Origin: Candidatus Schekmanbacteria bacterium
Lineage (GTDB): Bacteria > Schekmanbacteria > GWA2-38-11 > J061
Length of the DNA: 64,000 bases
NCBI GenBank assembly: GCA_016219965.1
Contig: JACRJM010000002.1
Coordinates: 48,233 to 112,232 of the forward strand
Direction: 5' to 3'
Part shown: positions 1 to 64,000 of the stretch, one piece after another
How positions within the stretch are numbered: the stretch's first letter is position 1
Layout of the letters: each line of letters begins with the position of its first letter
Position numbers and translations under genes: made by a program
The notes under the pieces: model-generated
Seen by the model: the letters and a program-made list of their open reading frames with translations, nothing else
Databases searched by the model: none
What the model was told of the DNA's origin: nothing

Positions 1-561
1 TCCATTGGGATTCAATCTTGGCCCATAGCAGCTTGCGAACCTTAGTATTGTAATATCAAGCCCCCTTCCATGCAAAGCCTGACCAAGATGTTCGGCAAAG
101 TATTTTGAAGCTGCATATGACCATCTTGAAGTAGCGGAAGAACCCAAGACTACGCTGCTTTCTTCAGAAAAGGGAGTCTCATTGTTGCAACCGTAAACTT
201 CGGAGCTGGATGCAAATATCAGTTTTTTGCGATAATCCAATGCAAGCTGAAAAACTTTTTGATCCCCTGAAGTGTTGTTGAGCAAAGTCATAACCGGATT
301 TCGCAAGACGTAAGGGACTCCGACAATGGCGGCAAGATGGAAAATTATGTCAGATTCTCTTATTAATGTACTTAGAAGCTCTGTATCTAAAACACAGCCG
401 AAAACGAATCTGAATTTTTTATTGCTGAAGTTGTGTTCAATGTTTTTCAATCTTCCGGTGTAAAGGTTGTCTAAAACCGTAACTTCATGCCCTTCTCCGA
501 GAAGCCTGTCTGCCAAATTGGAACCGATATATCCTGCTCCTCCTGTAACAAGGCATTTCAT
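1..561 (-). CDS. NAD-dependent epimerase/dehydratase (extended SDR), C-terminus cut by the window edge
   Basis: My own translation of the minus strand from the ATG at 561-559 gives MKCLVTGGAGYIGSNLADRLLGEGHEVTVLDNL... It has the Rossmann motif TGGAGYIG and the catalytic YxxxK (YAASK). The frame stays open to position 1, so it is absent from the ORF track. Confidence 0.85.
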   Translation of the reverse strand, partial: MKCLVTGGAGYIGSNLADRLLGEGHEVTVLDNLYTGRLKNIEHNFSNKKFRFVFGCVLDTELLSTLIRESDIIFHLAAIVGVPYVLRNPVMTLLNNTSGDQKVFQLALDYRKKLIFASSSEVYGCNNETPFSEESSVVLGSSATSRWSYAASKYFAEHLGQALHGRGLDITILRFASCYGPRLNPNG

Positions 562-566
562 GGGGC

Positions 567-1550
567 TTATTCCTTTATTGCCGTAAGAGTCCAAAACCAG
601 CATAGGTTACTGCACAGGGGTATTTTGAGGAAAAGATTATCAGCTTTGATAATAATATTTTCCACTTTCCTGTTGATTTGCAGGTTTTCTCTGCCGGGAA
701 ATAACTTCTGTAACAGGTCAAGAATGGTTTGTGTGAATCCGCTTAAAAACCACTGCGGATTTATATCTATGGGTTTTAGGGAAGCTTTTTTAGCAAGAGC
801 TAAAATTTGTTTCTTTGAAAAACCCAATCTCTCATCAGGAGAAGCCGGAATGGAGGATGTTTTTTTGACAAATACATTTTTAATTGACCTTAGTGTTTCC
901 AGAAATCCTGTGACGAAAAAATTTGTCATCAGGTTGGGTTCCACAGCAAGAATAAAAGTTCCTTTTGGTTTAAGACAGCGCCGGATTTCGGAGAACACTT
1001 TTAAAGGGAACTTGCAGTGATGCAGGCATGACACCATGTAGATCAGCTCAAATGATTCATCTGCGAAGGGAAGGTAATGCGCATCAATAAGGCAAAAATA
1101 CGCTTCCTCAGAGATTTCTCTTTTTTCAAGAATTGCTTTAGTCCGGCTGGTTATTTCCATGCTGACATCGCTTACGACTACGCGGTATCCCTTTTTAAGC
1201 AGGTTGTATGCGTCTTCACCTCTCCCGCTTCCTATTTCAAGAAATATCGAATCCTCCGGCTGGCTGTTAACACGGCTTAGAAAGTCATTATGCATTAAAG
1301 AGTCAGCTGCTGAATTGAACACCCGCCTCTGGAAGAGAAACTCGAGTTCATTTCCTGAAAGAGTCCCGGATGCACTGCCTCTGTTATTTGAATTCACAGG
1401 AAGCAGGTTTGTTATTCCATCTCTTGCCTCATAGGAACTTGAACATGCGCTGCAAAAAAGATTTCTTCCATCGATAGATAATTTTCCCTTGCATTCCGGA
1501 CACGCCAGAATGTTGTCAATGTGGCTTTTGAAATTTTCTTTAGTTTTCAT
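567..1550 (-). CDS. Class I SAM-dependent methyltransferase with N-terminal Trm112-like zinc ribbon
   Basis: 327-aa ORF. It has a four-Cys ribbon (CPECKG...CSAC), SAM motif I (LEIGSGRGEDA) and an acidic VVVSD strand. It overlaps the upstream radical SAM gene by 4 nt. Confidence 0.8.
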   Translation of the reverse strand: MKTKENFKSHIDNILACPECKGKLSIDGRNLFCSACSSSYEARDGITNLLPVNSNNRGSASGTLSGNELEFLFQRRVFNSAADSLMHNDFLSRVNSQPEDSIFLEIGSGRGEDAYNLLKKGYRVVVSDVSMEITSRTKAILEKREISEEAYFCLIDAHYLPFADESFELIYMVSCLHHCKFPLKVFSEIRRCLKPKGTFILAVEPNLMTNFFVTGFLETLRSIKNVFVKKTSSIPASPDERLGFSKKQILALAKKASLKPIDINPQWFLSGFTQTILDLLQKLFPGRENLQINRKVENIIIKADNLFLKIPLCSNLCWFWTLTAIKE

Positions 1551-3052
1551 TTACTGAATGAAAATAACCTTATGATTTTTTTAAACCCTTTTGTTCTGTC
1601 TGAGATTAATATTGTAGAATATTTTCTAATCCATTGGAGTATTATAAATGGATTATTAAATATATATTTTAATTTATTTTTAATTCTATATCTGTGCTGA
1701 AATTTTGTAAAATCAATAATTATTTTTTCAAATTTCTTCTGCTCTAATCCCGTGAGATTTATATCCGGGTTATGCGGATAAAAGGCATACCATCTGAGTC
1801 CTTGAGGAATCATGTTTTTCATCTTCATATTATCATAAAACTCGGTTCTAGGGTAAGGGGTGGTAATGCTCATGTCGGGAGTGTAGATTCCGGTTTTTTT
1901 TACGAATTTCTTGAGCTTCTTTATGTCCTCCTGTGTTTCGCCGGGGAAGCCAAGCATTACGAAGCCATTGATTTTAATCCCATGATTGTGAACCAGTTTA
2001 ATCCGTTTTGCTATTTCTGAAGTGTCGATTCCTTTTCCGGTATTTTTGAGAGTGCTGTCATTGCAGGTTTCTATTCCAACCGATACCATCTCACATCCTG
2101 ATTGTTCCATTTTTTTAAGCAACATTTCATCAAGGGCATCGAGCCTTGTGTAGCAGCACCATGATATATTGAGCCCGTCATCTAAGATCATATCGCAGAT
2201 TTTCCCGACTCTTTTTTTATCAATTGTAAAGGTGTCATCAAAGAAACAGAAATCTCTGATATTAAATTTTCCCATCCTATCTTTTAATTCTGAGATGACA
2301 TTCTCCGGAGACCTTAATCTGACTTTCCTCGTCCATATGGTATTTGACGCACAGTAGGAGCAATTATAAGGACAGCCTCTTGACGTAAAAATATAACCTA
2401 AACCCCTCTTTGGAAAGTCTTCCAGGTTTAATAGGTTTTCAATCTGCGGGTAAGGAATGGAATCTATGTTTTCAATTAGCTCTCTTTCCGGCGTCTCAGA
2501 TATATTGTTCCCCTCCTTGTAAACCAGCCCCCTTATTTCCCTGAATACGTTTCCATGTTCCAAAGCGTCAATGAGTTCTCCAAAGGTTTTTTCTCCTTCA
2601 CCCTTTACGACAAAATCAACGTTGTCATTCTTAATGACATCAAGAGGGTATGCTGTTGGATGGATACCGCCAAATATGATTTTTGATGCAGGGTTTATTT
2701 CTCTGGTAAGCCGGGCAATATTAAGTGCGGAATCATATGTGGAGGAAACGCAGGTTAAGCCTACAATGTCAGGGTTAATTTCCGCGATGCGGGATTTTAT
2801 TTCCTGCCAGACCGGTGCCTGAATATTATTTATCGTTTCATAACATGTATGTCTGTTTTTAACATAAAGGAGATTGAAGTTTCTCAGGCCAAGGGATAAT
2901 AATTCTTTGTCTAACTCTGTGCAGAAAATGCTTATATCTCGTCCGTTTTTTTTGATTGAAGATGAAAGGTAACATAAGCCCCATGGAATGATGTTTTCCA
3001 ATGTGAAATCAAACAAACGATAATGAGGAGGGGATATTAATAATATTTTCAT
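1547..3052 (-). CDS. B12-binding-domain radical SAM protein
   Basis: 501-aa ORF. The N-terminus is a cobalamin-binding-like Rossmann segment (MKILLISPP..., DIVGLTCVSS). The radical SAM cluster motif is CPYNCSYC (CxxxCxxC). Confidence 0.85.
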   Translation of the reverse strand: MKILLISPPHYRLFDFTLENIIPWGLCYLSSSIKKNGRDISIFCTELDKELLSLGLRNFNLLYVKNRHTCYETINNIQAPVWQEIKSRIAEINPDIVGLTCVSSTYDSALNIARLTREINPASKIIFGGIHPTAYPLDVIKNDNVDFVVKGEGEKTFGELIDALEHGNVFREIRGLVYKEGNNISETPERELIENIDSIPYPQIENLLNLEDFPKRGLGYIFTSRGCPYNCSYCASNTIWTRKVRLRSPENVISELKDRMGKFNIRDFCFFDDTFTIDKKRVGKICDMILDDGLNISWCCYTRLDALDEMLLKKMEQSGCEMVSVGIETCNDSTLKNTGKGIDTSEIAKRIKLVHNHGIKINGFVMLGFPGETQEDIKKLKKFVKKTGIYTPDMSITTPYPRTEFYDNMKMKNMIPQGLRWYAFYPHNPDINLTGLEQKKFEKIIIDFTKFQHRYRIKNKLKYIFNNPFIILQWIRKYSTILISDRTKGFKKIIRLFSFSK

Positions 3053-3155
3053 AGTTTGAAACTGAAAACACTTCTCCTGTTCAATTAACTATGTTGTGTA
3101 TACTTTTTAAAATCCTTTTCTGTTTCTATGTCAATATTATTATTTATATCTAACT

Positions 3156-3180
3156 GGATTCCCTCTTGCGAGGGAATGAC
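3156..3180 (-). repeat. GTCATT-headed hairpin repeat
   Basis: The reverse complement reads gtcATTCCCTcgcaagAGGGAATcc. The architecture matches 9771-9795, 9848-9874 and 4080-4112: a GTCATT head with self-complementary arms. Confidence 0.6.
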
Positions 3181-3192
3181 AGAACTTTTTTT

Positions 3193-3315
3193 GGCAAATG
3201 CGAGATTTGAGAGTCAGGCGAGGAAGCGGAAGGTGAGCATACCGGAGCATACTTCTAGTATGTGAGGATTGCGAACCTGACGCTGACAAAGCATCACTCC
3301 AAAGCTTGCATTTGC
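3193..3315 (-). repeat. Extended-hairpin intergenic repeat of about 125 bp, copy A (inverted relative to copy B at 9571-9696)
   Basis: Terminal arms are GCAAATGCGAGATTTGAG and CTCCAAAGCTTGCATTTGC. Inner arms are GTCAGG and CCTGAC. The central hairpin is CATACT-tct-AGTATG. It aligns along its whole length with the reverse complement of 9571-9696. Confidence 0.7.
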
Positions 3316-3316
3316 T

Positions 3317-4006
3317 CTACAACAGACCTTCTTCTCGAAAACTGAAATACCCCTTCTCACTTATGATGATATGATCAAGCAGTTTTATATCCAAAGGCGA
3401 CAATGCCTCTTGCAGAAGTCGTGTGATGTTTTTATCATCCTCCGACGGGCGAAGGCTCCCGCCCGGATGGTTATGCGCTACAATGATTGCAGTGGAATGA
3501 TGCTTTAAGGCCTTTTCCACGACCTTGCGCGGATATAATGGCGCACGGTCAACTGTACCTTCCTGCACTGTCTCGGTATGGACAGGTCTATTCCCTTTGT
3601 TCAAAAATAAGACGACTATCTTTTCGTTTTTTTCCCCTTTAAGCTCTGCCATGAGATAGTCGCAGGCAGACTTTGGCGAAGTCACGAGTGCCTTATCATC
3701 AAGACGTTTCTGAAGGTAAATTTTCTGGATGTCCTTGATGATGCTTAATAGAGCTATGCAGTTTTCGCCTATGCCTTTAATGGATTTAAGCTCCGAAGCT
3801 TCTGCATCAAGCACGCCATTGAGAGAGCCGAATTTTTCAACCAGGGATTTTGCGATAGGTTTTATATCCCGCCGTGGTATGGCATAGGTAAGGAGAAGTT
3901 CGAGTAACTCGTAATCATGCCATCCTGCACAGCCACCTGAAATATATTTTTCCCTTATTCTTTTTCTATGGCCTTCAGAGGAAAAAATGTCCGCTTTATC
4001 TTTCAA
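3317..4006 (-). CDS. radC: RadC-family JAB/MPN-domain protein
   Basis: 229-aa ORF. It has an N-terminal HhH-like region (LKSIKGIGENCIALL) and the C-terminal JAMM motif HNHPGGSLRPSEDD. Confidence 0.9.
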   Translation of the reverse strand: MKDKADIFSSEGHRKRIREKYISGGCAGWHDYELLELLLTYAIPRRDIKPIAKSLVEKFGSLNGVLDAEASELKSIKGIGENCIALLSIIKDIQKIYLQKRLDDKALVTSPKSACDYLMAELKGEKNEKIVVLFLNKGNRPVHTETVQEGTVDRAPLYPRKVVEKALKHHSTAIIVAHNHPGGSLRPSEDDKNITRLLQEALSPLDIKLLDHIIISEKGYFSFREEGLL

Positions 4007-4079
4007 TCCTTCTCCATTGGTTTAATATTTTATAATTATCTAAAAAGATTTAAAATTAGCAACTTAAATTAAAAAATCA

Positions 4080-4112
4080 GATTGCTTTGTCGCTTTTGCT
4101 CCTCGCAATGAC
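4080..4112 (-). repeat. GTCATT-headed hairpin repeat
   Basis: The reverse complement reads gtcATTGCgaggagcaaaagcgacaaaGCAATc, with ATTGC/GCAAT arms. It lies between radC and the PNPOx-like gene. Confidence 0.5.
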
Positions 4113-4210
4113 GTGCTTTTGATGGGTTTTTCTGCAGCCTCAATTTGTTTGACTCTTATTTTTTTAAATATATTCTGTATGAAAAAATAAATTTAACAGG
4201 AGATTTTTTT

Positions 4211-4672
4211 ATGAGGAAAATGACTGAAAATGAAATGAGGGATTTTATCGAAGAATGGACATGGGGGACAATAATCGCAACTGATGAGAACAACAAGCCC
4301 TACGCTGTTGAAGTTTCCTATGGCTCGGACGGAAAAAATATTTACTGCGGCACAAGGCCGGGCGGCAAGATGTCAAAGTGTATAAGGAAAAACCCTGACA
4401 TTATTTTCAAGATCTGCGATGCTGACAAGCACTACATAGACTTCCGCGGAGTATCTGTCTTTGCAAAGGTAGAGATTATGAGTAAAGGGGAAGATATAAT
4501 GTACGGGATACAACAGATCGCTCACAAAGTAATAAATGTCGCACAAAGAAAGAGCATGTCAGCGGAAGATTTTGAGAAAATAGGTGAAAGAATGGCAGCT
4601 CATCCCGAAAAATCAAACGCCCTTCGCATTCCCATAGAGAATCTTACCGGAGTAATACGCGACTTAGGGTAA
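4211..4672 (+). CDS. Pyridoxamine 5'-phosphate oxidase-like (FMN-binding split barrel) family protein
   Basis: The ORF track starts this ORF at 4145. I prefer the ATG at 4211, preceded by AGGAG at 4198-4202. The N-terminus (MTENEMRDFIEEWTWGTIIATDENNKPYAVEVSY) is typical of the family. Confidence 0.65.
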   Translation: MRKMTENEMRDFIEEWTWGTIIATDENNKPYAVEVSYGSDGKNIYCGTRPGGKMSKCIRKNPDIIFKICDADKHYIDFRGVSVFAKVEIMSKGEDIMYGIQQIAHKVINVAQRKSMSAEDFEKIGERMAAHPEKSNALRIPIENLTGVIRDLG

Positions 4673-4679
4673 ATATTAT

Positions 4680-4708
4680 GCAGGGACCGTTCACTGAACG
4701 GTCCCTGC
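4680..4708. terminator. Bidirectional stem-loop between convergent genes
   Basis: A perfect 13-bp stem (GCAGGGACCGTTC and GAACGGTCCCTGC) with a 3-nt loop sits between the stops at 4672 (+) and 4716 (-). Confidence 0.7.
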
Positions 4709-4715
4709 TGCAATA

Positions 4716-5876
4716 CTAATCTTTCAGTATTTCCCTTGCTATCACTATGCGCTGGATCTGGTTGGTGCCGGCGAATATCTGGGTTATCTTGGCATCGCGC
4801 ATCATACGCTCGACCGGATATTCCCTTGTGCAGCCATAACCGCCGAGTATCTGCACCGCATCAACGGTGACCTTCATTGCAGTGTCTGATACAAAGGTCT
4901 TGCACATGGATGAGTAAAGCGTCGCATCCGGTGTGTGGTTCCATGCTTTTATGCAGGCAGTGTAGAGAAGAAGCTTTGACGCCTCTATCTGCATTTTCAT
5001 GTCTGCAAGCATGAACTGTATTGCCTGGAAATCTGCGATGGGACGACCAAACTGGACCCTCTGCTTCGCATAGTCGCGGGCATATTCATATGCACCTTCT
5101 GCCACGCCCATTGCCATTGATGCTGCAACAGGGCGTTCCATGTTAAGGCTCTTCATTGCCGTAACAAAACCTTCTCCTTCAGGTCCCATCATCATGCTCT
5201 TATGGCATCTGTATCCGTCAAGGACTATGTCTCCTGTCACCGAGCCGCGTGCTCCAAGCTTGTCCTCTTTTCTGCCAAGAGAAAAACCGGGCTGGTCTTT
5301 TTCCACTATAAAAGTACTTATCCCTTTTGCTTTCTTTGCTTCATCTGATGTGCGTGCAAAGAAGGAATAAAAATCAGCGACCCCTGCATTGGTTATCCAT
5401 CTCTTCTCACCGGTGATCACATAGTAATCGCCGTCCTTCACAGCGCGCGCCTTTAAGTTTGCAAGGTCTGAGCCTGCCTCTGGTTCGCTCATTGCAACTG
5501 CGCCCAAAATCTCACCTGCCGCTATCCGGGGGAAATATTTTTTCTTCTGCTCGTCGTTAGCCATGTGAAACATTGGGAATATGGCAAGACAGTTGGTGGC
5601 AAGTATCATGGCGCATGACATGTCAGCCTTTGCAATCTCTGTAAGGACCATGCAGACAGTGAGAAGGTCTGCCCCCAGCCCGTCATACTCAATAGGTATA
5701 GGGAGTGCCAGTAGCCCTTCACGTGCGAATACCTCTTTTACGTCCCACGGGTATTTCCCTTCCTTGTCTATCTCTTCTGCCCTCGGGATAATGATATCTT
5801 TGCAAATCTTTTTTACGGTTTGCAGAATAGATTTCTGGTCTTCTGTAAGTTCAAAATCAAGTTTCAGCTCGCTCAT
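4716..5876 (-). CDS. Acyl-CoA dehydrogenase (short/medium-chain type)
   Basis: 386-aa ORF with full-length ACAD character. Examples are AMSEPEAGSD, KRWITNAGVADFY, and the C-terminal QILGGYGCTREYPVERMMRDAKITQIFAGTNQIQR. Confidence 0.9.
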   Translation of the reverse strand: MSELKLDFELTEDQKSILQTVKKICKDIIIPRAEEIDKEGKYPWDVKEVFAREGLLALPIPIEYDGLGADLLTVCMVLTEIAKADMSCAMILATNCLAIFPMFHMANDEQKKKYFPRIAAGEILGAVAMSEPEAGSDLANLKARAVKDGDYYVITGEKRWITNAGVADFYSFFARTSDEAKKAKGISTFIVEKDQPGFSLGRKEDKLGARGSVTGDIVLDGYRCHKSMMMGPEGEGFVTAMKSLNMERPVAASMAMGVAEGAYEYARDYAKQRVQFGRPIADFQAIQFMLADMKMQIEASKLLLYTACIKAWNHTPDATLYSSMCKTFVSDTAMKVTVDAVQILGGYGCTREYPVERMMRDAKITQIFAGTNQIQRIVIAREILKD

Positions 5877-5907
5877 CTTTACTCTCCTGCGTAGAATCGT
5901 TTTATTC

Positions 5908-5973
5908 TTGACAAATCAAGGGGTTGCTTTTATACAAAGCCTTTACTTATAGATTCCTGATTTTATTTGTCAA
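5908..5973. promoter_or_regulatory. Putative divergent sigma-70 promoters sharing a 10-bp inverted repeat
   Basis: Plus strand: TTGACA at 5908-5913, 17-nt spacer, TATACA at 5931-5936. Minus strand: TTGACA at 5973-5968, 16-nt spacer, TATAAG at 5951-5946. CTTGACAAAT and ATTTGTCAAG form an inverted repeat. Confidence 0.4.
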
Positions 5974-6019
5974 GCCTAAAGTGGGCCTGCAGTGGACATG
6001 AAACAGAGAGAGGGATGAG

Positions 6020-7420
6020 ATGGAAGGACAGTTCTTAGATTATTTGTTTAATCCGCAGTCAATTGCCCTTGTTGGTGCCTCGGGCAAGGAGGGGAAGCTG
6101 GGTTATTTTTATCTTAAAAATCTTCTTGAATATAAAGGGAAGGTTTATCCGGTTAATCCCAATGAGGAAGAGGTGCTTGGTGTAAAATGTTACAAGAGTG
6201 TAAGTGCCATCGGGGCGCCAGTTGACCTTGTAGTGGTCGTTGTGGCATCGAAGTTCGTCCTAGATGTTATTAAAGAGTGCGCTGAAACAGGGGTGAAGGT
6301 CGTCCTTGTGACTACGGCAGGATTCAGTGAAGCGGGCCCTGATGGAAAAGCCCTCGAAGAAGAGATGCTAAGAATCGCGCGTAATGCAAAGATGAGGATA
6401 GTGGGGCCAAACTGCTTTGGCATAAGGAACTGCAATGCACAGCTAAATGCAACATTCTCATTTGAAGCATCAAAAGAGCCGGGAACGATCTCATTCCTTA
6501 CCCAGAGCGGCGGCGGCGGTGAGGTTATCTATATTCAGGGGAAAGACGAGGGGCTGAAATTCTCCAAATTCATGGTCTGCGGCAACAAAAGCGATTTGGA
6601 CGACTATGAGGTGATAGATTACTTTGGCGATGATCCGGAAACAAAGATAATCTGCCTTTTCCTTGAATCCATAAAGGAAGGAAGGAAGTTCTTTGAATCT
6701 ACTAAAAAAGTCACTGCCAAAAAACCTGTTGTTGTCTGCAAGGTAGGAAGGACAGAAGGCGCGGCACGTGCAGCATCATCACATACAGCCGCCATTGCAG
6801 GAAACTTCACTGCATATGAAACTGCCTTTAAGCAGGCAGGGCTTATAACAACGCGCAATGCTCAGGAAATGCTTGATGTAATAAAAGCAGTTGACTGGCA
6901 GCCTTTGCCGCAGGGTCCAAAGCTTGGAATAATAACAGCTTCAGGCGGTCTTGGCGTTGAACTCACAGATCTCTCAGAGGAAGCGGGACTAAGCGTTATC
7001 GAGCTTGAGCAGCATATTCAGGATCGCATAAAGCCGCTTATCCCTGATTTTGCATGTGCAAAGAACCCGGTGGACATGACTCCGATCTGGGGACAGTTCA
7101 GCGAGGTTATGAAAAAAACAATTGAGGCTTTCTACGATAGCGCCAATGTTGATATAATAGTTCCAATAATCGTACTTCGTGCAACGAGGATGATTGATGT
7201 TTTGGAATCAGTGCGGGATGCAATTCTTTCCTGCCAGGCAAACAGCAAAGTTAAGAAACCTACCTATATATGCTGGGTGAGCTTAAAGGATTCACTTAAG
7301 AACAAAGAGATATTTGAAAAGGCGAAGATACCATGTTTTGAATGGACCGGACGTGTTGCAAGGACTTCTTCTCTTGTTTATGGCTATGCCCAGTACTTAA
7401 AAAAATTGAGAGGTGAATAA
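6020..7420 (+). CDS. ADP-forming acyl-CoA synthetase, alpha part (CoA-binding plus succinyl-CoA-synthetase-like flavodoxin domains)
   Basis: 466-aa ORF. The N-terminus is PQSIALVGASGKEGKLGY...VYPVNP. A GPNCFG loop and the SHTAAIAG phosphohistidine-type segment are present. Confidence 0.8.
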   Translation: MEGQFLDYLFNPQSIALVGASGKEGKLGYFYLKNLLEYKGKVYPVNPNEEEVLGVKCYKSVSAIGAPVDLVVVVVASKFVLDVIKECAETGVKVVLVTTAGFSEAGPDGKALEEEMLRIARNAKMRIVGPNCFGIRNCNAQLNATFSFEASKEPGTISFLTQSGGGGEVIYIQGKDEGLKFSKFMVCGNKSDLDDYEVIDYFGDDPETKIICLFLESIKEGRKFFESTKKVTAKKPVVVCKVGRTEGAARAASSHTAAIAGNFTAYETAFKQAGLITTRNAQEMLDVIKAVDWQPLPQGPKLGIITASGGLGVELTDLSEEAGLSVIELEQHIQDRIKPLIPDFACAKNPVDMTPIWGQFSEVMKKTIEAFYDSANVDIIVPIIVLRATRMIDVLESVRDAILSCQANSKVKKPTYICWVSLKDSLKNKEIFEKAKIPCFEWTGRVARTSSLVYGYAQYLKKLRGE

Positions 7421-7424
7421 AGAA

Positions 7425-8123
7425 ATGCGTGGAGAAGAGAGAGCGAGACGGATATTTTCAACAGCGCGTGAAGAGAAACGCTCATATGTACTTGAGTATG
7501 AGGTAAAAGAGATTCTCAAGGGATATGATATAGATGTAACGAAAGAAGTTGTCTGCAAGACAGTGGACGAAGCCGTACAGGTGGCGAAGAACATAGGGTT
7601 TCCCATCGTGCTTAAAATAGTTTCCACCGAGGTTGTGCATAAGAGCGATTCCGGCGGAGTTAAACTTGGGATAAAGAGCGAAGAAGAGCTCAAAGCTGAA
7701 TTCGATAAAATGCTAGCACTTTACAGCGGAAAGTTTTCAGCCGAGGCGCTAAAGGGTATCTCAGTTCAGGAAATGGTTTCAGGAGAAGAGGTAATAATTG
7801 GAGTGCTAAAAGATTCGCAGTTCGGCCACATGATGATGGTAGGTATGGGAGGAGTTTTCGTAGAAGTGTTTAAGGATGTGGCATACAGGCTTGCCCCGAT
7901 CACCGAGGCAGAAGCAATGGAAATGTTAAAAGAGCTTAAGGGATTCAGGCTCCTTGACGGATACAGGGGGAGAAAACCTGCAAATGTTAAGAGTCTCTGC
8001 GAGACGCTCTCTCGCGTATCAACAGCGCTTGAAGAACTCCCTGAAATAAAGGAGATGGATTTAAATCCTGTTTTTGTCAATGACAAAAGGGCAGTGATAG
8101 CTGACGGCCGCATTTTTATCTGA
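7425..8123 (+). CDS. ADP-forming acyl-CoA synthetase, beta part (ATP-grasp domain)
   Basis: The ORF track starts at GTG 7413. The ATG at 7425 has GAGAGGTG upstream. ATP-grasp character is seen in LEYEVKEILKGYDIDV, GFPIVLKIVS..VHKSDSGGVKLG and DLNPV. Confidence 0.8.
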   Translation: MRGEERARRIFSTAREEKRSYVLEYEVKEILKGYDIDVTKEVVCKTVDEAVQVAKNIGFPIVLKIVSTEVVHKSDSGGVKLGIKSEEELKAEFDKMLALYSGKFSAEALKGISVQEMVSGEEVIIGVLKDSQFGHMMMVGMGGVFVEVFKDVAYRLAPITEAEAMEMLKELKGFRLLDGYRGRKPANVKSLCETLSRVSTALEELPEIKEMDLNPVFVNDKRAVIADGRIFI

Positions 8124-8165
8124 CCTTAATCATTAGGTTTTTATTTTAATCAAGTGGAGAACAGA

Positions 8166-9569
8166 ATGAGCACTTATAATGATCTCAGAGATTTTATAAA
8201 AATTCTGGAAGAGAAGGATGAGCTTAAGCACATAACAAAAGAAGTGAGCTGGGACGAAGAAGCCGCCGCGGTTTTTATAAAATCAGCAAAGAAGAATAAC
8301 AGGGCCCTCATATTTGATAAAGTAAAAGACTCAAAGTTTCCTCTCATCATAGGCACGCTTGCATCGCCTGAAAGGATAAAGCTTGCAATCGGAAAAAGCG
8401 GAGAGGGCTTTGATGATTTTGTGGATAAAGTTCTAAATACCAAGAGAGATGACTTCCCTGCAACAACTGTCGCAAGCGCGCCTTGCCAGGAGGTTGTTAT
8501 CACTGGTGATGATGTTGATCTCCTCTCGCTTCCTATTCCTAAGTTTAACGAGAAGGAAGGGGGGCGCTATATCACGGCAGGCGTTTCGATAAGCTATGAT
8601 CCTGAGACCGGCGCACGTAATGCCGGCGTTTACCGCATGATGGCAAGAGATAAGAACGAGCTCAATGTCAATTTCGGATTCCCCAACAGGCATCTTCTTA
8701 TGCATGCCAAGAAAAGCCAGAAGATGGGAAAGCCCCTTCAGGTTGCCATTGCATTAGGGTGTGATCCGGCTGTCTGGCTTTGTGCTGCAATGCCGCTTCC
8801 TGCAAGCTATGACGAGGTCAATCAGGCAGGCGCGATAAAAGGAAAAGGCATTGAGATGGTAAAGGGGAAGACTATTGATATCAATGTCCCAGCCACTGCG
8901 GAAATTATCCTTGAATGCGAGATGGACATCTCTGTCATGAAGCCTGAAGGTCCTTACAATGATTTTCAGGGCTATTACACAAGAGTAAAAGATAACTATG
9001 TCATCAAAGTTAAAGCTATTACACACCGCAAGGGCGCGATTTTTGAAACAAGCATGACAGGTGCAGTCCCTGAAGGCGAGATGGAAGTTTACCGCCATTT
9101 GCTTTTAAGCCAACAGAAAGTACAGTTGAAAAAAGTGATACCGCAGGTCGAGGCAATGACATTCGATGCGGCGAGCATGGGGCATATTTATATAGTTTCA
9201 GTGCGCAACAAAAGACCATTCATGGCTAACCAGATAGGCAGTGCCATCCTTTCGTTCCCGTGGAGCAACATGGTTAAGATGGTGATCGTTGTTGACAATG
9301 ACATAGATATCTTTGACCCTGCCCAGGTCATGTGGGCGATTGCCACAAGGGTTGATTTTGAAAAGGATGTCACACTTCTTCCCAATATGCCGGGTGCAAG
9401 CTTTGATGTCGGCACAGGCGGAAGAAAAGGCGTAAGCAAGATGATACTTGATGCCACCATGAAGCTTGAAGATGAAGGCTATCCGGGCAAATTCCCCGAG
9501 GCAGGAAGACAGTCAGCGAAGATAGTGCAATTCGTAAGAGATAACTGGAAGTCCTACGGTCTGGATTGA
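8166..9569 (+). CDS. UbiD-family (prenyl-FMN-dependent) decarboxylase
   Basis: The track ORF starts at GTG 8154. The ATG at 8166 follows GGAGA. The protein is about 467 aa and begins DLRDFIKILEEKDELKHI, which is typical UbiD. GRYITAGV and YRMM motifs are present. Confidence 0.85.
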   Translation: MSTYNDLRDFIKILEEKDELKHITKEVSWDEEAAAVFIKSAKKNNRALIFDKVKDSKFPLIIGTLASPERIKLAIGKSGEGFDDFVDKVLNTKRDDFPATTVASAPCQEVVITGDDVDLLSLPIPKFNEKEGGRYITAGVSISYDPETGARNAGVYRMMARDKNELNVNFGFPNRHLLMHAKKSQKMGKPLQVAIALGCDPAVWLCAAMPLPASYDEVNQAGAIKGKGIEMVKGKTIDINVPATAEIILECEMDISVMKPEGPYNDFQGYYTRVKDNYVIKVKAITHRKGAIFETSMTGAVPEGEMEVYRHLLLSQQKVQLKKVIPQVEAMTFDAASMGHIYIVSVRNKRPFMANQIGSAILSFPWSNMVKMVIVVDNDIDIFDPAQVMWAIATRVDFEKDVTLLPNMPGASFDVGTGGRKGVSKMILDATMKLEDEGYPGKFPEAGRQSAKIVQFVRDNWKSYGLD

Positions 9570-9570
9570 G

Positions 9571-9696
9571 GGCAAACGTAAGATTTAGCAGCATACTTTG
9601 TCAGCAGCCAGCTCGCAAATCCTCATGTACAGAAAAGTACACTCCGGTATTGCTCGCCGTCCGCTTTCGCGTCTGCTATCTAAATCTTACGTTTGC
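9571..9696 (+). repeat. Extended-hairpin intergenic repeat of about 125 bp, copy B
   Basis: Perfect 17-bp terminal inverted repeat: GCAAACGTAAGATTTAG at 9572-9588 and CTAAATCTTACGTTTGC at 9680-9696. The central hairpin is TGTAC-agaaaa-GTACA at 9626-9641. The reverse complement aligns with 3193-3315. Confidence 0.75.
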
Positions 9697-9770
9697 AAAA
9701 AAATATATTCAGCTTCCTCGTCTTCCACGCAAAACTTGAATTTGCAAAAAAATGTATTCAGCTTTTCTCT

Positions 9771-9795
9771 GTCATTCCCGTGAAAACGGGAATCC
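9771..9795 (+). repeat. GTCATT-headed hairpin repeat
   Basis: The sequence is gtcATTCCCGtgaaaaCGGGAATcc, with perfect 7-bp arms. Confidence 0.6.
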
Positions 9796-9828
9796 AGTGA
9801 TTTTTTGTTTATTCCTTTTTTTGTATGC

Positions 9829-9910
9829 CATTCTGAGTCCTTCGCTTGTCATTCTGAGCGTAGCGAAGAATCTCATGTTTCGGCTCAGGATAAACTCCGC
9901 GAAGAATCTC
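9829..9910 (+). repeat. Block of short GC-rich repeats (CATTCTGAG x2, GCGAAGAATCTC x2)
   Basis: CATTCTGAG occurs at 9829 and 9850. GCGAAGAATCTC occurs at 9863 and 9899. The block includes the hairpin gtcATTCTgagcgtagcgaAGAATctc at 9848-9874. The track ORFs here are translations of these repeats. Confidence 0.6.
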
Positions 9911-9970
9911 GTTTTTTTCTGTTACTTTTACTCGCTCATCTATAATTTTCAATGGGGGTTTTAAAAAGTA

Positions 9971-10080
9971 GTAGCAATCTCAAACCTATTTATGCCACTT
10001 TATTGTCAGCTTTAATCAAGTTTAAGTTACTATTTTAGACTTTTAATCTTGACTGGCTATCTGCGAGAAATGTATAGAGT
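9971..10080 (+). promoter_or_regulatory. Conserved promoter-bearing leader, copy 1
   Basis: It aligns without gaps to 13790-13899; by my count 87 of the first 100 positions are identical. It contains TTGACT at 10049-10054, an 18-nt spacer, and TATAGA at 10073-10078. Confidence 0.6.
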
Positions 10081-10125
10081 AAGAAAATAGAAGACGTATA
10101 AAAAGAATGTTGGGCATAAAATGCA

Positions 10126-11370
10126 ATGGATCAGAATATGAAAATTTATCCGTTCAACGATGGAGATATATTTGCCACATTTCGTAATATCGTAGACAAG
10201 GTAACACAAGAGATTCAGGCATTAGAAAACGAATATGTGCTTAAAGCGTCACTTGCTGAGCTTGAAAATTACTATATCGAAAAGGTCTTTATTCATCCAC
10301 TTGTCCTACACACAGATCATTATTACATTGAGAATCAATCAGGCACGCAGATAGATATTAGTCATGATTTCCGCAGAGCCGTATTTCCTGGACAGCGTGC
10401 TGTTGTCAGAGGGACCTGTTTAGATATAGCCATTCCATACGATGGGGATTCTATTCTTTGGAGAATTCAAGCTTCCACGTTTAGCTTAAGTGGCTTTCCT
10501 GAGATAGAAATACGTGATGATACGATAGTTCTAACTGTTAGTTTCCCAGATGACATGGCAAACCCTGACCAACTTAAGGTAGATATAGATAGGAGCATTA
10601 GGTCATTAACTGATGCAGTAAAAAATCTAAGTACTGACGTAGAAAAACATAACAATTCAGTGCCGCAAATTATTAAGGCTACCTTACAGCGCAAGAGAAT
10701 GTTAGCCGAATCTACCATTGGTACTGTGTCATCTCTTGGAATTCCAATAAAACGGCGCGACAAGCCATTAACATTCACAGCACCTATGAAACGACGAGAG
10801 TCTCCCATACCTAAGCCAAAAGTTCAAATCGAAGCATATAAACTTGAACCAGTCTTATCAGAAGAAGAGTACCAACATATACTGGAAATTATGCGAAGCA
10901 TGTCTTTAGTAATTGAAAGGAATCCAGCCGTTTTTTCTTCTCTGGATGAGGAGGCTATTCGAACCCACTTTCTCTTACAGTTAAATGGCCACTATAATGG
11001 AAGCGCTACAGGCGAAACCTTTAACGCTTCAGGCAAAACAGACATTCTCATTAGAGTTGAAAATAGAAACATATTTATCGCTGAATGCAAGTTCTGGAGA
11101 GGTTCTTCGGGATTTAATGAAGCTATTAATCAGCTCCTTGGTTATTTATCCTGGCGGGACACTAAGTGCGCATTGCTAATATTTAATAAAACTAAAGATT
11201 CCTCTGGTGTTTGTCAAAAAATGCATGAAACAATGAACTCTCGTCCAGAACATAAAAGAACAATCACATTTAATCCTAATAGTGATGCAAGATACATTTT
11301 CGTAAAAGAAACAGATCCAGGTCGTGAAATTATAATTACAACACAATTGTATGACTTGCCCATTATTTAG
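10126..11370 (+). CDS. Hypothetical protein with C-terminal PD-(D/E)xK-type nuclease motif (cassette ORF 1)
   Basis: 414-aa ORF; an alternative start is ATG 10138. The C-terminal core is GKTDILIRVENRNIFIAECKFWRG (D-x13-E-C-K), followed by QLLGYL. The middle has a basic, Pro-rich linker (KRRDKPLTFTAPMKRRESPIPKPK). I do not recognise the N-terminal half. Confidence 0.55.
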   Translation: MDQNMKIYPFNDGDIFATFRNIVDKVTQEIQALENEYVLKASLAELENYYIEKVFIHPLVLHTDHYYIENQSGTQIDISHDFRRAVFPGQRAVVRGTCLDIAIPYDGDSILWRIQASTFSLSGFPEIEIRDDTIVLTVSFPDDMANPDQLKVDIDRSIRSLTDAVKNLSTDVEKHNNSVPQIIKATLQRKRMLAESTIGTVSSLGIPIKRRDKPLTFTAPMKRRESPIPKPKVQIEAYKLEPVLSEEEYQHILEIMRSMSLVIERNPAVFSSLDEEAIRTHFLLQLNGHYNGSATGETFNASGKTDILIRVENRNIFIAECKFWRGSSGFNEAINQLLGYLSWRDTKCALLIFNKTKDSSGVCQKMHETMNSRPEHKRTITFNPNSDARYIFVKETDPGREIIITTQLYDLPII

Positions 11371-11383
11371 GATAATTGCAGAT

Positions 11384-11475
11384 GGCTAACAAAACGCTAA
11401 AGAGGGACGAGGATTAGCCGTCTTTTTTTCATTTCGGACTCTGTGCACCCGCGCCCTTCATGTTGGGTGTTAGGC
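11384..11475 (+). other. Integron attC-like recombination site 1 (92 bp)
   Basis: The 5' box is GGCTAAC (RYYYAAC-like) and lies 14 nt after the stop codon. The 3' box is GTTAGGC (a perfect GTTRRRY). The two boxes are complementary with one mismatch. The interior is only imperfectly palindromic. Confidence 0.5.
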
Positions 11476-11555
11476 AAGATAGTACATTAGGAAAAAATAA
11501 AGAGATGATTATCGTTAGACAATTGATGACGATGATTCCCAAATATGAGGTGTAA

Positions 11556-13055
11556 ATGAGAGGACGTAAGAATTTAATAGATGAATTAAGCCCCATTCTC
11601 TTGGTGTTGGGGGTTGTGGCAAATTTAGCTGCTATAGTGACGCCACTTTTGCCATCCGCAGCACCATGGATGTCTTTATTGTTCCTTGTGTTCGCAGTTT
11701 TGTTTTGGCTGTTTATTTTGTACAAAAGAATAAATACACCACATAAAGCACGCACTGCACCTGTTCACCTTCACTCTGATTGGGACGCAACTGCACTTGT
11801 GTCCAGTTTATCAAATGCTAAAATTTCGGTGATTAAGCCATCTTTGAAGATTCTTGAGTCACTTTCATTGCATCTTATAATAGCCGACAGGCTCGATACA
11901 GGAGGATGGTCAAAAACGCAGACTTGGCGTTTTGTTCGAGTTAAAAAACCTCTTTCTCCTGTTGGAACTCTAACAGGCACATACTTCGCATTCGAGGCGC
12001 TTAGGCCTTATGGTTATCTGCATTCCTCAGAAGCAAATCATCTTAAAAGTAAACTGTCTGAAATAGTAATGCCAGATGGACGAGTTAAGCGACAAGTTCA
12101 ACTTACGGGCACTGGCATAACAGAAATAGTTTCGGAAAACCTGCGGCACTCTTCTGCGTGGTTTCTTCTTCGTGCATCAACAGGTGATCATCCTACACCC
12201 GCCGATAGAAATTGCGCACTACGAATTGCTGCTGACCTTGCTGGTAGGCTCGAGGTGGCAGAGAGTTTAAAAGGTTTAAAAGAAGATAAAGATATGATGG
12301 GCACTGCATTTGCAACTGTTGCACTCATTGCTGAAGAGCCATGGTTCCAAAACAGAAAACCAGAGCATCAAGAACTGGTTCGATTGTCAATCAAGGCGTT
12401 CTGTAAGTCAAATGAGTTAAGTACTCCGGGTCATCCCTCTTGGGGTGCTGAAGGAGGTGGCTCAGCTGCTGCAGAAACTGCTGCACAGTGGTGTACAGTA
12501 TGGCTCTTATGTTCTATTGCTGACTGGCATGGCTTGGATAGCAGTTTGAAATATGCTTTGTCTGATCAATTACTTGACCTCATTGAGGCAAACATTGCCG
12601 CAGCGACCACTAAGGACATTTTATTGCCATACGCTTTCACTCGTGACGCATCGCGAACGCCAATAGGAGAGTCACTTTTGGCGACGGCAATAGCATGCTA
12701 TGCTTCTATGATACTTTTGGGCATTCAAACCCAGCGAGCAGACACAGAAAGAGTGGAAAGAGCAATTCATGATCTTCTGCATCGAATTATAGACCGAGGT
12801 ATTAAATACTCAACAATTGATTCTTTAGTAGAGCCTTACGAAGGGTACCTGTCATGGGCTGCCTTGCTTTTTGCACTGAGACCAATTCTTCATCCTGTTG
12901 CTTTAAAAGCGACAAATTTTATTTCTGAAATATTGTCAGACACTGCAATTAATTTAGGATCTAATGACTTAATGTTAGCCCATGAAAAAATTAACTTCTT
13001 GTATAACGAAGCTGGAATTACTCTGCACCCTAATGGTCTAATGCAGGATTTGTAG
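11556..13055 (+). CDS. Membrane-anchored protein with alpha/alpha-toroid (prenyltransferase/terpene-cyclase-like) repeats (cassette ORF 2)
   Basis: 499-aa ORF with a GAGGTG RBS. Two N-terminal TM helices are predicted (ILLVLGVVANLAAIV..., MSLLFLVFAVLFWLFILY). Repeated GGW...T.Y.A.EAL-type segments follow (DTGGWSKTQTW...GTYFAFEAL, HSSAWFLL, GTAFATVALIA, EGGGSAAAETAAQW). Confidence 0.45.
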   Translation: MRGRKNLIDELSPILLVLGVVANLAAIVTPLLPSAAPWMSLLFLVFAVLFWLFILYKRINTPHKARTAPVHLHSDWDATALVSSLSNAKISVIKPSLKILESLSLHLIIADRLDTGGWSKTQTWRFVRVKKPLSPVGTLTGTYFAFEALRPYGYLHSSEANHLKSKLSEIVMPDGRVKRQVQLTGTGITEIVSENLRHSSAWFLLRASTGDHPTPADRNCALRIAADLAGRLEVAESLKGLKEDKDMMGTAFATVALIAEEPWFQNRKPEHQELVRLSIKAFCKSNELSTPGHPSWGAEGGGSAAAETAAQWCTVWLLCSIADWHGLDSSLKYALSDQLLDLIEANIAAATTKDILLPYAFTRDASRTPIGESLLATAIACYASMILLGIQTQRADTERVERAIHDLLHRIIDRGIKYSTIDSLVEPYEGYLSWAALLFALRPILHPVALKATNFISEILSDTAINLGSNDLMLAHEKINFLYNEAGITLHPNGLMQDL

Positions 13056-13111
13056 AGAAAACGACATTTATGAGTCTATAGGTATCAAATGAATAATGAA
13101 CGAATATAAAT

Positions 13112-13176
13112 TCCTAACAACCGCATCAAGGCCGACGCCGAGAAATGCGGCGGCGCCACTGGTGAGGCCGTTAGCC
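13112..13176 (+). other. Integron attC-like recombination site 2 (65 bp)
   Basis: The sequence is TCCTAACAACCGCATCAAGGCCGACGCCGAGAAATGCGGCGGCGCCACTGGTGAGGCCGTTAGCC. The arms are complementary with bulges. As I remember it, the layout closely resembles the classical 60-bp aadA-type attC. Confidence 0.75.
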
Positions 13177-13191
13177 CCGAAAGGATTTAAC

Positions 13192-13710
13192 ATGAGACGA
13201 GAAGAAAGAACAATCCCATCAGAAGAGATCCTACTGAAAGCAATGGAGCTTGCATGGAAAGACCATCATCACGCGCGAGACCAAACATGGAAGACAGTAC
13301 AGATGGTTGCGGTATTAGGCGCGGGTCTATTGACTATAGATCTCCAATACAAGAGTTTGCTGGCAACCGCACTAGCAGCCCTTCTCGTGGTCCTTGCTTC
13401 GGCCGTTGGTGTTGGGATCACCTGGAATCATAGGAAGTTAGAAAGGAGAAAATTTATACATTTGATGAATTGTGAAGAACTTCTCGGACTACACCGCGAC
13501 GATATCATTCCTCTTGCCTGCAATGATGACTCGATGAAGAACAAAAGTGATCTTGTAAAAGACAGCGCAGTCAGCGTTCCGAAGAAATACAAGTTCATCG
13601 ACGTTATCAATCCTTTCAAGCAAAATACTTCACTTTTCATCCTTCGAATTCACCTTGCTATCATGGTGTTTGCATTACTCATCATATTCCTAAGGTGGCG
13701 TATCACATGA
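13192..13710 (+). CDS. Small membrane protein, three predicted TM helices (cassette ORF 3)
   Basis: The track ORF starts at 13096 but reads through attC-2. The ATG at 13192 lies 16 nt after the GTTAGCC box. Predicted TM segments are VQMVAVLGAGLLTI, LATALAALLVVLASAVGVGI and LFILRIHLAIMVFALLIIFL. Confidence 0.55.
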   Translation: MRREERTIPSEEILLKAMELAWKDHHHARDQTWKTVQMVAVLGAGLLTIDLQYKSLLATALAALLVVLASAVGVGITWNHRKLERRKFIHLMNCEELLGLHRDDIIPLACNDDSMKNKSDLVKDSAVSVPKKYKFIDVINPFKQNTSLFILRIHLAIMVFALLIIFLRWRIT

Positions 13711-13789
13711 GTAAAAATAAGGAGAGCGCCTGTTTTTTATGGAATCTATAAAGGCGGAATTTTAAATCTTATTCTTCTGGTCACTGCCG

Positions 13790-13900
13790 TAACAATCTGA
13801 TACCCATTTATGCCAATTTATTGTCAACTTTGATCAAGTTTAAGTTACTATTTTAAACTTTCCTTCTTGACTGACTATCTGCGAGAGAGATATATAAGTA
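13790..13900 (+). promoter_or_regulatory. Conserved promoter-bearing leader, copy 2
   Basis: Paralogue of 9971-10080. It contains TTGACT at 13868-13873, an 18-nt spacer, and TATATA at 13892-13897. The spacing and offset are the same as in copy 1. Confidence 0.6.
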
Positions 13901-13991
13901 TATGAAGTACAATATATATAAAAAAGAATATTACGTTTACCAATTTTATCCAAATTAGTATCTAAGTTCAAAGCTTACAAGATAGAAGATT

Positions 13992-15671
13992 TTGAATAAT
14001 TCTCCAACAAATATGTGGATTGTAATTGATGAAATGCCCCCCGGCTCAATGAATTTTGAGAAAATTGGTGGTATAAAGATTTTTCGCCCTCGAGCATCTA
14101 ATGAGGTAGCACTTTGTGTTGAGGCTGAAAATAATCTTCGATCTGAATTTGAGGTTGGAAAATATACTGATAGGGAAACTATAAACAGGATTCTAAAACA
14201 TCAGTTTAGTTTTTTTATTAATTTACTTAACCAGTTATTGCCCACCTTAGCATCTTTAGATTTTTTGAGATTTCTTCTGACCGAATATGATAAGACCTCA
14301 GAAATTGATCGCTTGTATAAAAACAATCAGCTTAATGATGATAAGGAAAAATGGGCTGATTTAGGCCCAACTATACGGCGAGCAATAAAATATCTCGCAG
14401 AGCGAGTAATTCTGTTTCGACCAGTAGAACTGCCTGATGTGTCAGATGAAATAATAATAGAAGCTACAGAAAAAATATGGATTTGTGCAGAAGAATTGGT
14501 GAAGCACTACATTTTAAGCGACCAGACGTTTATGATCTTTCCTGATGATACAATTTTTGAAGTCAATCCAGTAGGTAATCACAACTATTGGACGCTTAAG
14601 ATAAATAATAATTATGCCACAGAAGTGCGAGAACGTATAAGAATTGATACAATGAATCGGGATAAATTTATACATTCCCCGTCATTTGACCTGCAATCCA
14701 GTGAGCATGAAAAAATATTGGGGGATGCATTCAAAAATACTATGAGTTTATCATATCTGGAAGTTTTAGGGACTTTACGAACTTTCATTGATTTAGCTCA
14801 ACCACCTCAAGAGGGTTTTCCTATTCCGTTTGTACACCGAGAACAAACTCTCAACTTGCTAGCAAGCTACTTAAACTTCCCGCAACCAGCTATTGAGCAG
14901 GTTATTGCCGGTTTCTCCATTTCCCAATCCAATTTAGAAACCGAAGGTCGTGAGATATGGAAACCGAAACAGGAGTATAGGGCTTTCAGAAGGGGTATTT
15001 TTGAAGCCCCTCATTCTACAGGAACTCATCTAATTTTTTCCAAAGCAATGGCAGAAGAGAGCGCACTTCAGCTTGTAGGGGGAATAGTATTTAAAGACAT
15101 TCCACCAGAATGGCGCAGTGATGAAGTAAATGTGGCTCTGGAAACTTTGTCAAACGAAGCTGGAAAGTGGTTTGAGCAAGTAGTTTTAAAAAATTTTGAA
15201 ATGGTTGGCGTTTTTGGCATAAAATCTATGAAGAATGGGATTGGACAGCAAAATAAGAGAATTACAATTCCTCCAGATGTTGGCGAGATTGATTATCTTG
15301 GATATTCTCCATGTGAAAATCTATTGGTTTTGTGTGAGTGTAAAATGGTCAGAGCAGGCTTTGAACCAAAATATTTCCGCGATGAGATATATGAATTTGT
15401 GGGCAGCAACACATCTTATTTTAAGAAGTTTCAAAGGAAAATTGATTGGGTACGTCAGAACGTAAATGATATATGTGATGCTCTATCATCTGTTCGGGTA
15501 CATGATGTACCCATTACACCGACCCGTATTGCAACAGTAATTGTCACACTCTATCCGTCTATCGTTTCTTGTTTTACTACTGATTTTCCATGCGTCTCTA
15601 TCACCGAAATCATGATGGGATACAAACAGAATGGGAATTGGCCCTATAAATTGGGAGTACTTATTTGCTGA
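13992..15671 (+). CDS. Hypothetical protein with C-terminal PD-(D/E)xK-type nuclease motif (cassette ORF 4)
   Basis: 559-aa ORF starting at TTG; an alternative start is ATG 14013. The C-terminal core is WFEQVV...GEIDYLGYSPCENLLVLCECKMV (E...D-x14-E-C-K). I do not recognise the N-terminal 430 aa or so. Confidence 0.55.
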   Translation: MNNSPTNMWIVIDEMPPGSMNFEKIGGIKIFRPRASNEVALCVEAENNLRSEFEVGKYTDRETINRILKHQFSFFINLLNQLLPTLASLDFLRFLLTEYDKTSEIDRLYKNNQLNDDKEKWADLGPTIRRAIKYLAERVILFRPVELPDVSDEIIIEATEKIWICAEELVKHYILSDQTFMIFPDDTIFEVNPVGNHNYWTLKINNNYATEVRERIRIDTMNRDKFIHSPSFDLQSSEHEKILGDAFKNTMSLSYLEVLGTLRTFIDLAQPPQEGFPIPFVHREQTLNLLASYLNFPQPAIEQVIAGFSISQSNLETEGREIWKPKQEYRAFRRGIFEAPHSTGTHLIFSKAMAEESALQLVGGIVFKDIPPEWRSDEVNVALETLSNEAGKWFEQVVLKNFEMVGVFGIKSMKNGIGQQNKRITIPPDVGEIDYLGYSPCENLLVLCECKMVRAGFEPKYFRDEIYEFVGSNTSYFKKFQRKIDWVRQNVNDICDALSSVRVHDVPITPTRIATVIVTLYPSIVSCFTTDFPCVSITEIMMGYKQNGNWPYKLGVLIC

Positions 15672-15683
15672 GATTGAAGGTAA

Positions 15684-15793
15684 ACCTAACAAGCGTTTGC
15701 AGCCACTATGTTTTTCAGCTTTGTTTTGTCAGCCAAGTTGTCGTAAACTGAAACTGCTTATCTTGCCCCGCAAAGGTTCAAAAGGGGTTAGGT
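15684..15793 (+). other. Integron attC-like recombination site 3 (110 bp)
   Basis: The 5' box ACCTAAC is a perfect RYYYAAC and lies 13 nt after the stop. The 3' box GTTAGGT is a perfect GTTRRRY. The two boxes are perfectly complementary. There is an inner TTTGC/GCAAA pairing and a partly palindromic centre. Confidence 0.6.
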
Positions 15794-16037
15794 CTTGAAA
15801 GATAAGTTTTGTTATGTAATCTGAAGACTGTAAAGCTTGGACATACAATGAAACAAATTGCTTCATATTTACAAGTCCATTCTACAGATGCAAGCAAGTT
15901 AATAATACGTTAGAAAAAAAGTGATAATTCAAGAAATGGCCCCTCTAATTTCCCTGCTTTTTGACTTACTATTCAAACGAACTTGACACGGGATTTTCTG
16001 ATGGATATTCTTTGGATATACGCAGGAGGTAGCGTTA

Positions 16038-16286
16038 ATGGTTACGAAAATTCAAAAATGGGGAAACAGCCAGGGGCTGCGTATTGCCAGACAGGTTCTT
16101 GAGGACGCGCACATTTCGGTGGGCGACGAGGTTGACGTGACAATAAGGAAAGGCATGCTTATCATTGCTCCGATAAAATGCATTCGTGGTCTCAGGAGTC
16201 TGGAAGAACTGGTCTCACGCATACCCAAGAGCTACAAGCCCAAAGAGACTGATTGGGGCAAACCAGTGGGTAAAGAGGTCTGGTAG
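16038..16286 (+). CDS. mazE: AbrB/MazE/SpoVT-family antitoxin
   Basis: 82-aa ORF with the signature N-terminus VTKIQKWGNSQGLRIARQVLE. The RBS is AGGAGG. Confidence 0.85.
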   Translation: MVTKIQKWGNSQGLRIARQVLEDAHISVGDEVDVTIRKGMLIIAPIKCIRGLRSLEELVSRIPKSYKPKETDWGKPVGKEVW

Positions 16287-16394
16287 GTGAAAGAAGATAT
16301 TCCTGAAAAGGGCGATTTTATTGCAGTCACATTCAATCCCCAGTCCGGGCATGAACAGAAAGGCCGCCGCGCGCGTGGGACCTGCGCATTATAA
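16287..16394 (+). pseudogene. mazF: Truncated MazF/PemK-family toxin (N-terminal 28 aa or so only)
   Basis: A GTG lies directly after the mazE stop. The translation is VKEDIPEKGDFIAVTFNPQSGHEQKGRR, which matches the MazF N-terminus (GD.....F.P..GhEq.G.R). It then diverges (ARGTCAL) and stops at 16392-16394. Confidence 0.7.
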
Positions 16395-16454
16395 AAGATA
16401 CACCCCCGAAGTTAATCCTGCGACGAAAAAAGAGATTTTCACCATCTAAATTAA

Positions 16455-16487
16455 CATAGTATGTCGAAAAAATGTCGACATACTATG
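16455..16487. promoter_or_regulatory. Perfect 12-bp inverted repeat upstream of abiEi (candidate operator)
   Basis: CATAGTATGTCG (16455-16466) and CGACATACTATG (16476-16487) are separated by 9 nt. The site ends about 30 nt upstream of the AbiEi ORF. Confidence 0.55.
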
Positions 16488-16514
16488 CTCAAATGTGCTA
16501 TTTTATAGTATGGG

Positions 16515-17177
16515 ATGTTTCAAGGAGACGGTAGAGTGACAATAAACATACTTCGTAAAAAGGTAAAGGGTGAGGAGTTTGATTATCAGATCCTCCTTGA
16601 CTGTCTAAAGGGAGTGAAATGCCCGCGCGACAAGATTACAAACATGCTCAAGCGTGGTATGATAATTCGTATTAAGAAGGGCATCTATGTCTTTGGCAAG
16701 GATTATGCCCGAAGTCCTTTCTCAAGGGAAGTGCTTGCTAATATGATTTATGGACCTTCCTATATATCGCTTGAATATGCCCTTCATTATTATGGGTTTA
16801 TTCCTGAGCGCGTCGAGGCATTGACATCAAGTACATGCGGACGCGGGCGGAAATTTTCAACGCCTGCCGGATTGTTTATTTATTGTTCGATACCGCGAAA
16901 GGCTTACAGCAAAGGGATAGACAGAGTAGAAATCTCGGGTGGAAGCTCCTTTCTGATAGCTGTACCGGAGAAGGCGCTTGCAGACAAGGTATTCCTTGAC
17001 AGGGGGACAGGCATAAAGACACAAAGAGAAATGGAAAGATATCTGAGCGAGAACCTTCGTATTGACTTTAGTCAACTGGAACGTCTTAACCATAATTTGA
17101 TTTGTGAGCTTGCATCTTGCTATGGCTCAAGGAAGATAAGGCTGTTAAGCGAGCTCATCCATAAGTCAGCAAAATAA
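16515..17177 (+). CDS. abiEi: AbiEi-family type IV TA antitoxin / transcriptional regulator
   Basis: 220-aa ORF; the GTG at 16536 after AAGGAG is an alternative start. It has the IRIKKGIYVF motif typical of AbiEi winged-helix N-domains. It sits directly upstream of abiEii. Confidence 0.7.
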   Translation: MFQGDGRVTINILRKKVKGEEFDYQILLDCLKGVKCPRDKITNMLKRGMIIRIKKGIYVFGKDYARSPFSREVLANMIYGPSYISLEYALHYYGFIPERVEALTSSTCGRGRKFSTPAGLFIYCSIPRKAYSKGIDRVEISGGSSFLIAVPEKALADKVFLDRGTGIKTQREMERYLSENLRIDFSQLERLNHNLICELASCYGSRKIRLLSELIHKSAK

Positions 17178-17192
17178 AAAAATGAATGATAT

Positions 17193-18059
17193 ATGAATGA
17201 AGTAATTTCAAAAATGATTTCTGCCTATGAGTGCAGGACGCTCGACGACTATGTAAAGGCACTTCGCGAGATTATGCAGGAAGTTGCCCTCCTCGGACTT
17301 TGGAGAAGCAAATTTTTCGAGCATTCTGCTTTTTACGGCGGAACAGCGCTGCGGCTTCTTTACGGATTGGACCGCTATTCGGAGGATCTTGATTTCTCGC
17401 TTCTTAAAGCTAACCCGGATTTTAACATTTCGCGGTATCTTAATGTCCTGAGAAATGAGCTGGTGTCATATGGCTTTGATGTAAGCCTTGAGAAAAAGAA
17501 GAAAGGAGAAGGCACTGCAATCCAATCTGCTTTTCTAAAGGCTGATACATTGAAGCAGCTTATCGTAGTTGAAGCTCAGAAAAATATAGTAGCAGAACTG
17601 CCGCGAGGAAGAATAATAAAAATTAAACTCGAAATCGATACAAATCCACCGGCAGGATTTGAAACTGAAACAAAGTTCCTGCTTCAGCCTATCCCTTTTT
17701 CAGTCAAAGTCTTTTCATTGCCTGATCTTTTTGCGGGAAAGATGCACGCACTTCTCTGCAGAAACTGGAAAAGCAGGGTTAAGGGACGTGACTGGTATGA
17801 CTTTGTCTGGTATGTTTCAAATCATCCGAATTTAAGGCTTTCACATCTTGAAAAAAGAATGCAGCAGAGTGGACATATAAGGGAAGAAGAACATCTTGAA
17901 GAAGATGAATTCCGCTCAATGTTGAGGGAAAAAATAAAAGCGGTTGACGTAGTACAAATTAAAAAAGAGGTAACTCCATTCCTAAAAAATCCGGATATGA
18001 TTGCAATATGGTCTGAAAAGTTTTTCCTGAGCCTGATAGAGAAAATTAAAATTGTATAG
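17193..18059 (+). CDS. abiEii: AbiEii/AbiGii-family nucleotidyltransferase toxin (DUF1814)
   Basis: 288-aa ORF with the signature FYGGTALRLLYGLDRYSEDLDFS, and K.HALL.R...RDWYD downstream. Confidence 0.85.
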   Translation: MNEVISKMISAYECRTLDDYVKALREIMQEVALLGLWRSKFFEHSAFYGGTALRLLYGLDRYSEDLDFSLLKANPDFNISRYLNVLRNELVSYGFDVSLEKKKKGEGTAIQSAFLKADTLKQLIVVEAQKNIVAELPRGRIIKIKLEIDTNPPAGFETETKFLLQPIPFSVKVFSLPDLFAGKMHALLCRNWKSRVKGRDWYDFVWYVSNHPNLRLSHLEKRMQQSGHIREEEHLEEDEFRSMLREKIKAVDVVQIKKEVTPFLKNPDMIAIWSEKFFLSLIEKIKIV

Positions 18060-18095
18060 AGAAGAAAAACATTTCTTATCCTAAACAGGCTTTTT

Positions 18096-18308
18096 TTATG
18101 CGACTATAAGTTCAACAGGGAAAGGCTGGTCAATGCCGACGGTTTTGCTGACATAAAGTTTTTCAATCCCTATTACTTTGCCATTCTTATCTTTTTTAAG
18201 AATAACACCTTCCCCTACCTCTTCGCATAGAACCTCATCCTCGGGATTCCCAAACCAGATATCCATTGTGTCCGATTTCTTGTGATAATAAACAATTACC
18301 TTGTCCAT
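18096..18308 (-). CDS. DUF2283-domain protein (putative antitoxin-like partner)
   Basis: 70-aa ORF. The segment DTMDIWFGNPEDE...GVILKKDKNGKVIGIEKL is typical of DUF2283. It overlaps the upstream small ORF by 13 nt. Confidence 0.7.
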   Translation of the reverse strand: MDKVIVYYHKKSDTMDIWFGNPEDEVLCEEVGEGVILKKDKNGKVIGIEKLYVSKTVGIDQPFPVELIVA

Positions 18309-18613
18309 ATCACATCTCCTTCCTTTACTTTCTCTGTTGGATAAGCTGTAATTATAAAACCTTTCATTCCCGAATTCTTAACTACTACACAATATAGTCT
18401 ATCAATCAGTTTGTAGTAAAGGAAAACATTCCTGTCTGTCCTGCTCTGTTTGATTTCATCAGGAAATTTCAAAGTATTTTTTACAGCTTCTTTCTTCCCC
18501 TTCATAATCGGGTGCTTTATTGTGGTGATATAAAGCCAATAGTTTTTTGTTGTTCTTACCTCAATATTAAGAGGTGTCATTATTGAAAAAAATATTTTTT
18601 CCTCAAAATACAT
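18296..18613 (-). CDS. Small hypothetical protein, putative toxin-like partner of DUF2283
   Basis: 105-aa ORF; the real start may be the internal Met (MTPLNIEV...). The C-terminus (GFIITAYPTEKVKEGDVIW) resembles small toxin families that pair with DUF2283. The family name is not certain. Confidence 0.4.
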   Translation of the reverse strand: MYFEEKIFFSIMTPLNIEVRTTKNYWLYITTIKHPIMKGKKEAVKNTLKFPDEIKQSRTDRNVFLYYKLIDRLYCVVVKNSGMKGFIITAYPTEKVKEGDVIWTR

Positions 18614-18635
18614 AAGATGTTCTCAGACTTTATAC

Positions 18636-19364
18636 TTAGCTTTTCCTGAAACGGTAGCTTAGGAATACCATTGCAAGACCTGCCGGAAATAGAAGGCCAG
18701 AGCTTGGTTCAGGCACCGGATTGACACATATCTGCTGGCCGTTGTTAAGTTTGCCCGGATTGCCGAAACCTGTTCCCCAGGGGCTTATGGCTGATGCTGC
18801 AAATGATGATAAAAGGGTTTCGTCAGATGACGTTATAAAGAGTTTGTAGATTGAGTTGTTAATGGCAATATCTGGGAAAATAAAATCCTGAAGCAATATG
18901 TCATTTCCGTTTCCTGCAATTCCGTCAATGCTGTCAATGAGCGAGATTTCCTCGCCGGTGTTAAGCAGGCTCATTGCCGAGGAAGTGACTCCTGCATAAA
19001 TTGACGAATCCGTATAGAGGGAAGAAAAACTCACAGCGCCTGCCGGCTCGCTTATAACAGCAAATGTGCCGTCGGGTATTGAATGTATGTCAGCATATCC
19101 GGAAAGCTGTATGATGGATTTGTAGCTTGCCCCGCCATTGTCGCTAAACATGAGTCTTGAAAGGTTAAGGATATTTCCGGTGCCATTGTATATCTCGATC
19201 CATTCTCCGCCGGTATCAGAAACCGGATGGTCATACATTAGTTCGCTTATCTCAATACCGTCGCTGATATTAATTGGCGAAGCTACGGAGACAGAGGTGA
19301 GAGTGATGAGGCATACAAAAGATAAAACAGCACAGCAGATAAAACCAAAGTTACATTTTTTCAT
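18636..19364 (-). CDS. Secreted lamin-tail-domain protein with PEP-CTERM sorting signal
   Basis: The start at 19364 follows AAGGAGG. A signal peptide is present (MKKCNFGFICCAVLSFVCLITLTSVSVA). The LTD-like motif is ISELMYDHPVSDTGGEWIEIYNGTG. The C-terminus is VPEPSSGLLFPAGLAMVFLSYRFRKS. Confidence 0.75.
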   Translation of the reverse strand: MKKCNFGFICCAVLSFVCLITLTSVSVASPINISDGIEISELMYDHPVSDTGGEWIEIYNGTGNILNLSRLMFSDNGGASYKSIIQLSGYADIHSIPDGTFAVISEPAGAVSFSSLYTDSSIYAGVTSSAMSLLNTGEEISLIDSIDGIAGNGNDILLQDFIFPDIAINNSIYKLFITSSDETLLSSFAASAISPWGTGFGNPGKLNNGQQICVNPVPEPSSGLLFPAGLAMVFLSYRFRKS

Positions 19365-19494
19365 ATTATCCTCCTTGTTTGTTAAAATAATATAAAATAA
19401 ACAAAAAAGAGCAAATAATGTCAATAGAAAAGTTTGTGGAAATTTTAAGGTTAAAAAGCAGAAGTTGAAAAAAGAGGTGAAGCTATTAGTAGTT

Positions 19495-20655
19495 TTAGCT
19501 TCTAAGCGCTGTCACTATATTAGTTCTTGAGGCTTTGAATGCAGGGAGCACGCCTCCGATAAAGCCCATGATAACGGCAAAGAGCATGGACTGAAAAGCA
19601 ATGCGCGGGGAAAGTTCGAACTTGAAGGCTATTTCCGAGAAGGTCTGAAAATTCATTGTAGAGACTGTTATAAGCTGCATGAAAGATGCAGCGGCAAGAC
19701 CGATTATTCCACCTGATAATGATAAGAAAAGGCATTCAATCATAAATGCCATCAGTATGCTTCTCCTTCTAAACCCTATGGCGCGCAATGTCCCGATCTC
19801 TCCGGTCCTTGCACCTACCGATGCATACATCGTTATCATTGCTCCTATTGTGGCGCCAAGGCTGAAGATAATAGTGATGGTAAGCCCCAGAAATTTTATG
19901 AATGTAGAGAATACTTCAGATTGTTCCGCGTAGTATACTCTTTCCCTCTTAATCTCTGCTGTGAGCCTCTGATCAGCCTCAATCCGTTCCTTTAGCGCTT
20001 CAAAATCTGAAACGGCTCTAAGTCTCATGGTGACAGATGAATAGACAGGTCTTCTGAAAGCGCTCATAATCTGTTCCGAATCACCCCAAATCTCGGAATC
20101 AAAGCCGCTGTTCTGTGCATCGAAGATACCAACAACCTTCCAATCCTGCCCTGAAAATCTTATTGTCGCCCCGAGCTCAACTCCGAGGAAATTCTTGTGT
20201 ATAGAGCTTCCCACAATTATTTCGCGAAGCCCTTTCTGCCATGCTCTTCCTGACTTTATCTTTACCTGTGGACGGAGGGACATACCGTTTTCTCCTGTCC
20301 CTCTTACGGTTACATTTGACATTGCCCCTGTTGACTTCTTGGGAAGAGTTATGAGGATGACTGTTTCTTTAGCTACCATAGGTTCGCCGCCTCTGCTAAC
20401 TGCAATCTCAGGATTGTTTATAATCAGGTTTGCCTGTTCACGGGTAAGACTGCTCTGGATTTCTGTTTGTGATGACTTCCTGATGACAATTACATTATCA
20501 TCTGAGCCTGTATCCACTAATGTTTTTTCAAGTCCATGCGAAAGCATGAGCACGTCTGCGAAGACAAACACTACCAGCGCTATTCCAAGCGCAGTAAGAG
20601 TGCTTGTAAACCTCCTGGCAAGCACATTCTTGATATTGTAGCTGATGGGTATCAT
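19495..20655 (-). CDS. ABC transporter permease, FtsX/MacB-like
   Basis: 386-aa ORF. It has an N-terminal TM helix, a large periplasmic domain, and a C-terminal FtsX-type 3-TM bundle (GTLRAIGFRR...). Confidence 0.8.
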   Translation of the reverse strand: MIPISYNIKNVLARRFTSTLTALGIALVVFVFADVLMLSHGLEKTLVDTGSDDNVIVIRKSSQTEIQSSLTREQANLIINNPEIAVSRGGEPMVAKETVILITLPKKSTGAMSNVTVRGTGENGMSLRPQVKIKSGRAWQKGLREIIVGSSIHKNFLGVELGATIRFSGQDWKVVGIFDAQNSGFDSEIWGDSEQIMSAFRRPVYSSVTMRLRAVSDFEALKERIEADQRLTAEIKRERVYYAEQSEVFSTFIKFLGLTITIIFSLGATIGAMITMYASVGARTGEIGTLRAIGFRRRSILMAFMIECLFLSLSGGIIGLAAASFMQLITVSTMNFQTFSEIAFKFELSPRIAFQSMLFAVIMGFIGGVLPAFKASRTNIVTALRS

Positions 20656-20665
20656 AATCCTGTCT

Positions 20666-21820
20666 TCATCCTATTTTTCTCAAGCTTGTAGCTATTGGCG
20701 TATTGATTGCTCTCCATGCAGGAAAGAGTGATGCAAGAATACCTACTGCGAATGCAATCAGGAGTCCCATCCATATGGTATCGTTTGATACGCTGATTAC
20801 AGGAAGGTATGTTTCAATAGCCTTGCCGAATATTTTTACCAGCGGGAATGTAAGCGGGATCCCGATAGCTGCTCCGCCTGCGGCAATGGTGAGCGATTCC
20901 CCCAATATAAGCGAAAAGAGTTTTCTTCCGCCGAATCCCATCGCTTTTAAGGTTGCATATTCCGGTATTCTTTCTCTTGCCGCCATTGCCATGGTGTTTA
21001 AAAGTATGACGAGTATTATGACTATTATTATGGCTGAGACAATTCTAAGAGCCTTTACAATCGCCTCCACCATGGAAAGAAAGCCAAGCTGGAAGGCCTT
21101 TTCAGTCTCGGTGATTGTCTCTGATGAGGAGTTCTTGAACATAGCGTCAATCTCGTTGCTTATTTTTGCCGCATCATCAGGGTTCTCTATCCAGAAGAGA
21201 AACCATCCCACATGATCTACTTCTGAGGGCATAATGATTTTTTTTCTCTCATTGAGATAATCCCATCTGAAGAAGAACATGGTCTCATCCACGGATTTTT
21301 TCGATGCCTTGTAAAGACCTTCAATTACAAAATCCCATTCCCCGGCAAATATGTTCCCCGTAATTCTTACGGTGTCCCCTTTTTTCCAGCCGAACCGGGC
21401 AGCAAGTTTTTTCCCCACTATGCAGCCATTGCGGTGAATCTCAAAGTTTCTTCTTTCCTCAGGGGTGATCAGTATTTCCGGATAGAGCTTGAGATAGTTG
21501 GTGTCTATGGCAAAATTGGACATGAAGTTTTTTTCATCCTTGTAATAACCTCCAAACCAGTTTCCATAGCCTATGTTTTTTATTCCCTTAATCTTGGCAA
21601 TTTTTTCTTTATAGGAAAGCGGGATCGGAGTGATTATAGAAATGGAATTTCTTGTCACCATGCGGTTATCCGATGCCATCTCGACTCCAAAGTACCATGC
21701 AGAGATTACCGTCCTTATAAGGATGAAAGACATTATTGCTATGGCAAGTCCAAGGATGGTAAGCGCAGAGCGGAGCTTGTGCCGGGTAACGTTTCTTATC
21801 GCAAGTTTTGCAAGGTTCAT
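20666..21820 (-). CDS. ABC transporter permease, FtsX/MacB-like
   Basis: 384-aa ORF with the same architecture as its neighbour. The segment YATLKAMGFGGRKL is present. Confidence 0.8.
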   Translation of the reverse strand: MNLAKLAIRNVTRHKLRSALTILGLAIAIMSFILIRTVISAWYFGVEMASDNRMVTRNSISIITPIPLSYKEKIAKIKGIKNIGYGNWFGGYYKDEKNFMSNFAIDTNYLKLYPEILITPEERRNFEIHRNGCIVGKKLAARFGWKKGDTVRITGNIFAGEWDFVIEGLYKASKKSVDETMFFFRWDYLNERKKIIMPSEVDHVGWFLFWIENPDDAAKISNEIDAMFKNSSSETITETEKAFQLGFLSMVEAIVKALRIVSAIIIVIILVILLNTMAMAARERIPEYATLKAMGFGGRKLFSLILGESLTIAAGGAAIGIPLTFPLVKIFGKAIETYLPVISVSNDTIWMGLLIAFAVGILASLFPAWRAINTPIATSLRKIG

Positions 21821-21835
21821 ATTTATTTAAAGATG

Positions 21836-22510
21836 CTAAACCAAAACACCTTTATCCAGATGCCTTATGGTGTGTGCTTTTTCAGATGCACGCGGATCAT
21901 GGGTGACCATGATTATGGTTTTTTTAAAGTCCTGGTTCATTTGACCAAGCAGTGCGAGGACCTCTTCTGCAGAGCGCTTGTCAAGTTCACCGGTCGGCTC
22001 ATCTGCCACTATCAGGTTTGGATCGGCGACTATTGCACGCGCTATGGCAACCCTCTGTTCCTGCCCCCCAGAAAGCTGGCGTGGATAATGATCCATCCTG
22101 TTTGCAAGCCCCACCAGGTTTAACGCAGTGATGACATGTTCTTCCCGTTCCTTCTTTGAAAGGTTTGTAAGGAGCAAAGGGACCTCCACGTTGTCAAAAG
22201 CAGTGAGTACCGGGATTAAATTATATGACTGAAAGACAAAGCCCACGTTTCTTGCCCTCCATCTGGCAAGGTCCGTTTCATTGAGCGTGGTTATGTCAAC
22301 ACCGTCAATTATGATAGAGCCTCTGTCTGCTCTGTCTATGCCAGCTATGAGATTTAAAAGAGTAGTCTTTCCAGACCCTGATGGTCCCATGAGGGTAAGG
22401 AATTCTCCCTCCGGGATTGAAAGTGAGATATCTTCAAGCACTGGAATCTCTAAACTTTCCCTCCAGTATGACTTGAAAACATCTTTGATCTCTACAAGAA
22501 CCGCACTCAT
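21836..22510 (-). CDS. ABC transporter ATP-binding protein (MacB/LolD type)
   Basis: Walker A is GPSGSGKTT, the ABC signature is LSGGQEQR, and Walker B is LIVADEPTG. Confidence 0.9.
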
Positions 22511-23805
22511 TTTTCCGCTACCTCTATTTTAGCTCCGGATTTGAGAGAATCAGATGGATTAAGTACGAGCTTCTCTCCGGGGTTTACACCGCTTTTTATT
22601 TCAACGAGGTCTCCAAGTTGTCCACCAGTCTCAATCTGTTTTTCCGTTACGGTAGAGTCGGTTACAACGAATACGACTTTCCTGCCGTCCCTTGTCGCGA
22701 TTGCAGTTGAGGTAATGGCTGTTCGGGGATTTGATAACATGTCATCAGTTGCTTCTTCCGAAAGGAATGATATCCTTGAGCTCATCTCAGGGAGGACCTT
22801 TGAATCAATGTCCGTGAATTTTACCTTGGTCATTATAGTCGCCTTGGCTCGCTCTGCGGTTGGTACTATCATGTGGACCTTACCGCGGTATCTTTTGTCA
22901 GGATATGCATCGAGAGTAATGATGCAGGGCTGTCCTATTTTTACGAGATTTATATTTGACTCTGAAACATCAGCCTCTACAAGAAGCGATGACATATCAG
23001 CCATAGTGACAACTGCGGCACGCGAATTTACAGAAGATGCAAATGGAGCGACAATCTCGCCTACGTCTGCATTTTTTGTAAGAATCGTGCCGTCAAATGG
23101 AGCCCGGATGTATGTATAATCAAGCCCGACCCTTGCCTCAGAAACGCTTGCCTTTGCTGACAAAGCTAAAGCTTCCGCAGAGTCAAAACCTGCAACCGCT
23201 TTTTTGTATCTAGCCTCGGCAATATCGAAAGATGATTTTGATACCGTGCCGCTGTCTACGAGTTTCTTTTTCCGGTCGAGGTCAAGCTTGGAATCATCAA
23301 GCTCTGCCTTAGCCTGTTTGTGAAGGAAAAGGGCAGAATCAAGGTTAGCCTCGGCTCTCTTTAAAGCTGCTTCCGTATCCCTGTTTTCAAGCCTGCCGAT
23401 TATTTCTCCCTTTTTTACCTGGTCACCCTCTTCAACGTTAAGGACCTCAAGTCGCCCTGTGCCTTTGGAAGCCACTGCGGCTTTGCGTTCAGCAACCACA
23501 TATCCTGTGGCGTTGAGAGTTGTTTTTGCCTGGAATGGATATACGGAACTCACAGTAGTTATCTCGACTTTTGCAGTTGGCGTGAATACTCCTTTTTGGT
23601 AAAGAAGAAAGGCGAGAAATATTAATACTACTGCTGTTATGGAACGCGTTATGTATCTGCGCCGTTTCTGTTTAGCATAAAACTGATTTTCTGATGTCCT
23701 GTTAATCTTTAATTTGTCAATTTCCATAAGTTCCCTCGCTGGCAGCAGTGAAATTTCTCTTCTCTTAAAATATCCTTCTTTATATGAAATAAAAGAGTTT
23801 TTCAA
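22507..23805 (-). CDS. Efflux periplasmic adaptor (HlyD/MacA family)
   Basis: 432-aa ORF. It has an N-terminal TM helix, a coiled-coil hairpin region, lipoyl and beta-barrel segments (IRAPFDGTI), and a 4-nt overlap with the ATPase gene. Confidence 0.8.
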   Translation of the reverse strand: MKNSFISYKEGYFKRREISLLPARELMEIDKLKINRTSENQFYAKQKRRRYITRSITAVVLIFLAFLLYQKGVFTPTAKVEITTVSSVYPFQAKTTLNATGYVVAERKAAVASKGTGRLEVLNVEEGDQVKKGEIIGRLENRDTEAALKRAEANLDSALFLHKQAKAELDDSKLDLDRKKKLVDSGTVSKSSFDIAEARYKKAVAGFDSAEALALSAKASVSEARVGLDYTYIRAPFDGTILTKNADVGEIVAPFASSVNSRAAVVTMADMSSLLVEADVSESNINLVKIGQPCIITLDAYPDKRYRGKVHMIVPTAERAKATIMTKVKFTDIDSKVLPEMSSRISFLSEEATDDMLSNPRTAITSTAIATRDGRKVVFVVTDSTVTEKQIETGGQLGDLVEIKSGVNPGEKLVLNPSDSLKSGAKIEVAEK

Positions 23806-24069
23806 TAAGTATGGGTTTCTGAAAAAGAATTTACATAAGCTGTAAATAAATGTTGATTAATATGTAAAACTCTTTAATATTGCTTCTTAACAAAAAAACA
23901 AGTACTCGAACACTGATCCTGCGAAGTACGATTCCCCATCCACAATACCTGATCCAAAAGCCGATAGTCGCAATATTTTTTTTCTGGCTCTGATTTAGAC
24001 TGACATTTTGGAAAAGAGAATTGTCTTTATTTCTAACTTTAAAACGGGGTATAGCTCTAAATTAACACT

Positions 24070-25395
24070 ATGAAAGATGATTCATTTACATTAAATGACG
24101 GCTCCAATATAGCTGTAATCGGAAGCGGTCCGGCAGGTTCTTTTTTCAGCATCTTTGCCTTAAAGATGGCTAAGCTTGTTGGAAAAGAAATCAATATCAC
24201 CATATTCGAGCCTAAAGACTTCCAGAAGAAAGGACCCAGAGGATGCAACCATTGCGGCGGTGTCATTTCTGAGCGCTTAATCCAGATGCTTGCCGTTGAA
24301 GGAATAAATGTTCCACCTGAAGTAGTGCAGAGAGGAATAGATTCATATTATTTTTATACCAACTCCGGCGATGTCCATATTAAAACTCCTTCGGACGAGA
24401 AAAGAATAGCAGCCGTTTATCGCGGCATAGGACCAATAGATACTGAAGAGAGCATAAAAAGTTTTGATCAGTTCCTGCTTGATATCGCAATTGAAGAAGG
24501 AGCTGTACATCAGCCTGTAAAGGTAGACCATGTTATTTGCGGAAAGAAGCCCATGCTTTTTTCAAAGCTTGATAAACTTATGGAGGCTGATCTTGTTGTG
24601 GGAGCTTTTGGAGTGAACAGCGTGTCATCGGCAATTTTTGAATCCGCCGGGTTCGGCTATAAAAAGCCTGAAACAACTACTGCATCTATTTCGGAATTCC
24701 ATCTTGGCAAAGAAAAGGTGAGGGAGTATTTTGGAAGTTCAATACATCTCTTTTTATTGCCTATCAAGGATATAAAATTTGCAGCTATTATTCCCAAGGT
24801 GGAACATGTGACGGTCTGCATACTTGGCAGGGAAGTGAATAAGGAAACAGTTCAAAACTTTCTAAGCCATCCATCGGTAAAAAAGGTGCTCCATGAAGAA
24901 GTGCTGACAGAGCAGTCGTGCATGTGTTTTCCCAAGATGAATGTAAGCGCCGCGAAGAATCCTTTTACCGACAGGGTAGTCGTGATAGGGGATTCAGGGT
25001 CTGCAAGATTGTATAAGGATGGTATCGGGGCTGCATATACCACGGGGAAAGCAGCGGCAAAAACTGCTATCCTTTACGGAGTGGGTAGGAATGATTTCAG
25101 GAAATATTTTTCTTCTGCCTGCAAAGGTATAAATACTGATAATCTGTATGGGAAATTCCTCTTTGGAGTGACGGATACTTTAAGGGAAAGATTAATTCTC
25201 TGCGAAGGAGTTATGGAAACACTCAGAAAAGAACAAGCTTTTAATGGTGAACCAAAAAGATTGAGTTCAATTTTATGGGATATGTTTACAGGGAACGAGC
25301 TTTATAAGAATATCTTTTTCAATTCTCTTCATCCTAAAATGAATGTAAGATTGTTATCAGATTTTGCAACTACGGTGTGGAGGAGACTCAAATGA
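24070..25395 (+). CDS. FAD-dependent oxidoreductase (geranylgeranyl-reductase-like)
   Basis: 441-aa ORF. The N-terminal dinucleotide fold is IAVIGSGPAGSFFS, and a VIGDSGS segment is present. Confidence 0.65.
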   Translation: MKDDSFTLNDGSNIAVIGSGPAGSFFSIFALKMAKLVGKEINITIFEPKDFQKKGPRGCNHCGGVISERLIQMLAVEGINVPPEVVQRGIDSYYFYTNSGDVHIKTPSDEKRIAAVYRGIGPIDTEESIKSFDQFLLDIAIEEGAVHQPVKVDHVICGKKPMLFSKLDKLMEADLVVGAFGVNSVSSAIFESAGFGYKKPETTTASISEFHLGKEKVREYFGSSIHLFLLPIKDIKFAAIIPKVEHVTVCILGREVNKETVQNFLSHPSVKKVLHEEVLTEQSCMCFPKMNVSAAKNPFTDRVVVIGDSGSARLYKDGIGAAYTTGKAAAKTAILYGVGRNDFRKYFSSACKGINTDNLYGKFLFGVTDTLRERLILCEGVMETLRKEQAFNGEPKRLSSILWDMFTGNELYKNIFFNSLHPKMNVRLLSDFATTVWRRLK

Positions 25396-26261
25396 AAGAT
25401 GGGGAACTTGGCAGAGTTTATAAGAATGATGAAATAATCTTCAGGGAGGGAGATCCGGGAGATGTGATGTTTATTGTCCAAACTGGGAAGGTGAGGATTT
25501 CTAAGCAGACTCAGTCGGGGGATATTGACCTTGTGACACTCGGAAATGGAGAGATTTTCGGAGAGATGGCGCTTTTCGACCATCTTCCCCGTTCTGCAAC
25601 AGCCAGGGTGGTTGGAGAAGCACGGATTATCAGCGTAGATAAGAAAAGTTTTTTTGCCCGCGCTGGTAAAGACCCTACTCTGGTTTTTAAGATACTTCAA
25701 TCCATGAGCGAGAGAATGAGGAAGATGAATGAGGAATTATCAAAATTAAAAAAAGTTGAAAGGAATTTTCTTAATTCTTTTATAGATTCCGGAGAGATAT
25801 GCCGGATTGTTTTAGAGGAGGCAAGGAATAACATTAAATCGGATAATGCTTCAATAATGCTTCTCGATGAGAATGAAAAGACTCTTTCCATAATATCAGC
25901 GTTTGGTATTGAAGTTAACCCAAAAGTGAAACTCTCTGCTGGCAAAGGAATAGCAGGAAGTGTGCTGAACAGCGGCAAGGCAGAACTGGTAAATAATGTT
26001 TCCATAGATAACAGATTCGTTGCCGGTGGCACCAATATCAAGTCAATGCTTTGTGCTCCTCTTAAATTGAAGGGGCGCGTATTCGGAGTTATAAATTTAA
26101 GCAGCAGTACAGAACAGCTTTTCACACTCGATGACCTGAAGCGTCTCCATCTTTTATCTATCTATGCATCCATTGCAATTCAAAATGCCATCGAATGTTC
26201 TTCTGTAAAAAATGCGGTAGGAGATATCATAGAAAATGCAACCCTCATGGATGAGTGGTGA
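25392..26261 (+). CDS. Cyclic-nucleotide-binding domain plus GAF domain protein
   Basis: The ATG at 25392 overlaps the upstream stop (ATGA), with GGAGGAG upstream. cNMP motifs are GDPGDVMFIVQTGKVRI, GEIFGEMALF and PRSATA. The C-terminal GAF-like segment includes GIAGSVLNSGKAELVNNV. Confidence 0.75.
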   Translation: MKDGELGRVYKNDEIIFREGDPGDVMFIVQTGKVRISKQTQSGDIDLVTLGNGEIFGEMALFDHLPRSATARVVGEARIISVDKKSFFARAGKDPTLVFKILQSMSERMRKMNEELSKLKKVERNFLNSFIDSGEICRIVLEEARNNIKSDNASIMLLDENEKTLSIISAFGIEVNPKVKLSAGKGIAGSVLNSGKAELVNNVSIDNRFVAGGTNIKSMLCAPLKLKGRVFGVINLSSSTEQLFTLDDLKRLHLLSIYASIAIQNAIECSSVKNAVGDIIENATLMDEW

Positions 26262-26397
26262 GCTGTTCAAACATTTATCATACCCGCTGTTTGAAAGAGA
26301 ACAAATTGATCATCTTTTAAAAACACACCTCAGCCTATCAAGGCGTATCATTCTGATTATCAAGCCTTTTCAACATTAAAGCTGTTTTTTAAAATTC

Positions 26398-26413
26398 TGG
26401 CACATTGTTTGCA
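26398..26413 (+). promoter_or_regulatory. Sigma-54 (-24/-12) promoter upstream of amtB
   Basis: The sequence TGGCAC-attgt-TTGCA is an exact match to the TGGCAC-N5-TTGCW consensus. It lies 36 nt upstream of the amtB ATG. Confidence 0.75.
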
Positions 26414-26448
26414 CTGCTTATTGGTGTAAACAATTTGGAGGATAAAAT

Positions 26449-27657
26449 ATGTTAAACTCCTGCGATACAGCTTTTGTGTTAATTTGTTCGGCTCTGGTTT
26501 TTATAATGACGCCGGGACTTGCCTTTTTTTACGGGGGGCTGGTGCGCAATAAGAATGTGCTTTCTTTAATGATGCAGAATTTTATCGCCATGGGGATGGT
26601 GACGGTCATATGGGCTGTCATAGGATTCTCTCTTATCTTCGGGCATGATGTTGACGGCATAATTGGCGGGCTCGATTATCTGCTGATGAATAACATAGGA
26701 ATCAATTCGATTTATCCCGGAACAGGAATCCCTGTCTGGACATTCTTTATATTCCAGCTGATGTTTGCGGTTATCACACCCGGTCTTATAACCGGCGCAT
26801 TCGTTGACCGCTTCAAGTTCTCAAGCTACCTTATTTTTATGAGCCTCTGGAGCGTGCTTGTCTATTCAGTCATTGCGCATTGGATCTGGGGGGGAGGAAT
26901 TCTTGCAAAGTTAGGTGCAATAGATTTTGCGGGTGGTACGGCAGTGCATATAAGCGCCGGCATGGCGGCACTCGCAACTGCAATGTTCATCGGCAAAAGA
27001 CGTCTTGGCGAAGCCCAGCCTCACAATATCACCTACGTCGCCCTTGGAGCAGGACTCTTGTGGTTTGGATGGTTTGGATTTAACGGCGGAAGCGCATTGT
27101 CCGCAAACTTCATCGCAAGCATCGCCTTTGTGAATACAACGCTTGCCGCCTCTGTGGCCATGCTTGTCTGGCTCTTTATCTCATGGACTCAAAAAGGAAA
27201 ACCAAGCCTTATCGGTGCCTTAACTGGCGCTATTGCAGGGCTTGTGGCTATAACACCTGCCGCCGGATACGTTACTCCTAAAGCGGCCATGATAATAGGA
27301 ATTGTTGCAGGAGTGGTCTGCTATTTTGCAATGGTGTTCAAGATTAAAAGGGAGTGGGATGATGCGCTCGATGTATGGGCATGTCACGGGGTAGGAGGAA
27401 TTGTGGGCTCCATTCTTACCGGCGTCTTTGCATCGCCTGAAGTCAACTCATATACAGGACTGGTCTTTGGAGGCTACGAGCTTTTCAAGGCGAATCTCAT
27501 TGCCACTGTTGTTGCCGCCGGATACAGCTTCGGAGTCACCTATCTTATCCTGTTTGTTCTTTCAAAATTCATGGATATAAGGGTTGAAAAGGAAGTAGAA
27601 GAACAGGGACTTGATTTTCATCTCCACGGTGAGCAGGCATATAATCTGGATTGGTAG
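26449..27657 (+). CDS. amtB: Ammonium transporter (Amt family)
   Basis: 402-aa polytopic ORF with the signatures DFAGGTAVHISAG, LWFGWFGFNGGS and VHGVGGIVG. Confidence 0.95.
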   Translation: MLNSCDTAFVLICSALVFIMTPGLAFFYGGLVRNKNVLSLMMQNFIAMGMVTVIWAVIGFSLIFGHDVDGIIGGLDYLLMNNIGINSIYPGTGIPVWTFFIFQLMFAVITPGLITGAFVDRFKFSSYLIFMSLWSVLVYSVIAHWIWGGGILAKLGAIDFAGGTAVHISAGMAALATAMFIGKRRLGEAQPHNITYVALGAGLLWFGWFGFNGGSALSANFIASIAFVNTTLAASVAMLVWLFISWTQKGKPSLIGALTGAIAGLVAITPAAGYVTPKAAMIIGIVAGVVCYFAMVFKIKREWDDALDVWACHGVGGIVGSILTGVFASPEVNSYTGLVFGGYELFKANLIATVVAAGYSFGVTYLILFVLSKFMDIRVEKEVEEQGLDFHLHGEQAYNLDW

Positions 27658-27660
27658 TTT

Positions 27661-28086
27661 CTAATCATCTGAAAATTTCGTTACACGCCGCGCGCGCTTC
27701 AATTCGCCGCGGCGTTTTTTTTCTTCAAGCCTTTTCTCTTTTAATATCCGTGGCGGTCTGGTTTTTCTCCTGATTACAGGCTTTACTGCGGCTTTGCGGA
27801 TAAGTTCAATGAGACGGGCTAAAGCGTCTTCACGGTTTTTTTCCTGAGTCCTGTATCGGCGGGCATCGATTACAAGAATGCCTTCAGATGTGATTCTCTT
27901 GCCGCACAGTTTAACAAGGCGTTCACGCACATCGCCGGGGAGCGAAGGAGAGCCTGCGGCATCAAAACGGAGTTTCACGGCTGTCGAGACTTTGTTGACA
28001 TTCTGTCCGCCTGCCCCTGATGCGCGGACAAACTCCATCTCTATCTCTGCTTCGCTTATTGCTATTTCATCAGTTATCTTTATCAT
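27661..28086 (-). CDS. arfB: Alternative ribosome-rescue factor ArfB (class I peptidyl-tRNA hydrolase domain)
   Basis: 141-aa ORF. The GGQ motif is present (SGAGGQNVNKVSTAV), followed by a basic C-terminal tail. Confidence 0.9.
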   Translation of the reverse strand: MIKITDEIAISEAEIEMEFVRASGAGGQNVNKVSTAVKLRFDAAGSPSLPGDVRERLVKLCGKRITSEGILVIDARRYRTQEKNREDALARLIELIRKAAVKPVIRRKTRPPRILKEKRLEEKKRRGELKRARRVTKFSDD

Positions 28087-28159
28087 TATTTTTTTGGTTC
28101 TAATGTTTGGTCTGGCAGTTCCCTACCTCTTCCTTTTTGTTGTGTTGAGAGCGTTAGTA

Positions 28160-28224
28160 ATTGGTTTGGCAGTTCCGCGGCAGGCGCCTGAATTTTGAAG
28201 CCTAAGCGGGACTGCCAAACCAAT
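28160..28224. repeat. Long inverted repeat (19-bp arms, one mismatch) with a third partial copy at about 28105-28123
   Basis: The arms are ATTGGTTTGGCAGTTCCGC (28160-28178) and GCGGGACTGCCAAACCAAT (28206-28224). GTTTGGTCTGGCAGTTCCC lies upstream. The repeat sits just 3' of the minus-strand gene that ends at 28242. Confidence 0.5.
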
Positions 28225-28241
28225 TTGTAGCTTAATAATTA

Positions 28242-29690
28242 TTATTGTCTCACCCTTACCCTGTATATCAGTTTTGCCTCACCATCATTCGGGACATTGA
28301 TGTTAAACTCAGCAGTTGAAGCATCAGGTTTCTTGTACTCATGGGAAGACAGGATTATTGTCCAGTCCCCCGGAATTGGCTCGGTTACTTTGACTGTAAT
28401 GTCCTCTTTCTTGTGATTTCTTAATGTTATCTCATAAGCTGACTCATATGTATCATTTGCGAGCTTCCTCCAGTCTGTCTGTTTTCTTTCACCTACGACA
28501 TCAAAAGCCTCGCCGATCTTTATGGTTATCTTTTCATTTTCAGGGGTGTGATTTATGGAATCCTCGCCAATAAATTGCAGGCTTCCTTCAGTATCGCCTT
28601 TGTATGTCCTTATTATTCCTTTTGGCAATGGGATGCCGAGATTGTTTTCTTTCCTGTTTGCTATTTCAATGAATACTTTTACTTTCTGCTCCCCTCCAAA
28701 TCCGGGGTCACTGTCAAAGTAATTATAGTTGTTGGAAGAGAAACGGAATTCCTTTTTAACTTTTATTCCTTCGGCGGTAATAAGGTTTATCTGTTTTGTC
28801 TGATTGTCTTTTACTGTTGCAGGTCTCTGGAGTGTATAAATGTGATATTCGAAAAAACCCTCTTCTTTAAACTGCGGAGCAGCCTCTGCAATATCGGCTG
28901 CCATAAATACAGCGCCTTTCCTTCTTACTTTTCTTTCAACCTTGTTCACATCCCCTGCGACAAGCTTTAATTTCGCATTTTTATATGTCGTGCCGCTTTT
29001 GTTATCAATTGTAACCCAGCCGGAAAGGTCTGCTGCATCATCTTTCTCATTCAATATGAGCACATAGTCAGACTGCCAGTTAATCCCTTCCGTTAAATAT
29101 GAGACTTCGACCTTTTGCTCATCTCTAAGGTTATTCTCTGCAAGCCAGACAAGTGTGGGCTTTGAGATTAGATTCTCCGGCACACTTGGGAAGATTATTC
29201 TTCCCGGATGATTGAAGGTAATCTCATTGCCAATCTGAAATACGGGTTTCTCATTATTTGCAAGCAGGGTCGCAGTTACAACTTCTTCCCTCTCTGTGTA
29301 AGGGTTCTTCTGATAGAGTTTGATCTCCTTGCCCACAAATTTGTCCAGAAGCTTTCCGGGACTTAGTAGGTCATACTCATAGTTTTGTTCCAGAATATTG
29401 AGGCTATCAGGTTTAACGATGGATTTAATACTGACGCTTGCCGGTATTATATCTGCTGCCACGTCCATGAACCTTATCTCCCCGATACCTTTCGGGATGC
29501 TCATACTCCTCTGGTCTTTAACAAGTCCCAGATTGTTGTTGTAAACAGTTAAGGCGATTCCTGTCTGAGTCTCATCTTCGCAGGTTATAAGCCAGTTTTT
29601 ACCATCTTCTTTTTCGGCTGCTGCTATACTGGATAGCTGAAACAGGAAAATCATGAATAGAGCGAAATAAAGATATTTTCCTTTTTTCAT
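28242..29690 (-). CDS. Secreted DUF4139-like protein
   Basis: 482-aa ORF with a signal peptide. The N-terminus (TVYNNNLGLVKDQR) and the overall beta-rich composition recall the DUF4139 / CHP02231 family. This assignment is from memory only. Confidence 0.4.
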   Translation of the reverse strand: MKKGKYLYFALFMIFLFQLSSIAAAEKEDGKNWLITCEDETQTGIALTVYNNNLGLVKDQRSMSIPKGIGEIRFMDVAADIIPASVSIKSIVKPDSLNILEQNYEYDLLSPGKLLDKFVGKEIKLYQKNPYTEREEVVTATLLANNEKPVFQIGNEITFNHPGRIIFPSVPENLISKPTLVWLAENNLRDEQKVEVSYLTEGINWQSDYVLILNEKDDAADLSGWVTIDNKSGTTYKNAKLKLVAGDVNKVERKVRRKGAVFMAADIAEAAPQFKEEGFFEYHIYTLQRPATVKDNQTKQINLITAEGIKVKKEFRFSSNNYNYFDSDPGFGGEQKVKVFIEIANRKENNLGIPLPKGIIRTYKGDTEGSLQFIGEDSINHTPENEKITIKIGEAFDVVGERKQTDWRKLANDTYESAYEITLRNHKKEDITVKVTEPIPGDWTIILSSHEYKKPDASTAEFNINVPNDGEAKLIYRVRVRQ

Positions 29691-29802
29691 TTAATGCCTC
29701 CTTTAATTTGAATAGAATAAATAAAAAAATTGCTTATTAATAAAATAAGCTTAGCACAGCTTTTGGGAAGTGAAATTTAAAAATTACTAAGGGATTTTTT
29801 TT

Positions 29803-30903
29803 ATGCTTGAAATAAGCATCTGCAATTCACTTGAAAGACTTATTCAGTTAGAGCGCGAATGGAATTCTCTGGAGACAGAGCAGAAGGGTTTCAATGTATT
29901 CATGTCATTCCCCTGGATTGCAGGATGGTTTAGGCATATCGGGAATGATGCAGTTCCTTTAATTATTACAGCCAGATGCGATGGAAAGCTTGCAGGCCTT
30001 ATCCCCCTTGCAGTAAAAACTGGAATGGTCATCCCTGCCGGTTATCCAGAGTCTGACTTTATTGATGTCCTTTGCGAAGATGAAGTCCGGGAGGAATTCC
30101 TGAGCGAGATATTTAAATTTCTATTTGCGAACTTTTCAACATCAAAACTGGTCTATATAAAATCTGTGCCGGAAGAATCAGGATTATACAAATGCTTTAG
30201 CAGGTTTCCTGCACCTTCAGGATTTGGCAGTTCTCTCACATATCTTTCATCATGCAATACGTCGGACATAAGTTCAGGATGGGAGGATTATTTTAAGAGC
30301 TTTTCCACAAAGGTATGTGCTGATTTTCGCAGGCGCTGGAAAATCGCATCAGGTTACGGAGAGGTAGGATTTCATGTTATTGCCGGAGACGAGATAACGG
30401 AAGAGGTAATCAATGATGCAGTATCAATCAATCTGGCAGGGAGAAAGGCTTTAAAAAAGACCGCATTTTTTCAGGATAACCGCCGCATTGAATTTTTCAA
30501 AGACCTTGTAAAGAGCAGTGTGATTAAGAAACAAATGCTCGTTGCATTCCTTAAAATTGGAGACAAGCCCGCTGCCTACAAGATATGTTTCATTAACGGC
30601 GATGAAGTCTGGGAATACAATACTGCATTCAGAGAAGAATACGCGAGCTGCTCTCCCGGAAAACTCCTTACTCTGCGGCTTTTGGAATATTTGGCTCAAA
30701 AAGGCTTTAAATCATACAATTTTTTAAAAGGGGATGAGCCTTACAAAAAAGATTTCGCAGTTCCAGGCAGAAGGTTGTTCATCATCTCTCTCTACAGGAA
30801 AAATCTTATCTCCATGCTTTCCTATTTCTATATGGTAAGGGGGAGAGAGATATTGAGAAGGTCGAAATTTATCACAGACATCTATGACAGGTTTTTTTCA
30901 TAG
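29803..30903 (+). CDS. GNAT-fold acetyltransferase, CelD/BcsL-like (FemAB-type)
   Basis: 366-aa ORF. The C-terminal segment SPGKLL...YNFLKGDEPYKKDF is typical of the family. It lies in an EPS context. Confidence 0.6.
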   Translation: MLEISICNSLERLIQLEREWNSLETEQKGFNVFMSFPWIAGWFRHIGNDAVPLIITARCDGKLAGLIPLAVKTGMVIPAGYPESDFIDVLCEDEVREEFLSEIFKFLFANFSTSKLVYIKSVPEESGLYKCFSRFPAPSGFGSSLTYLSSCNTSDISSGWEDYFKSFSTKVCADFRRRWKIASGYGEVGFHVIAGDEITEEVINDAVSINLAGRKALKKTAFFQDNRRIEFFKDLVKSSVIKKQMLVAFLKIGDKPAAYKICFINGDEVWEYNTAFREEYASCSPGKLLTLRLLEYLAQKGFKSYNFLKGDEPYKKDFAVPGRRLFIISLYRKNLISMLSYFYMVRGREILRRSKFITDIYDRFFS

Positions 30904-30932
30904 AAGAAGATTATATAGGAACTGAGAAGAGC

Positions 30933-32201
30933 ATGGCTTTTGAACGGAAAAAAATAATAAAGGAAAGCGGTCTCATACTTTCTGCAAACGGGGTAAAACT
31001 TTTCTCAGGTTTTATCACCTTCATGATTTTTTCCCGTACTCTTGGGAGCGAGGCGCTCGGGATTTTTGCGGTCACTGTCTCCTTTGCAGAAATAGTAAAT
31101 GAACTATTCGAGTTTGGCTTTGATACTGCCTCGGTTTCAGTGGGGGCAAAATATGATGCCCCTAATAATAAAATTGATAACAGTAATAAACTTTCATCAA
31201 TAGTCAGTACAAATCTTATACTCAAGCTGATCACAGGGGTGGCATTGTTTGCTTTAGGAGGAGTCCTTTCAAGACCTTTTGCAGAACTTATATTCCAGAA
31301 TCCTGAGATGAGCTCTTACCTCTTCATAGGTTTTTGCGCAATACCGGGACTGCTGATATTTGATGTGGCACTTTCTGTTTTCAGGATGGAACAGTCTTTC
31401 ACAGCATATGCGATTTTAAGGGGAGGTGGTGCAATTCTCACCCTTTCCGTTTCAGCAGTTCTTGCATTTTACGGAATACTCACCCTTAAGTCAGCTCTCA
31501 TAGTTTATCTTGTCGCCATTCCTGTTGTTACGGGATTTGCAGGGATAGCATATGGTTACAGAAGGTACAGGCTTTCAGCCCCGGATATAAAAACAACATC
31601 TGCCGAGCTTTTCAGGTTCGGAAGATGGATTTATCTTGCCAATATAACAGAGGCATTAAGGCTTAAGATGAATAATTTCCTTCTCGTAAAGTACTCGTCT
31701 CCAAAAAGTGCAGGGCTTTATTATACAGCGGACAGATTATCAGAGGCGCTGGTTCTTATTTCTTCAACTATATCTACACTGCTTTTGCCAAAGGCTTCAT
31801 CAATGACAGAAAAAGCGGAGCTTCGTTCTTTTACCATAAAAAGCGTAAAGGTGATTTCTCTTATCTCCATTCCTGTTCTCATTGTGATCCCTTTTTCAGG
31901 GGATATTATCTCTCTTCTTTTCGGGGAAGGCTTTAAGGGTGCGGCTGCGGCGTTTATCCTGATCTTTCTAAGCCTGCTGGTTGAGATTATATGCAAGCCT
32001 TTCCTTTTTGCCCTCTTTTCTCTTGGCGATTCAAAGGTCATCTTCAGACAGAATGTTATAATCCTTCCGGTCCTTCTTTTAGCGGCTTATTTTATGATAC
32101 CGGCATATGCTGAGAAAGGCGCAGCTCTCGCACTTTTAATTGCAAGATTTTTCGGAAATCTCTATCTCCTTCGCGAAGGGTATGTGAAGATTATTAAATA
32201 A
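30933..32201 (+). CDS. Oligosaccharide flippase (MOP/Wzx family)
   Basis: 422-aa polytopic ORF in the EPS locus, with Wzx-like N-terminal helices (SGLILSANGVKLFSGFITFMIFSR). Confidence 0.7.
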   Translation: MAFERKKIIKESGLILSANGVKLFSGFITFMIFSRTLGSEALGIFAVTVSFAEIVNELFEFGFDTASVSVGAKYDAPNNKIDNSNKLSSIVSTNLILKLITGVALFALGGVLSRPFAELIFQNPEMSSYLFIGFCAIPGLLIFDVALSVFRMEQSFTAYAILRGGGAILTLSVSAVLAFYGILTLKSALIVYLVAIPVVTGFAGIAYGYRRYRLSAPDIKTTSAELFRFGRWIYLANITEALRLKMNNFLLVKYSSPKSAGLYYTADRLSEALVLISSTISTLLLPKASSMTEKAELRSFTIKSVKVISLISIPVLIVIPFSGDIISLLFGEGFKGAAAAFILIFLSLLVEIICKPFLFALFSLGDSKVIFRQNVIILPVLLLAAYFMIPAYAEKGAALALLIARFFGNLYLLREGYVKIIK

Positions 32202-32294
32202 AAGATTATTAAATAAACGTTTGACCCTGATTTCAGAAAACCTATAATCAGACAAATATAAAAAAAGGTATTTAAAAATTAAGGAGGGGCTAAC

Positions 32295-32813
32295 ATGACT
32301 ATTAGCAAAGAAGATCTGGAAAAGAAAATAATAGATTTCCTTGATGGGGGCGGCTATCTTGCCCTTGGTACCTGCAAAGACAATATCCCGCGCGTGACTC
32401 CAGTGGCTTTCGAAGCAGATGGGATGACTATTTGGATAGTGGCAGATCCGGGCGGGAAGATGGAGAATATGAGGGCCAACCCAAATATTGCATGTGCAGT
32501 TTATTCAAGGATTGAAGATGATGTGGAGAATATAAGCCTTCAGATTCAGGCGAAAGCCAAGCTAATAACCTATGATTCTGACAAAGACCAGTTCATGAAA
32601 ATGGCGGAAAAAAGGGGTATGATTGGAAGGATTGAATCGCGGAAGAACAAGGAAACAGGCCTCATATATTCCCCCTTTCTCAAGAAAGAAGTTGCGATGG
32701 AAGATATCCTGAGAAGGATTACTTTTCTTAGAATCGATCCTGATGAAGTCACTTATCTGAGTCTTGGCGGGGCTCAGGGGGGATTTAAAGCTAAATGGAA
32801 AAGGAACGAATAA
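32295..32813 (+). CDS. Pyridoxamine 5'-phosphate oxidase-like family protein
   Basis: 172-aa ORF. The segment GGYLALGTCKDNIPRVTPVAFEADGMTIWI is typical of the split-barrel family. The RBS is AAGGAGG. Confidence 0.65.
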   Translation: MTISKEDLEKKIIDFLDGGGYLALGTCKDNIPRVTPVAFEADGMTIWIVADPGGKMENMRANPNIACAVYSRIEDDVENISLQIQAKAKLITYDSDKDQFMKMAEKRGMIGRIESRKNKETGLIYSPFLKKEVAMEDILRRITFLRIDPDEVTYLSLGGAQGGFKAKWKRNE

Positions 32814-32829
32814 AACCGGAGGATATCTG

Positions 32830-33567
32830 ATGAGAAAACAATCTCTCGGCGGATACGGAAAAGTTTGGAACGAGGAGGTTGACGGCTACGAACAGTTTCA
32901 GAGCATTGTTATCCCTAAAAAAGATGAGATGCTTGCTACCATTGTTGAAATGGTTCCATTCGAAAGCGAAAGTCACATTCGCATCCTTGAAATAGGCGGT
33001 GGGAAAGGGGCTCTCACGGAAAAGACACTTGCGGCATTCCCGAAATCATCTTATGTTTTCTCTGATGCTTCGGAAGGGATGGTGAAGGCATCGGTAGAGA
33101 AATTTTCTGGAAGAAGTTATGATATCCACTTTGAAGAGGCTGACTTTAATAAACCGGGGTGGAACAAACCATTAGGAAATAAAAAGTTCGATCTCATTTT
33201 ATCTTCCCTTTGTTTTCATTACATAGCTACTAAACGCAGGGCTCCATTTTTTAAAGAGCTTGGCACAATGCTCAAAAAGGTCGGAGTTCTTATGTATTCT
33301 ACTGCTGTTCAGTCACCGTACGAGATAATCCAGAAAAAAATAGAGCGCAATCATAGAGCATATCTGAAACATCGGTTCGCTGAAGTTATGGGCTTGGAAG
33401 TAACTGATGAAGACATGGACAAGATGTATAAAGAAAAACGAGGAAGGCTTGGCGTGAATTCCATGACTGTCAGTGAGCACCTTGGCTATCTGAAGAAATC
33501 CGGGTTTGCAAGATATGAGCTTATATGGCGCTACAGGCACTATGCAATATTCATGGCAGTGAAGTGA
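32830..33567 (+). CDS. Class I SAM-dependent methyltransferase
   Basis: The track ORF begins at 32764. The ATG at 32830 follows GGAGG. SAM motif I is ILEIGGGKGALT. Confidence 0.75.
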   Translation: MRKQSLGGYGKVWNEEVDGYEQFQSIVIPKKDEMLATIVEMVPFESESHIRILEIGGGKGALTEKTLAAFPKSSYVFSDASEGMVKASVEKFSGRSYDIHFEEADFNKPGWNKPLGNKKFDLILSSLCFHYIATKRRAPFFKELGTMLKKVGVLMYSTAVQSPYEIIQKKIERNHRAYLKHRFAEVMGLEVTDEDMDKMYKEKRGRLGVNSMTVSEHLGYLKKSGFARYELIWRYRHYAIFMAVK

Positions 33568-33582
33568 AATAACTCTGCTGAC

Positions 33583-34746
33583 TTAAGCAACCCAGTAGGC
33601 ATGCGTGAAGAGCAATGTGAAAAAGGTGAGCAGTACGATAGACAAGTAAACTGCTGTCTTGAACCATATTTCTTTTTTAAGCATCAGGGCAAATGAAATA
33701 AAGAGCGGGAAGATTGTGGATGTATATCTTCCCATGCTTTTCCATCCCATAAAGGATAACAATACCATCAATATTGCCCACGAAGCATAGGCTATGCCAA
33801 GTTTTTTCCACGAGATAATGCAAAAGATAAGGCAAAGAAAGAAAAGCAGGATGTAGAATAACCTAAGCACCGGATAAAATCGCTCTACAAGAGTGCTTGC
33901 TGAAAGAAAAACACTGATGCTTTCCCTCGCTGTTTCAAGGGGAGTCCCGGCATTCCAGCCATGGGCAGTCTGATTTGTGGCAAATAGAAGCGGATTCCCG
34001 AATGTAATTGAGAGGTAGAGCATATAACTTCCAACTCCCAGTCCGGCAAGTGCTATCCATAGTATATCAGGGCGTATTTTTTTTCTGTCCCATCCGGACT
34101 TATCGAGATAGAGGACTAAGAGACCGGCAATCGTTAAAAATCCTACGATACGGGTTGCACCCGCTCCGGCAGCCATGATTGAGGCGAAAATCCACTTTTT
34201 CTTTTCGCCAAAATAAAAGGCGGAAACCACAAGGAGAATGAATAGGGATTCAGTGTACATTGCCCTATAAAAAAGAGAAAAAGGATAAACCGAAATAAGT
34301 ATGATCGCCTGTTTTGCAACCTTGATATCGTAGTTCATTCTTATGATGCGGAATAGCAGGATGAGGGCAGCGAGGAATGAAATGTTGGATATAAGAACTC
34401 CACAGAAATATACATTGGGAATGATTTTATTAAGCGCTCTTATGAACAGAGGATATAATGGGAAAAAAGCGGTATCTTTTTGACCTTCAATATTCTTTGC
34501 TATATTCGTATAGCCGGACTCTGCGATTCCCAGGTACCACCCTGCATCCCATCTCACCCAGCCTTCAAGGAAAATGTTTTGTGGGAAAATGCACCAGTTA
34601 AGGCTTGCGGCCCTCATGGGAAATAAATAAAGCATGGTGCATGACAGAAGATTGAGCCATAGCCATGTTAGGGAAAAAACGATAACAGGGAAGTTATTGT
34701 CATTCCACCATTGCCGCAAATATGAAGTTTTTTCGCTATAGTTCAC
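33583..34746 (-). CDS. Polytopic membrane glycosyltransferase, PIG-V/GT-C-like mannosyltransferase
   Basis: 387-aa ORF with many TM helices. The motif WVRWDAGWYLGIAESGY is characteristic of PIG-V-type enzymes. Confidence 0.6.
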   Translation of the reverse strand: MNYSEKTSYLRQWWNDNNFPVIVFSLTWLWLNLLSCTMLYLFPMRAASLNWCIFPQNIFLEGWVRWDAGWYLGIAESGYTNIAKNIEGQKDTAFFPLYPLFIRALNKIIPNVYFCGVLISNISFLAALILLFRIIRMNYDIKVAKQAIILISVYPFSLFYRAMYTESLFILLVVSAFYFGEKKKWIFASIMAAGAGATRIVGFLTIAGLLVLYLDKSGWDRKKIRPDILWIALAGLGVGSYMLYLSITFGNPLLFATNQTAHGWNAGTPLETARESISVFLSASTLVERFYPVLRLFYILLFFLCLIFCIISWKKLGIAYASWAILMVLLSFMGWKSMGRYTSTIFPLFISFALMLKKEIWFKTAVYLSIVLLTFFTLLFTHAYWVA

Positions 34747-34847
34747 AATTCACCTAATTTTCTTGACATTATACTACAACCCCAATACATATAAAACCTT
34801 CATCTTAAACCCTTTGTTACATATTTTCCCATTTAAGGAGGTTTTGA

Positions 34848-35984
34848 ATGTATCAATTAACAGAAGAACAGAAGATGATAAAAACTCTGGCAAGGAAGAT
34901 TGCCGATGAAAAAATACTGCCCATAAGAGCAAAGCTCGATGAGTCGGAGGAATTTCCGCACGATGTATTGAAGGCTCTTACAGAGGCTGGTCTTACCGGG
35001 CTTTATATCGACGAGGAATTCGGCGGCGCGGGGATGGGAACTTTCGAGATGTCTCTTGTCATGGAGGAATTATCAAGAGCCTGTGCAGGTATAGCCATAT
35101 CATACGGAGCCTGTGGTCTTGGCGCCTATCCTTTGATACTTTTTGGAAGCAAGGAACAGAACAAAAAATACCTTTCCAGGATTGCATCTGGTGAATGTTA
35201 TGCAGCCTTCGCTCTTACAGAGGCAGAGGCAGGAAGCGATGCCGGAAACGTAAAGACCCGCGCAGAGAAGAAAGGCAACAAATATATCCTCAACGGGACC
35301 AAGCAGTGGATAACCAATGGAAGCGTTGCAGAGATATATACGGTCATTGCCTCGACTAACCGCGCAAGGGGAGCGCGAGGGCTTTCAGCTTTTGTAGTTG
35401 AAAAGGGGACTCCGGGTTTCACATTCGGCAACAAGGCTGAAAAGATGGGAATAAGGGCATCGGTTACATCAGAGCTTATTTTCGAGGACTGCGAAATACC
35501 TGCTGAAAACCTCATATATAAAGAAGGCGCGGGGTTTGCAGTTACTATGAAAACCCTCGACAGAGCGCGTCCCGGAGTTGCAGCACAGGCTTTAGGGATT
35601 GCACAGGGTGCATTTGATGAGGCGCTCCAGTATTCAAAGATAAGGGAGCAGTTCGGAAAACCCATATCAGCGAACCAGACCATACAGAACATGCTTGCCG
35701 ACATGGCTACGGAGATAGAAGCGGCACGCTCTCTTCTTTATAATGTTGCAAAATACGTTGATTCAGGAGCTGCCGATATTTCCAAGGAATCTGCAATGTG
35801 CAAGCTTTACGCATCTGACGTTGCAATGAAGGTGACTGTTGATGCTGTCCAGATACTTGGCGGCTACGGCTACATGAGGGATTATCCTGTTGAGAAGATG
35901 ATGCGTGATGCCAAGATTACGCAGATATACGAAGGCACAAACCAGATCCAGCGGCTCGTAATTGCAAACAAACTGCTGAAGTAA
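34848..35984 (+). CDS. Acyl-CoA dehydrogenase (butyryl-CoA dehydrogenase-like)
   Basis: 378-aa ORF with ALTEAEAGSD, KQWITNGSVAEIY and QILGGYGYMRDYPVEKMMRDAKITQIYEGTNQIQR. It is a paralogue of 4716-5876. Confidence 0.9.
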   Translation: MYQLTEEQKMIKTLARKIADEKILPIRAKLDESEEFPHDVLKALTEAGLTGLYIDEEFGGAGMGTFEMSLVMEELSRACAGIAISYGACGLGAYPLILFGSKEQNKKYLSRIASGECYAAFALTEAEAGSDAGNVKTRAEKKGNKYILNGTKQWITNGSVAEIYTVIASTNRARGARGLSAFVVEKGTPGFTFGNKAEKMGIRASVTSELIFEDCEIPAENLIYKEGAGFAVTMKTLDRARPGVAAQALGIAQGAFDEALQYSKIREQFGKPISANQTIQNMLADMATEIEAARSLLYNVAKYVDSGAADISKESAMCKLYASDVAMKVTVDAVQILGGYGYMRDYPVEKMMRDAKITQIYEGTNQIQRLVIANKLLK

Positions 35985-35997
35985 ATTTTAATTTTAT

Positions 35998-36032
35998 GGC
36001 AGCCGCCGGATTTAGTCTGCGGCTGCCTTTTT
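35998..36032 (+). terminator. Rho-independent terminator
   Basis: A 9-bp stem (GGCAGCCGC and GCGGCTGCC) is followed by TTTTT. It lies 14 nt after the stop codon. Confidence 0.75.
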
Positions 36033-36101
36033 AATTTAATTCCGTCTATGCCCGACATCTTTCCTTTTTTTTAACCATTGAAGTCTATTATAATATAAAA
36101 A

Positions 36102-37667
36102 ATGGAAAGCATGGAAAACAGAGAGAGCCTTACCGGCAGAATATCAGAGAAGATAATCGGCAATACCATCTTCAACTATCTTGGCAACATCTGGCAGATT
36201 CTCATAAGCTTTTTTCTTACTCCCTATATTTTAAGACAACTTGGCATGGAGCGCTTTGGGATCTGGGCTGTAACCTTTGCAATTACAAGCTACTTTTCTC
36301 TTCTTGACCTTGGAGTCGGCGGGTCTTTTACAAAATTTATTGCCGAGTATGATGCTAAAAAAGATGTGCGGAGAATTAATAATGTCATAAGTCATGGTTT
36401 TCTTTTCTATCTCCCGCTTGGGGCATTGCAGTTTGCCATTGGGTTCCTGATCATTGAGCACATCACGGATTTTATTAATATCAGTGCAGAGCTGCGCACC
36501 GAAGCTAAAGATGTTTTTCTTCTTGGTCTGATCGCATTCACTATCCAGAATATCGGAATACCGCTTCGCTCTCTTTTCGAGGGTTTTCAGAAGATGGGGT
36601 TGTTAAACTGGATAAGGGCTTTAAGCACTATACCGAGGATAGCCGGTACTGTTTTTTTCCTTCAAATGGGATACGGCATTATAGGGCTTGCCATCAATGA
36701 GATAATCCTTGCGGTTATTATAAATTTTATATCTCTTTTTTATTCCTACAGGATATTCCCGCAGATGAAGATGGTACCCAGAGAGCTTGACAGGGAGATT
36801 CTAAAGAATGTCTTTACTTTTGGCTATAAACTGCAGGTTAGCAAGATAGCCTACCTTATAAATTTTCAGACAGACAAGTTTATCATTGGCTATTTTCTCA
36901 ATACTGTAATGGTTGGTTTCTACGACATAGGGGCGCGTGTGGCTTCACTTGTACGCTCATTTCCGGTTCTCATGGTTTCTGCCATTACTCCTGCCGCCTC
37001 TGAGCTTGATTCGAAAGGTTCTTCCGAGATGGTATGGAAACTTTATATCAAGTCTTCCCGCTATCTTCTGCTCTTTACAACACCGCTCTTTGTTTTCACT
37101 CTTTTTAATTCAAGTATAATCCTTGAGGTCTGGCTTGGCGCTGTTTATGCGCCTGCAGTTTTAGTCCTTCAGATACTCTGTGTGGCTTATTTTTTTAACC
37201 TCATATCAGGTGCGGCAAATGTGATTGCCATAGGTATAGGAAAGCCTGAGTTTGAAATGGAAACAAGCATCTATGCGTCGATCATTAACATAGGGTTAAG
37301 CATTCTCCTCATCATGAAATACGGGCTTACGGGATGCGTTGGCGCTACTGCCGTATCTTTTGTTTTTTATTCATTCTATCTTATATATAAATTTCATTCT
37401 TATTACGGAAAATCTCTAAGCATTTTTTTGAGGCTTATGGCTCTTCCCTTATTATCATCTCTTGTTTCGGCTTCATTGGCATTAGGATTTCAGCAACTGT
37501 TCATAAGCCAGTCTTATTTGATGAAGGTGATGGTCTTTGGAGGAGAATCCCTGATATTTGTAATCGTCTATGGCGCACTTATCTATTTACTAAAATTGGT
37601 TGGAAGCGAGGAGATGGAAATAGCACGCAACATGATAAAGAGATTTAACTATGGTAAGGACATATAA
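36102..37667 (+). CDS. Polysaccharide biosynthesis protein / flippase (MOP superfamily)
   Basis: 521-aa polytopic ORF. It is the second Wzx-like gene of the locus. Confidence 0.7.
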   Translation: MESMENRESLTGRISEKIIGNTIFNYLGNIWQILISFFLTPYILRQLGMERFGIWAVTFAITSYFSLLDLGVGGSFTKFIAEYDAKKDVRRINNVISHGFLFYLPLGALQFAIGFLIIEHITDFINISAELRTEAKDVFLLGLIAFTIQNIGIPLRSLFEGFQKMGLLNWIRALSTIPRIAGTVFFLQMGYGIIGLAINEIILAVIINFISLFYSYRIFPQMKMVPRELDREILKNVFTFGYKLQVSKIAYLINFQTDKFIIGYFLNTVMVGFYDIGARVASLVRSFPVLMVSAITPAASELDSKGSSEMVWKLYIKSSRYLLLFTTPLFVFTLFNSSIILEVWLGAVYAPAVLVLQILCVAYFFNLISGAANVIAIGIGKPEFEMETSIYASIINIGLSILLIMKYGLTGCVGATAVSFVFYSFYLIYKFHSYYGKSLSIFLRLMALPLLSSLVSASLALGFQQLFISQSYLMKVMVFGGESLIFVIVYGALIYLLKLVGSEEMEIARNMIKRFNYGKDI

Positions 37668-37713
37668 GGAGGAATAAGCAATAAAGATAAGTATAATCTG
37701 CTATCTCGATGTT

Positions 37714-38856
37714 GTGACGCTTAACGCCGAGAGCATACAGGTGATAAACTTCGCAAAGGGGTTTAAAGAGCTGGGGCATGACGTAGAGATAATTGCGCCT
37801 TTTATTAGGAGTGCTATTAGACATGACAAATCCATAAAACAGAGCAAATACAAAGAGGGAATAAATATTAATTTTGTCCCGGTAATTAATCTCAAATATC
37901 TAAGGCCGCTCAGTTTTCTTTTTCTTTCCCCCATATACATCCTTTTTTATCTCTTTAAAAAAAGAACTGATGTTGTCATCTGTTTTGACCTTTGCAATGC
38001 GCCTTTTATTGTTCCCGTAGTGAAGGCCGCAGGCTTTCCTGTACTTTTGTATCTTAACAGCATTATTTCAGAGGACATGGAGATCGCGGGGAGAAACAGG
38101 CTTCTAATATGGCTTGTTGAACGCTGCTACAGGATGAATGTGCGGATCAGTAATTTAGTTGCTGTCGTGGCAGTGCCTATAAGGGAGTATATCATAGAGA
38201 AAAAATGTAAAACTCCGGATAAAGTGGAAGTCATAAGAGATGCTGTTGATACAGAGCATTTCAAAGTAATGGATAAAGAGATAGCCTGCCGCGAGCTTGG
38301 ACTGTCCCCCTCATTCATTTATATAGGTTTCGTAGGAAGCCTCTGCCCCTGGCATGGTGTTGACTATCTTATAAAAGCCGCGCCACTTATTTTGAAAGAA
38401 GACGAGCGTGTAAGGTTCATTATCGTAGGCGATGGAAGGATGAGAAAAGAGCTTTCCGAAATGGCAGATAAGCGTGCCATATCGGATAAGATTATATGGA
38501 CCGGCTTTGTACCATACGAAAAAGTTCCGCTATATATCGCAGCCTTTAATGCTGCCGTAGTATTTTTTAAGCCGCTGCGGAGAAACTATGGTTCTCCAAT
38601 GAAGATATTTGAATACCTTGCATGCGGCAGAGCTGTCATTGCAAGCCCCGGACCGGAGTACGGGGATTTTGTGGAAGAGTTAGGGGCTGGTCTGTCAATA
38701 GACCCGGAGAATAGTGAAGACTTTGCGAAAAAAGTTATAAGTCTGATTAAAGACAAAGAAAGATTAAGGCAGATGGGAAACAATGGAAGAGAGGAAATGG
38801 TTAAAAAACATACATGGAAGACAAGAGCAAAAGAGATAGAAGAATTGTTAAAATAA
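37714..38856 (+). CDS. Glycosyltransferase family 4 (GT-B); the true start may be upstream at 37681
   Basis: 380-aa ORF from a GTG. The C-terminal EX7E-type region is present (SPMKIFEYLACGRAVIAS). The in-frame upstream codons encode IKISIICYLDV, a typical GT4 first beta-strand. Confidence 0.8.
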   Translation: MTLNAESIQVINFAKGFKELGHDVEIIAPFIRSAIRHDKSIKQSKYKEGININFVPVINLKYLRPLSFLFLSPIYILFYLFKKRTDVVICFDLCNAPFIVPVVKAAGFPVLLYLNSIISEDMEIAGRNRLLIWLVERCYRMNVRISNLVAVVAVPIREYIIEKKCKTPDKVEVIRDAVDTEHFKVMDKEIACRELGLSPSFIYIGFVGSLCPWHGVDYLIKAAPLILKEDERVRFIIVGDGRMRKELSEMADKRAISDKIIWTGFVPYEKVPLYIAAFNAAVVFFKPLRRNYGSPMKIFEYLACGRAVIASPGPEYGDFVEELGAGLSIDPENSEDFAKKVISLIKDKERLRQMGNNGREEMVKKHTWKTRAKEIEELLK

Positions 38857-39989
38857 CACATATCATCTCTGCCGGTGGAGTTGGCGGCGGCGAAAGACAG
38901 CTCCTTATTTTCGCAAAGGGCTTTGCAAGAGATAGATACGAACTTGGCTTTATAGTTCCTGAAAGAGGTGCGCTTTCCTCTAAGCTCGAAGCTCTTGGGT
39001 TTAAGCCGGAGGTGATTGATATAAACAGAAGCCTTTTAAGCATTCCTGTTATGCATAAACTTATAAAATATCTAATGGAAACAAGACCGGATATTGTCCA
39101 CACCCATGGTGCAAGGGCGAACTTTTACGGAAGGATCGCAGCTTCACTTGCCGGCGTGCCTTTCTCTGTATCAACTATACATAATTCAATCTCTGATTAT
39201 CCTGTAAGCAGTTTCAAAAAAAGGATTTACATAACAGCCGAGAAATTAACGGTACGAAAAGCCGCAAAGATTGTGACAGTTTCTAATTATCTTAAAAATG
39301 AACTTGTAAGTGAATATGGGATTTCTTCAAAAAAAATCATTACCATATATCCGGCAATTGATGAAATCGCTTTACAGGTGACAGATGACCGCTTTGCAAC
39401 AAGAAAAAAACTCGGCGTAAATGATTCAGAACTTCTTATTTCCCAGATGGGGAGGATGACCCCTCAGAAGGGTTTCCATTATTTTATAGAGGCGGCAGGA
39501 CTCCTCTCGAAAAAGCATGGCAATCTTAAATGGCTTTTTGTCGGAGATGGTCCTTTGCGCGGGGAGCTTGAAGCTCTATGCAGTAAAAAAGGAATAAGTG
39601 AGAGATGCATATTCACAGGCTTTAGAGAGGATGTTGGAAATCTTATCTCAGCCTCAGATATCTTTGTCTCTTCCTCACTCTCCGAAGGTTTCCCAATTAC
39701 GTTAATAGAAGCCTCTTACATGGGAAAGCCTGTTGTGGCAACGCGTGTGTCCGGCGTGCCGGAGTTTATAGAAGACAGTGTGAATGGGATTCTCGTCAAG
39801 CCGCAAAACAGTGAAGCTCTTGCTTTGGCAATAGAAAGATTGATAGTTAGCTCATTTCTTCGCGAACAACTTGGCAATTCTGCGAAACAAAGCGTTTCAG
39901 AAAAATTCTCAGCAGAATATATGATTGGTAAGTTTAGCGACCTATACGAAACATTGCTTTTAAAACACACAATGATTAGTAGTTTTTAG
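38814..39989 (+). CDS. Glycosyltransferase family 4
   Basis: 391-aa ORF with VKITHIISAGGVGGGERQLL and SEGFPITLIEASYMGKPVVATRVSGVPEFI. Confidence 0.85.
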   Translation: MEDKSKRDRRIVKITHIISAGGVGGGERQLLIFAKGFARDRYELGFIVPERGALSSKLEALGFKPEVIDINRSLLSIPVMHKLIKYLMETRPDIVHTHGARANFYGRIAASLAGVPFSVSTIHNSISDYPVSSFKKRIYITAEKLTVRKAAKIVTVSNYLKNELVSEYGISSKKIITIYPAIDEIALQVTDDRFATRKKLGVNDSELLISQMGRMTPQKGFHYFIEAAGLLSKKHGNLKWLFVGDGPLRGELEALCSKKGISERCIFTGFREDVGNLISASDIFVSSSLSEGFPITLIEASYMGKPVVATRVSGVPEFIEDSVNGILVKPQNSEALALAIERLIVSSFLREQLGNSAKQSVSEKFSAEYMIGKFSDLYETLLLKHTMISSF

Positions 39990-40087
39990 TAATGTGCTAC
40001 AGAATGTTCTCTTGAAAATGGTTGAGCTTCAGGATATTTTAAATTTTATAATAAGGTAATTGTTGCTACAGCAAATTGAGGCAGCTT

Positions 40088-41137
40088 ATGGGATTTAAGC
40101 CAAAATACATTATAATTCCGAAGATTAATAAGTCGCTTGTAGAGATTGAACGGGTACGGGGCTTTTTAGATGCGGTTAAGCTAAAGGATGATTGGATTGC
40201 CGACATGCAGGAAAAGGCGCTTATCCTTGAGTCGCATCATTCCACGCATATCGAAGGTACGGCTCTAAGCCTTGAACAGGCAAAGAGCATCTTAGAAGGC
40301 AAAAAGGTTAAGGGTATCAACCGTGATGATGAAAAAGAGCTTTTAAATTATAAGAAGGCGATGGATTTTCTTTCAAGGTACCTTGGGAAGGACGATCCTG
40401 TTACTGAAGGTGTCATCCGCGAGCTACATAAGATCATTGTTAAAAATGTCCGTGGTGGTCAGGCAGATCCGGGGAGTTACCGTAAGATTCAAAACTTTGT
40501 CGTTAATTCCCGCACGAGAGAAGTTATTTATACACCACCGACACCCATAGAGGTTCCGCACCTTATGCGTCAGCTTGTGGAATGGATAAATTCGGCTGAA
40601 GATGTGTCTCCTATAATTGTGGCTGGCATAGCGCAGTTTCAGTTTGTGCATGTTCACCCCTTTATTGACGGTAATGGCAGGACGGCACGGCTTCTTTCAA
40701 CACTTATCCTCTACAAGACCGGTTATGATTTTAAACGGCTTTTTACGATATCGGAGTATTACGACAAGAACCGTTCCGCCTATTATCAGGCAATACAATC
40801 TGTGAGAAACAGCAATATGGACATGACGGTGTGGCTTTCCTATTTCATCGATGGGCTGCAGTCACAGATGAAAGAAATCCAGCAAAAGGGAGAACAATTA
40901 ATTAAGCAGGATTCAATGTTGCAGAAGATTAAGAAAGTTGGCATAAGCACGCGGCAGGAAATGGCGCTTAAATACCTTTTAAGAAACGGCACTATCAGCG
41001 TGAATGAATACCAGTCTGTCATTTCCTGTATCAGACGTACTGCACAGAGGGATTTGGAAGACTTGGTTGAGAAAGGAATCATAAAAGCCGTGTCAAAAAG
41101 TGCTACCGATCCTACCAAACACTATCTTTTACTGTGA
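40088..41137 (+). CDS. Fic-family protein (class II, intramolecular inhibitory helix) with C-terminal wHTH
   Basis: The Fic motif is HPFIDGNGRTARLL. The N-terminal STHIEG matches the (S/T)xxxE(G/N) inhibitory motif. The track ORF starts at TTG 40076; the ATG at 40088 is preferred. Confidence 0.85.
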   Translation: MGFKPKYIIIPKINKSLVEIERVRGFLDAVKLKDDWIADMQEKALILESHHSTHIEGTALSLEQAKSILEGKKVKGINRDDEKELLNYKKAMDFLSRYLGKDDPVTEGVIRELHKIIVKNVRGGQADPGSYRKIQNFVVNSRTREVIYTPPTPIEVPHLMRQLVEWINSAEDVSPIIVAGIAQFQFVHVHPFIDGNGRTARLLSTLILYKTGYDFKRLFTISEYYDKNRSAYYQAIQSVRNSNMDMTVWLSYFIDGLQSQMKEIQQKGEQLIKQDSMLQKIKKVGISTRQEMALKYLLRNGTISVNEYQSVISCIRRTAQRDLEDLVEKGIIKAVSKSATDPTKHYLLL

Positions 41138-41177
41138 CAGGTTACTGTGACATACTGTGACAGGTTACTGTGACAGG
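41129..41177 (+). repeat. Tandem repeat, 4 copies of (T)TACTGTGACA(GG)
   Basis: The ACTGTGACA core occurs at 41131, 41144, 41154 and 41167, giving periods of 13, 10 and 13 nt. Each core carries CTGT-n-ACAG dyad symmetry. The first unit contains the fic stop codon. Confidence 0.8.
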
Positions 41178-41220
41178 GTTAGCTGAAACTATAAGGGATT
41201 TAGTAGAAAACAATATATGT

Positions 41221-41985
41221 TCAATTTTGCCTCAAAACAATCCTTCTCATTTTCCATACAGTATGACTCGCTTTATCCTCCGAGTTTGTGAGCTTAAAGA
41301 GAGCATTTGATATATTCTCGATTTCAGGGGGACTTAAACGTTTCTGTACAAACTCGCTTTGCCTCCAGGTTGTAGTAGTATTTGGTAAAAACCATGTCGC
41401 AGCCTGGCTGTCCGCAACCGGTAGAATAGCGCAATCATCGATAAGAATCTCTGCATCGTAATTTTTTCCCGCCAATTCCTGACCGACAAAAAGATGAGCG
41501 CCTTGCGTTGCCACGAGGGCTTCATTGGTAGAAAGATATAGCTTGAATACTTCGATTTCAGTTTCAATAGCCTCAACTTCCTCGATCACTATGGTGCCGC
41601 CTGTCTTCAGTTGAGTGACCCAATTTTTAATAACTTCTACAGGGTTTGGCAGATGGGATAAGATAAATCGCGCATACATGACATCCCCCATTACCGGGAA
41701 AGGTGCTACAGTGATATCATGCTCTATGAAATGGCAATGCGGGAACCTGCTCTTAGCTATGTCAAGAAAGACGGGTGAATTGTCCAGTCCATAAATCTCG
41801 TGCGGTTTTATGGCTTGATAAAGCATATCTGTCGTAAAGCCCGGACCGCATCCTATATCAAAAGCTATGGCGGGAGATTTTTTAATGTACTGTGTGAGCA
41901 GCGCAGAAGCCAGGGGATTGAAGAATTTAGAGATTTCTTCCAGCCTGGAGGCAGCTTCGTTTCCTGTTCCGAATGTGTACTTCAT
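41221..41985 (-). CDS. Class I SAM-dependent methyltransferase
   Basis: 254-aa ORF. Motif I is AFDIGCGPGFTT. Confidence 0.8.
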   Translation of the reverse strand: MKYTFGTGNEAASRLEEISKFFNPLASALLTQYIKKSPAIAFDIGCGPGFTTDMLYQAIKPHEIYGLDNSPVFLDIAKSRFPHCHFIEHDITVAPFPVMGDVMYARFILSHLPNPVEVIKNWVTQLKTGGTIVIEEVEAIETEIEVFKLYLSTNEALVATQGAHLFVGQELAGKNYDAEILIDDCAILPVADSQAATWFLPNTTTTWRQSEFVQKRLSPPEIENISNALFKLTNSEDKASHTVWKMRRIVLRQN

Positions 41986-42014
41986 ATAATATAGCTACTC
42001 TCCGGAAGGCGACC

Positions 42015-42031
42015 GGTCAAGAAGATTGTCT
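42015..42031 (+). repeat. 17-bp direct repeat, left copy
   Basis: GGTCAAGAAGATTGTCT is identical to 43776-43792. Here it forms part of the hairpin AAGAAGATTG-tctaaag-CAATCTTCTT. Confidence 0.8.
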
Positions 42032-42149
42032 AAAGCAATCTTCTTCTAAAAGGACGCTAAGTCAAAATGGGATTATTGTTTTAATGTAGAGAGTTTACGT
42101 ATTCTTCTGGTGGTTAAGAAAATTACAAGCATTTAATACTAAACTCTTA

Positions 42150-43493
42150 TCAGTTAATCTTGTGGGATCTTGTGGATTTTCGTGGATGTCGCTTAAGTCG
42201 GTTGGAAGGCGGTGGTTCAATTTCTCTAACATCTTCCTCTTTGCTGGTAGTTTGCTCAAGTACAAAAGGTTCTCCGTAGCATTGTTGATACACTTCGGGG
42301 AATTCTTTCTGTTGTCTTAATTCCTTGAAGATTGGCCATTGCTTATAGTAGGCTTGGTGAAATTCTGCATCATGCTTAAGCTTACCCATCAGCTTGTATG
42401 CTTTTAGATAGTCTCCTTTAAGTACAGCTACTGCCAACTTAAATTTATCTTCGCATGCACTCCAATCTTCCAAAGATATAATTTGCTCACATTGCTTATT
42501 GTCGCCAAGCCATTTATATGCTTGGGCTCTATTTAATATCATCATTCTTTTACTTGTCTCATCCGAATGCTTCATTTGGTCTTGTGTAAATAAATCTAAT
42601 ATCCGAATTGCTAATGAATACTCTCCTTTGCGGATGAGTTCATATGTTATATCCACTATATTTGTATCTGAGTCTTCGAGACGGTCTGGACAAAGACGTC
42701 TCCAAATGACATGAGCTAACTTAACGCCAATTTCATAAATGCAATTATACGCTTCGGCGAAATATGAAATTGGTGCTTCTAGTTGATCACCGATTTTGCA
42801 CTGATCCGGGAGTGGACATTTGTGTTCAGAACAGACTCTCAGGTACTGAGAACATATTTTTCCGTCACAATGTACAAATAAATTGCGTCTTTCTGTTAGT
42901 TCGATAAAAGTTGGCCAGCTTAATAGTTCCTTATTGAAGGAGGTCTTAAGTTTCTCCTTGAGCCATGCAAACTGATCAACATGACTCCTTCTAATAATTG
43001 ATTCTACCTCTTTTTCAATAATATACTCCTTTACCGCTTCGATATTTTGAAATCGTATGAGGTCAGTGTACGGTATTGCCTTCTCTGAAGCATTCAGCAT
43101 TTCCGGCTTTACAGCGAAGATAAACCTTATAACTTGCCCCAGAAAAGAGTCATATTGGGATACTAGAGAAATAACAAAATGGCGAGGAACTAGCCGACAT
43201 GCAGTTCTTAAATTTCCATACTCTCTTTCTAACTGTGCTAACGGGCCAGAATGACCAGCGTCGACAGAATATATAAATATTTTTCCTTCTTTCTTAATTT
43301 CGATGTGGTGCTTCTCTATATATAAATTCTTTTTTTTTCTAGCCTCGCTAAGAACATAGCCAGTGACATTTGTTAATAATGGAAGAGTAGTCCACAGGCT
43401 CTCAATATCTTGGGTGAACTTACCAATTTCTCCGGCAAGAATTTCGGTAGGATGTTTACCTGTTGAGGTTTCTGAGTCCACATGTTTCCTCAT
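42150..43493 (-). CDS. HEPN-like (Rx4-6H) domain protein with TPR-like C-terminal region, putative abortive-infection/defence gene
   Basis: About 447 aa from the ATG at 43493; the track uses TTG 43508. ELTERRNLFVHCDG matches the HEPN Rx4-6H motif. The C-terminus has TPR-like helices (AQAYKWLGDNKQCEQII, AVAVLKGDYLKAYKLMGKL). Both flanks are AT-rich. Confidence 0.45.
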   Translation of the reverse strand: MRKHVDSETSTGKHPTEILAGEIGKFTQDIESLWTTLPLLTNVTGYVLSEARKKKNLYIEKHHIEIKKEGKIFIYSVDAGHSGPLAQLEREYGNLRTACRLVPRHFVISLVSQYDSFLGQVIRFIFAVKPEMLNASEKAIPYTDLIRFQNIEAVKEYIIEKEVESIIRRSHVDQFAWLKEKLKTSFNKELLSWPTFIELTERRNLFVHCDGKICSQYLRVCSEHKCPLPDQCKIGDQLEAPISYFAEAYNCIYEIGVKLAHVIWRRLCPDRLEDSDTNIVDITYELIRKGEYSLAIRILDLFTQDQMKHSDETSKRMMILNRAQAYKWLGDNKQCEQIISLEDWSACEDKFKLAVAVLKGDYLKAYKLMGKLKHDAEFHQAYYKQWPIFKELRQQKEFPEVYQQCYGEPFVLEQTTSKEEDVREIEPPPSNRLKRHPRKSTRSHKIN

Positions 43494-43775
43494 CTGGTGG
43501 TTGAGCAATCAATATATTAAGCTACTTTTGTAGTCTTATTATATTCTAAAATAATTTTATATAATTTTTAAAGGTATCTGGTCAAGATAATTACCTAAGA
43601 CAAAAAGTAAATGGTAAAATATTTAGCTCTTTCTTTATTTCGTTTCCTTACAATTAACGCTATGTTAATAAGTTATTAATAGAAGAGCAGAGAATTACCA
43701 AATAGAATCAAATTATTTGTAAAGCCTATTTCTAAAAAGCATACTATCCATTTTATATAATTCTGCAAAACTCCT

Positions 43776-43792
43776 GGTCAAGAAGATTGTCT
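43776..43792 (+). repeat. 17-bp direct repeat, right copy
   Basis: GGTCAAGAAGATTGTCT is identical to 42015-42031. Confidence 0.8.
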
Positions 43793-43908
43793 TATTGAAA
43801 GGGCACTTTTCTCTTGAATTTTGTTCGTCAATGTGTCTTTAGATTTTATAATTGGAAGATGAGCTATGAGCTTTTAGCTGTTTAACTTCTCTTTGAGGGG
43901 GGATCCTG

Positions 43909-45738
43909 ATGGAAACGCTCAATATTGCAAGGCCGGATTACAACCCAAAAGTATCAAAAATCCCGGAGTTAATAGGCAGGCACCCAGGAACGATTGCACC
44001 TGTTATCAAATGCAGGCCGCAGGCTGTACAGATCGTAACACCTGTAAGCGGCTCCCGCGTTTCAGGAAAAATTGAGATTAAAGTGAGAATCAGGGATGGT
44101 TATCCTGAGGTCTCCGACAACCTTAAGAAAATAGCCGTCACAGTGAACGGGGAGAAATTTGAGTTCAATCAATCACCCTGTTCTGTTTTTTATGACACGG
44201 CACCGCTCGGTTTCCGCATTATGAAAATAAAAGCAGAGGCCATAGGGAAGGGTGAAGAAGGGGAAAACGATGTCCTTTCATCATACTACATAAATGTTGC
44301 CGCAGAGAACGGCGCATTTGACAGGACAAAGCCCCTTATCCTTTTTACAGGCGTCATAGAGCCAAAGCTCACCAACATAGACAAGCCGTGGACTTCTCAA
44401 ATGTACAAGGACTGTTATCTTTTTTCTAAGAACATAATGGACCATCTCATGCATTATGGGTTTGTTCCATCATTTTTAAAAGAGGTCGATCAGTTGAGCG
44501 TGCTTATCGATCCCACTCAGCCTAAAAAAGGTTTTGAGGAATACACGCCTGTTAAACTTATTGATGTGCTTGGAAGGGAAAAGGGACCAGGACAGGAAAA
44601 GACATACACGGAGATGATTCCAGACTGTGTCTGGATGGAGCCTACCAAGACAAGGCTAGGAACTGTGCTTCGCGGCTATCATACTCCGAACTCCTTTACA
44701 CCGAATGATATGGCGGATATTTACGAAGTCTTTGCCGCAAGGGTGTGCACATACTACAATCAATTTGAAAAGTTTTCCGGAATGAGGGGATGGGACCAGA
44801 CCCAGATGCTTTTTAACGACGTAATGGAGAGGCTCGAAAAGGCGGGTTATAATTATCCCTGGGAACCATATTCACTTCTCATTGGTGAAAAGCCGCATAC
44901 CCTGAAGGAAAAGATAAAAAAACATGTTCTTCAAAACAACATCTCAAGCGTTCTTCTTTCAGACTATCTCACAGACCTTTCAGATTTTGAAGATGCCAAG
45001 TGCCTCTGGGAGGAAGCGCAGGAGGCTGTTGATCTTGTGGCGCAGGAAACTGGCAGGAAGCTTCAGCTCGCAGTCCTCTGGTCAACCGGGGGAAGACTGA
45101 TGGGAATCCATCCGGGTTTTGCGGAGGCGGCGTTAAAAGTCACGCAAAATGAGATAGAGTCATCTGGCATCCCTGAAAATGCAAAAATTGGTATGATCCT
45201 TGGCGAGCATGGCTATCCTCCGGGCAATGGCGACGAGGACGTGATCGGGATCAACATGGAGCGGGTTAGACAGAACATGAGAAGCCATTATGACAGGAAG
45301 CTTAAAGGGCTGAGAAAAGGATATACAGAGTACCATCTTGGCATGAATGAATTTAACAACAATCCGGAATCATACCAGATTGGCTCAATGGAATGGATGG
45401 TTGACTATCTCCACAGGGGCTTTGACTGTATCATCTTCCAGCCCTACTACTTTACGAACGAGACCATAGACCTCTTTGAACATCTGCGCCACTGGGCATT
45501 TGAAGTGGATGGCGTTGATGGCCATGAATTCCACGGCGGCCATGAGGTGCTTGACAATTACAGGAGCGATTTCAATTTCAGAGGGACAAGGATAATAATC
45601 ACCGGCTCTATCGTCGGCAGGTATGAAAAAGACGGCGCAAAATCGCCGCTCCTAAAGGAAGGCTATAATCTTTTCACAGGAGCGATTGCAGAGCAGATCG
45701 GGGAAAGGATAGAAGAGCTCGGTGTTCCTTCAATATGA
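43909..45738 (+). CDS. Hypothetical protein (Ig-like N-terminal segment; weakly chelatase-like C-terminal region)
   Basis: 609-aa ORF with a GAGGGGGG RBS. An Ig-like segment is VQIVTPVSGSRVSGKIEIKVRIRDG. The C-terminal GEHGYPPG ... FQPYYFTNETIDLFEHL weakly recalls class II chelatase/ferrochelatase motifs. Confidence 0.3.
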   Translation: METLNIARPDYNPKVSKIPELIGRHPGTIAPVIKCRPQAVQIVTPVSGSRVSGKIEIKVRIRDGYPEVSDNLKKIAVTVNGEKFEFNQSPCSVFYDTAPLGFRIMKIKAEAIGKGEEGENDVLSSYYINVAAENGAFDRTKPLILFTGVIEPKLTNIDKPWTSQMYKDCYLFSKNIMDHLMHYGFVPSFLKEVDQLSVLIDPTQPKKGFEEYTPVKLIDVLGREKGPGQEKTYTEMIPDCVWMEPTKTRLGTVLRGYHTPNSFTPNDMADIYEVFAARVCTYYNQFEKFSGMRGWDQTQMLFNDVMERLEKAGYNYPWEPYSLLIGEKPHTLKEKIKKHVLQNNISSVLLSDYLTDLSDFEDAKCLWEEAQEAVDLVAQETGRKLQLAVLWSTGGRLMGIHPGFAEAALKVTQNEIESSGIPENAKIGMILGEHGYPPGNGDEDVIGINMERVRQNMRSHYDRKLKGLRKGYTEYHLGMNEFNNNPESYQIGSMEWMVDYLHRGFDCIIFQPYYFTNETIDLFEHLRHWAFEVDGVDGHEFHGGHEVLDNYRSDFNFRGTRIIITGSIVGRYEKDGAKSPLLKEGYNLFTGAIAEQIGERIEELGVPSI

Positions 45739-46760
45739 TGGATAAAGCAACTTTCAGGTACACGGTTTTCTTTATGATCCTTGCTGTCCTGCTGATGGTT
45801 TCCATTCTCTTTGGATATTCATTCTGGAAACCGGGGTTAGATGTCACAGACGGAAGATATGATGTAGGGAAAAACGGCATCTGGATCCAGCACGGCTGGA
45901 TTGGCGGCGACGAATGGTTTGTTGAAAACGATAAAAAAGACAGGATCATTGATTTCAGGAATGCCGAACGGGTTAAAGCGCTTGCAACGCAATTGAGGGA
46001 ACACAATATCACATATGTGTTCCCTCACCTTTGTCCCACTTCTGTAAACGGTGTAATCCCGAACGTTGATTCTGAACAGACCAAACTCTTTCTTAAGACT
46101 TTTGAAGGTTTAAATGTCATGCCCTGGGTTGGCGGAGTCAGAGGCATTCAGGCTTTCCCTGAAAAACCTGAATGGAGGAAAAACTTTGCCGGGTCTATCC
46201 GCAATCTGCTTACAACTTATCCGGAATTTTCAGGCATCCATATCAATATTGAACCATCCCCTGTTAGCTCAAGGGAATTCCTTGTTTTGCTCGATGAAGT
46301 GAAAAGTGCGTTTCCGGAAGATGGAAAAAAGAGGATACTGTCTGTTGCAATATCCTCGCCTCCAATGCTTTCGAATCCATTCTCCAAAGCAAACAGGAAG
46401 AAGGATTACTACCGCGAAGTTGCAAAGCATTGCGACCAGATGGTGGTCATGATGTATGATACGTCTATCCAGTTTGAGAAGGTATATCAATATTTAATGG
46501 CTAAATGGACGCAGGAGATAATCTCCTGGTCAGGCGAGAGAGACGTTCTTCTGGGGATTCCTGCCTACAAGGACGAAGGAGTTTATTATCATAATCCAAG
46601 GGTTGAGAACATTGAGAATGCACTTCTTGGAATTAATGCAGGGCTTAGCCATTACGCTACGCTTCCCAAAAACTATCAGGGAATATCTATATATTGCGAA
46701 TGGGAGATGGAACCCGACGAATGGAAGTTATTGGAGGAGCACTTCCAGCAGTTAAAGTAA
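45735..46760 (+). CDS. Membrane-anchored GH18-like (chitinase-fold TIM barrel) protein
   Basis: 341-aa ORF whose ATG overlaps the upstream stop (ATGA). It has an N-terminal TM helix. SGIHINIEP sits where GH18 has DGxDxDxE. MMYD and LLGIPAY match the GH18 MxYD and GxPxYG strands. Confidence 0.45.
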   Translation: MMDKATFRYTVFFMILAVLLMVSILFGYSFWKPGLDVTDGRYDVGKNGIWIQHGWIGGDEWFVENDKKDRIIDFRNAERVKALATQLREHNITYVFPHLCPTSVNGVIPNVDSEQTKLFLKTFEGLNVMPWVGGVRGIQAFPEKPEWRKNFAGSIRNLLTTYPEFSGIHINIEPSPVSSREFLVLLDEVKSAFPEDGKKRILSVAISSPPMLSNPFSKANRKKDYYREVAKHCDQMVVMMYDTSIQFEKVYQYLMAKWTQEIISWSGERDVLLGIPAYKDEGVYYHNPRVENIENALLGINAGLSHYATLPKNYQGISIYCEWEMEPDEWKLLEEHFQQLK

Positions 46761-46797
46761 ACTATCCATATTTGTGAAGCTGGTTGAGTTTTAAACT

Positions 46798-47127
46798 TTA
46801 TTGACTCAGCTTAGTGCTGGTAAGACGATTAAGGCTGACTCCTGCCTCAGCAGCCTGGATTGCAAGCTTCTGATGGACTTGCGGAGGAACGCGCACCATA
46901 AATTTACCGCTGTAATGTCTTGATGCAATTGGTTCTGGCACATCTTCTCCTTCGTTACGCATGTCTTTTACCACTTTTTCAACTAATTTACGGATTCCTT
47001 TTAATGCCCCCTCAGGAGTCTTTGCCAGCCAGCTTAGACTGTGGAATTCAGCGCACAACCCAGCATATTCATTGTCGTCCTCGGACCATGTTATCCGGTA
47101 CGTGTACTTATCTTTTTTCATAGTCAT
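46798..47127 (-). CDS. hicB: HicB-family antitoxin
   Basis: The ATG at 47127 follows GGAGGT. YRITWSEDDNEYAGLCAEFHSLSWLAKTPEGALKGI is the HicB N-domain. The C-terminal RHH-like part is FMVRVPPQVHQKLAIQAAEAGVSLNRL. Confidence 0.85.
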   Translation of the reverse strand: MTMKKDKYTYRITWSEDDNEYAGLCAEFHSLSWLAKTPEGALKGIRKLVEKVVKDMRNEGEDVPEPIASRHYSGKFMVRVPPQVHQKLAIQAAEAGVSLNRLTSTKLSQ

Positions 47128-47161
47128 GATATACCTCCAATCGTTCAAGAGCGAGAAGCAC

Positions 47162-47320
47162 CTACTTTACCTGATATACTTTTGCCTTTCCCTTGTTATT
47201 CTGAATATTTATTCTTGGGTATCCTTGCCATGGGGTTTTGTAAATTCGATGACTGCTCCCATGTTGACGAGGGGAAGTTGTTAGAAAATCATTTTGTGCG
47301 GGGAAAATAAAATCACCAGT
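47162..47320 (-). pseudogene. hicA: HicA-family toxin remnant (5' end interrupted by the IS30 element; apparent premature TAG)
   Basis: My own minus-strand translation gives ...RQHGSSHRIYKTPWQGYPRINIQNNKGKAKVYQVK*. The GSxH and KGKAKxYQVK motifs are HicA-like. There is no start codon between the IS end and the motif. The frame past the TAG continues as VLLALERLEV. Confidence 0.6.
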
Positions 47321-48370
47321 TCAATAATGAAGTGCAACACTTGGGAAAGCAGAAAGGAAGATGCTATCCTAAGTTGCTATGTCAAAAGAATACATTCATT
47401 TAAGTATATTTGAAAGAGATAAAATTACTATTATGCTTTCAGAGAAGAAAACACTTGGAGAGATAGGAAAAGAGCTTGGGCGAAGTAAAAGCACTATCTC
47501 GCGGGAGTTAAAGCGCAATTCTTCTCCAGAGTATAAGCTCTACTTGTCACACAGAGCTCATACTCGTTCTGTTTTGAGACGAGAGGCGGCAAGTTCACGC
47601 GCGAGGCTTAAAGACAAGCACATCAAGTTATATGTGCGCGACAAGCTCAAGGAAGGCTGGTCGCCTGAGCAGATATCAGGAAGAATAGGCATTGATTTTC
47701 CATGCCTCTCAATAAGCCATGAGGCGATTTATCAGTATGTTTACAGCTCTGAAACAGAGGGACGTCAGGATTTGATTCAGTGCCTGAGACGGTCACATCG
47801 TAAGCGCAAAAGCAAGGGGATCTCGAGGAAAGTGCGTAAAACAAAGATACCCAACAGGATATCTATAGAGCAAAGACCGGCAGCAGTGGAAGCACGTCTT
47901 GAGGCTGGACACTGGGAATCAGACAGCCTGGTATCCAGAAAAAGCCATGTTGCCCTTAACTCGCTGGTAGAACGAAAGAGCCGGTTGCTGAGGCTCACGA
48001 AACTGAACCGAAAAACAGCCGCATCTACATACGAGGTTATTGTTGAAAGGTTAAAAGACCTTCCTATTGAGGCGAGAAGGACGCTAACCATGGATAACGG
48101 CACTGAAAATGCAGAGCATCAGGAGATTACTGCTGCCATTGGAATAAAATGTTATTTTGCTCATCCATACGCCTCATGGGAGCGCGGAACTAATGAAAAT
48201 ATCAATGGTCTCATAAGGTGGTACTTACCAAAAGGTACTGACTTTAATACCATAACCAACGAACAAATAGCTCGCATCGAATCATTGATTAACAATAGGC
48301 CAAAAAAGTGCCTTGACTATAAAACACCATTAGAAGTAGCTTCTCAATTTGTTGCACTTCGAGGTTGAAT
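47320..48370 (+). mobile_element. IS30-family insertion sequence (about 1.05 kb)
   Basis: Imperfect terminal inverted repeats are TTCAATAATGAAGTGCAACACTTG (left) and CAATTTGTTGCACTTCGAGGTTGAA (right), sharing the core GAAGTGCAACA. The transposase stop lies inside the right IR. The exact ends are uncertain by a few bp. Confidence 0.75.
47379..48368 (+). CDS. IS30-family transposase
   Basis: 329-aa ORF. The N-terminal HTH is LGEIGKELGRSKSTISRELKRN. It also has GHWESD and LTMDNGTE..H...........YFAHPYASWERGTNENINGLIR, the IS30 DDE signature. Confidence 0.9.
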   Translation: MSKEYIHLSIFERDKITIMLSEKKTLGEIGKELGRSKSTISRELKRNSSPEYKLYLSHRAHTRSVLRREAASSRARLKDKHIKLYVRDKLKEGWSPEQISGRIGIDFPCLSISHEAIYQYVYSSETEGRQDLIQCLRRSHRKRKSKGISRKVRKTKIPNRISIEQRPAAVEARLEAGHWESDSLVSRKSHVALNSLVERKSRLLRLTKLNRKTAASTYEVIVERLKDLPIEARRTLTMDNGTENAEHQEITAAIGIKCYFAHPYASWERGTNENINGLIRWYLPKGTDFNTITNEQIARIESLINNRPKKCLDYKTPLEVASQFVALRG

Positions 48371-48417
48371 GTAGGAATATATGTCTGTACCCAACGAAAA
48401 AAATTGCTGAAAAAAAA

Positions 48418-49053
48418 TTATTTTTTTCTTGGAGGCCATAGGGCTTCTTTTATTAATCTTTTTTCAATAACTTGTTCAGAAACTCCAAAATATCGCGCTA
48501 TCCCCGGTGAAATGTATTCTCGTGTAGATTCACCTGACGAGTCCCATGTATCAAAGCCTTTAGTTTGCGCTATTGATACAGAGTGATCGAGCCTTTCAAC
48601 TAGTTTTTCTCTTGGGACAAGCAACCTCCCTGCAAATTCATAGGCATGTTGTTCAATCCATGTATATTCATCATCTGGTATTTCTTGAAAAAAATCTATC
48701 CATTCTTCAACTGAGGAATACTGAATTTTTGAAAAGATATCGGGATGAAGTACAAAGTGGCCTACTTCATGAGCCATGGAGAATCTCAATCTGTTTTCTG
48801 CGCGTTCATTTAAGAAGTCTTTTTGATCAACGACAATTGTTTTAAGATCTCCAAGCAGAAGGGCATCAACATCACCAGCTTCTCGCAAATTATTAATCGG
48901 GCGTATTTCTATTTCTAATTCAAATTCAATAAGCTCAAAAATATCAATAGGGATAATATTGGAAGGCCAATACTTGGAGCGAAATGCATCAGCTTTAGCT
49001 CTTATATCATCAATCTTTATAAAAGGTGCTTTAAATTTTTTTGGCTCTAACAC
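48418..49053 (-). CDS. ImmA/IrrE-family zinc metallopeptidase
   Basis: 211-aa ORF with an HEXXH motif (MAHEVGHFVLH). It sits immediately downstream of an XRE-type gene. Confidence 0.8.
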   Translation of the reverse strand: MLEPKKFKAPFIKIDDIRAKADAFRSKYWPSNIIPIDIFELIEFELEIEIRPINNLREAGDVDALLLGDLKTIVVDQKDFLNERAENRLRFSMAHEVGHFVLHPDIFSKIQYSSVEEWIDFFQEIPDDEYTWIEQHAYEFAGRLLVPREKLVERLDHSVSIAQTKGFDTWDSSGESTREYISPGIARYFGVSEQVIEKRLIKEALWPPRKK

Positions 49054-49059
49054 GGAAGA

Positions 49060-49437
49060 TTAACTTTTCTTAATTTTATCTGCTAATTTACGCATTTCTT
49101 CTTTGGTTGGTTTTTGTCCTCGCAATGTTCGAAAAAACACCGGGAGCAAATTGACGACTTCTGCATCAGATATAAGGTCCTTAGGTATAATTCCCCGCGC
49201 TATGGAAGCAAGATCAACAAATGTGTACCAGTCATCACTGCCAACATCAATTCCAAGAGCTTTAGCGTACCTTTCGAGAATATCCGGGTCCTGAGGAGGC
49301 GGCATAGTGTCGCGTTCAAGCCGGCTGATATTGGCTGGGTCTGCCAATGCCTTCAAACAAAATTCTCTTAAAGTTATCCTCTTTTTCTTGCGGAGACTCT
49401 TAAGGAATTCTCCAAAAGACTTATATTGGTTAGCCAT
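49060..49437 (-). CDS. XRE-family helix-turn-helix transcriptional regulator
   Basis: The start is the Met at 49437 (MANQYKSFGEFLKSLRKKKRITLREFCLKA...ISRLERD). The longer track ORF adds an implausible N-terminus. Confidence 0.75.
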   Translation of the reverse strand: MANQYKSFGEFLKSLRKKKRITLREFCLKALADPANISRLERDTMPPPQDPDILERYAKALGIDVGSDDWYTFVDLASIARGIIPKDLISDAEVVNLLPVFFRTLRGQKPTKEEMRKLADKIKKS

Positions 49438-49779
49438 AACCTGCCCTCTTTTTGAATTTGTATTTATTGTACAAATAATACAACATATTTTGTTGATGTC
49501 AAATGATTTATAATTGTAAATTGTTGTAGTCTGGTCTTCAGCTATCAAATATTTATTTCAAACCGTTTTTATTTTCTTAAATTTTTCCATTTCTGGCAAC
49601 AAGCCGTGAAGTTTACCCCCATCTCTTTTTAAATTGTCATTATTAATACATGGTGTCGGATTTCAGGACATTTTATTTCTTTTTGAAAAAACAGAAAACC
49701 ATCTGGGAATCTGTTATTGCAAAATATTATCTAAATATTTCAATTAGTAGCAGTTATCTTCAATAAATTATCAAATAAG

Positions 49780-49795
49780 TGGCATGTGTCTTGCT
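49780..49795 (+). promoter_or_regulatory. Sigma-54-type (-24/-12) promoter upstream of a PEP-CTERM protein gene
   Basis: TGGCAT-gtgtc-TTGCT has the GG and GC dinucleotides at the correct spacing. It lies 38 nt upstream of the ATG at 49833. Confidence 0.55.
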
Positions 49796-49832
49796 ATATT
49801 TTTCTTTGAAATGTGAAAACGGGGGGTATGTC

Positions 49833-50387
49833 ATGAAGAAGTCTATTTCCTTTTCAATAATAGCATGTCTTTTTTTATGTTTATGCGCTCTCACAGAAGT
49901 GAACGCAATACAGGTTCCGGTTACACTTACAATAGATGAAATATTAACTGAAAGTAACCCTTATGAGGTAAACGTTGGAGATACATTTGACTGGCTTGTA
50001 AAATATGATGAAACTCAAATAGTCACATACGGTACAGATGAATGGCTGTTTCCCTATCTGGACCCTACGTTTGACATAAATGGCGCAGTTGGAACATTCT
50101 CATTTGATATTAATGACGTCTTTGCCATGACTTTAATGTATCCTCTGCATTTCACCGGCGGGTCTCTTGACGGATTTTATATGCTCTATATTCTTGATCT
50201 GCCATCATACGTTAATTATGCAGGCGGCATGAATCAGTATCTATTGATGAATGCTGATGGTAACGAGCTTTATAGAGGATCATTTGTTTTTGGAGCAGTA
50301 TCACCTGTCCCTGAACCATCCACCTTTATTCTTCTCCTTGCAGGCTTGGCAGGTATTGCCGGCTTTAAGATTATGAGAAGAAGATAG
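49833..50387 (+). CDS. PEP-CTERM sorting-domain protein
   Basis: A signal peptide is present (MKKSISFSIIACLFLCLCAL). The C-terminus is VPEPSTFILLLAGLAGIAGFKIMRRR. Confidence 0.8.
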   Translation: MKKSISFSIIACLFLCLCALTEVNAIQVPVTLTIDEILTESNPYEVNVGDTFDWLVKYDETQIVTYGTDEWLFPYLDPTFDINGAVGTFSFDINDVFAMTLMYPLHFTGGSLDGFYMLYILDLPSYVNYAGGMNQYLLMNADGNELYRGSFVFGAVSPVPEPSTFILLLAGLAGIAGFKIMRRR

Positions 50388-50501
50388 TTAAGCGGTATAG
50401 CAAAGCCAATATCGCGCTCAACATAACCTGTCACAATATTACATGTCGTGTTGCTTTTTGCCCCTATGTGAAGAAATAATTTGAACACACTATTTAGTGT
50501 T

Positions 50502-51449
50502 TCAATTCCTCTCCCTCAGGAAAACATATATCTCCGTAAAAAGAATATTCCTTCTGATTATGGTGAGAAGACTGCTTGCGAACGCACGTGGTGTTTTGAA
50601 TGTGAGAAGGTGCGGGAGCTGAATTGTTAACGGCACTTTTACTTCTTCCATCCCTGCTGCTTCAGCCATCTTGAGGACTGAGTTCCGTGTGAAACAGTTG
50701 ATGTGCTCGAGAGGGCTTACTGGGTTGAGAGAGTTCTTAGTTCCCTTTGGTGCCTGCCAGTTTTCAATGCGGAGTCTTCTTTTTATGTCAGAACCATCAG
50801 GAACGCTGATTTTTATGAGGCCAGCCTCTCTCAGACCTTTTTTTAGATATTTCAAAGTCTCAAGTGGATTGGAGATATGCTCAAAGACCTGCTCTGTGGT
50901 TATAAAATCAAAATTGCCGCCGGGAATTTCATCCCATGAAATTGTTTTAACTCCCTGCGATTTTGCATGAGAAATTCTTTCTTCTGAGAGTTCGGTGCCA
51001 AAACAATCACAGCCGGCTTTATTTGCCTCAATGCACCAGAGCCCCCATCCCATACCAAAATCAAGCATCTTAATGTCAGATGGGTTTTCTCCCATAAAAG
51101 AGATAATCATCTCTATTTCACGCGCATATTTATAGGCAAAACTCTCTCCCTTTTCTTCCACCTCGGTTTTTCGCGCAAGCTCAGGGGATATCCATTCACA
51201 ATAAATTTTTTTAGAAAGAAGATCATTGGGGACTTCTTTCTGATAGATGTTCCCGCAGAGAGTGCACTCCTCAAGTTGAAAAAGTGCATCTTCAAGATAT
51301 TCGAATTCTATTTTCCCCTGAGGCGTGTAGAAAGATTGAAGGAATTCTTTTATTGGAGAGCTTAGATAGTTTTTAGAATATATTGTTTTCGAACTGCTGT
51401 TCCCGCATGCAGGGCAGGATTGCCTAAGAGAGAAGTATTTCCCGCTCAT
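50502..51449 (-). CDS. SAM-dependent methyltransferase with N-terminal Cys4 zinc ribbon
   Basis: 315-aa ORF with CPACG...CTLCG. Motif I is MLDFGMGWGLW. Confidence 0.7.
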   Translation of the reverse strand: MSGKYFSLRQSCPACGNSSSKTIYSKNYLSSPIKEFLQSFYTPQGKIEFEYLEDALFQLEECTLCGNIYQKEVPNDLLSKKIYCEWISPELARKTEVEEKGESFAYKYAREIEMIISFMGENPSDIKMLDFGMGWGLWCIEANKAGCDCFGTELSEERISHAKSQGVKTISWDEIPGGNFDFITTEQVFEHISNPLETLKYLKKGLREAGLIKISVPDGSDIKRRLRIENWQAPKGTKNSLNPVSPLEHINCFTRNSVLKMAEAAGMEEVKVPLTIQLPHLLTFKTPRAFASSLLTIIRRNILFTEIYVFLRERN

Positions 51450-51451
51450 CT

Positions 51452-52642
51452 TTAATCGTTATTTTCCGGATGTCTGTTTTTTTGTGACTCTCCATTCAGT
51501 CTTATTTTATTCCCGATCCTTTCAAGGATTGTCACGATTGTAAGAAAAACCACTGACTGCACTACAAGGATAATCGAGTCTACTGTGTCAGCATTTCGAA
51601 GTGCAAGGGCGGAACAGCCCAACCCTATATTTAGAAGAAAAATGAAATGAACGGTTTTTCTTTTTCCGTGAAGGAGAGCATCGAGTCTGTGATGGAGATG
51701 GTCGCGCCCGGTGTATTCAACCCATTCTGTGAAATTATGTATTTTTCCGGTCATGTACCTGTCTATGGTTATATAGAACATGTCATATATGAGGACGCTG
51801 AATATGAGTACAGGGGCAAGGGCTGAGACCACGATACTGTTTTCAGACCAGTCCCCGTTTATTGCCATGCAGGCAAGGACAAAGCCCAAGAAATTCGAGC
51901 CGCTGTCTCCAAGAAAGATTGAAGCATCGCCCTTTAATTTCAGATTGTATGGAAGAAAGCCAAGGCATCCTCCTACAATTGCTATGGCGGTCCAGCCGAG
52001 AAAGGGCTGATGGTTCTGATAGGCAAGGATGCCTATAAATGTTGAGATTATCACAGAGATTCCCGCAGCAAGCCCGTCCATCCCATCAAAGAAATTCATC
52101 GCATTTGTAAGCCCAAGTATCCAGAGGAACGTAAACGGAATATTGAGATACCAGAGCGGAGTATGGGAAGGAAAGATGGTGAGCACAGTTCCTGTGTATA
52201 TAACGATTGCAGTAGCAGCTATCTGAACTAAAAGTCTGTATGCAGCCCTGAGATGGAATTTAACGTCCAGCAGTCCAATAATAATTATGAGAGAAACGGC
52301 TATTAATATCCCTACAAGCTCTTTTGAAAAAATATAATTCACAGCAAGTGAAACAATGAATGATACAAATATGGAAAGCCCTCCCAAAAGCGGAGTTCCT
52401 TTCATGTGGAGCTTGCGCGCGTGGTCTGGCAGATCAAGGAACATCTCTTTTATAGCAACCAACTGTGCCAGAGGGACAAGGAGATAAGTCAGCAGTGATG
52501 AAAAAAGGAGAACATAAACCCACCTGTGCCCAACGCTGTTAAACCAGAATTTTGTTGCCGGCAATACAAGGATCAGGAAGGCGATTAAAGCCGGGATATA
52601 TAGTGGATATGTTATATCTATCTGGCGGCTCTTCTTATCCAA
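51452..52642 (-). CDS. Polyprenyl-phosphate N-acetylhexosamine-1-phosphate transferase (WecA/MraY family)
   Basis: 396-aa polytopic ORF with the signature NAMNFFDGMDGLAAG and the LGDSGSNFLGF motif. Confidence 0.85.
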   Translation of the reverse strand: MDKKSRQIDITYPLYIPALIAFLILVLPATKFWFNSVGHRWVYVLLFSSLLTYLLVPLAQLVAIKEMFLDLPDHARKLHMKGTPLLGGLSIFVSFIVSLAVNYIFSKELVGILIAVSLIIIIGLLDVKFHLRAAYRLLVQIAATAIVIYTGTVLTIFPSHTPLWYLNIPFTFLWILGLTNAMNFFDGMDGLAAGISVIISTFIGILAYQNHQPFLGWTAIAIVGGCLGFLPYNLKLKGDASIFLGDSGSNFLGFVLACMAINGDWSENSIVVSALAPVLIFSVLIYDMFYITIDRYMTGKIHNFTEWVEYTGRDHLHHRLDALLHGKRKTVHFIFLLNIGLGCSALALRNADTVDSIILVVQSVVFLTIVTILERIGNKIRLNGESQKNRHPENND

Positions 52643-53702
52643 TAATTATCTCCTTTGCCGAGCTTGCGACCTTATTCATTTCTATCTTTTTAAGAGCCGG
52701 ATAGATGGGAATTGATAAAGCCTCGCGGTAAAGCTTTTCTGCTCCGAGGTAATTTTTATTGTCCAGTCCGAGGTATCTATGTAAAGGAAGATAAAGCGGA
52801 AGCTCAGTGTTTACACCCAATCTCTTAAACCGTGCAACAGTATTGATAGCGGTCATCTTGTTAAGCCTTATCACGTATCTGAAGAATACATGTCTTGTCC
52901 CGGATTTTTCTGCCGGATGGAATAAGTTATCAGATTTAATTTTTTGTCTGTAATAGTCTGCGATTGCTCTTCTGCTTTTTATAAAAGACTCTATTTTTAG
53001 AAGTTGGCATCTCCCTATTGCTGCGGCAATGTCAGTCATCTTATAATTAAAGCGTACTTTGTAGTCGTCCCTGTGATCATAGGAGCGAAGGTCATTTACT
53101 TTATCTATTAATTTTCTGTCATTGGAGAGGACCATTCCCCCTTCTGCGGTTGTCATCATCTTTGTTGCATAAAAAGAGAAGATTGATATTTGCCCAATTC
53201 CCCCTGCCTTGCGGTTGCTCTGCTCAGCTCCTATAGCCTGTGCGCAGTCTTCAATCACAGGGACTCCCAATGATGCGATGCCCTTTATATCAGCAGGCGA
53301 GCCGAACATGTGCGGCACGATTATCGCCTTTGTCCTTCTTGTCAGTTTCTTTTTTACATCCTGAAGCATGATATTCCCATCATCGGGAGAAACATCTGCT
53401 ATGACCGGCGTTGCCCCTGTGTAGTTAACTGCATTTAAAAGTGCAGTGCATACAAATGTCGGGATTATCACCTCGTCTCCTGCTTTGATGTTGAGAGCAA
53501 GCAGGGCGAGATGCAATGCCGAAGTCCCGCTGTTTACAGCAGATGCATATTTTACGCTTATGTATTTTTTGAATTCGCTTTCGAATTTTTGAACTTCTTC
53601 CCCTGAAGATAACATTCCGCTTTTTATTACACGGATTGCGGCAGATATCTCATCCTTCCCTAAACAGGGCTTTGAATGAGGAATGGGATTTTTAATTGTC
53701 AT
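52635..53702 (-). CDS. DegT/DnrJ/EryC1/StrS-family aminotransferase
   Basis: 355-aa ORF with SGTSALHLAL and SFYATKMMTTAEGGM (the PLP-binding lysine region). Confidence 0.85.
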   Translation of the reverse strand: MTIKNPIPHSKPCLGKDEISAAIRVIKSGMLSSGEEVQKFESEFKKYISVKYASAVNSGTSALHLALLALNIKAGDEVIIPTFVCTALLNAVNYTGATPVIADVSPDDGNIMLQDVKKKLTRRTKAIIVPHMFGSPADIKGIASLGVPVIEDCAQAIGAEQSNRKAGGIGQISIFSFYATKMMTTAEGGMVLSNDRKLIDKVNDLRSYDHRDDYKVRFNYKMTDIAAAIGRCQLLKIESFIKSRRAIADYYRQKIKSDNLFHPAEKSGTRHVFFRYVIRLNKMTAINTVARFKRLGVNTELPLYLPLHRYLGLDNKNYLGAEKLYREALSIPIYPALKKIEMNKVASSAKEIIIG

Positions 53703-53704
53703 CG

Positions 53705-54325
53705 CTACTCGGTTATGTTTATGAACATCCTTACAGGTACAAAAGCTTCAGCATTTTTTACTCGTCCCTGAACTCCCCTGAAGTTTGCAGATGAAAGGAC
53801 TATGTCAACTATTGAGAGCCCTGATATGTTTGTCCTTTCAACCTGCGATGCGTGGGCTTTTACAAGTGCTACCTTCTCTTCCAGCACTTCATTTATATCT
53901 ATGAATATCGTTGGCTGGAAGCCGTGTGTTGTCGGACCTTCGTAGAAAAGGACATTCTTGGTATAGCGGGCGGCAGATGTCACGGCACTGCTTAAATGCC
54001 TGTGGTCCTGATGAGTGTCATCAGGGTAATGTGTAAAAATAAAAACAGGATTTATGGTTTTAATTATTTTTTCTATTGTCTGAATAGTTTCAAGGTTTGC
54101 ATGAATCTCTGTGTCCTTTGATTTTCCCCAGAACAGTTTTTTTGCTTTAACCAGTTTTGCGGCTTTTTCCTGCTCGGTTTTCCTCAGTTTTTCCGTACCT
54201 CCCTGTTCTCCTTCGGTCATTACAAGAAGGTATATCTCATGTCCTTCTTTCGAGTATTTTGTAAGTGTGCCGCCGCATCCGACTTCAATGTCATCCGGAT
54301 GCGACCCGATAGCAAGGATTCTCAT
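53705..54325 (-). CDS. PIG-L/LmbE-family deacetylase
   Basis: The segments ILAIGSHPDDIEVGCGGT and HQDH are present. Confidence 0.85.
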   Translation of the reverse strand: MRILAIGSHPDDIEVGCGGTLTKYSKEGHEIYLLVMTEGEQGGTEKLRKTEQEKAAKLVKAKKLFWGKSKDTEIHANLETIQTIEKIIKTINPVFIFTHYPDDTHQDHRHLSSAVTSAARYTKNVLFYEGPTTHGFQPTIFIDINEVLEEKVALVKAHASQVERTNISGLSIVDIVLSSANFRGVQGRVKNAEAFVPVRMFINITE

Positions 54326-55011
54326 TTATTTCCTCCTGTCAGAATTGAAAGGCTTTCGCTGCCGCAGTTGAAGAGAAGGTCAACGGCTGAAAGATGGGAA
54401 AGAAAATCATCAAACTTCTGCTTGTAAACAGGGTGCCTGTATTCCTGAAAAATGACTTTTATTCCTGCGTCGCTGTATTTATTCAGGTCCATATAATTTT
54501 TCCCGCCTTCACCGGCAAGGTATGTGTCTGCTTCATACATCCTGCATAAGCTTATAAGCCTTTCATCCGGGTCTTCGGGAAACTCTCCAATTTTTGATGC
54601 TATCATAGTTCTTTTGAATATGCCAAGACAGCTCATCAGCTCTTCTATTAAAGCGATATTGAGAGCGCTTAAATATCCCCACCGGCTTTTTATTATTTTC
54701 TGTATGGAGGCAAAGTATTTTTTAAAAAATGATGTGTTTGAATAGTTAAGTTCCAAAGATGCGATATGTTTTTTCTGCCAATGAGAATTTTCATCAATTG
54801 TTACTTCCATAATCTTCTGGGGGAACCTGTAATGCACCGGCACTGTGAGCCATGCAGGACCGGTGTCTGTCTTTATGCGGTTGCGGTTTTGCCATTCATT
54901 TTTTTTATACTGGACATTGTCAAGAAAAACGAAGATGTCGCTTCTGTAAATCTTTTCAAAATAACCAAGCCAGGGGAGGTACTGAGGCTGGTGTGCTGCA
55001 AGTATCATCAA
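54322..55011 (-). CDS. WbqC-family protein
   Basis: The N-terminus AAHQPQYLPWLGYFEKI is characteristic of WbqC. Confidence 0.8.
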   Translation of the reverse strand: MMILAAHQPQYLPWLGYFEKIYRSDIFVFLDNVQYKKNEWQNRNRIKTDTGPAWLTVPVHYRFPQKIMEVTIDENSHWQKKHIASLELNYSNTSFFKKYFASIQKIIKSRWGYLSALNIALIEELMSCLGIFKRTMIASKIGEFPEDPDERLISLCRMYEADTYLAGEGGKNYMDLNKYSDAGIKVIFQEYRHPVYKQKFDDFLSHLSAVDLLFNCGSESLSILTGGNK

Positions 55012-56582
55012 TTACCTCCGGTTGACCGGGCATAATCAAAAAAAATCGGATTAGACACAATATGGTCACCTTTCCCAGTTTTAATAATGAGCCTGTAATA
55101 TCCCTTTTCTTTTTTGTCGGGTTCGTCTGTAAATTTCTCTGAATATGGCGCCTCTCCTTTGATTTCCCTGATGCGTCTGCCGTTTCTAATCAGCTCAAGG
55201 TTAAACGGGAAAGTGTGCCCGCTTTTTTCGCCTATTTTTATTGATAGCTCGGGATTGCCGGTGAGTTTAACAAGCTCTCCCATCCCGTACCGGGTTTCGC
55301 TCTCCGTATTCCCGATAGTGAAATCTTGAAGGATAACCTTATTCTCCTTTCCATTTCTCCTTGCATAACAATGTCCTTTTCTTATGGCATCAAGGACTGC
55401 GTTTTTGTTCAGAGTGTCCGCGGTATCAATGAGTAATACGGTTTCTACCTCGTCTATCCTTTCATCGCCATTGGCATGGTAGTCAATTCCCCCCACCCCC
55501 CAGACCGGATTTTTTCTTTCACCATTGCAATACTGAAGCAGTATTGTGTCCCATTCTTTTCCTGATTCTATCATTTTTGATTTGTCGCGGTAAAGCGCTT
55601 CAAATCCTGTGTAATCCTGAGATCTTACAAGATCTTCTGCATGCGACGGAGTGTAAATGTTAATGGAGTCAATTTTCCTTTCCTCATAATTTGACTCCGG
55701 ATGCGCCCAGATTGATAGAGCGCCGCTTTTCTCTGCATAATCTATAAGCTCCTGATATGGAAAGAGCTCCGCATCACTGTCATACTGGGAAAACATGGAG
55801 CTTTTGAAAGGATGATAATTTATAGCAAAGAGGATAGAGATAATCATAAAGGCTAATGCAATTTTTCTGAGAGTTCCCTCTCCTTTTAAATATAGTACGA
55901 ACGAAAGTATGAATGCAGCAATGAATGGGAGAAAGCCGGGAAGAAGTTCTTTTATGTAGGATGTTGAGAAACCGTTGTGTATGACCGGCAGTGCTGTATA
56001 TTTTTCCAGTGTGTCAAGTCCAATGATGGTTATATGTTTATGCCAGTTATTTGAGACAAGGGTATCGTTAAAAAAACTTCCGGTCCAGAAATAGTGAGCT
56101 GTTGATTCAACCCCAGGAATGATAATCATGTCATCGTACTTTGAATTTACTCTTTTTATCTCAGAGAGATATTTTGCAGGTCCAATGCTGTTTACGCTTT
56201 TTTGCTCTACGGTTTTTTTAAGTATGTTTCTAAAGGGGGGGATACCGTATTCCATTCTTATAACATCATGGTCGGTAAGGAAGAGAATCTTGTCTCCGGT
56301 GTTTCTTGCTTTTGCAACTACTTCTTCAACTGTTCCATTGCCTGATGAATATACTGTGTGCAGATGAAGAAGGCTGTCAGCCTGAAACTTCTCTGCTGTT
56401 CCTACAGGTGGAAATACGAAAAAAAACAGGATAATAAGAACAACACTGATTAAAGGCTTGGCTGTTCCCTCGGCAGGCACCTGCTGTTCAGTGCCCCCTA
56501 GTGAAATATAGAGGGACTGCCAAGCCTTTAATAATCTATTGTAATTTTTTTTCTTTGAGCACTTCTTCATATAACGATTCAA
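55008..56582 (-). CDS. Membrane-associated PHP-domain protein
   Basis: 524-aa ORF with TM segments. The PHP-type motifs are HLHTVYSSGNG...FLTDHD. Confidence 0.55.
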   Translation of the reverse strand: MNRYMKKCSKKKNYNRLLKAWQSLYISLGGTEQQVPAEGTAKPLISVVLIILFFFVFPPVGTAEKFQADSLLHLHTVYSSGNGTVEEVVAKARNTGDKILFLTDHDVIRMEYGIPPFRNILKKTVEQKSVNSIGPAKYLSEIKRVNSKYDDMIIIPGVESTAHYFWTGSFFNDTLVSNNWHKHITIIGLDTLEKYTALPVIHNGFSTSYIKELLPGFLPFIAAFILSFVLYLKGEGTLRKIALAFMIISILFAINYHPFKSSMFSQYDSDAELFPYQELIDYAEKSGALSIWAHPESNYEERKIDSINIYTPSHAEDLVRSQDYTGFEALYRDKSKMIESGKEWDTILLQYCNGERKNPVWGVGGIDYHANGDERIDEVETVLLIDTADTLNKNAVLDAIRKGHCYARRNGKENKVILQDFTIGNTESETRYGMGELVKLTGNPELSIKIGEKSGHTFPFNLELIRNGRRIREIKGEAPYSEKFTDEPDKKEKGYYRLIIKTGKGDHIVSNPIFFDYARSTGGN

Positions 56583-57726
56583 CCTTTCTTACCATGGAAT
56601 GTGTGTCGTATAGCGCTGCTCTTTCTCTTCCCCTTTCTCCCATAGATGAGCGGAGATTTTTATCAAGATAAAGCCTTTCTATCCTGTCAGCTATTGCTTC
56701 TGCGTTTCCGGGAGGTACTATAAATCCGGTTTCACCCTCAACTACTATTTCACTTATTCCTCCAACATCGGTGCCAACCACGGGAAGGCCTGCTGCCATG
56801 GCTTCCACTATGGCTTTTCCCATTCCTTCATTAAGGGAAGAAAGAACAAAGATGTCTGCACCATTAAGAAAATTTCCTATATCTTCACGCCATCCTGCAA
56901 ATTTAAATCTTTCAGCAGCTCCGGCATTTTTTATTATTTGTTCCAGATTTTCTCTCAGTTCCCCTTCTCCTGCAATAGCGAAGTAGATATCATCATATTT
57001 TTTAGAAAGTATAATACCTGCTTTTATGAAATATTCATAACCTTTAACTCTGCTTAACCTTCCCATACTTGCCGCAACTATTGCGCCAGCAGGCATGGAA
57101 AGTGTTTCTCTCAATGATATATGGGATTTTGGGCATTGGCTGGTTTTATCAGCATCAGTTCTCTGTATTAATCCAATATCCACACCGCTGTGGATCGGTA
57201 TGAATTTATCAGGCTTGGCGACGCCGAAGCGGATATGTTCTTTTTTCCCCCGTTCTGTAAGTGTGATGATCCTGTCTGTGATAAGAGCTGATATCTTTTC
57301 AGCCCATACGAACAACTTTGATACAAGAGGTACGTAATATCCATAAAAAACATGGCCGTGCGGTGTGTGAACTATAACTGGTACCCCAGCCAGCCAGCCA
57401 GCCCATCTCCCCAGTATCCCTGCCTTTGAGCTGTGAGTGTGAAGAATCTGGTAGTTCCCCTTTTTTATGAATGAGTAAATCTGATAAAAAGCTTTTAAAT
57501 CATGGAGAGGACTTATCTTTCTTACCAGATCCGGGATACATGAAAATTCCGATGCTGACTCCTTTGCCTTTTCAAAGTATTTAACGTCAGGAGAGAGCGT
57601 AAGCCCATAGAGAAGTGATGGGGTGTATTTACCCCTGTCAAGGTTCATGACCGTGATTAGCGTGTTCTCTGCTGAGCCTCCCCTGTCAAGCCTTGTTATG
57701 ACATGAAGGACTTTTACCGGTTTCAT
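56536..57726 (-). CDS. Glycosyltransferase family 4
   Basis: The N-terminus is KVLHVITRLDRGGSAE. The segment EGMGKAIVEAMAAGLPVVGTDVGG is present. Confidence 0.85.
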   Translation of the reverse strand: MKPVKVLHVITRLDRGGSAENTLITVMNLDRGKYTPSLLYGLTLSPDVKYFEKAKESASEFSCIPDLVRKISPLHDLKAFYQIYSFIKKGNYQILHTHSSKAGILGRWAGWLAGVPVIVHTPHGHVFYGYYVPLVSKLFVWAEKISALITDRIITLTERGKKEHIRFGVAKPDKFIPIHSGVDIGLIQRTDADKTSQCPKSHISLRETLSMPAGAIVAASMGRLSRVKGYEYFIKAGIILSKKYDDIYFAIAGEGELRENLEQIIKNAGAAERFKFAGWREDIGNFLNGADIFVLSSLNEGMGKAIVEAMAAGLPVVGTDVGGISEIVVEGETGFIVPPGNAEAIADRIERLYLDKNLRSSMGERGRERAALYDTHSMVRKVESLYEEVLKEKKLQ

Positions 57727-58949
57727 AAAAGCTCTCTATAAAGGTCTTCTAGCTCTGCGGCAGTGTTATCCCAGCTATATTTTTCTTCCACCAGTTTTCT
57801 TCCCCGCTTTGCTGTTTCATCATAAACTGCTTTTTCATTTTTAAATATCGAGATCCATTTTACTATTCCCTTTGCCATATCAATACTTCCGGCTGATTCT
57901 AAAATAAGGTCATGGCTTAACTGTCCGAGGATCTCAGGTGTAGCGCCAACTGGAGTTCCGATGACGGGGGTGCCGCATGCGAGTGATTCAACGGTTACAA
58001 GACCGAAGCCTTCTTCAGATTTTGTGGGGAGGATGAAGAAATCAGATCCCCTGTAAAAGTCGGCAAGCGCTTCTTCTTTTACAAACCCTGTAAATCTGAC
58101 ATTTGAGGAGATCCCTTCCCCGATTGCTATTTTTTCAAGCTTTTCCCTTAATGGTCCTTCTCCGCCGATTACAAGGAGGGTATCATTGTGGGTTTTCAAT
58201 ATCTCCTTCATGGAGTAAAGGAGGTTTTCAAGCCCCATCCGCGGTTCCATATTTCTCAGGGTTGATATTATTACTTTGTTTTCAGGACAGGAGAATTTCT
58301 TTCTAATCTCTTTTTTATCTCCGGCGGGATTAAACCTTAAAGTGTCAACTCCTCCCGGCACTATTTTTATTTTAGTTTCTGAGATTTTGCAGAAATCTCT
58401 TATAAGCTTTGATGTATAGGAGCTTAAGGTCCTGACCCTGTCACATCGCAAAAAGTTGAATATCTCAATAAACTTTATAAAAGGAATTGTGACCGCTCTG
58501 TCTGATAATGAGAGGGGTTTATTGGATATGGTTTGGCGTGTCGCATATTCCATATGTCCCAAAGAAAGGCATGTATAAATTTTTGGTATTTTTTTTGCTG
58601 CTTGAAAAATGTTAAGCGCAAATGCAGAAAAAGGCTGATGGAAGTTTATTATGTCCACATCTTTTTTGATTTTGCTAAAGATATCACGCGGTCCTGAAAT
58701 GGTTCTGTAAAGGAAATCTAATGGAGAAGCAGGGTCTGCATAAAAGGTCCGGATTGCAATATCTTTCAGCTTGAATTTTTCTCCGGATTCTTTTTCTTTT
58801 CTTCTCGCAATAAGGGATATCTGGTTTCCTCTTCTTGCAAGGGCCTGTAGCTCTTCGAAGAGGACCCGTTCAGCGCCGCTAAAATGAAAGTCCGCGGAAT
58901 TGTTTTCTAAAGACGGAATGTTTACATCTGAAACTATAAGGATATGCAT
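57723..58949 (-). CDS. Glycosyltransferase family 4
   Basis: The segment EGFGLVTVESLACGTPVIGTPVGATPE is present. The gene overlaps its downstream neighbour by 4 nt. Confidence 0.85.
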   Translation of the reverse strand: MHILIVSDVNIPSLENNSADFHFSGAERVLFEELQALARRGNQISLIARRKEKESGEKFKLKDIAIRTFYADPASPLDFLYRTISGPRDIFSKIKKDVDIINFHQPFSAFALNIFQAAKKIPKIYTCLSLGHMEYATRQTISNKPLSLSDRAVTIPFIKFIEIFNFLRCDRVRTLSSYTSKLIRDFCKISETKIKIVPGGVDTLRFNPAGDKKEIRKKFSCPENKVIISTLRNMEPRMGLENLLYSMKEILKTHNDTLLVIGGEGPLREKLEKIAIGEGISSNVRFTGFVKEEALADFYRGSDFFILPTKSEEGFGLVTVESLACGTPVIGTPVGATPEILGQLSHDLILESAGSIDMAKGIVKWISIFKNEKAVYDETAKRGRKLVEEKYSWDNTAAELEDLYRELL

Positions 58950-58968
58950 TTATTATATTTCCAAGTAC

Positions 58969-60351
58969 TCACATTATCCTGGTGTCTTCAGGAAGTTTGT
59001 TTTCTGTCTTTATGTGCCCGAGCGATATTATAAGACCTGTCACAAGCCAGAATGGCTCCATTATTCTGATTATTATGAAGGTGTTCGCCCCGATGCTGTG
59101 GACTGTGAGTGCAGTCAATCCCGCGATATAGCCCAGCGTAAGTCCTTTATAGCTGTTTGAAGGAAGATTCCTGTATATCCTTATGCTTTCCCTGAAAAGA
59201 TTGAAAAGAAGATTAATGAAAGCTGCGAGACCTATAAGACCTGTTTCGAGCAATGCCCTCACATACTGGGCATCCCTGAATTTATAGCCTGTAATCCCAA
59301 AGCCAAGAAGAGGATGTTTGAGAAAATCGTCAGTGCTTTCTATCCATGTTTTAAGTCTTTCAGATGTCGAAGTATCAAGTTTAATGTTGCCTATCTTGTA
59401 TTGTCCATGCTCCGGTTTCTGGTGAAAAGTGTATTCCAGCCTTTCTGTGACAGGTGTTGGAAGAAAGTAAGGGGTAACAATAATAACAAGAAGAACTGCT
59501 ATGAGTACTATTACTCTTTTTCTTATGGAAATTATGAAAACTATCGCAGCCGGGATAAATGCAAGATAAGAAGTTCTCGAGAGAGTAAACAGAAATGGGA
59601 ATACTATTATCAGTAAAAGACCGGCAGCAAGCACTCTCTCTCTCCTGTATCTTGAAAATAGAAAAACTCCTGCAGACAGAAAAAACATGATTAAAAGATA
59701 ACCGCCAAGGGTATTGGGTTCACCGGTTTCACCTTCAAAGGGGGCACTGACTCTCTTCCCTCCCGGTATCTGGTATATTCCGTAAATGCATATAACGGCG
59801 CATGTGATGAAAACAGCGTGTATGATATGGTTTATATGTTTTGGTTCGTCTATGTTGTTGACCACTATGAAATAGAGAACAAAATATTCGAAATATTTCA
59901 GAACATAGAATACTCCGGTTAGAAACTTCACATCACCTGCAAAGACTCCAAAAAGAGTAGAAATGAAGCAGACGCCGATATAAATAAAAATAGGTTTATT
60001 CAAAGGTGTCCTTGTGATGAGCCCGAGTTCTTTGTGGATTGCAGTCTTGGTAAACCAGATGAGCCCCAGGAGAATAAGCAATATGTCTTCAGCCCTGATG
60101 GTTATGCTTCTGGCTGATTCGGTCTGCGGGCCAAGGGTTCCAAGTGTTATTTCAGGAGACAGTAACATTGAAAATATAACGAGTATAAGTGCGACTTCGT
60201 TGCTGATAAAAGAAACAACAGCTATCAGGATTATCATGGCTATCAAAAAGGATTTTACCGGCACAAGGACAGATATGCCTATGGCTGCGATGAGCGATAT
60301 GGCTATTGTAAATGCTAATGTTATATTAGTGGAACTTATTGCCCGGTTCAT
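58969..60351 (-). CDS. O-antigen ligase / Wzy-like polymerase family membrane protein
   Basis: 460-aa polytopic ORF. A large loop carries SRTSYLAF, typical of the Wzy_C domain. It lies in an EPS context. Confidence 0.65.
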   Translation of the reverse strand: MNRAISSTNITLAFTIAISLIAAIGISVLVPVKSFLIAMIILIAVVSFISNEVALILVIFSMLLSPEITLGTLGPQTESARSITIRAEDILLILLGLIWFTKTAIHKELGLITRTPLNKPIFIYIGVCFISTLFGVFAGDVKFLTGVFYVLKYFEYFVLYFIVVNNIDEPKHINHIIHAVFITCAVICIYGIYQIPGGKRVSAPFEGETGEPNTLGGYLLIMFFLSAGVFLFSRYRRERVLAAGLLLIIVFPFLFTLSRTSYLAFIPAAIVFIISIRKRVIVLIAVLLVIIVTPYFLPTPVTERLEYTFHQKPEHGQYKIGNIKLDTSTSERLKTWIESTDDFLKHPLLGFGITGYKFRDAQYVRALLETGLIGLAAFINLLFNLFRESIRIYRNLPSNSYKGLTLGYIAGLTALTVHSIGANTFIIIRIMEPFWLVTGLIISLGHIKTENKLPEDTRIM

Positions 60352-60391
60352 ATTTTGAGCAAAGGATTTAATCTGTTAAACAGCATTTCTT

Positions 60392-62809
60392 TTATTTTTG
60401 CTGTTGTTGGAGGTATTCGTAAACCTTCCCCTTCGTCCGCACTGATGCACTGCTTATACCGCATCCTTTAAACTGCCAGAACCACCCGAATAGAAGGGAG
60501 AATATGATGAGAGCGAGAATAACGGACTTCCATAAATTTTTCCCGCTTAACTGAACTTTAAGTTTTGTCAGTCCATCTTTTGAGAAAAGATTTTCAACCT
60601 TGCGGGAAAGGTTTTCAAGTCTTGTTTGAAATCCCTTTCCATCTTTTTTATCTTTGTCCTCGGAATACGTCCTGTAACCGAATTTAAAATACTCAGGGTT
60701 GATTTCCGGACGAAGCCCAAGAAGTACTATGCCTATGACGTTTGCCTTTACATTGTCCAGAATTGATTTTGCTCTCTTAAGCCCTGATCTTGCTATTTTC
60801 CCGGCACGGTAAACAAGGAGAACTGAATCTGCCTTTGACCCTAGGATTACTGCGTCAGTTACGGGAAGGACCGGAGGAACGTCGATTATTATAAGATCAT
60901 AGTATTCTTTGACCTCCTTCAATAATTCTTCCAGCTTTTTGGAATTTAAAAACTCCGACGGATTCGGCGGAAGGCTTCCGCAGGTTATTATAGACAGGTT
61001 GTCCAGTCCCGGTGTCTTGAGAAGCTGTTCGAATTCAAGACTGCCGAGCATCATATCAGTCACTGTTTTTACCACGCTCTTCCATGGGCTGTTTCCTATT
61101 ATTATCTCAGTAAGTCCCGGTTCCCTTTCGAGCCCGAACATATGATGAAGTCTGGGCTTTCTTAAATCACCTTCTATGAGTAGTATCTTTTTTCCGAGCT
61201 GTGCCAGAGTTATCGAGAGATTGATAGCTACAGATGTTTTCCCCTCGCCCAGCGAGGCGCTTGTGACTACGATATTCTTATACTCTTTTTCGAGCAGGAG
61301 GAACTGTATGTTTGTCCTCATTGCCCGGTAGCTTTCAGCCAATATTGAATTTGGTACAAAATGGGATATGAGTTTTGAATATAAGTCCGCCGCTTCCTCG
61401 TCCACTGTCCCGCGTTTTACTCCGGCTTCAACTATCTCATCGATTATTGCCTCGTTTTTGACATCCGGTATAAGACCCATTACAGGGACATTGACATAAT
61501 GCTCAAGGTCTTCAATGGTTCCTATTGATGTATCAAGAGTTTCAATAACAAGTGCAGCTACAAATCCAAGTGCAATCCCTATAAGTATTCCGACAAAGGT
61601 TTTTTGAAGTATATTAGACGGATTAATCTCTTCCGGTTCTTCATAGGCAGGCTTGACTATTGAGACCTCATCTACCTTTTCAGCCTCTTTGATCAACGCT
61701 TCCTGATGTTTGGTATTGAGCAGTGTGTAAAGTTCGGTGTTTACATCTACCTCTCTTTTTGCCCTCTGCACCTGCAGGATATCATCCGGTTTCCTCTGAA
61801 GAGACTCTGAAAGGACTTCCGTTCCGCTGAGAAGGACTTTTTTCTTTTCCTGCAGGGTGTATATTTTCTGCTTTATCTGTTTTTTCATCTCCATTATGAT
61901 GCCGGTAAGCTGGGATTTTACCTCCATTACCGCAGGATAATCAGGATTGAACTGCTCTTTAAGGGATTTATATTTCAGGATTGTGGTAAGTAATTCTCTG
62001 TTAAGTTCATAGAGATGAGAATAGTAATCCGGCGTGTACACCCTTCCCAGTTCATCTTCTCCGCCGCCGCTCTTTTCAAGTATGGAAAGCTGGTTCCTGG
62101 AATCAGCAAGATCAGCATCAATCTTCTGTATCTCTTCATTGAAAAGGTATTTTTCTTTTACTATGTTATCAAATGAAGTTGCGCCTTCATTTAAGATGCC
62201 GGTTTGCTGTTGAAGCCCTTTTAAGTTTTCCTCGGAGTCATGCAGTTTCTTCTCAACTATCTCTAGCTGGGATTCTATGAATTTCCTGGTCTCAATTACC
62301 TGAGAGTTCCTTTCCTTGCTGCTTTCTTCCCTGTAAACCTGCACAATAGTATTGGCTAAAAGTGTTGCCTCGGCAGGATCTATAGACTTCACAGATACAT
62401 TGATGATGTTCGTGTCTTCACTCTGTTTTGCCTCTACGTTTTTCTGAAGTTCTGAAATGATGTTAACAAGTTTTGGGTTATTCCTTATCTGCTCGGAGTT
62501 TAAATTTTCAGGAATGCGGTTAAGCCTTTGCATTGTTTTTTCCATTATGGGATAACTCGTGATGACCACTGACTGGGTTGCAATGTTGTCCCATGTTGAC
62601 CATGAAACTACTTCGGTTAAAAGTCCGGTGAGGCTTGTTGACCTTTCGACTTTAACGCTTGCAACCGCCTTGTAGACCGGCGCCGGTTTCTGGATAAGGC
62701 TTATAAGAAATGTGAATATGGTTACAATGATTGCAATCGATGCGATTACGAATCTTCTTTTTCTTATGACACGCCAGTAATCTCTAAGATCAAGTTCGTA
62801 CTGAGGCAT
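60392..62809 (-). CDS. Polysaccharide co-polymerase / tyrosine autokinase (Wzc/GumC-like)
   Basis: 805-aa ORF. It has an N-terminal Wzz-type domain with a long coiled coil, and a C-terminal P-loop kinase domain (SASLGEGKTSVAINL, IIIDVPPVLPVTDA). Confidence 0.85.
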   Translation of the reverse strand: MPQYELDLRDYWRVIRKRRFVIASIAIIVTIFTFLISLIQKPAPVYKAVASVKVERSTSLTGLLTEVVSWSTWDNIATQSVVITSYPIMEKTMQRLNRIPENLNSEQIRNNPKLVNIISELQKNVEAKQSEDTNIINVSVKSIDPAEATLLANTIVQVYREESSKERNSQVIETRKFIESQLEIVEKKLHDSEENLKGLQQQTGILNEGATSFDNIVKEKYLFNEEIQKIDADLADSRNQLSILEKSGGGEDELGRVYTPDYYSHLYELNRELLTTILKYKSLKEQFNPDYPAVMEVKSQLTGIIMEMKKQIKQKIYTLQEKKKVLLSGTEVLSESLQRKPDDILQVQRAKREVDVNTELYTLLNTKHQEALIKEAEKVDEVSIVKPAYEEPEEINPSNILQKTFVGILIGIALGFVAALVIETLDTSIGTIEDLEHYVNVPVMGLIPDVKNEAIIDEIVEAGVKRGTVDEEAADLYSKLISHFVPNSILAESYRAMRTNIQFLLLEKEYKNIVVTSASLGEGKTSVAINLSITLAQLGKKILLIEGDLRKPRLHHMFGLEREPGLTEIIIGNSPWKSVVKTVTDMMLGSLEFEQLLKTPGLDNLSIITCGSLPPNPSEFLNSKKLEELLKEVKEYYDLIIIDVPPVLPVTDAVILGSKADSVLLVYRAGKIARSGLKRAKSILDNVKANVIGIVLLGLRPEINPEYFKFGYRTYSEDKDKKDGKGFQTRLENLSRKVENLFSKDGLTKLKVQLSGKNLWKSVILALIIFSLLFGWFWQFKGCGISSASVRTKGKVYEYLQQQQK

Positions 62810-62821
62810 TAAGTTTCCCTG

Positions 62822-63895
62822 TTATTTGATGTTCTGGAAGAGTTTGTAGATATAGAAAGGCTGCAACCCTTCATTGATAGTCCTGAGTACGGGTGCAATC
62901 TTTTCAAGGATTTTATCAACTCTTCCAATTGCTGTGTCAGGAACATAAACAATATCGCCTGGCTCTAATTCCACATTCTTGATCTCTAAGTTTTCTTCTA
63001 CGTTCCTGAGATTTGACAGGTTTGCTGTTATTACCTCCGGGTTGCTAACTGCGCCTCTCAGAATCTTTATATTGTCCTTGACTGCAAAGATAGTGAAGTC
63101 TCCTGAGGATGCTATTGCAGATATAAGATTAATCCTGTCATTAGTCATTTTTACTGCTCCGGGAGTTTTTACTTCTCCCAGAACATAGACTATCTTTTCA
63201 TCCTTTTTGGGTATGAATATGAAGTCGTTCGTTGTTATCTCAATATTCATCCCCGTTGCTCCATTGTTTAAGAGCTTTTCAAAATCAACGGGGAGTATCT
63301 TGTTGTCCCTTATCACATAGGCTTTTTTAAGGTCAGATGTCTGTGTGATACCTCCTGCTATTGATATAGCCTGAAGCAGAGAAACTGGGTGTTTTATTTC
63401 ATAAGTTCCGGAATTTTTCACTTCACCGAGAATATAGAAGTATTTGCTTCCATAATTCTGGATGCTTACTATTACCTGCGGATTCTTTACATATTTTGCA
63501 TAAGCTCTTGTTACAACTTCCCTTGCCTCTCCGAGTGTAAGGCCTGCAACTTTTATTTCTCCAACAACGGGAAGAAATATGACTCCATTGTCTTCAACAG
63601 GCGTACCTCCTTTGTCAGCAAGAACTGCCGGGGTTCCCAGTTCAGGATGCTCCCACAGGGATATGAACATTCTGTCTCCTGCTCCGATCCGGTAATTTGT
63701 GTCTTTTACAAGCAACTCTGAGAGGTCATTGTCCGACTCAGGAGCAGCATTTTGGATTGAAGAAGATTCAGCAGTGTTTCCGGTAGCTTTCGCATTAACG
63801 GCAATATCCGGATTTGAAGTTCCGCACCCCGCCATGAATACAACTATTGCTGTGGCAAAATACATTAAGAATTTCATTTTCCGTAAAATAAACAT
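62822..63895 (-). CDS. Polysaccharide export outer-membrane protein (Wza-like, Poly_export plus SLBB domains)
   Basis: 357-aa ORF with a lipoprotein-like signal (FMAGCG). The segments YRIGAGDRMFISLWEHPEL and GEVKNSGTYE are present. Confidence 0.8.
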   Translation of the reverse strand: MFILRKMKFLMYFATAIVVFMAGCGTSNPDIAVNAKATGNTAESSSIQNAAPESDNDLSELLVKDTNYRIGAGDRMFISLWEHPELGTPAVLADKGGTPVEDNGVIFLPVVGEIKVAGLTLGEAREVVTRAYAKYVKNPQVIVSIQNYGSKYFYILGEVKNSGTYEIKHPVSLLQAISIAGGITQTSDLKKAYVIRDNKILPVDFEKLLNNGATGMNIEITTNDFIFIPKKDEKIVYVLGEVKTPGAVKMTNDRINLISAIASSGDFTIFAVKDNIKILRGAVSNPEVITANLSNLRNVEENLEIKNVELEPGDIVYVPDTAIGRVDKILEKIAPVLRTINEGLQPFYIYKLFQNIK

Positions 63896-64000
63896 CAGTG
63901 AAGATCCTCATAAAAAACTGGGCCTGTTATATTAAGCAGTGTATCCCTGTTAAGGTCAACTATCTCTTTTTTGGAAAGCTTCTCGCCGGAAGAATCGTAT
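63895..64000 (-). CDS. 3' end of an unidentified upstream gene (partial)
   Basis: My own translation gives ...YDSSGEKLSKKEIVDLNRDTLLNITGPVFYEDLH*. The stop overlaps the Wza-like start (ATGA). Confidence 0.4.
   Translation of the reverse strand, partial: YDSSGEKLSKKEIVDLNRDTLLNITGPVFYEDLH

Follow-up and report, generated by a model that had tools for sequence, protein, structure and literature searches.

Gene content and cassette boundaries

Positions 9970 to 16400 of the 64-kb window (the whole stretch of DNA analyzed, part of a ~300-kb contig) carry a row of co-oriented genes delimited by integron-type recombination cores, with non-cassette DNA and core genes upstream (Table 1). ORF1, whose likely true start is at 10138, matches the PADLOC candidate PDC-S54 (E = 7e-134) and has more than 5,500 homologs; D306, E320, and K322 of its motif D306-x13-E320-C-K322 are invariant in 24 of these. 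ORF4 carries the motif D434-x14-E449-C-K451, in which, across 43 homologs, K451 is invariant and D434 and E449 are at least 90% conserved. Its AlphaFold model (pLDDT 90.3, pTM 0.86) matches the Upx structure 9wuf in Foldseek (E = 4e-12, TMq 0.52, 568 alignment columns), and a profile match to the same chain is seen at E = 0.008; judged by this model, ORF4 is a putative half-size Upx-like PD-(D/E)xK nuclease. As the preliminary description had it, these two ORFs lie downstream of the two copies of a repeated leader, share the C-terminal D-x13/14-E-C-K core (x13 in ORF1, x14 in ORF4, conserved in the homologs of each), and are dissimilar outside it (best BLASTP E = 2.6). The pairing of ORF2 and ORF3, which lie between them, is seen again at two other loci (L017 and L018).

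Table 1. Features of the array (positions are those of the window)
Feature	Position	Strand	Remarks
Leader copy A, 141 nt	9971..10111	+	Repeat family, gapped alignment; proposed attI-like double-stranded site with Pc-like promoter, array head
Promoter-like site, copy A	10049..10078	+	TTGACT (10049-10054), 18 nt, TATAGA (10073-10078); sequence read directly
Crossover-type core GTTGGGC	10109..10115	+	Leader stops at G|TT; ORF1 cassette from 10110; ORF1-ortholog homology begins here
Cassette c1: ORF1 and own attC	10110..11469	+	ORF1 10126-11370
attC1	11384..11475	+	R'' GGCTAAC ... R' GTTAGGC, decayed; R''/R' pair matches orthologous site of L013
Cassette c2: ORF2 and ORF3	11470..13930	+	ORF2 11556-13055, ORF3 13096-13710; both membrane proteins
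R'' remnant GCCGTAAC of the original attC of c2	13786..13793	+	Joined to left end of copy B
Leader copy B, 144 nt	13789..13932	+	Gapped alignment; proposed delta-attI-type partial duplicate
Promoter-like site, copy B	13867..13896	+	TTGACT (13867-13872), 18 nt, TATATA (13891-13896); sequence read directly
Crossover-type core ATTACGT	13930..13936	+	ORF4 cassette from 13931; orthologous L004/L008 cassettes begin G|TTAGGTTTACC
Cassette c3: ORF4 and own attC	13931..15787	+	ORF4 13992-15671, TTG start
attC3	15684..15793	+	R'' ACCTAAC ... R' GTTAGGT; R box perfect, inner stem decayed
Next cassette-like unit	15788..16400	+	MazE-like antitoxin (16038-16286; Pfam MazE_antitoxin, E = 6e-6), then truncated MazF-like frame

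The boundaries of the cassettes can be placed by comparison with their closest orthologs in other metagenomes (amino acid identity of 91% and 89% for ORF1, 80% and 77% for ORF4, and 85% for ORF3). At L004 and L008 the ORF4-type cassettes start with G|TTAGGTTTACC directly 3' of bona fide attC sites. The site of L013 that matches position 10109 reads G|TTAGCC, the complement of the R'' of the same cassette (GGCTAAC), and the L003 alignment is concordant. The 5' end of c2, TTAGGC, directly follows the G of the R' of attC1. At its other end, leader copy B stands where its own attC would be, after an R'' remnant: GCCGTAAC is the complement of G+TTAGGC, the R'' expected from the 5' end of c2, plus one extra base, a match that needs a 1-nt insertion and has a chance of roughly 0.03. 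The left edge of copy A has no such R'' core.

A repeated leader at two crossover points

Without gaps, the two leader copies agree at 91 of 106 positions (9971-10076 and 13789-13894). The count of 87 identities in the first 100 positions given in the preliminary description was reproduced, as was the repeat itself; the second copy, placed there at 13790-13899, is one base off, the true offset being 3,818. A gapped alignment with four small indels lengthens the repeat to the extents given in Table 1 (119 of 145 columns identical). Identity is 88% in columns 1-98, drops to 62% in columns 99-130, and returns to 87% in the last 15 (Fisher p = 0.003); thus, the reported fading of conservation just after the -10 holds for the middle stretch but not for the 15 nt abutting the crossover, which with the promoter and its upstream block are the most alike. 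The pair is by a wide margin the longest repeat of the window, with sharp ends, and its two core blocks occur exactly twice each, against none expected from shuffles.

At both copies, the homology between the leaders ends, and that between the cassettes and their orthologs begins, at the canonical crossover. The junctions read ...GAATG|TTGGGC and ...GAATA|TTACGT in the leaders, as against ...GCG|TTAGGT at L004 and L008 and ...TTG|TTAGCC at L013, the crossover base of copy B being A rather than G. Because the leader stops precisely at the cassette crossover, it is not part of either cassette but occupies the place of an integron recombination site.

Both copies have a TTGACT hexamer, an 18-nt spacer, and TATAGA or TATATA at an equal offset, at the positions described previously. 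A promoter scan called neither site, since it requires a T at position 6 of the -10 hexamer, which both lack. In copy A, T-tracts phased at ~10.4 bp lie upstream of the promoter (top 1% of windows; shuffle p = 0.02), and the predicted promoter is ~30 nt upstream of the crossover point. As read from the sequence, it is plausible that the leader carries a sigma-70-like promoter directed outward, with the helically phased T-tracts in front of it. Its position at the 5' edge of both cassettes would give the two nuclease genes the same type of expression signal.

The leader had been taken for a regulatory module that is portable, serving some regulator as operator or UP region and moving with the cassettes as their private promoter. 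The phased T-tracts, the equal orientation and offset in the two copies, and the 98 nt at 88% identity, which cover the -35 and 78 nt upstream and exceed the next 32 nt in conservation, are all compatible with this. However, the leader is absent upstream of every close ortholog of ORF1, ORF4, and ORF3 examined; at the ORF4 orthologs canonical attC hairpins occupy its position. Exact-word and BLAST searches of viral, plasmid, phage, genome, and metagenome collections returned no copy, and no regulator gene is adjacent. That the cassettes own the leader is not supported, as it lies beyond their boundaries; what survives is that two cassettes, each acquired independently, have it at their 5' edge, with a shared type of predicted promoter. 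We accordingly give the portable module only a slim chance.

Structural tests of the leader

The window has just two recognizable attC-like sites, both decayed. The attC downstream of the ORF1 ortholog at L013 is a 66-nt hairpin (dG -17.8, z -5.3), whereas attC1 has 92 nt and a fold z of +1.06 (arms z -1.3). The ORF4 orthologs at L004 and L008 have bona fide attC sites on either side (120-129 nt, dG -15 to -25, arm-duplex z -3.5 to -5.5). The R''/R' pair that corresponds to theirs persists in the window at 15684-15793. Tested in the same capacity, the leader showed no hairpin or other attC-like structure: its whole-site z is +0.6 to +1.3, its arm duplexes reach -3.5 and -5.4 kcal/mol against -13 to -18 in true attC sites, and attC-like arm pairing in copy B never extends beyond 5 bp.

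These values bear on the idea that both copies are unusual host-specific attC sites, akin to the homogeneous repeats of sedentary chromosomal integrons, with hexamers that are incidental or secondarily useful. Sedentary integrons have attC sites that are more than 80% alike, as the leaders are. The right end falls at G|TT, (GCC)GTAACAAT on the left is similar to the canonical R'' plus spacer of L004 (GCCTAACAATTCG), and the ends of copy B pair (CGTAA/TTACG). At 141-144 nt, the leader reaches the upper limit of attC length (PMC12901181). Ownership would then run leftward, copy B belonging to c2 and copy A to a lost or gene-less cassette. Nevertheless, the leader has no L''/L' stem, just 2 of the 7 R-box positions of copy A pair, and no cassette lies upstream of copy A. 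As for attC1 and attC3, they are ordinary, heterogeneous attC sites. Together with the weak arm duplex and the positive z, these features make an attC identity unlikely, though worth keeping in view.

A further reading considered was that the leader is a small dispersed repeat of the non-autonomous kind (MITE- or Correia-like) that carries an outward promoter and came to lie at two cassette junctions by chance, or else a small RNA gene. Correia elements have a comparable size and an outward promoter, and the leader has an imperfect terminal inverted repeat, GTARCAATCT...AGAATRTTRC, pairing at 9 of 11 positions in copy B and 6 of 9 in copy A. Yet only two copies occur in the window, both at crossover points, with neither a target-site duplication nor an associated transposase; the leader matches no Rfam family, and neither strand folds better than shuffles. 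This we rate the least probable of the readings.

A proposed attI-like site duplicated within the array

The best explanation, to which we give about an even chance for its two parts jointly, takes 9970-16400 to be a short array of phage-defense cassettes of the integron type, partly decayed, without an integrase (CALIN-like), and lodged between core genes, and takes the leader to be an attI-like site, double-stranded and bearing a Pc-like promoter, that was duplicated once as a delta-attI-type copy in mid-array. Copy A, at the array head, would be the attI-type site: double-stranded, hairpin-free, with an A-rich run up to G|TT and an outward Pc-like promoter. Copy B would be a partial duplicate of a site of the copy A type, substituting the attC of c2 from its R'' core on; its place there would make c2 a "delta-attI-type" cassette. 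The array may have arisen in three steps. First, IntI would have aberrantly recombined the R'' of c2 with a core-like site inside attI (GTAGC/GTAAC), yielding a circle of c2 plus 141 nt of attI; this would have re-inserted at a resident attI upstream of c3; and c1 would have been added later at the head. As the copies are 86% identical, the duplication would be old, or one copy would derive from a related integron. Several points count against this reading. The defining neighbor of an attI is lacking, as the window encodes neither an integron integrase nor any other tyrosine recombinase; both attC-like sites are decayed; the -10 hexamers lack the conserved T; copy B has A at the crossover; and the R'' match needs an extra base.

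Both copies would fire rightward, one into PDC-S54 and then ORF2 and ORF3, the other into the Upx-like nuclease and then MazE, so that each nuclease would be in "first position" behind a similar promoter. If so, the internal copy would restart the expression gradient of the array, with both defense nucleases directly behind a promoter.

Alternatively, the leader could be a resident promoter region used as a secondary genomic site (attG, GWT) for cassette insertion and then duplicated, whether through homologous recombination or because a paralogous copy received a second insertion. Integrases do place cassettes at double-stranded GWT sites of the genome, and cassettes that land near a resident promoter become expressed (10.1101/2022.09.11.507474); the G|TT and A|TT junctions and the lack of a nearby integrase fit this. 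On the other hand, insertion would have had to occur twice, independently, at one and the same nucleotide of either copy, which implies a preferred site rather than a random GWT; moreover, both copies lie within one array 3.8 kb apart, and the fusion of copy B to the R'' remnant is left unexplained. An attG origin thus appears decidedly improbable.

Comparison with known systems

In integrons, Pc lies within or adjoining the integrase gene, beside attI. Copy A resembles such a platform in heading a co-oriented array whose cassette is joined at G|TT, in its putative promoter pointing into the array from a few tens of nucleotides upstream of the crossover, and in its lack of hairpin symmetry. 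It differs in having no intI gene alongside, and its attI role is putative. No similarity of the leader to known attI sequences was found, and none is expected.

A closer precedent comes from mobile integrons, where attI-ORF-attI and delta-attI-type cassettes exist, one of them retaining 244 nt of attI2 (Gonzales Machuca et al. 2026, PMC12901181). In those cassettes, as proposed here, the downstream attC has given way to a copy of the attI region, two direct attI-derived sites flank cassettes, and the retained piece closes with an A-rich run before G|TTRRRY (AAACAAAG|TT and AATAAAATG|TT in the published examples; PMC12901181). Their proposed origin, a crossover of an internal attI box with the R'' of an attC, fits the fusion of GCCGTAAC to the leader. 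In contrast to those clinical cases, the present array lies on the chromosome of an uncultured environmental bacterium and bears defense rather than resistance cassettes; no integrase is at hand to prove copy A an attI, the retained 141 nt hold a complete promoter-like site, and the copies are just 82-86% alike.

Integron cassettes and CALINs commonly carry defense systems (10.1101/2024.07.02.601686). The PDC-S54 candidate, the Upx-like nuclease, and the TA and Abi modules, set between R''/R' cores with no integrase nearby, conform to this pattern, and ORF4 is in keeping with the streamlined versions of known systems that have been reported. The array departs from it in having only two recognizable, decayed attC sites and a promoter-bearing non-attC repeat at two of its junctions. 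In being a non-coding unit within an array with a (predicted) sense-strand promoter for downstream cassettes, the leader also recalls the gene-less cassettes that carry promoters in Vibrio superintegrons (Blanco et al. 2024, PMC11014356); these, however, are complete with their own attC, whereas inside the 141-nt leader there is neither an AAC core nor a hairpin, and no G|TT junction marks its left edge.

For ORF4, as distinct from the leader, the closest known relative is Upx, a single-protein defense system with dual PD-(D/E)xK nucleases (PDB 9wuf; PMC13099982). The predicted model superposes on it and has the C-terminal PD-(D/E)xK core in common with it. With 559 residues against 1212 in the PDB chain or 1272 in the sequence record, ORF4 corresponds to roughly half of Upx.

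The cassette array and its genes

The open reading frames between 10126 and 18059 are all encoded on the plus strand, and the co-oriented cassettes among them are delimited by R'' (RYYYAAC) and R' (GTTRRRY) cores, as in integrase-less attC cassette arrays (CALINs). Their ends coincide with the ends of orthologous cassettes on other contigs. Orthologues of ORF4 on contigs L004-L007 (80% amino acid identity) and L008 (77%) have canonical attC sites on both sides, 120-129 nt long, with R'' (G/A)(C/G)CTAAC and R' GTTAGG(T/C), which fold into bulged R-box and L-box stems (dG -15 to -25 kcal/mol); the orthologue of ORF1 on contig L013 (91%) is followed by a 66-nt attC (z = -5.3). An attC should form an R-box/L-box hairpin on its bottom strand, and these orthologous sites (L004, L008, and L013) do so, with whole-site z scores from -1.8 to -5.3 and those of the arms from -3.4 to -5.5. 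The sites after ORF1 (attC1) and ORF4 (attC3) in the window still have the R box, but little of the inner stem is left (z about +1; z of the arms -1.3 and -2.0). The former, at 92 nt against 66 nt in L013, no longer forms the hairpin (z = +1.06, compared with -5.3 in L013) and clearly illustrates how attC sites have decayed in this array, which lacks an integrase.

Searching the window with IntI1 by tblastn returned nothing, the same probe recovering the Xer-like recombinase of contig L019 at 3e-15, and Pfam scans of 28 ORFs revealed no Phage_integrase domain or tyrosine recombinase. Hence, no complete integron, with intI beside attI, is seen within the 64-kb window. The window is part of a source contig of roughly 300 kb, and pieces identical to the source are carried by sample SRR12113407. 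The L019 recombinase has a weak tblastn match (E = 0.004) to a 609-aa ORF devoid of Pfam domains. The array is flanked on the left by an ADP-forming acyl-CoA synthetase pair and a UbiD-family gene and on the right by a MacB-type ABC transporter. Given the attC-flanked orthologues, the remnant sites, the lack of a recombinase in the window, and the housekeeping flanks, the locus is a small CALIN-like fossil array within the chromosome.

Positions of features in the window
Feature	Position	Strand	Remark
Leader, copy A	9971-10111		141 nt
Leader, copy B	13789-13932		144 nt
Rightward promoter-like sites	10049-10078; 13867-13896	+	TTGACT, 18-nt spacer, TATAGA or TATATA
Leftward promoter-like sites	10059 to 10032; 13877 to 13850	-	TAGCCA or TAGTCA, 16 nt, TAAAAT
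Seven-codon frames	9993-10016; 13811-13834		MPLYCQL, stop; MPIYCQL, stop
Crossover cores	10109-10115; 13930-13936		GTTGGGC; ATTACGT
Cassette c1	10110-11469		ORF1
ORF1	10126-11370	+	PDC-S54
attC1 R''/R' pair	11384-11475	+	GGCTAAC...GTTAGGC, 1 mismatch
Cassette c2	11470-13930		Starts TTAGGC
ORF2-ORF3	11556-13710	+	Membrane proteins
GCCGTAAC	13786-13793		Fused to left edge of copy B
Cassette c3	13931-15787		ORF4
ORF4	13992-15671	+	Upx-like by predicted structure
attC3 R''/R' pair	15684-15793	+	ACCTAAC...GTTAGGT, 0 mismatches
MazE-like antitoxin and MazF/PemK-like frame	16038-16400	+	Second frame cut off after ~35 codons
Long palindrome	about 16458-16490		ATAGTATGTCGAAAAAATGTCGACATACTATG, just 5' of AbiEi/AbiEii
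AbiEi/AbiEii pair	16515-18059	+
DUF2283 and DUF4258-like pair	18096-18613	-
REP-like palindromic units	9660-9920; 3153-3183		GTCATTCCCGTGAAAACGGGAATCCAG; GTCATTCTGAGCGTAGCGAAGAATCTC
49-nt REP-like unit in tandem	9660-9757		One REP-like unit recurs inverted at 3153-3183
Match to L019 recombinase	44773-45039
IS30-like transposase gene	47379-48368		HTH_38 and rve; within 47320-48369
Acyl-CoA dehydrogenase paralogues	4716-5876; 34848-35984	Opposite

The preliminary description rightly recognized two nuclease-motif ORFs dissimilar outside the motif: BLASTP finds no relationship between ORF1 and ORF4, and the D-x13/14-E-C-K core is conserved in both. By profile comparison, ORF1 is a full-length PDC-S54 protein (PADLOC; E = 7e-134, residues 6-412 on positions 4-407 of 410), a family with >5,500 homologues that is a defence candidate only. 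Alignment with orthologues, together with the start of the profile match at residue 6, suggests that translation really starts at the ATG at 10138. When ORF1 was modelled at full length, pTM was low (0.44), and Foldseek retrieved no significant match with the model. The AlphaFold model of ORF4 (pLDDT 90) aligns with the defence nuclease Upx (PMC13099982; structure 9wuf) in Foldseek at E = 4e-12 over 568 alignment columns (TMq 0.52, TMt 0.27), alongside a profile match at E = 0.008. Upx proteins are defined as dual nucleases of about 1200 aa with an NTD-MD-CTD organization and a PD-(D/E)xK CTD. ORF4 shares the conserved C-terminal D-E-x-K core but differs in length (559 aa against 1212), and with a structural match over only half the length we reject it as an orthologue; on the predicted structure it is Upx-like, and it may represent a streamlined single-nuclease version. 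Some of its ~118 homologues lie in integron cassettes (L004, L008), and another, on L019, adjoins the gene of the Xer-like recombinase and that of an IS21 helper, in a setting that lacks attC.

Between the two nuclease genes, ORF2 codes for a 499-aa protein with N-terminal transmembrane helices and ORF3 for a membrane protein with a true length of ~172 aa and weak 8xMP/DsbB-like matches. The pair recurs outside integrons (L017, 3915-5939; L018, 567-2591), next to genes for a TIR-domain protein and a DUF2283 protein, and the two genes may together form a membrane defence module that is as yet uncharacterised. Beyond ORF4, the MazE/MazF-like unit looks like a degraded toxin-antitoxin cassette, and the AbiEi/AbiEii and DUF2283/DUF4258-like pairs are further defence or toxin-antitoxin modules at the right end of the island, a segment (16440-18613) with no recognisable attC. 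Elsewhere in the window are an IS30-like transposase gene within 31-nt imperfect inverted repeats and two acyl-CoA dehydrogenase paralogues sharing a 185-nt stretch at 77% identity.

A repeated leader that ends at cassette crossovers

The longest repeat in the window is the leader that precedes the two nuclease cassettes. Without gaps, 9971-10076 and 13789-13894 are identical at 91 of 106 positions (87 of the first 100), which bears out the repeat noted in the preliminary description; the second copy starts one base earlier than was given there. The two best-conserved blocks occur exactly twice each in the window, against an expectation of 0 from shuffles. With four short indels the alignment extends to 10111 and 13932 (119/145 identical). 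The copies agree at 88% of columns 1-98, 62% of columns 99-130, and 87% of the final 15 columns (Fisher p = 0.003), so that the conservation does fade after the -10, as had been described, but returns in a second block at the 3' end.

The preliminary description had taken the leader for a portable private promoter module and called for a wider search for it. In genome, metagenome, viral, plasmid, and phage collections, no copy emerged beyond the two in the window: exact 21-23-mers found none in viral contigs or GTDB genome contigs, exact words found no genuine copy in JGI metagenome contigs, and BLASTN against plasmids and phages gave only noise. The single JGI match was discarded as fortuitous, since it lies within a helicase-like ORF and its identity is confined to a 21-mer. 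A portable operator module is left without support, and we consider it very improbable. A MITE-like repeat or an RNA gene is likewise without support and the most improbable of the explanations considered. Across the whole window no match to an Rfam family attains the gathering score, and RNA folds of the leader are no better than shuffles on either strand (z -1.15 to +0.04), for which reasons a structured RNA or riboswitch was rejected. Both copies contain a seven-codon frame that survives three substitutions, of which one is L>I, one is synonymous, and one is stop>stop; the frame lacks a ribosome-binding site, sits 5' of the -35, and is probably a coincidence.

The orthologous cassettes are more informative: none carries the leader. 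In L004 and L008, the ORF4 cassette starts as ...GCG|TTAGGTTTACC, and the same point in the window reads ...AAAAAAGAATA|TTACGTTTACC, precisely where copy B stops. Likewise, the ORF1 cassette starts in L013 as ...TTG|TTAGCCATAAAATGC, in which TTAGCC is the complement of its own R'', and copy A stops exactly at the corresponding point in the window, ...AAAAAGAATG|TTGGGCATAAAATGC. As each copy ends at a cassette crossover of the canonical G|TT type, both stand in the place of an integron recombination site, and by these alignments the promoter-like site is outside the cassettes, not inside. The 3' part of the leader shows no significant similarity to the 24-45 nt upstream of ORF1 orthologues (p = 0.2-0.7). 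Downstream of the ORF3 orthologue on L014 there is an R''-like core, with neither an attC fold nor the leader.

Which recombination site the leader resembles

An attC is defined by inverted homology (R''-L'' / L'-R') with extrahelical bases. When the terminal 26 nt at either end of a site were scored as a duplex, five bona fide attC sites (L004, L008, L013) gave -13 to -18 kcal/mol (z -3.4 to -5.5) and the decayed attC1 and attC3 gave -9.5 and -10.1 kcal/mol (z -1.3 and -2.0); leader copies A and B gave -3.5 kcal/mol (z +1.5) and -5.4 kcal/mol (z -1.4). DNA folds of both copies, on either strand, do not rise above shuffles. With weak arm duplexes and whole-site folds no better than shuffles, the leader fails the structural definition of an attC. 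An aberrant host-type attC is therefore an unlikely alternative, although the length of 141 nt would agree with it, as would the left end, which resembles an R'', and the pairing of CGTAA with TTACG in copy B. A gene-less promoter cassette, which should be complete, bounded by G|TT on each side and equipped with an attC, was rejected: the left edges are G|TAGC and G|TAAC, and the right half has no AAC core or hairpin.

An attI, on the other hand, receives cassettes at the G|TT of a GTTRRRY core at its 3' end and recombines in double-stranded form, with no need of hairpin symmetry. The leader has no hairpin, and its two crossover cores fall right where the cassettes begin, the recombination itself being predicted. 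Copy A heads the array, set against non-cassette DNA, and the G|TT of the leader is preceded by an A-rich run, as in attI1 (AAACAAAG|TT) and attI2 (AATAAAATG|TT) (PMC12901181). The head position, the A-rich end, and the rightward promoter-like site all favour an attI-type site, which we tentatively propose. In a bolder form of this reading, less likely than not, the leader would be a previously undescribed site of this type, with its own promoter, mobilisable together with a cassette. The chief uncertainty is the missing integrase: an attI lies directly beside intI and binds IntI, whereas copy A is adjoined 5' by 400 nt of REP-like non-coding DNA and then the UbiD-family gene, the REP-like units filling the gap where an integrase gene would be expected. 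Comparison of loci through UbiD yielded a sole close relative (L010, 78%), on a contig ending 123 nt past the gene. L019 was rejected as a source of a genuine attI beside an ORF4 homologue, its recombinase being Xer-like rather than IntI and attC being absent.

Predicted expression from the leader

The promoter elements named in the preliminary description are present in both copies. The -35 matches at 5/6 positions and the -10 at 4/6, with no T at position 6, and their 18-nt spacer is at the upper end of the 16-18 nt expected of a sigma-70-type promoter; a promoter scan of the window did not call these rightward sites. They lie ~30 nt 5' of the crossover, near the position expected of Pc. Upstream, TTT(T)A tracts are spaced by 8-12 nt (mean 10.4), a 10-11-nt periodicity in the top 1% of windows (shuffle p = 0.02), and phased T-tracts are typical where upstream DNA is bent, activates transcription, or is bound by protein. 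It is plausible from these motifs that the rightward site is a promoter, and the higher conservation of the upstream/promoter block would fit ongoing selection for expression after loss of the integrase. A weaker leftward site in both copies overlaps the rightward -35 and faces where intI would lie in a complete integron; it is placed as a Pint would be, though this is only an analogy. If active, copy A would drive PDC-S54 and probably ORF2-ORF3, and copy B would drive ORF4 and the MazE remnant. Of the earlier proposal of a portable private promoter coupling two nuclease effectors, coupled expression thus survives as an idea, given the predicted promoter. The private cassette cargo does not, the leader being outside the cassette boundaries.

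Proposed origin of the second copy

Cassette c2, from its first bases, is expected to have an attC opening with R'' GCCTAAC. In the window, GCCGTAAC, which is this expected core plus one extra base, is fused to the left edge of copy B, and no R''-like core precedes copy A. If copy A is an attI, this fusion would be an attC replaced at R'' by a partial attI. The unusual delta-attI-type cassettes have the same architecture and are proposed to form when an internal box of attI crosses over aberrantly with an attC R'', so that a stretch of attI takes the place of the attC; both complete attI1-ORF-attI1 units and a delta-attI2 of 244 nt are on record (PMC12901181). A circle of c2 and the attI piece would have re-inserted at the resident attI upstream of c3, and c1 would then have entered at the array head, giving the observed order of leader, c1, c2, leader, c3. 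The 82-86% identity of the copies implies either that the event is old or that one copy came from a related integron. We also considered a resident promoter used as an attG, which would fit the insertion of cassettes at GWT sites and their expression near promoters (10.1101/2022.09.11.507474); it explains neither two insertions at the same nucleotide nor the R'' fusion, and is distinctly improbable.

Relationship to known integron systems

Integron cassettes are thought to depend on a single promoter at the array head, with distal cassettes remaining silent. A promoter-bearing attI-like site duplicated within an array would show how two defence nucleases can be expressed at once. If the leader is indeed mobilised together with a cassette, arrays in environmental chromosomes could copy the site of their expression inward, switching on several defence cassettes together, as a natural reset of the integron expression gradient that may persist under selection after integrase loss. 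To our knowledge, all delta-attI cassettes described so far come from clinical integrons of classes 1 and 2, and the locus would extend them to environmental defence arrays. It also offers PDC-S54 and the half-size Upx-like nuclease as compact candidate defence genes, both in cassettes that lend themselves to cloning and testing. The components have precedents: defence genes in integron cassettes and CALINs (10.1101/2024.07.02.601686), promoters from non-coding units within arrays (PMC11014356), and delta-attI cassettes (PMC12901181) are all established. What appears to be new is their combination, in which a long attI-like piece with a complete promoter-like site is duplicated in an environmental chromosomal defence array, a duplication that would put two nuclease cassettes each in first position.

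Follow-up and report, generated by a model that had tools for sequence, protein, structure and literature searches.

The window considered here, a 64,000-nt stretch of a Candidatus Schekmanbacteria genome, contains a gene for which a preliminary description proposed the role of an uncharacterized single-gene anti-phage or abortive-infection effector, with a sensor and a nuclease in one polypeptide. The question that it raises is whether this protein is an immune nuclease and, if so, how it might work. The ORF listing confirms the reading frame together with the C-terminal motif string singled out in that description, which corresponds to residues 297-341 (Table 1). Most homologs begin with MKIYPF, which makes the ATG at 10138 the probable start. 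When searched with PADLOC, a check that the description had proposed, the protein matches the model PDC-S54 (PDLC05036) with E = 7e-134 and 445 bits, and the match is full length, covering residues 6-412 of the protein and positions 4-407 of the 410-position profile. The same model also matches 100 of 100 diverse relatives. PDC-S54 is listed in PADLOC as a single-gene "phage defence candidate", and by sequence the window protein is a typical member of this catalogued family, with nothing that sets it apart from the other members. The protein is uncharacterized in the experimental sense, but its family had already been listed.

Table 1. Features of the PDC-S54 locus, in positions of the 64,000-nt window.
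Feature	Position	Strand	Basis or remark
PDC-S54 family gene	10126..11370	+	414-aa ORF (incl. stop); ORF listing and PADLOC match
N-terminal domain, residues 5-202	10138..10731	+	AlphaFold pLDDT 70-90 per 10-residue block
Basic Pro-rich linker, predicted disordered, residues 205-241	10738..10848	+	pLDDT <50; K/R/P content
C-terminal domain, residues 242-414, probable divergent PD-(D/E)xK nuclease	10849..11367	+	Model, conservation, domain fusions
Putative catalytic hairpin and helix, G303-K-T-D306...E320-C-K322...Q336-L-L-G-Y340	11032..11145	+	Conservation, hhalign
Upstream element, repeat copy 1, ~140 nt	9971..10111	+	Direct repeat of 13789-13932
Terminator-like hairpin, GGACG-9 nt-CGTCT then T7	11405..11429	+	35 nt past the stop; read from sequence
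MazE-like ORF	16038-16286		Truncated MazF-like remnant after it
AbiEi/AbiEii	16515-18059		

PDC families were defined by their embedding within defence loci in a guilt-by-embedding screen, and candidacy was based on embedding in BREX, DISARM or Type I restriction-modification (R-M) loci (bioRxiv 10.1101/2024.01.29.577857). A cold-seep validation study assayed other PDCs, not S54, and a search of the literature for the family name, the model accession or locus tags of homologs turned up no mention of PDC-S54. The query gives 0 Pfam matches, and the family has no Pfam model. The family itself is large: we found more than 5,500 homolog matches, which fall into 3,606 clusters at 50% identity (E ≤ 1e-3). 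Members occur in more than 15 bacterial phyla, on archaeal megaplasmids, and on plasmids, phages and prophages, with 22 plasmid records, 2 phage records and 18 IMG/VR contigs among the occurrences on mobile elements, and homologs from different phyla can share 60-77% identity. These data show that the family is horizontally mobile and patchily distributed across phyla.

Neighbour clustering shows that PDC-S54 is a stand-alone gene without a conserved partner, as no neighbour family recurs in more than 6 of 84 loci. This result and the independent PADLOC listing bear out the proposal of a single-gene anti-phage candidate. Integrases, transposases and replication genes show no consistent linkage across the 84 loci either. 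Known defence genes are present in 9 of 15 annotated contexts, with no obvious ones in the other 6. Four of the 15 contexts lie inside Type I R-M loci, and in three of these the homolog sits between hsdS and hsdR (loci L090, L113 and L114); in the last two, its start overlaps the hsdS stop. Another homolog (L001) has AbiE, a Ub-like system and a SMODS/SLATT pair nearby and follows a LexA-like repressor as if in one operon with it. On the Thauera plasmid pTX1, the homolog occupies a degraded hsd locus with HsdS, RelE-HigA and a restriction endonuclease, and on a Rhizobium plasmid a retron Ec67 lies near the homolog. TIR-domain genes neighbour some homologs, and some reside in integrase-flanked islands. 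A neighbour count by single-sequence phmmer (83 loci, queried with the Hsd, Mcr and Mrr proteins of E. coli and the window AbiE) was set aside as too insensitive, since in L001 it failed to find the AbiE that Pfam confirms.

In the window, MazE, a MazF remnant and AbiE make the locus a small defence island, and the placement of the gene next to toxin-antitoxin modules was correct (16038-18059). The window copy itself lies outside any R-M locus, with no hsd genes nearby, and the window has no tRNA or rRNA genes. Upstream of the gene lies the first of two repeat copies that are 81-86% identical, the second of which precedes a 559-aa ORF. The window has no further copy, and a search next to homologs in other genomes found none either. 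This ~140-nt repeat is possibly a shared promoter or operator. The "private promoter" of the preliminary description comes down to a TTGACT (10049-10054) and a TATAGA (10073-10078) separated by an 18-nt spacer in repeat copy 1, a pair that fails a strict sigma-70 consensus scan. The element folds no better than shuffled sequences (z of -0.8 to +1.1). We reject an integron gene cassette, as the flanking genes include no integrase and an attC-like fold is lacking; with just two repeat copies in addition, the "cassette array" has to be abandoned in the integron sense. Downstream of the stop, the terminator-like hairpin was missed by our terminator scan because its 9-nt loop exceeds the limit of 8.

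In the AlphaFold model, a disordered basic linker connects two folded domains. Among 100 diverse members (30-58% identity to the query), the two halves of the protein differ in conservation, which is highest in the C-domain; this supports a predicted architecture of a variable N-terminus followed by a conserved, catalytic-looking C-terminal core. The modelled N-domain comprises three helices, a four-stranded beta-sheet and a 55-residue helix (147-202), and its sequence varies across the family, with a mean top-residue frequency of 0.23-0.51. The first ~200 residues had been described as unassignable to any family, and our searches agree: the N-terminal half has no match in Pfam, NCBIfam or PDB sequences, only noise-level matches in PHROG (E of 0.03-0.09), and nothing significant in PDB and BFVD by Foldseek. 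Searches of PDB sequences with the protein alone or with a 100-sequence profile return only coiled-coil and beta-strand noise over residues 87-252, and no modified-base reader domain is detected by Pfam, PDB or Foldseek searches. The two-domain layout of the proposed sensor-plus-nuclease polypeptide is thus borne out by the model, while "sensor" for the N-domain is pure inference.

The linker is the sole long segment with pLDDT below 50. Its Lys/Arg/Pro-rich character, noted for residues ~205-235, is evident in the composition of residues 205-240, where 16 of 36 positions (44%) are K, R or P versus 17% in the whole protein. It contains two KRRxxP repeats, at 209 and 222, and carries a conserved motif, LGIPxKRR...P, in which close homologs never vary at G205, I206, P207 and P220; in the 100 diverse members, residues 201-220 stand out as an island of conservation. 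The acidic helix EEEYQHILEIM that had been placed ahead of the core is indeed there, at residues 246-256 within a predicted helix that spans 246-265.

The C-domain alone is modelled with a pLDDT of 89.6 and a pTM of 0.86. Its elements run helix 275-289, strand 294-300, strand 305-311, strand 314-323, helix 327-340 and strand 347-354, an alpha-beta-beta-beta-alpha-beta order that, judged from the DSSP element order alone, fits a PD-(D/E)xK core. In the model, D306 opens strand 305-311, and E320 and K322 lie in strand 314-323 of the same hairpin. Conservation argues that the motif is more than a chance arrangement, with D306, Q336 and Y340 invariant and E320, C321 and K322 at least 90% conserved in the 100 diverse members. 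The resulting D-x13-ExK-x13-QxxxY spacing resembles the "QhxxY" pattern of RecB/Cas4. The same C-domain is also fused to four unrelated N-termini (proteins P0182, P0189, P0244 and P0152). A Foldseek search of PDB with the C-domain model gave 0 matches at E ≤ 0.001, and the full-length model found nothing significant in PDB and BFVD. Of the PD-(D/E)xK core proposed earlier, the motif stands and the order of elements fits, while the fold comparison did not clearly identify it. Because the search with a confident C-domain model found no match at that threshold, the nuclease call leans on weaker lines, namely motif invariance, secondary-structure order, the register with McrC and HsdR described below, and recurrent sub-threshold profile matches. 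Taken together, these make the nuclease call likely but not proven; the C-domain would then be a divergent Mg2+-dependent PD-(D/E)xK DNase.

McrC (PF10117), of the Type IV system McrBC of E. coli, is the best characterized match by hhalign and by HMM ranking. Among 13 hhalign targets it scores best (pairwise E of 9e-4, probability 23%, single-sequence McrC), and a plain HMM in hmmsearch ranks it first of ~850 background proteins, with only 4.4 bits. A homolog search with the McrC nuclease domain gave 9 proteins, from which a five-sequence profile was built; against this profile the probability was 3%, with no gain over the single sequence. The likeness is therefore marginal, and the N-terminal half of the PDC-S54 protein is unrelated to McrC. 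The two nevertheless have TD-I-x-IR...(D/E)xK(F/Y)(W/Y)...QL(L/M)xYL in common with the catalytic register exact, and hhalign pairs QLLGYL with QLMNYL of McrC. In these marginal alignments, D306/E320/K322 fall in register with D244/D257/K259 of McrC and with D298/E312/K314 of EcoKI HsdR, which we take to be the catalytic residues of those enzymes. PF10117 itself has no match in the query and is absent from the 25 most frequent families in the 100 members. The sub-threshold matches that do recur in these members are HSDR_N (9/100), pPIWI_RE_REase (6-7) and DUF234 (5), all of them PD-(D/E)xK families; LmuA (3), NERD (2) and PD_DExK, Cas4b and SduA (once each) are rarer but agree with this pattern, and there is scattered unrelated noise besides. 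Some members thus point weakly to pPIWI_RE_REase, Lamassu LmuA (Cap4-type), Shedu SduA, Cas4/RecB and the HsdR N-terminal nuclease, but the window protein has no significant match to these families in Pfam or PADLOC, and the partner proteins of those systems are absent here.

We consider it probable, from sequence comparison and structure prediction, that the PDC-S54 gene is a horizontally mobile, stand-alone gene for a single-protein anti-phage nuclease. In the mode of action that we favour, if tentatively, the nuclease would be latent until the N-terminal module detects an infection cue, whereupon it would become active and cleave DNA. The N-domain with its 55-residue helix would provide specificity or sensing and probably dimerization, and the KRRxxP linker may contact DNA or restrain the nuclease. 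The putative active site would consist of D306, E320 and K322 on the beta-hairpin with Q336 and Y340 on the next helix, and its nearest characterized nuclease relatives would be of the McrC/HsdR type.

Some of our evidence can also be read in other ways. The weak Foldseek tops for the C-domain are TUT7, the palms of Pol beta, lambda and mu, and a terminase ATPase, with no nuclease in the top 50, and the TUT7 and polymerase matches extend over ~65 columns at an rmsd of 2.5-3 Å (prob ≤ 0.96, E of 0.009-0.25), which might suggest a different fold such as a Pol-beta-like nucleotidyltransferase palm. However, none of these matches reaches E ≤ 0.001, the sequence lacks the G[SG]...DxD/DxE signature, no helix separates the first two core strands and the topology is not alpha-beta-alpha-beta, an hhalign comparison with the AbiEii nucleotidyltransferase of the window stays at background, and the weak profile matches point instead to PD-(D/E)xK families. 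The Pol-beta-type assignment was rejected on the grounds of motif and topology, and we regard any other fold for the C-domain as quite unlikely. Within a nuclease reading, the protein could instead be a Type IV modification-dependent enzyme, in which the N-domain and linker would read modified or foreign DNA and a McrC/Mrr-like nuclease would cut it without a trigger. The architecture predicted for PDC-S54 matches that of Mrr/MspJI-like single-chain Type IV enzymes, in which an N-terminal module precedes a C-terminal PD-(D/E)xK domain and a methyltransferase partner is lacking. The nearest characterized catalytic motif is that of McrC, a Type IV enzyme, and DNA binding is in keeping with a basic KRRxxP linker. 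The site of some homologs beside or inside hsd operons also parallels that of mrr and mcrBC, which flank hsdRMS in E. coli K-12. Against this, the N-domain of the full-length protein matches no reader domain in Pfam or PDB (Pfam, Foldseek), it is variable and in some members replaced by unrelated sequences, and the LexA-like repressor ahead of the L001 homolog hints that expression must be limited. No sequence similarity to Mrr is detected by hhalign or HMM ranking, and PDC-S54 differs from McrBC in having no McrB-type AAA+ GTPase partner among its neighbours. Direct recognition of foreign or modified DNA is thus possible but doubtful, and when it is added to the triggered mode, the reading as a defence nuclease becomes probable, perhaps slightly more so than the proposal above.

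The position of several homologs in Type I loci suggests a further possibility, in which a latent nuclease would be checked by, or co-expressed with, Hsd and freed by a phage anti-restriction factor, as a PrrC-like guardian. The prrC gene sits between hsdS and hsdR in the EcoprrI locus, a position equivalent to that of the three homologs described above, two of which overlap the hsdS stop. PrrC has been highlighted as the archetypal embedded gene, found almost only within Type I R-M, but many unrelated autonomous systems also occur embedded (bioRxiv 10.1101/2024.01.29.577857). Most PDC-S54 members, the window copy included, have no hsd genes nearby. PrrC is moreover an ABC-ATPase-like RNase, whereas the PDC-S54 protein has no NTPase motif, and its fold and motif suggest a DNase rather than an anticodon RNase. 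We think such a guardian role very unlikely for the family. An accessory or maintenance nuclease of mobile elements, serving addiction, recombination or repair and hitch-hiking in variable regions, would account for the occurrence on plasmids, phages, prophages and integrase-flanked islands and for the several contexts without defence genes, and the PDC status of the family is itself guilt by association alone. The lack of consistent linkage to integrase, transposase or replication genes argues against it, as do embedding in R-M operons and the retron, TIR, AbiE and CBASS-type neighbours, which are typical of immune genes; we judge a non-defence role unlikely.

For the window itself, the result is modest: the family had been flagged as a candidate before, and this gene is an ordinary member of it. 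For the family, there is a reasonable if not yet preponderant case that PDC-S54 is a genuine new immune system and among the most widespread single-protein anti-phage nucleases, with an N-terminal sensor fold that has no counterpart in PDB or BFVD and a KRRxxP linker that gates a McrC-like nuclease; the versions between hsdS and hsdR could then be a PrrC-like DNase back-up when phages disable Type I restriction. If it is a real defence system, it would be a very abundant cross-phylum immune gene without a Pfam model. Since neither domain has a detectable structural relative, characterizing it would then extend the known repertoire by a sensor module of a new kind and a divergent branch of nucleases. 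The family has recurrently inserted between hsdS and hsdR, where it is translationally coupled, and these loci offer a good opportunity to learn whether a gene embedded in an R-M locus works together with the R-M system or simply shelters there.

The 414-aa ORF contains the C-terminal motif string ETFNASGKTDILIRVENRNIFIAECKFWRGSSGFNEAINQLLGYL (residues 297-341), the acidic helix EEEYQHILEIM N-terminal to it, and the Lys/Arg/Pro-rich linker that the preliminary description had read in it. Lys, Arg, and Pro account for 44% of residues 205-240, a stretch with two KRRxxP repeats, compared with 17% across the entire protein. Nearly all homologs begin with MKIYPF, which makes the ATG at 10138 the probable true start. 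When searched against Pfam, the protein has no match even at E ≤ 10; NCBIfam and PDB sequence searches returned only noise, and PHROGs gave a single weak match to a function-unknown family over residues 262-396. The PADLOC search that had been proposed alongside Pfam matches the phage defence candidate family PDC-S54 (PDLC05036) over the full length (E = 7e-134), and this model also matches 100/100 aligned diverse representatives. The window gene is an ordinary member of this already catalogued candidate family. PDC families go back to genes that sit inside BREX, DISARM, or Type I R-M loci; PADLOC took them in without one-by-one testing (bioRxiv 10.1101/2024.01.29.577857). A literature search by family name, model accession, and homolog locus tags found no mention of PDC-S54, which is not among the several PDCs validated in a cold-seep study. 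The homolog search gave >5,500 matches, the best 120 of which are all ∼410 aa with ≥64% identity; clustering at 50% identity yields 3,606 clusters with E ≤ 1e-3 and 1,339 with E ≤ 1e-30.

The full-length AlphaFold model (pLDDT 73.6) has two domains joined by a disordered linker, in which the island LGIPxKRR is conserved. A separate model of the C-domain, for which 98 diverse sequences were used, has high confidence (pLDDT 89.6, pTM 0.86) and shows the order alpha-beta-beta-beta-alpha-beta (helix 275-289, strands 294-300, 305-311, and 314-323, helix 327-340, strand 347-354). D306 starts the second strand, E320 and K322 lie in the third, and Q336 and Y340 are on the helix that follows. The top-residue frequency is 0.65-0.86 in the core (281-350) compared with 0.23-0.51 in the N-domain, and in four representatives the same C-domain is fused to unrelated, annotation-free N-termini.

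No structural relative could be detected for either domain as modeled. Foldseek searches of the full-length and C-domain models against PDB or BFVD gave no match at E ≤ 0.001, so the structural test of the preliminary description, which looked for a restriction-endonuclease fold in the predicted structure, was not passed; no PD-(D/E)xK protein occurs among the top 50 matches of the C-domain model. The weak top matches of that model (mfc5e4fe4b107, residues 240-414) are TUT7 and Pol-beta-family palms (∼65 columns, rmsd 2.5-3 Å, prob ∼0.9) and a terminase ATPase, and the palm matches may reflect a common beta-hairpin-plus-helix substructure. We rejected a nucleotidyltransferase reading: the protein lacks a G[SG]/DxD motif, its first two strands are not separated by a helix, and the order of secondary structure elements fits PD-(D/E)xK instead. 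Within the putative catalytic motif, D306, Q336, and Y340 are invariant across the 100 aligned family members, and E320 and K322 are conserved in ≥90% of them. The leading recurrent sub-threshold matches of these members are to PD-(D/E)xK families, namely HSDR_N (9/100), pPIWI_RE_REase (6-7), and DUF234 (5); LmuA (3), NERD (2), and PD_DExK, Cas4b, and SduA (1 each) also fit this pattern. Both lists otherwise contain scattered noise matches to unrelated families. When the C-domain profile was aligned by hhalign with real nucleases of E. coli K-12 and of phage lambda, D306/E320/K322 fell exactly on D244/D257/K259 of McrC and D298/E312/K314 of EcoKI HsdR, which we take from the mutational literature to be catalytic residues, and QLLGYL aligned with McrC QLMNYL. 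The register of the PDC-S54 core is of the McrC/HsdR type. McrC is the best of 13 targets (pairwise E 9e-4 vs ≥0.028 for controls) and comes first when ∼850 background proteins are ranked by a plain HMM; its scores are marginal (hhalign prob 23%, or 3% with a five-sequence McrC profile; plain HMM 4.4 bits). As for the proposed ECK nuclease core, we consider it quite probable, though not proven, that the C-domain is a PD-(D/E)xK nuclease.

In species-representative genomes we found 144 relatives across >15 phyla, CPR bacteria and one archaeon included. Relatives in different phyla share 60-77% identity, which we read as a signature of horizontal transfer, and the family is carried by 22 plasmids, haloarchaeal megaplasmids among them, 2 phage genomes, and 18 IMG/VR viral contigs. 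Neighbor clustering at 84 loci revealed no partner family in >6 of them, so the gene stands alone. Recognized defence genes are present in 9 of 15 annotated contexts: a MazE-like ORF, a truncated MazF remnant, and AbiEi/AbiEii (the window); AbiE, a ubiquitin-like system, and a SMODS/SLATT pair (L001); Type I R-M operons with the homolog between hsdS and hsdR (L090, L113, L114); HsdS, RelE-HigA, and a restriction endonuclease (Thauera pTX1); an adjoining retron Ec67 homolog (a Rhizobium plasmid); and TIR-domain proteins (L115, L116). In the remaining contexts, the gene lies in an integrase-flanked island or is inserted between housekeeping genes. L113 and L114 come from two unrelated genomes with the operon order hsdM-hsdS-X-hsdR, X being the homolog, whose start codon overlaps the hsdS stop, in both at position 8001; this overlap suggests translational coupling to Type I R-M. 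A Shedu (SduA_C) gene is embedded in the same L114 operon. In the Nitrospira japonica MAG locus L001 (same contig as L004), a LexA-like repressor (LexA_DNA_bind + Peptidase_S24) directly upstream, a DUF2188 gene, and then the 77% identical homolog are separated by gaps of 3 and 2 nt, an operon-like arrangement that hints at DNA-damage- or cleavage-controlled expression. L046 also has a DUF2188 homolog near its PDC-S54 gene.

Within the window, the gene lies in a small island flanked by a UbiD/acetyl-CoA-synthetase operon on one side and PEP-CTERM/MacB genes on the other. The toxin-antitoxin neighbors noted earlier are there: AbiEi/AbiEii and, directly upstream, what looks like a decayed mazEF module with a MazE-like ORF and a truncated MazF remnant. 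A ∼140-nt direct repeat, with only two copies in the window, precedes the PDC-S54 gene and a 559-aa ORF. The cassette array first proposed was rejected in the integron sense because no integrase was found among nearby genes, the folding of the element is no stronger than that of shuffled sequence and is not attC-like, and the element is absent beside homologs in other genomes. As for the supposed private promoter, the repeat holds TTGACT-18 nt-TATAGA (TATATA in copy 2), a pair that fails a strict sigma-70 scan; the element may serve both genes as a common promoter or operator. The 559-aa protein has no Pfam or PADLOC match and ends in a D...ECK motif, GEIDYLGYSPCENLLVLCECKMVR, which hhalign aligns in the same register as the catalytic hairpin of PDC-S54, at a nonsignificant score. 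The ORF could be another orphan defence candidate of the nuclease type. Between these genes lie two unannotated ORFs. The 499-aa product, sole member of its 90% cluster, has apparently hydrophobic, membrane-like N-terminal helices, no Pfam match, and only a sub-threshold PADLOC match ('CARF, 2 TMs', E 0.0087). The 555-nt intergenic region 5′ of the PDC-S54 gene is repeat-rich; part of it has a diverged inverted copy adjoining radC, and a short piece matches a Chloroflexota MAG locus (L072).

Coordinates of features in the PDC-S54 protein, the window, and homolog loci
Feature	Position	Strand	Remarks
N-terminal domain	residues 5-202		three helices, four-stranded sheet, 55-residue helix; AlphaFold
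Disordered linker	residues 205-241		AlphaFold
C-terminal domain	residues 246-410		AlphaFold
Island	9.6-18.1 kb		
Repeat-rich intergenic part	9561-9960		
Inverted copy pair	9569-9798 and 3153-3318		69-74% identity
Inverted repeat	9572-9588 and 9680-9696		perfect, 17 nt
Tandem duplication	9660-9757		49 nt
GCGAAGAATCTC-type motif	9863-9916		two copies
Direct repeat	9971-10111 and 13789-13932		81-86% identical
PDC-S54 ORF	10126-11370	+	414 aa, ORF listing
Short GC hairpin, then T7	11405-11429		just 3′ of PDC-S54 stop codon
Unannotated ORF	11556-13055	+	499 aa
Unannotated ORF	13096-13710	+	204 aa
559-aa ORF	13992-15671	+	
AbrB/MazE-type antitoxin-like ORF	within 16038-16394	+	KWGNSQGLRI..., 82 aa, by eye
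MazF/PemK N-terminus-like remnant	within 16038-16394, after MazE-like ORF	+	GDFIAVTFNPQSGHEQKGRR, 35 aa, by eye
AbiEi/AbiEii	16515-18059		
LexA-like/DUF2188/homolog region, L001	7120-9278		
hsdS/homolog overlap region, L113	6676-9233		
hsdS/homolog overlap region, L114	6682-9236		

PDC-S54 is mobile and autonomous, is associated with defence, and has two domains, of which the N-terminal one varies and the C-terminal one has a conserved core. The C-domain would cut DNA in a Mg2+-dependent manner, and the N-terminal module would set its activity or specificity, with the long helix probably providing dimerization and the basic linker contacting DNA or restraining the catalytic domain. Our tentative preference, held at less than even odds, is a nuclease activated by an infection trigger, ahead of a Type IV-like mode in which foreign DNA is recognized directly, which we regard as rather unlikely. 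A non-defence, mobile-element function appears improbable, and a PrrC-like guardian of Type I R-M, a role conceivable for the hsd-embedded copies, very improbable.

The analysis adds to the catalogued family its size and breadth, a McrC/HsdR-type catalytic register, modular N-termini, and independent confirmation that the gene can be embedded between hsdS and hsdR. The gene would become more interesting if a defence function were shown experimentally and the sensor proved to have a new fold.

Follow-up and report, generated by a model that had tools for sequence, protein, structure and literature searches.

Positions 9971 to 16400 of the window (the 64-kb stretch of DNA analyzed here, part of a contig of 299,973 nt) very probably represent an integron cassette array that is now without an integrase (a CALIN), composed of four complete cassettes (A to D) and a truncated fifth (E). 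The array is partly decayed and probably frozen. Its junctions number five, not three, and at two of these the site is a repeat of ∼140 nt (D1), which is not an attC site by covariance model or by fold. The cargo of the cassettes looks like single-gene PD-(D/E)xK-type anti-phage nucleases (PDC-S54 and an Upx-like protein), two membrane proteins, and a toxin-antitoxin remnant; a role in defense is suggested by family membership, fold, and genomic neighborhood. In this uncultured bacterium of ∼42% GC, the features of the array are as follows.

9971 to 10109, plus strand: D1 copy 1, 139 nt, 30% GC, with phased T-tracts and TTGACT-N18-TATAGA
10110 to 11469, plus strand: cassette A, with ORF 10126-11370 (414 amino acids), PADLOC PDC-S54
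11384 to 11475, plus strand: attC site 1 (GGCTAAC…GTTAGGC, 92 nt; R'' GGCTAAC, R' GTTAGGC), the eroded 3' site of cassette A
11470 to 13170, plus strand: cassette B, with ORF 11556-13055 (499 amino acids), bounded by R' of site 1 and R' of site 2
13112 to 13176, plus strand: attC site 2 (TCCTAAC…GTTAGCC, 65 nt; R'' TCCTAAC, R' GTTAGCC), the best preserved site, aadA-like
13171 to 13930, plus strand: cassette C, with ORF 13192-13710 (172 amino acids, a membrane protein), then D1 copy 2
13789 to 13930, plus strand: D1 copy 2, 142 nt, 27% GC, with TTGACT-N18-TATATA
13931 to 15787, plus strand: cassette D, with ORF 14013-15671 (552 amino acids; ORF552), PD-(D/E)xK-type, a structural relative of Upx
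15684 to 15793, plus strand: attC site 3 (ACCTAAC…GTTAGGT, 110 nt; R'' ACCTAAC, R' GTTAGGT), the eroded 3' site of cassette D
15788 to 16400, plus strand: cassette E remnant, with mazE (16038-16286) and a mazF stump of 35 codons (16287-16394)

An earlier note on this DNA had described three attC-like sites lying shortly 3' of co-oriented ORFs, and both their coordinates and their end sequences were exact; the stop codons of ORFs 10126-11370, 11556-13055, and 14013-15671 precede sites 1, 2, and 3 by 13, 56, and 12 nt, respectively. The plus strand of the window contains 20 CTAAC and 26 GTTAG motifs. Across the 64 kb, ∼0.9 CTAAC…GTTAG pairs with a spacing of 35 to 150 nt would be expected, and the pairs observed are the three attC loci only, all inside 4.4 kb, a pattern that is not due to chance. 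As no further pair of this kind is present in the 64 kb, the sites are not a repeat dispersed through the window, which the note had named as the alternative in the form of a REP family.

For scoring the sites, we used a home-made covariance model developed from 16 unrelated attC sites, none of them from the window, and searched both strands with filters off; attC calls in this work rely on this model together with comparative evidence, in place of the attC model of IntegronFinder. In the model structure, pairing across the seeds was 80%, versus 24 to 43% with the 3' partners slid. True attC sites outside the seed set scored 15 to 54 bits and noise reached about 10 to 12.5 bits, while the blaVEB-1 attC (133 nt) was missed. 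The three best matches in the window are sites 1 to 3 at their exact coordinates, full length and all on the plus strand, but site 3 (10.8 bits, E value of 3.6) is at noise level when taken alone, and the fourth-ranked match reached 9.5 bits. The E values of the best two are marginal, with 0.12 for site 2 (17.6 bits), where C and A occupy the model's two bulge positions, and 0.13 for site 1 (17.3 bits). The imperfectly palindromic interior ascribed to all three sites was recovered for site 2 (bottom strand, -13.4 kcal/mol, z of -1.0; top strand, -15.5 kcal/mol, z of -2.4) but not for sites 1 and 3, which fold no better than shuffled sequences (z of +1.3 and +1.1). Site 2 is the only one of the three with attC-like folding, and sites 1 and 3 are eroded relics rather than well-formed attC sites.

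Site 2 had also been called strikingly close to the aadA attC. This likeness is real but only moderate, with 43 of 60 positions identical to the aadA1 attC of class 1 integrons (60 bp; the reference sequence matches plasmid records, R100 among them, at 100% identity, and ∼1,960 records at ≥99%). The match is concentrated in the 5' arm, where both sites contain CTAACAA, TCAAG, and GCCGACGCCG, and they also have in common the bulged C and A positions and the overall hairpin layout, whereas the 3' arm of site 2 has diverged and its L-box pairing is imperfect. Compared with the 17.6 bits of site 2, the aadA and aadB sites, which are seeds of the model, reach 65 to 72 bits.

The comparison with related genomes suggested in the earlier note settles the origin of the sites: homologues of cassettes A and D are flanked by intact attC sites elsewhere and, for both cassettes, homology between the window and the related contigs has its limits exactly at the canonical G|TT crossover. 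The gene of cassette A is PDC-S54, a PADLOC candidate defense gene (PADLOC E value of 7e-134), and its product has a conserved D306…E320-x-K322 motif. Its homologue on contig L086 (91% protein and 92% DNA identity) is followed by an intact 66-nt attC that is homologous to site 1 (27/31 positions in the 5' arm and 19/31 in the 3' arm, the center of site 1 being 26 nt longer) and folds at -16.4 kcal/mol (z of -4.5), versus -6.5 kcal/mol (z of +1.3) for site 1. Homology among the window, L085, and L086 begins at the 5' GTT and ends at the attC R'. The 5' end of cassette A, TTGGGCAT in the window, corresponds to TTAGCCAT in L086, whose 5' flank GTTAGCCAT is reverse complementary to its R'' ATGGCTAAC. 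More broadly, PDC-S54 has >5,500 homologues and is cassette borne, as indicated by an attC-model match adjoining the gene, in at least 15 of 78 sampled genomes; in the locus scan, 39 of 40 attC-model matches were on the strand of the gene, and integron-integrase homologues are found near loci L072 (45% identity to IntI1), L036, L015, L025, and L038. On this sequence evidence, PDC-S54 appears to be a recurrent integron cassette gene, and no mention of it was found in the literature searched.

For cassette D, homologues located between attC sites of 19 to 44 bits were found in L087/L090 (81% identity), L091 (77%), and L096 (70%). The junction reads G|TTAGGTTTACC in L087 and L091 and A|TTACGTTTACC in the window, both 5' ends being the reverse complement of the site 3 R'' GGTAAACCTAAC (10 of 12 positions between the window's cassette and its own R''), and the R'' plus spacer of site 3, GGTAAACCTAACAAGCGT, is identical to that of the intact 120-nt attC of L087. 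ORF552 has no PADLOC or Pfam match. Its AlphaFold2 model (pLDDT of 88) has Upx as the best PDB match (9wuf; E value of 4e-11, probability of 1.00, TM-score of 0.56 on the query and 0.29 on the target), and the D427 and K444 residues of its D…E-x-K-type motif are invariant in 16 homologues. Upx is a single-protein dual PD-(D/E)xK anti-phage nuclease of 1,212 amino acids (PMC13099982; PDB 9wuf). The structural match extends along the whole length of ORF552, but with 552 amino acids the protein is about half the size of Upx and has 14% identity to it; the predicted structure suggests that ORF552 may work like part of Upx, but by sequence it does not belong to the family. The cargo had been described earlier as four uncharacterized ORFs plus a mazEF remnant, and of this description the remnant stands, while ORFs 10126-11370 and 14013-15671 can now be assigned as above.

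The protein of cassette B has transmembrane helices at its N terminus and matched no known family, and neither of its two known homologues adjoins an attC. The ORF of cassette C begins 16 nt past site 2 and gave weak Pfam matches only; scanning of positions 13690 to 13960 with the attC model yielded no recognizable attC belonging to this cassette. No homologous cassette that would confirm the boundaries of B or C was found elsewhere. In cassette E, mazE matches MazE_antitoxin (E value of 5.7e-6) and is preceded by a promoter-like TTGACA-N17-TATTCT pair at 15983-16011, and the mazF stump covers positions 1 to 22 of the 109 of PemK_toxin (E value of 0.007). With no attC-model match between 15790 and 18700, the array ends without a further attC.

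The two copies of D1 are 86% identical to each other and have sharp edges, with homology between them stopping upstream. The last nucleotide of copy 1 is the G of GTTGGGC (10109-10115), where the 5' junction of cassette A lies, a position fixed by the homology to L086/L085; that of copy 2 is the A of ATTACGT (13930-13936), at the 5' junction of cassette D, fixed by the homology to L087/L091. The two cassettes abutted by D1 are unrelated to each other. D1 was not found elsewhere in the window or in the other collections searched, and its promoter-like pair was not called by a consensus promoter scan of the window.

We consider it possible, and propose only tentatively, that D1 is an atypical or degenerate attC common to cassette C and a lost upstream cassette, so that the array would comprise five ordinary units of cassette plus site, of which two have in common an AT-rich site that carries an outward promoter. 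This offers the simplest array logic, because every junction then has a 3' site before it. The left edge of D1 is sharp, with an R''-like GTA(A/G)CAATCT, and its right end lies at (G/A)TT. In copy 2, the two ends are inverted repeats of each other (CGTAACAATCT/AGAATATTACG, 9 of 11 nt pairing). The 139 to 142 nt of D1 fit the attC size range, and loss of structure is seen in this array's attC sites 1 and 3. However, the attC model found no match in D1 even in a search space of 271 nt, no significant fold was obtained (z of about 0 to +1.5), and two copies that are both unstructured at 86% identity imply an ancestor that was already unstructured at the time of duplication.

A rather unlikely reading is that D1 is the remnant of an integron platform (attI plus the Pc promoter) present twice, the locus deriving from one or two once complete integrons that have lost intI. 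Such an origin would agree with the lack of structure in D1, as attI sites recombine as duplex DNA, with a promoter-like pair that points into the cassettes, with the position of copy 1 at the head of the array, where its junction end is a proper R box (GTTGGGC), and with the joining of both copies to unrelated cassettes exactly at the crossover. Yet copy 2 follows cassette C, a position at which integron logic calls for an attC rather than an attI, neither copy has an intI gene or pseudogene beside it, no D1-like sequence was found beside the IntI genes of related loci, and the left edge of D1 starts with a TAAC-type motif, which is attC-like. It is improbable that D1 is ordinary host DNA and that an integrase acting in trans placed the cassettes into secondary sites of the genome (attG, consensus GWT) just past a resident promoter, although efficient cassette insertion at GWT genomic sites has been shown, with the expressed insertions located near resident promoters, and was proposed as an origin of small CALINs (Loot et al., bioRxiv 10.1101/2022.09.11.507474), the junctions G|TT and A|TT both fit the (G/A)TT triplet, and an intI pseudogene is absent nearby; this would need two copies of one host sequence, each struck at the same nucleotide, and D1 occurs nowhere else in the window or collections. 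That the three sites themselves are chance matches, REP-type repeats, or transcription terminators in what is simply a defense island is highly improbable, as comparison with the related contigs contradicts it. Sites 1 and 3 are without significant secondary structure, site 3 scores at noise level, and AbiE, mazEF, and DUF2283 nearby resemble a defense or toxin-antitoxin island, but the motif pairs are absent from the rest of the 64 kb, T-tails are absent at the sites, and the sites are homologous to intact attC of related cassettes, with homology stopping at G|TT.

The reading of the locus as a CALIN, already put forward in the earlier note, survived all tests run and is supported because the origin of the sites is settled by related contigs and searches of the window detected neither an integron integrase nor a Xer-type recombinase. 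A tblastn search of the 64 kb with IntI1 gave nothing better than an E value of 5, and XerC and a second tyrosine recombinase as queries gave one weak match (E value of 0.004), located inside an ORF without a recombinase domain in Pfam. The junctions suggest that the array was built up one cassette at a time by an integron integrase, which would have recombined each attC, as a folded bottom strand, with a target site, crossing over between G and TT of GTTRRRY. The first bases of a linear cassette (TTRRRY…) would then be reverse complementary to the R'' box at the 3' end of that cassette, a signature that cassettes A and D carry. Sites 1 and 3 no longer pair and have moved towards the host's AT-rich composition, and a deletion has cut off cassette E. 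Given that no integrase is detectable, that one of three attC sites folds, and that the last cassette is cut off, the array is most likely frozen. Transcription would probably start from the two D1 copies, with copy 1 serving A-B-C and copy 2 serving D, and mazE may use its own promoter-like site.

CALINs and defense cassettes in integrons are already well documented. [quoted passage not shown] The array fits this definition, with co-oriented attC-type sites spaced by 1.7 and 2.6 kb, no intI nearby, a small size, and cassettes unrelated to antibiotic resistance; it differs from described CALINs in that two of three sites are structurally eroded and two of five junctions are formed by the non-attC repeat D1. 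Anti-phage defense cassettes are known from sedentary and mobile integrons (Darracq et al., bioRxiv 10.1101/2024.07.02.601686; Kieffer et al., bioRxiv 10.1101/2024.07.02.601719), and the cassettes here similarly carry single-gene nuclease-type candidate defense proteins. ORF552, which resembles a shortened form of a larger known system, fits the “streamlined variants” of those papers, although the host here is an uncultured bacterium rather than a Vibrio or a clinical plasmid and the defense role is predicted. Vibrionaceae superintegrons contain promoter-bearing gene-less cassettes (Blanco et al., PMC11014356). Like these, D1 is an array-internal putative promoter that could drive promoterless downstream cassettes; unlike them, it is duplicated, has no recognizable attC, and borders immediately on the following cassette at the crossover. 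Its junctions are also similar to attG insertions (bioRxiv 10.1101/2022.09.11.507474), in which non-att DNA next to a promoter receives a cassette at (G/A)TT in an integrase-free region, and differ from them in that the same non-att sequence is present twice and was not found elsewhere. The array is an element of a known kind, ordinary except for the duplicated promoter-like module exactly at two cassette junctions.

The sequence contains three attC-type sites, whose coordinates and end sequences agree with those proposed in the earlier note. They are listed here together with the ORFs of cassettes A, C and D, the two copies of a direct repeat that we call D1, and the genes that follow the array.

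Features of the array region and its right flank
9971-10109: D1 copy 1, 139 nt
10126-11370, plus strand: cassette A, gene of the PADLOC candidate family PDC-S54
11384-11475, plus strand: attC-type site 1
13112-13176, plus strand: attC-type site 2
13192-13710: cassette C, ORF172
13789-13930: D1 copy 2, 142 nt
14013-15671, plus strand: cassette D, ORF552
15684-15793, plus strand: attC-type site 3
16515-17177: AbiEi-like gene, a toxin-antitoxin/abortive-infection gene right after the array
17193-18059: AbiEii gene (E 5e-34)
18096-18308, minus strand: DUF2283 protein, overlapping a 105-aa ORF (18296-18613), also on the minus strand

Each site begins shortly after the stop codon of a plus-strand ORF (13 nt for site 1, 56 nt for site 2 and 12 nt for site 3), and all three carry a CTAAC/GTTAG pair, that is, the paired AAC/GTT core boxes of attC. 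Compared with the outer-box consensus RYYYAAC (R'') and GTTRRRY (R'), site 3 agrees at 7/7 and 7/7 positions, site 1 at 6/7 and 7/7, and site 2 at 6/7 and 6/7. The plus strand of the 64-kb window (41.6% GC) has 20 copies of CTAAC and 26 of GTTAG; pairs of the two lying 35 to 150 nt apart are found only at the three sites, with ∼0.9 expected per whole window. Folding was carried out as single-stranded DNA, with z-scores taken against dinucleotide shuffles. Site 2 adopts an attC-like hairpin, at -13.4 kcal/mol for the bottom strand and -15.5 kcal/mol (z -2.4) for the top strand; a C and an A fill both bulge positions of the attC model. The folding expected of attC was thus recovered for site 2 and not for sites 1 and 3, which fold no better than their shuffles (z +1.3 and z +1.1); the homologues of these two sites in L086 and L087, two contigs that carry homologues of window genes, do fold (z -4.5 and z -1.8).

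Rfam gave zero matches over the whole window at gathering thresholds and noise only for 9-18 kb at E values up to 10; since no Rfam family matched these sites, this null says little about attC status. A blastn search of plasmids with site 2 found no attC, only short chance matches rich in GC, and was uninformative because the words in common are shorter than 11 nt; a direct alignment to the aadA1 attC was used instead. Plasmid records, R100 among them, contain the aadA1 reference sequence at 100% identity, and ∼1,960 records match it at at least 99%. We relied on a home-made covariance model, R1, distinct from the attC model of IntegronFinder and built from an alignment of 16 sites with zero window sequence: the aadB, aadA1, aadA2 and cmlA5 sites from two class 1 arrays and 12 well-folded sites from arrays around homologues of window genes. 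In its structure of 19 pairs (R box, L box and stem), 80% of cells are paired, versus 24 to 43% when the 3' partners are slid. When the window was scanned on both strands with filters off, the top three matches were exactly sites 1 to 3, all full-length and on the plus strand, which bears out the positions claimed in the earlier note, though at modest scores: 17.6 bits for site 2 (E 0.12), 17.3 bits for site 1 (E 0.13) and 10.8 bits for site 3 (E 3.6), followed by a fourth-best match at 9.5 bits. In calibration, true attC sites outside the seed set scored 15 to 54 bits and noise in ∼170 kb of other DNA reached 10 to 12.5 bits, indicating that sites 1 and 2 are weak yet above noise and that site 3, by itself, is not; the model also misses the long blaVEB-1 attC. 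Neither upstream of the array (9570-10140) nor downstream of it (15790-18700) did the model find another attC site.

Comparison with related contigs gives what we consider the decisive evidence for a cassette origin, as judged from sequence. The PDC-S54 gene of L086 shares 91% protein and 92% DNA identity with that of the window, and directly after it lies a compact attC of 66 nt with a strong fold (-16.4 kcal/mol, z -4.5). This attC is homologous to site 1 (27/31 positions in the 5' arm and 19/31 in the 3' arm), which has 26 extra unstructured bases at its center. On the upstream side, the window, L085 and L086 become homologous exactly at GTTGGGC (window 10109-10115; GTTAGCC in L086). GTTAGCCAT in L086 matches the reverse complement of the R'' sequence ATGGCTAAC perfectly, so that the 5' end of cassette A complements its own R'' at 9/9 positions there and at 7/9 in the window. 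For cassette D, homologues of the ORF with 81% (L087/L090), 77% (L091) and 70% (L096) identity are all flanked on both sides by attC sites scoring 19 to 44 bits. The cassettes of these homologues start with G|TTAGGTTTACC and that of the window with A|TTACGTTTACC (13930-13941), where the bar marks the crossover point. The reverse complement of these 5' ends is GGTAAACCTAAC, which makes up the R'' region of site 3, with 10/12 positions complementary in the window; GGTAAACCTAAC is identical in all three contigs, and the attC interiors diverge past it. Homology thus starts and ends at GTT both for cassette A (L085/L086) and for cassette D (L087/L091). Integrase-mediated cassette insertion leaves this signature: a 5' end that complements the R'' of the cassette's own 3' site, and homology that stops at G|TT.

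The remaining cassettes are less well constrained. ORF499, in cassette B, has two homologues only, neither with a nearby attC, and the boundaries of this cassette therefore depend on sites 1 and 2 alone. Both ORF499 and ORF172 are membrane proteins without an assigned family. The right end of the array is a deletion scar, since mazE is intact and mazF ends after 35 codons, with a match to the PemK profile that covers just positions 1-22 of 109. A perfect 13-bp inverted repeat (16455-16487, CATAGTATGTCGA … TCGACATACTATG; -12.7 kcal/mol, z -5.8) separates the mazF stump from the AbiEi gene and is possibly an AbiEi operator or a terminator. An independent short-read assembly (L001, Logan SRR12113407, 6,190 nt) spans window positions 9887-16076; its first 3,000 bases, which were compared, are 100% identical to the window, and the assembly breaks off on either side of the array region.

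A tblastn search of all 64 kb with the real IntI1 gave a best E value of 5, and queries with XerC and with a recombinase from locus L092 gave no credible match, in keeping with the earlier statement that no tyrosine recombinase occurs in the window. One weak match to the catalytic end of a tyrosine recombinase (44773-45039, E 0.004, 29% identity over 93 aa) is probably spurious; it lies in a 609-aa ORF without a recombinase domain in Pfam. A complete integron, with intI, attI and Pc beside the array, was ruled out for the window, as no intI was found there. CALINs are defined (IntegronFinder, 2016) as clusters of two or more attC sites on a single strand, spaced by <4 kb and lacking a neighboring integron integrase. 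The array, with three co-oriented sites starting at 11384, 13112 and 15684 (spacings of 1.7 and 2.6 kb) and no intI in the 64-kb window, conforms to this definition, and the CALIN reading stands. An integrase may be located elsewhere in this genome. An IS30-type transposase gene (HTH_38 and rve core domain; 47379-48368) lies ∼31 kb from the array.

The sites of the window have diverged faster than their genes, as illustrated by the 3' arm of site 1, which is 61% identical to its L086 counterpart versus 92% for the gene, and pairing that is kept in counterparts elsewhere has been lost here. This combination points to relaxed selection on recombination, from which we infer a frozen array. Such attC sites, at several stages of decay and set beside intact counterparts from other metagenomes, offer a direct view of an array fossilizing after integrase loss.

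The protein encoded by cassette A is a full-length member of PDC-S54 by family HMM (E 7e-134; residues 6-412 align to positions 4-407 of the 410-position profile). The family is very conserved, and >5,500 matches to it are known. We scanned 78 genome loci carrying a PDC-S54 gene (1.24 Mb) with R1. A match adjoins the gene in 15 of the 78 loci, and 39 of 40 matches are on the strand of the gene.

PDC-S54 loci in which the gene appears to be cassette-borne
Genome loci: L006, L007, L009, L010, L011, L015, L024, L025, L028, L036, L038, L046, L047, L055, L072
Logan contigs: L085, L086

Several PDC-S54 loci have an integron-integrase homologue within 10 kb. Such homologues are found near the gene in L036, L015, L025, L038 and L072; the last is 45% identical to IntI1 over 315 aa and divergent from the array. 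Carriers of PDC-S54 include Planctomycetota, Desulfobacterota, Nitrosomonas, Actinomycetes, Burkholderiales, Anaerolineae, Bacteroidales and others. Taken at the level of sequence, this candidate defense gene appears to move as an integron cassette in about one-fifth of the sampled genome loci and in many phyla. In two loci, PDC-S54 overlaps its attC, because the R'' box of the latter, GGCTAAC (L006:1553-1559 and L007:1551-1557), contains the TAA stop codon. The motif D306…E320-x-K322 is invariant, and this D…ExK motif together with a predicted αβββαβ order is the only basis for predicting that PDC-S54 is a nuclease. Its AlphaFold2 model is poor (pLDDT 59), a fold search with it gave nothing significant, and a profile search of the PDB gave no match. 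The literature that we searched contains no mention of PDC-S54.

ORF552 yields a confident AlphaFold2 model (pLDDT 88), whose only strong PDB match is Upx (E 4e-11, TM-score 0.56 over the whole query), a single-protein PD-(D/E)xK anti-phage nuclease of 1,212 aa (PMC13099982). D427 and K444 are invariant among 16 homologues of ORF552, and PADLOC and Pfam searches with it gave no match. Given a likeness at the level of the fold only, half the length and no PADLOC or Pfam match, membership in Upx was ruled out. Upx has a dual-nuclease, three-domain architecture of ∼1,200 aa, and at half that length ORF552 is predicted from its model to work like a shortened Upx rather than to be a sequence-level member. 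Distant homologues (L097-L099) lie in defense islands beside Eco57I-type methylase, PLD-SNF2 and NACHT NTPase genes. In L092, a 337-aa Xer-like tyrosine recombinase (1920-2933) is encoded directly upstream of the ORF552 homologue and co-oriented with it, with an IS21 IstB-like gene further upstream; as an integron integrase this recombinase was ruled out (86.6 bits versus a cut-off of 265 bits, no attC nearby).

The two copies of D1, one upstream of cassette A and one between ORF172 and cassette D, are 86% identical, have 27 to 30% GC and contain T-tracts phased at ∼10-11 nt. Each holds TTGACT, the consensus -35 hexamer, followed after 18 nt by TATAGA or TATATA. A consensus promoter scan does not call these hexamers, as the -10 element lacks the final T, and D1 is accordingly a putative promoter. 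The edges of the repeat are sharp: the left edge is GTA(A/G)CAATCT, and the right edge coincides with the G (or A) of the GTT (or ATT) at which cassettes A and D begin, giving the junctions GTTGGGC for copy 1 and ATTACGT for copy 2. Homology reaching further upstream was ruled out, the local alignment score being no better than that of shuffles. We found no relatives of D1 in the window, in the fetched loci (nhmmer) or in two large contig collections; its 20-mer core had 0 matches in genome contigs and one chance match, inside priA, in metagenome contigs. Further upstream lies a repeat-rich intergenic stretch (9572-9916) with a perfect 17-nt inverted repeat (9572-9588 and 9680-9696), a 49-nt tandem pair (9660-9757) and, at 9830-9916, the motifs CATTCTGAG… and GCGAAGAATCTC, both present twice; the Acidobacteriota locus L060 has a similar motif.

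The same sequence joined to two unrelated cassettes at the canonical crossover implies that D1 acted as a recombination partner. Duplication of D1 as part of a gene duplication was ruled out, since PDC-S54 and ORF552, both of PD-(D/E)xK type, have no detectable relation to each other. D1 may be an attC, atypical or decayed, that belonged to cassette C and to an upstream cassette since lost; this reading gives the simplest array logic and is in line with the 11-nt inverted repeat formed by the ends of copy 2; D1 shows zero R1 matches, even in a search space of 271 nt, and no fold. Alternatively, D1, and copy 1 in particular, could be a remnant of attI and Pc, which would fit the absent structure and the promoter-like pair of hexamers; D1 indeed has no hairpin, but it is not beside intI, and copy 2 lies within the array. 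A third possibility is that D1 is host DNA used as a secondary site of the attG type next to a resident promoter (compare Loot et al., bioRxiv 10.1101/2022.09.11.507474). A more far-reaching proposal, which we put forward as an unlikely one, is that D1 represents an undescribed integron-associated recombination partner of ∼140 nt, attI-like or an attC turned promoter, that forms no hairpin, carries a promoter and can be duplicated within an integrase-less array, with each copy heading its own expression unit. If this were true, arrays severed from the platform Pc could stay expressed via internal "attI/Pc-like" heads.

The locus is a well-documented cassette array in an uncultured, AT-rich lineage, and its points of interest are the attC decay series, two cassette-borne defense candidates and the D1 module. 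As compact single-gene candidates for phage defense, PDC-S54 and the half-size Upx relative may outweigh the locus itself in usefulness. CALINs are common, with 2,961 in RefSeq (Loot et al., bioRxiv 10.1101/2022.09.11.507474), and defense systems are known as cassettes in both sedentary and mobile integrons (bioRxiv 10.1101/2024.07.02.601686 and 10.1101/2024.07.02.601719). Promoters within cassette arrays are likewise already known (PMC11014356). The origin and continued expression of integrase-less arrays are still debated (bioRxiv 10.1101/2022.09.11.507474; IntegronFinder, 2016), and it is on these two questions that a repeat ending exactly at two cassette junctions bears.
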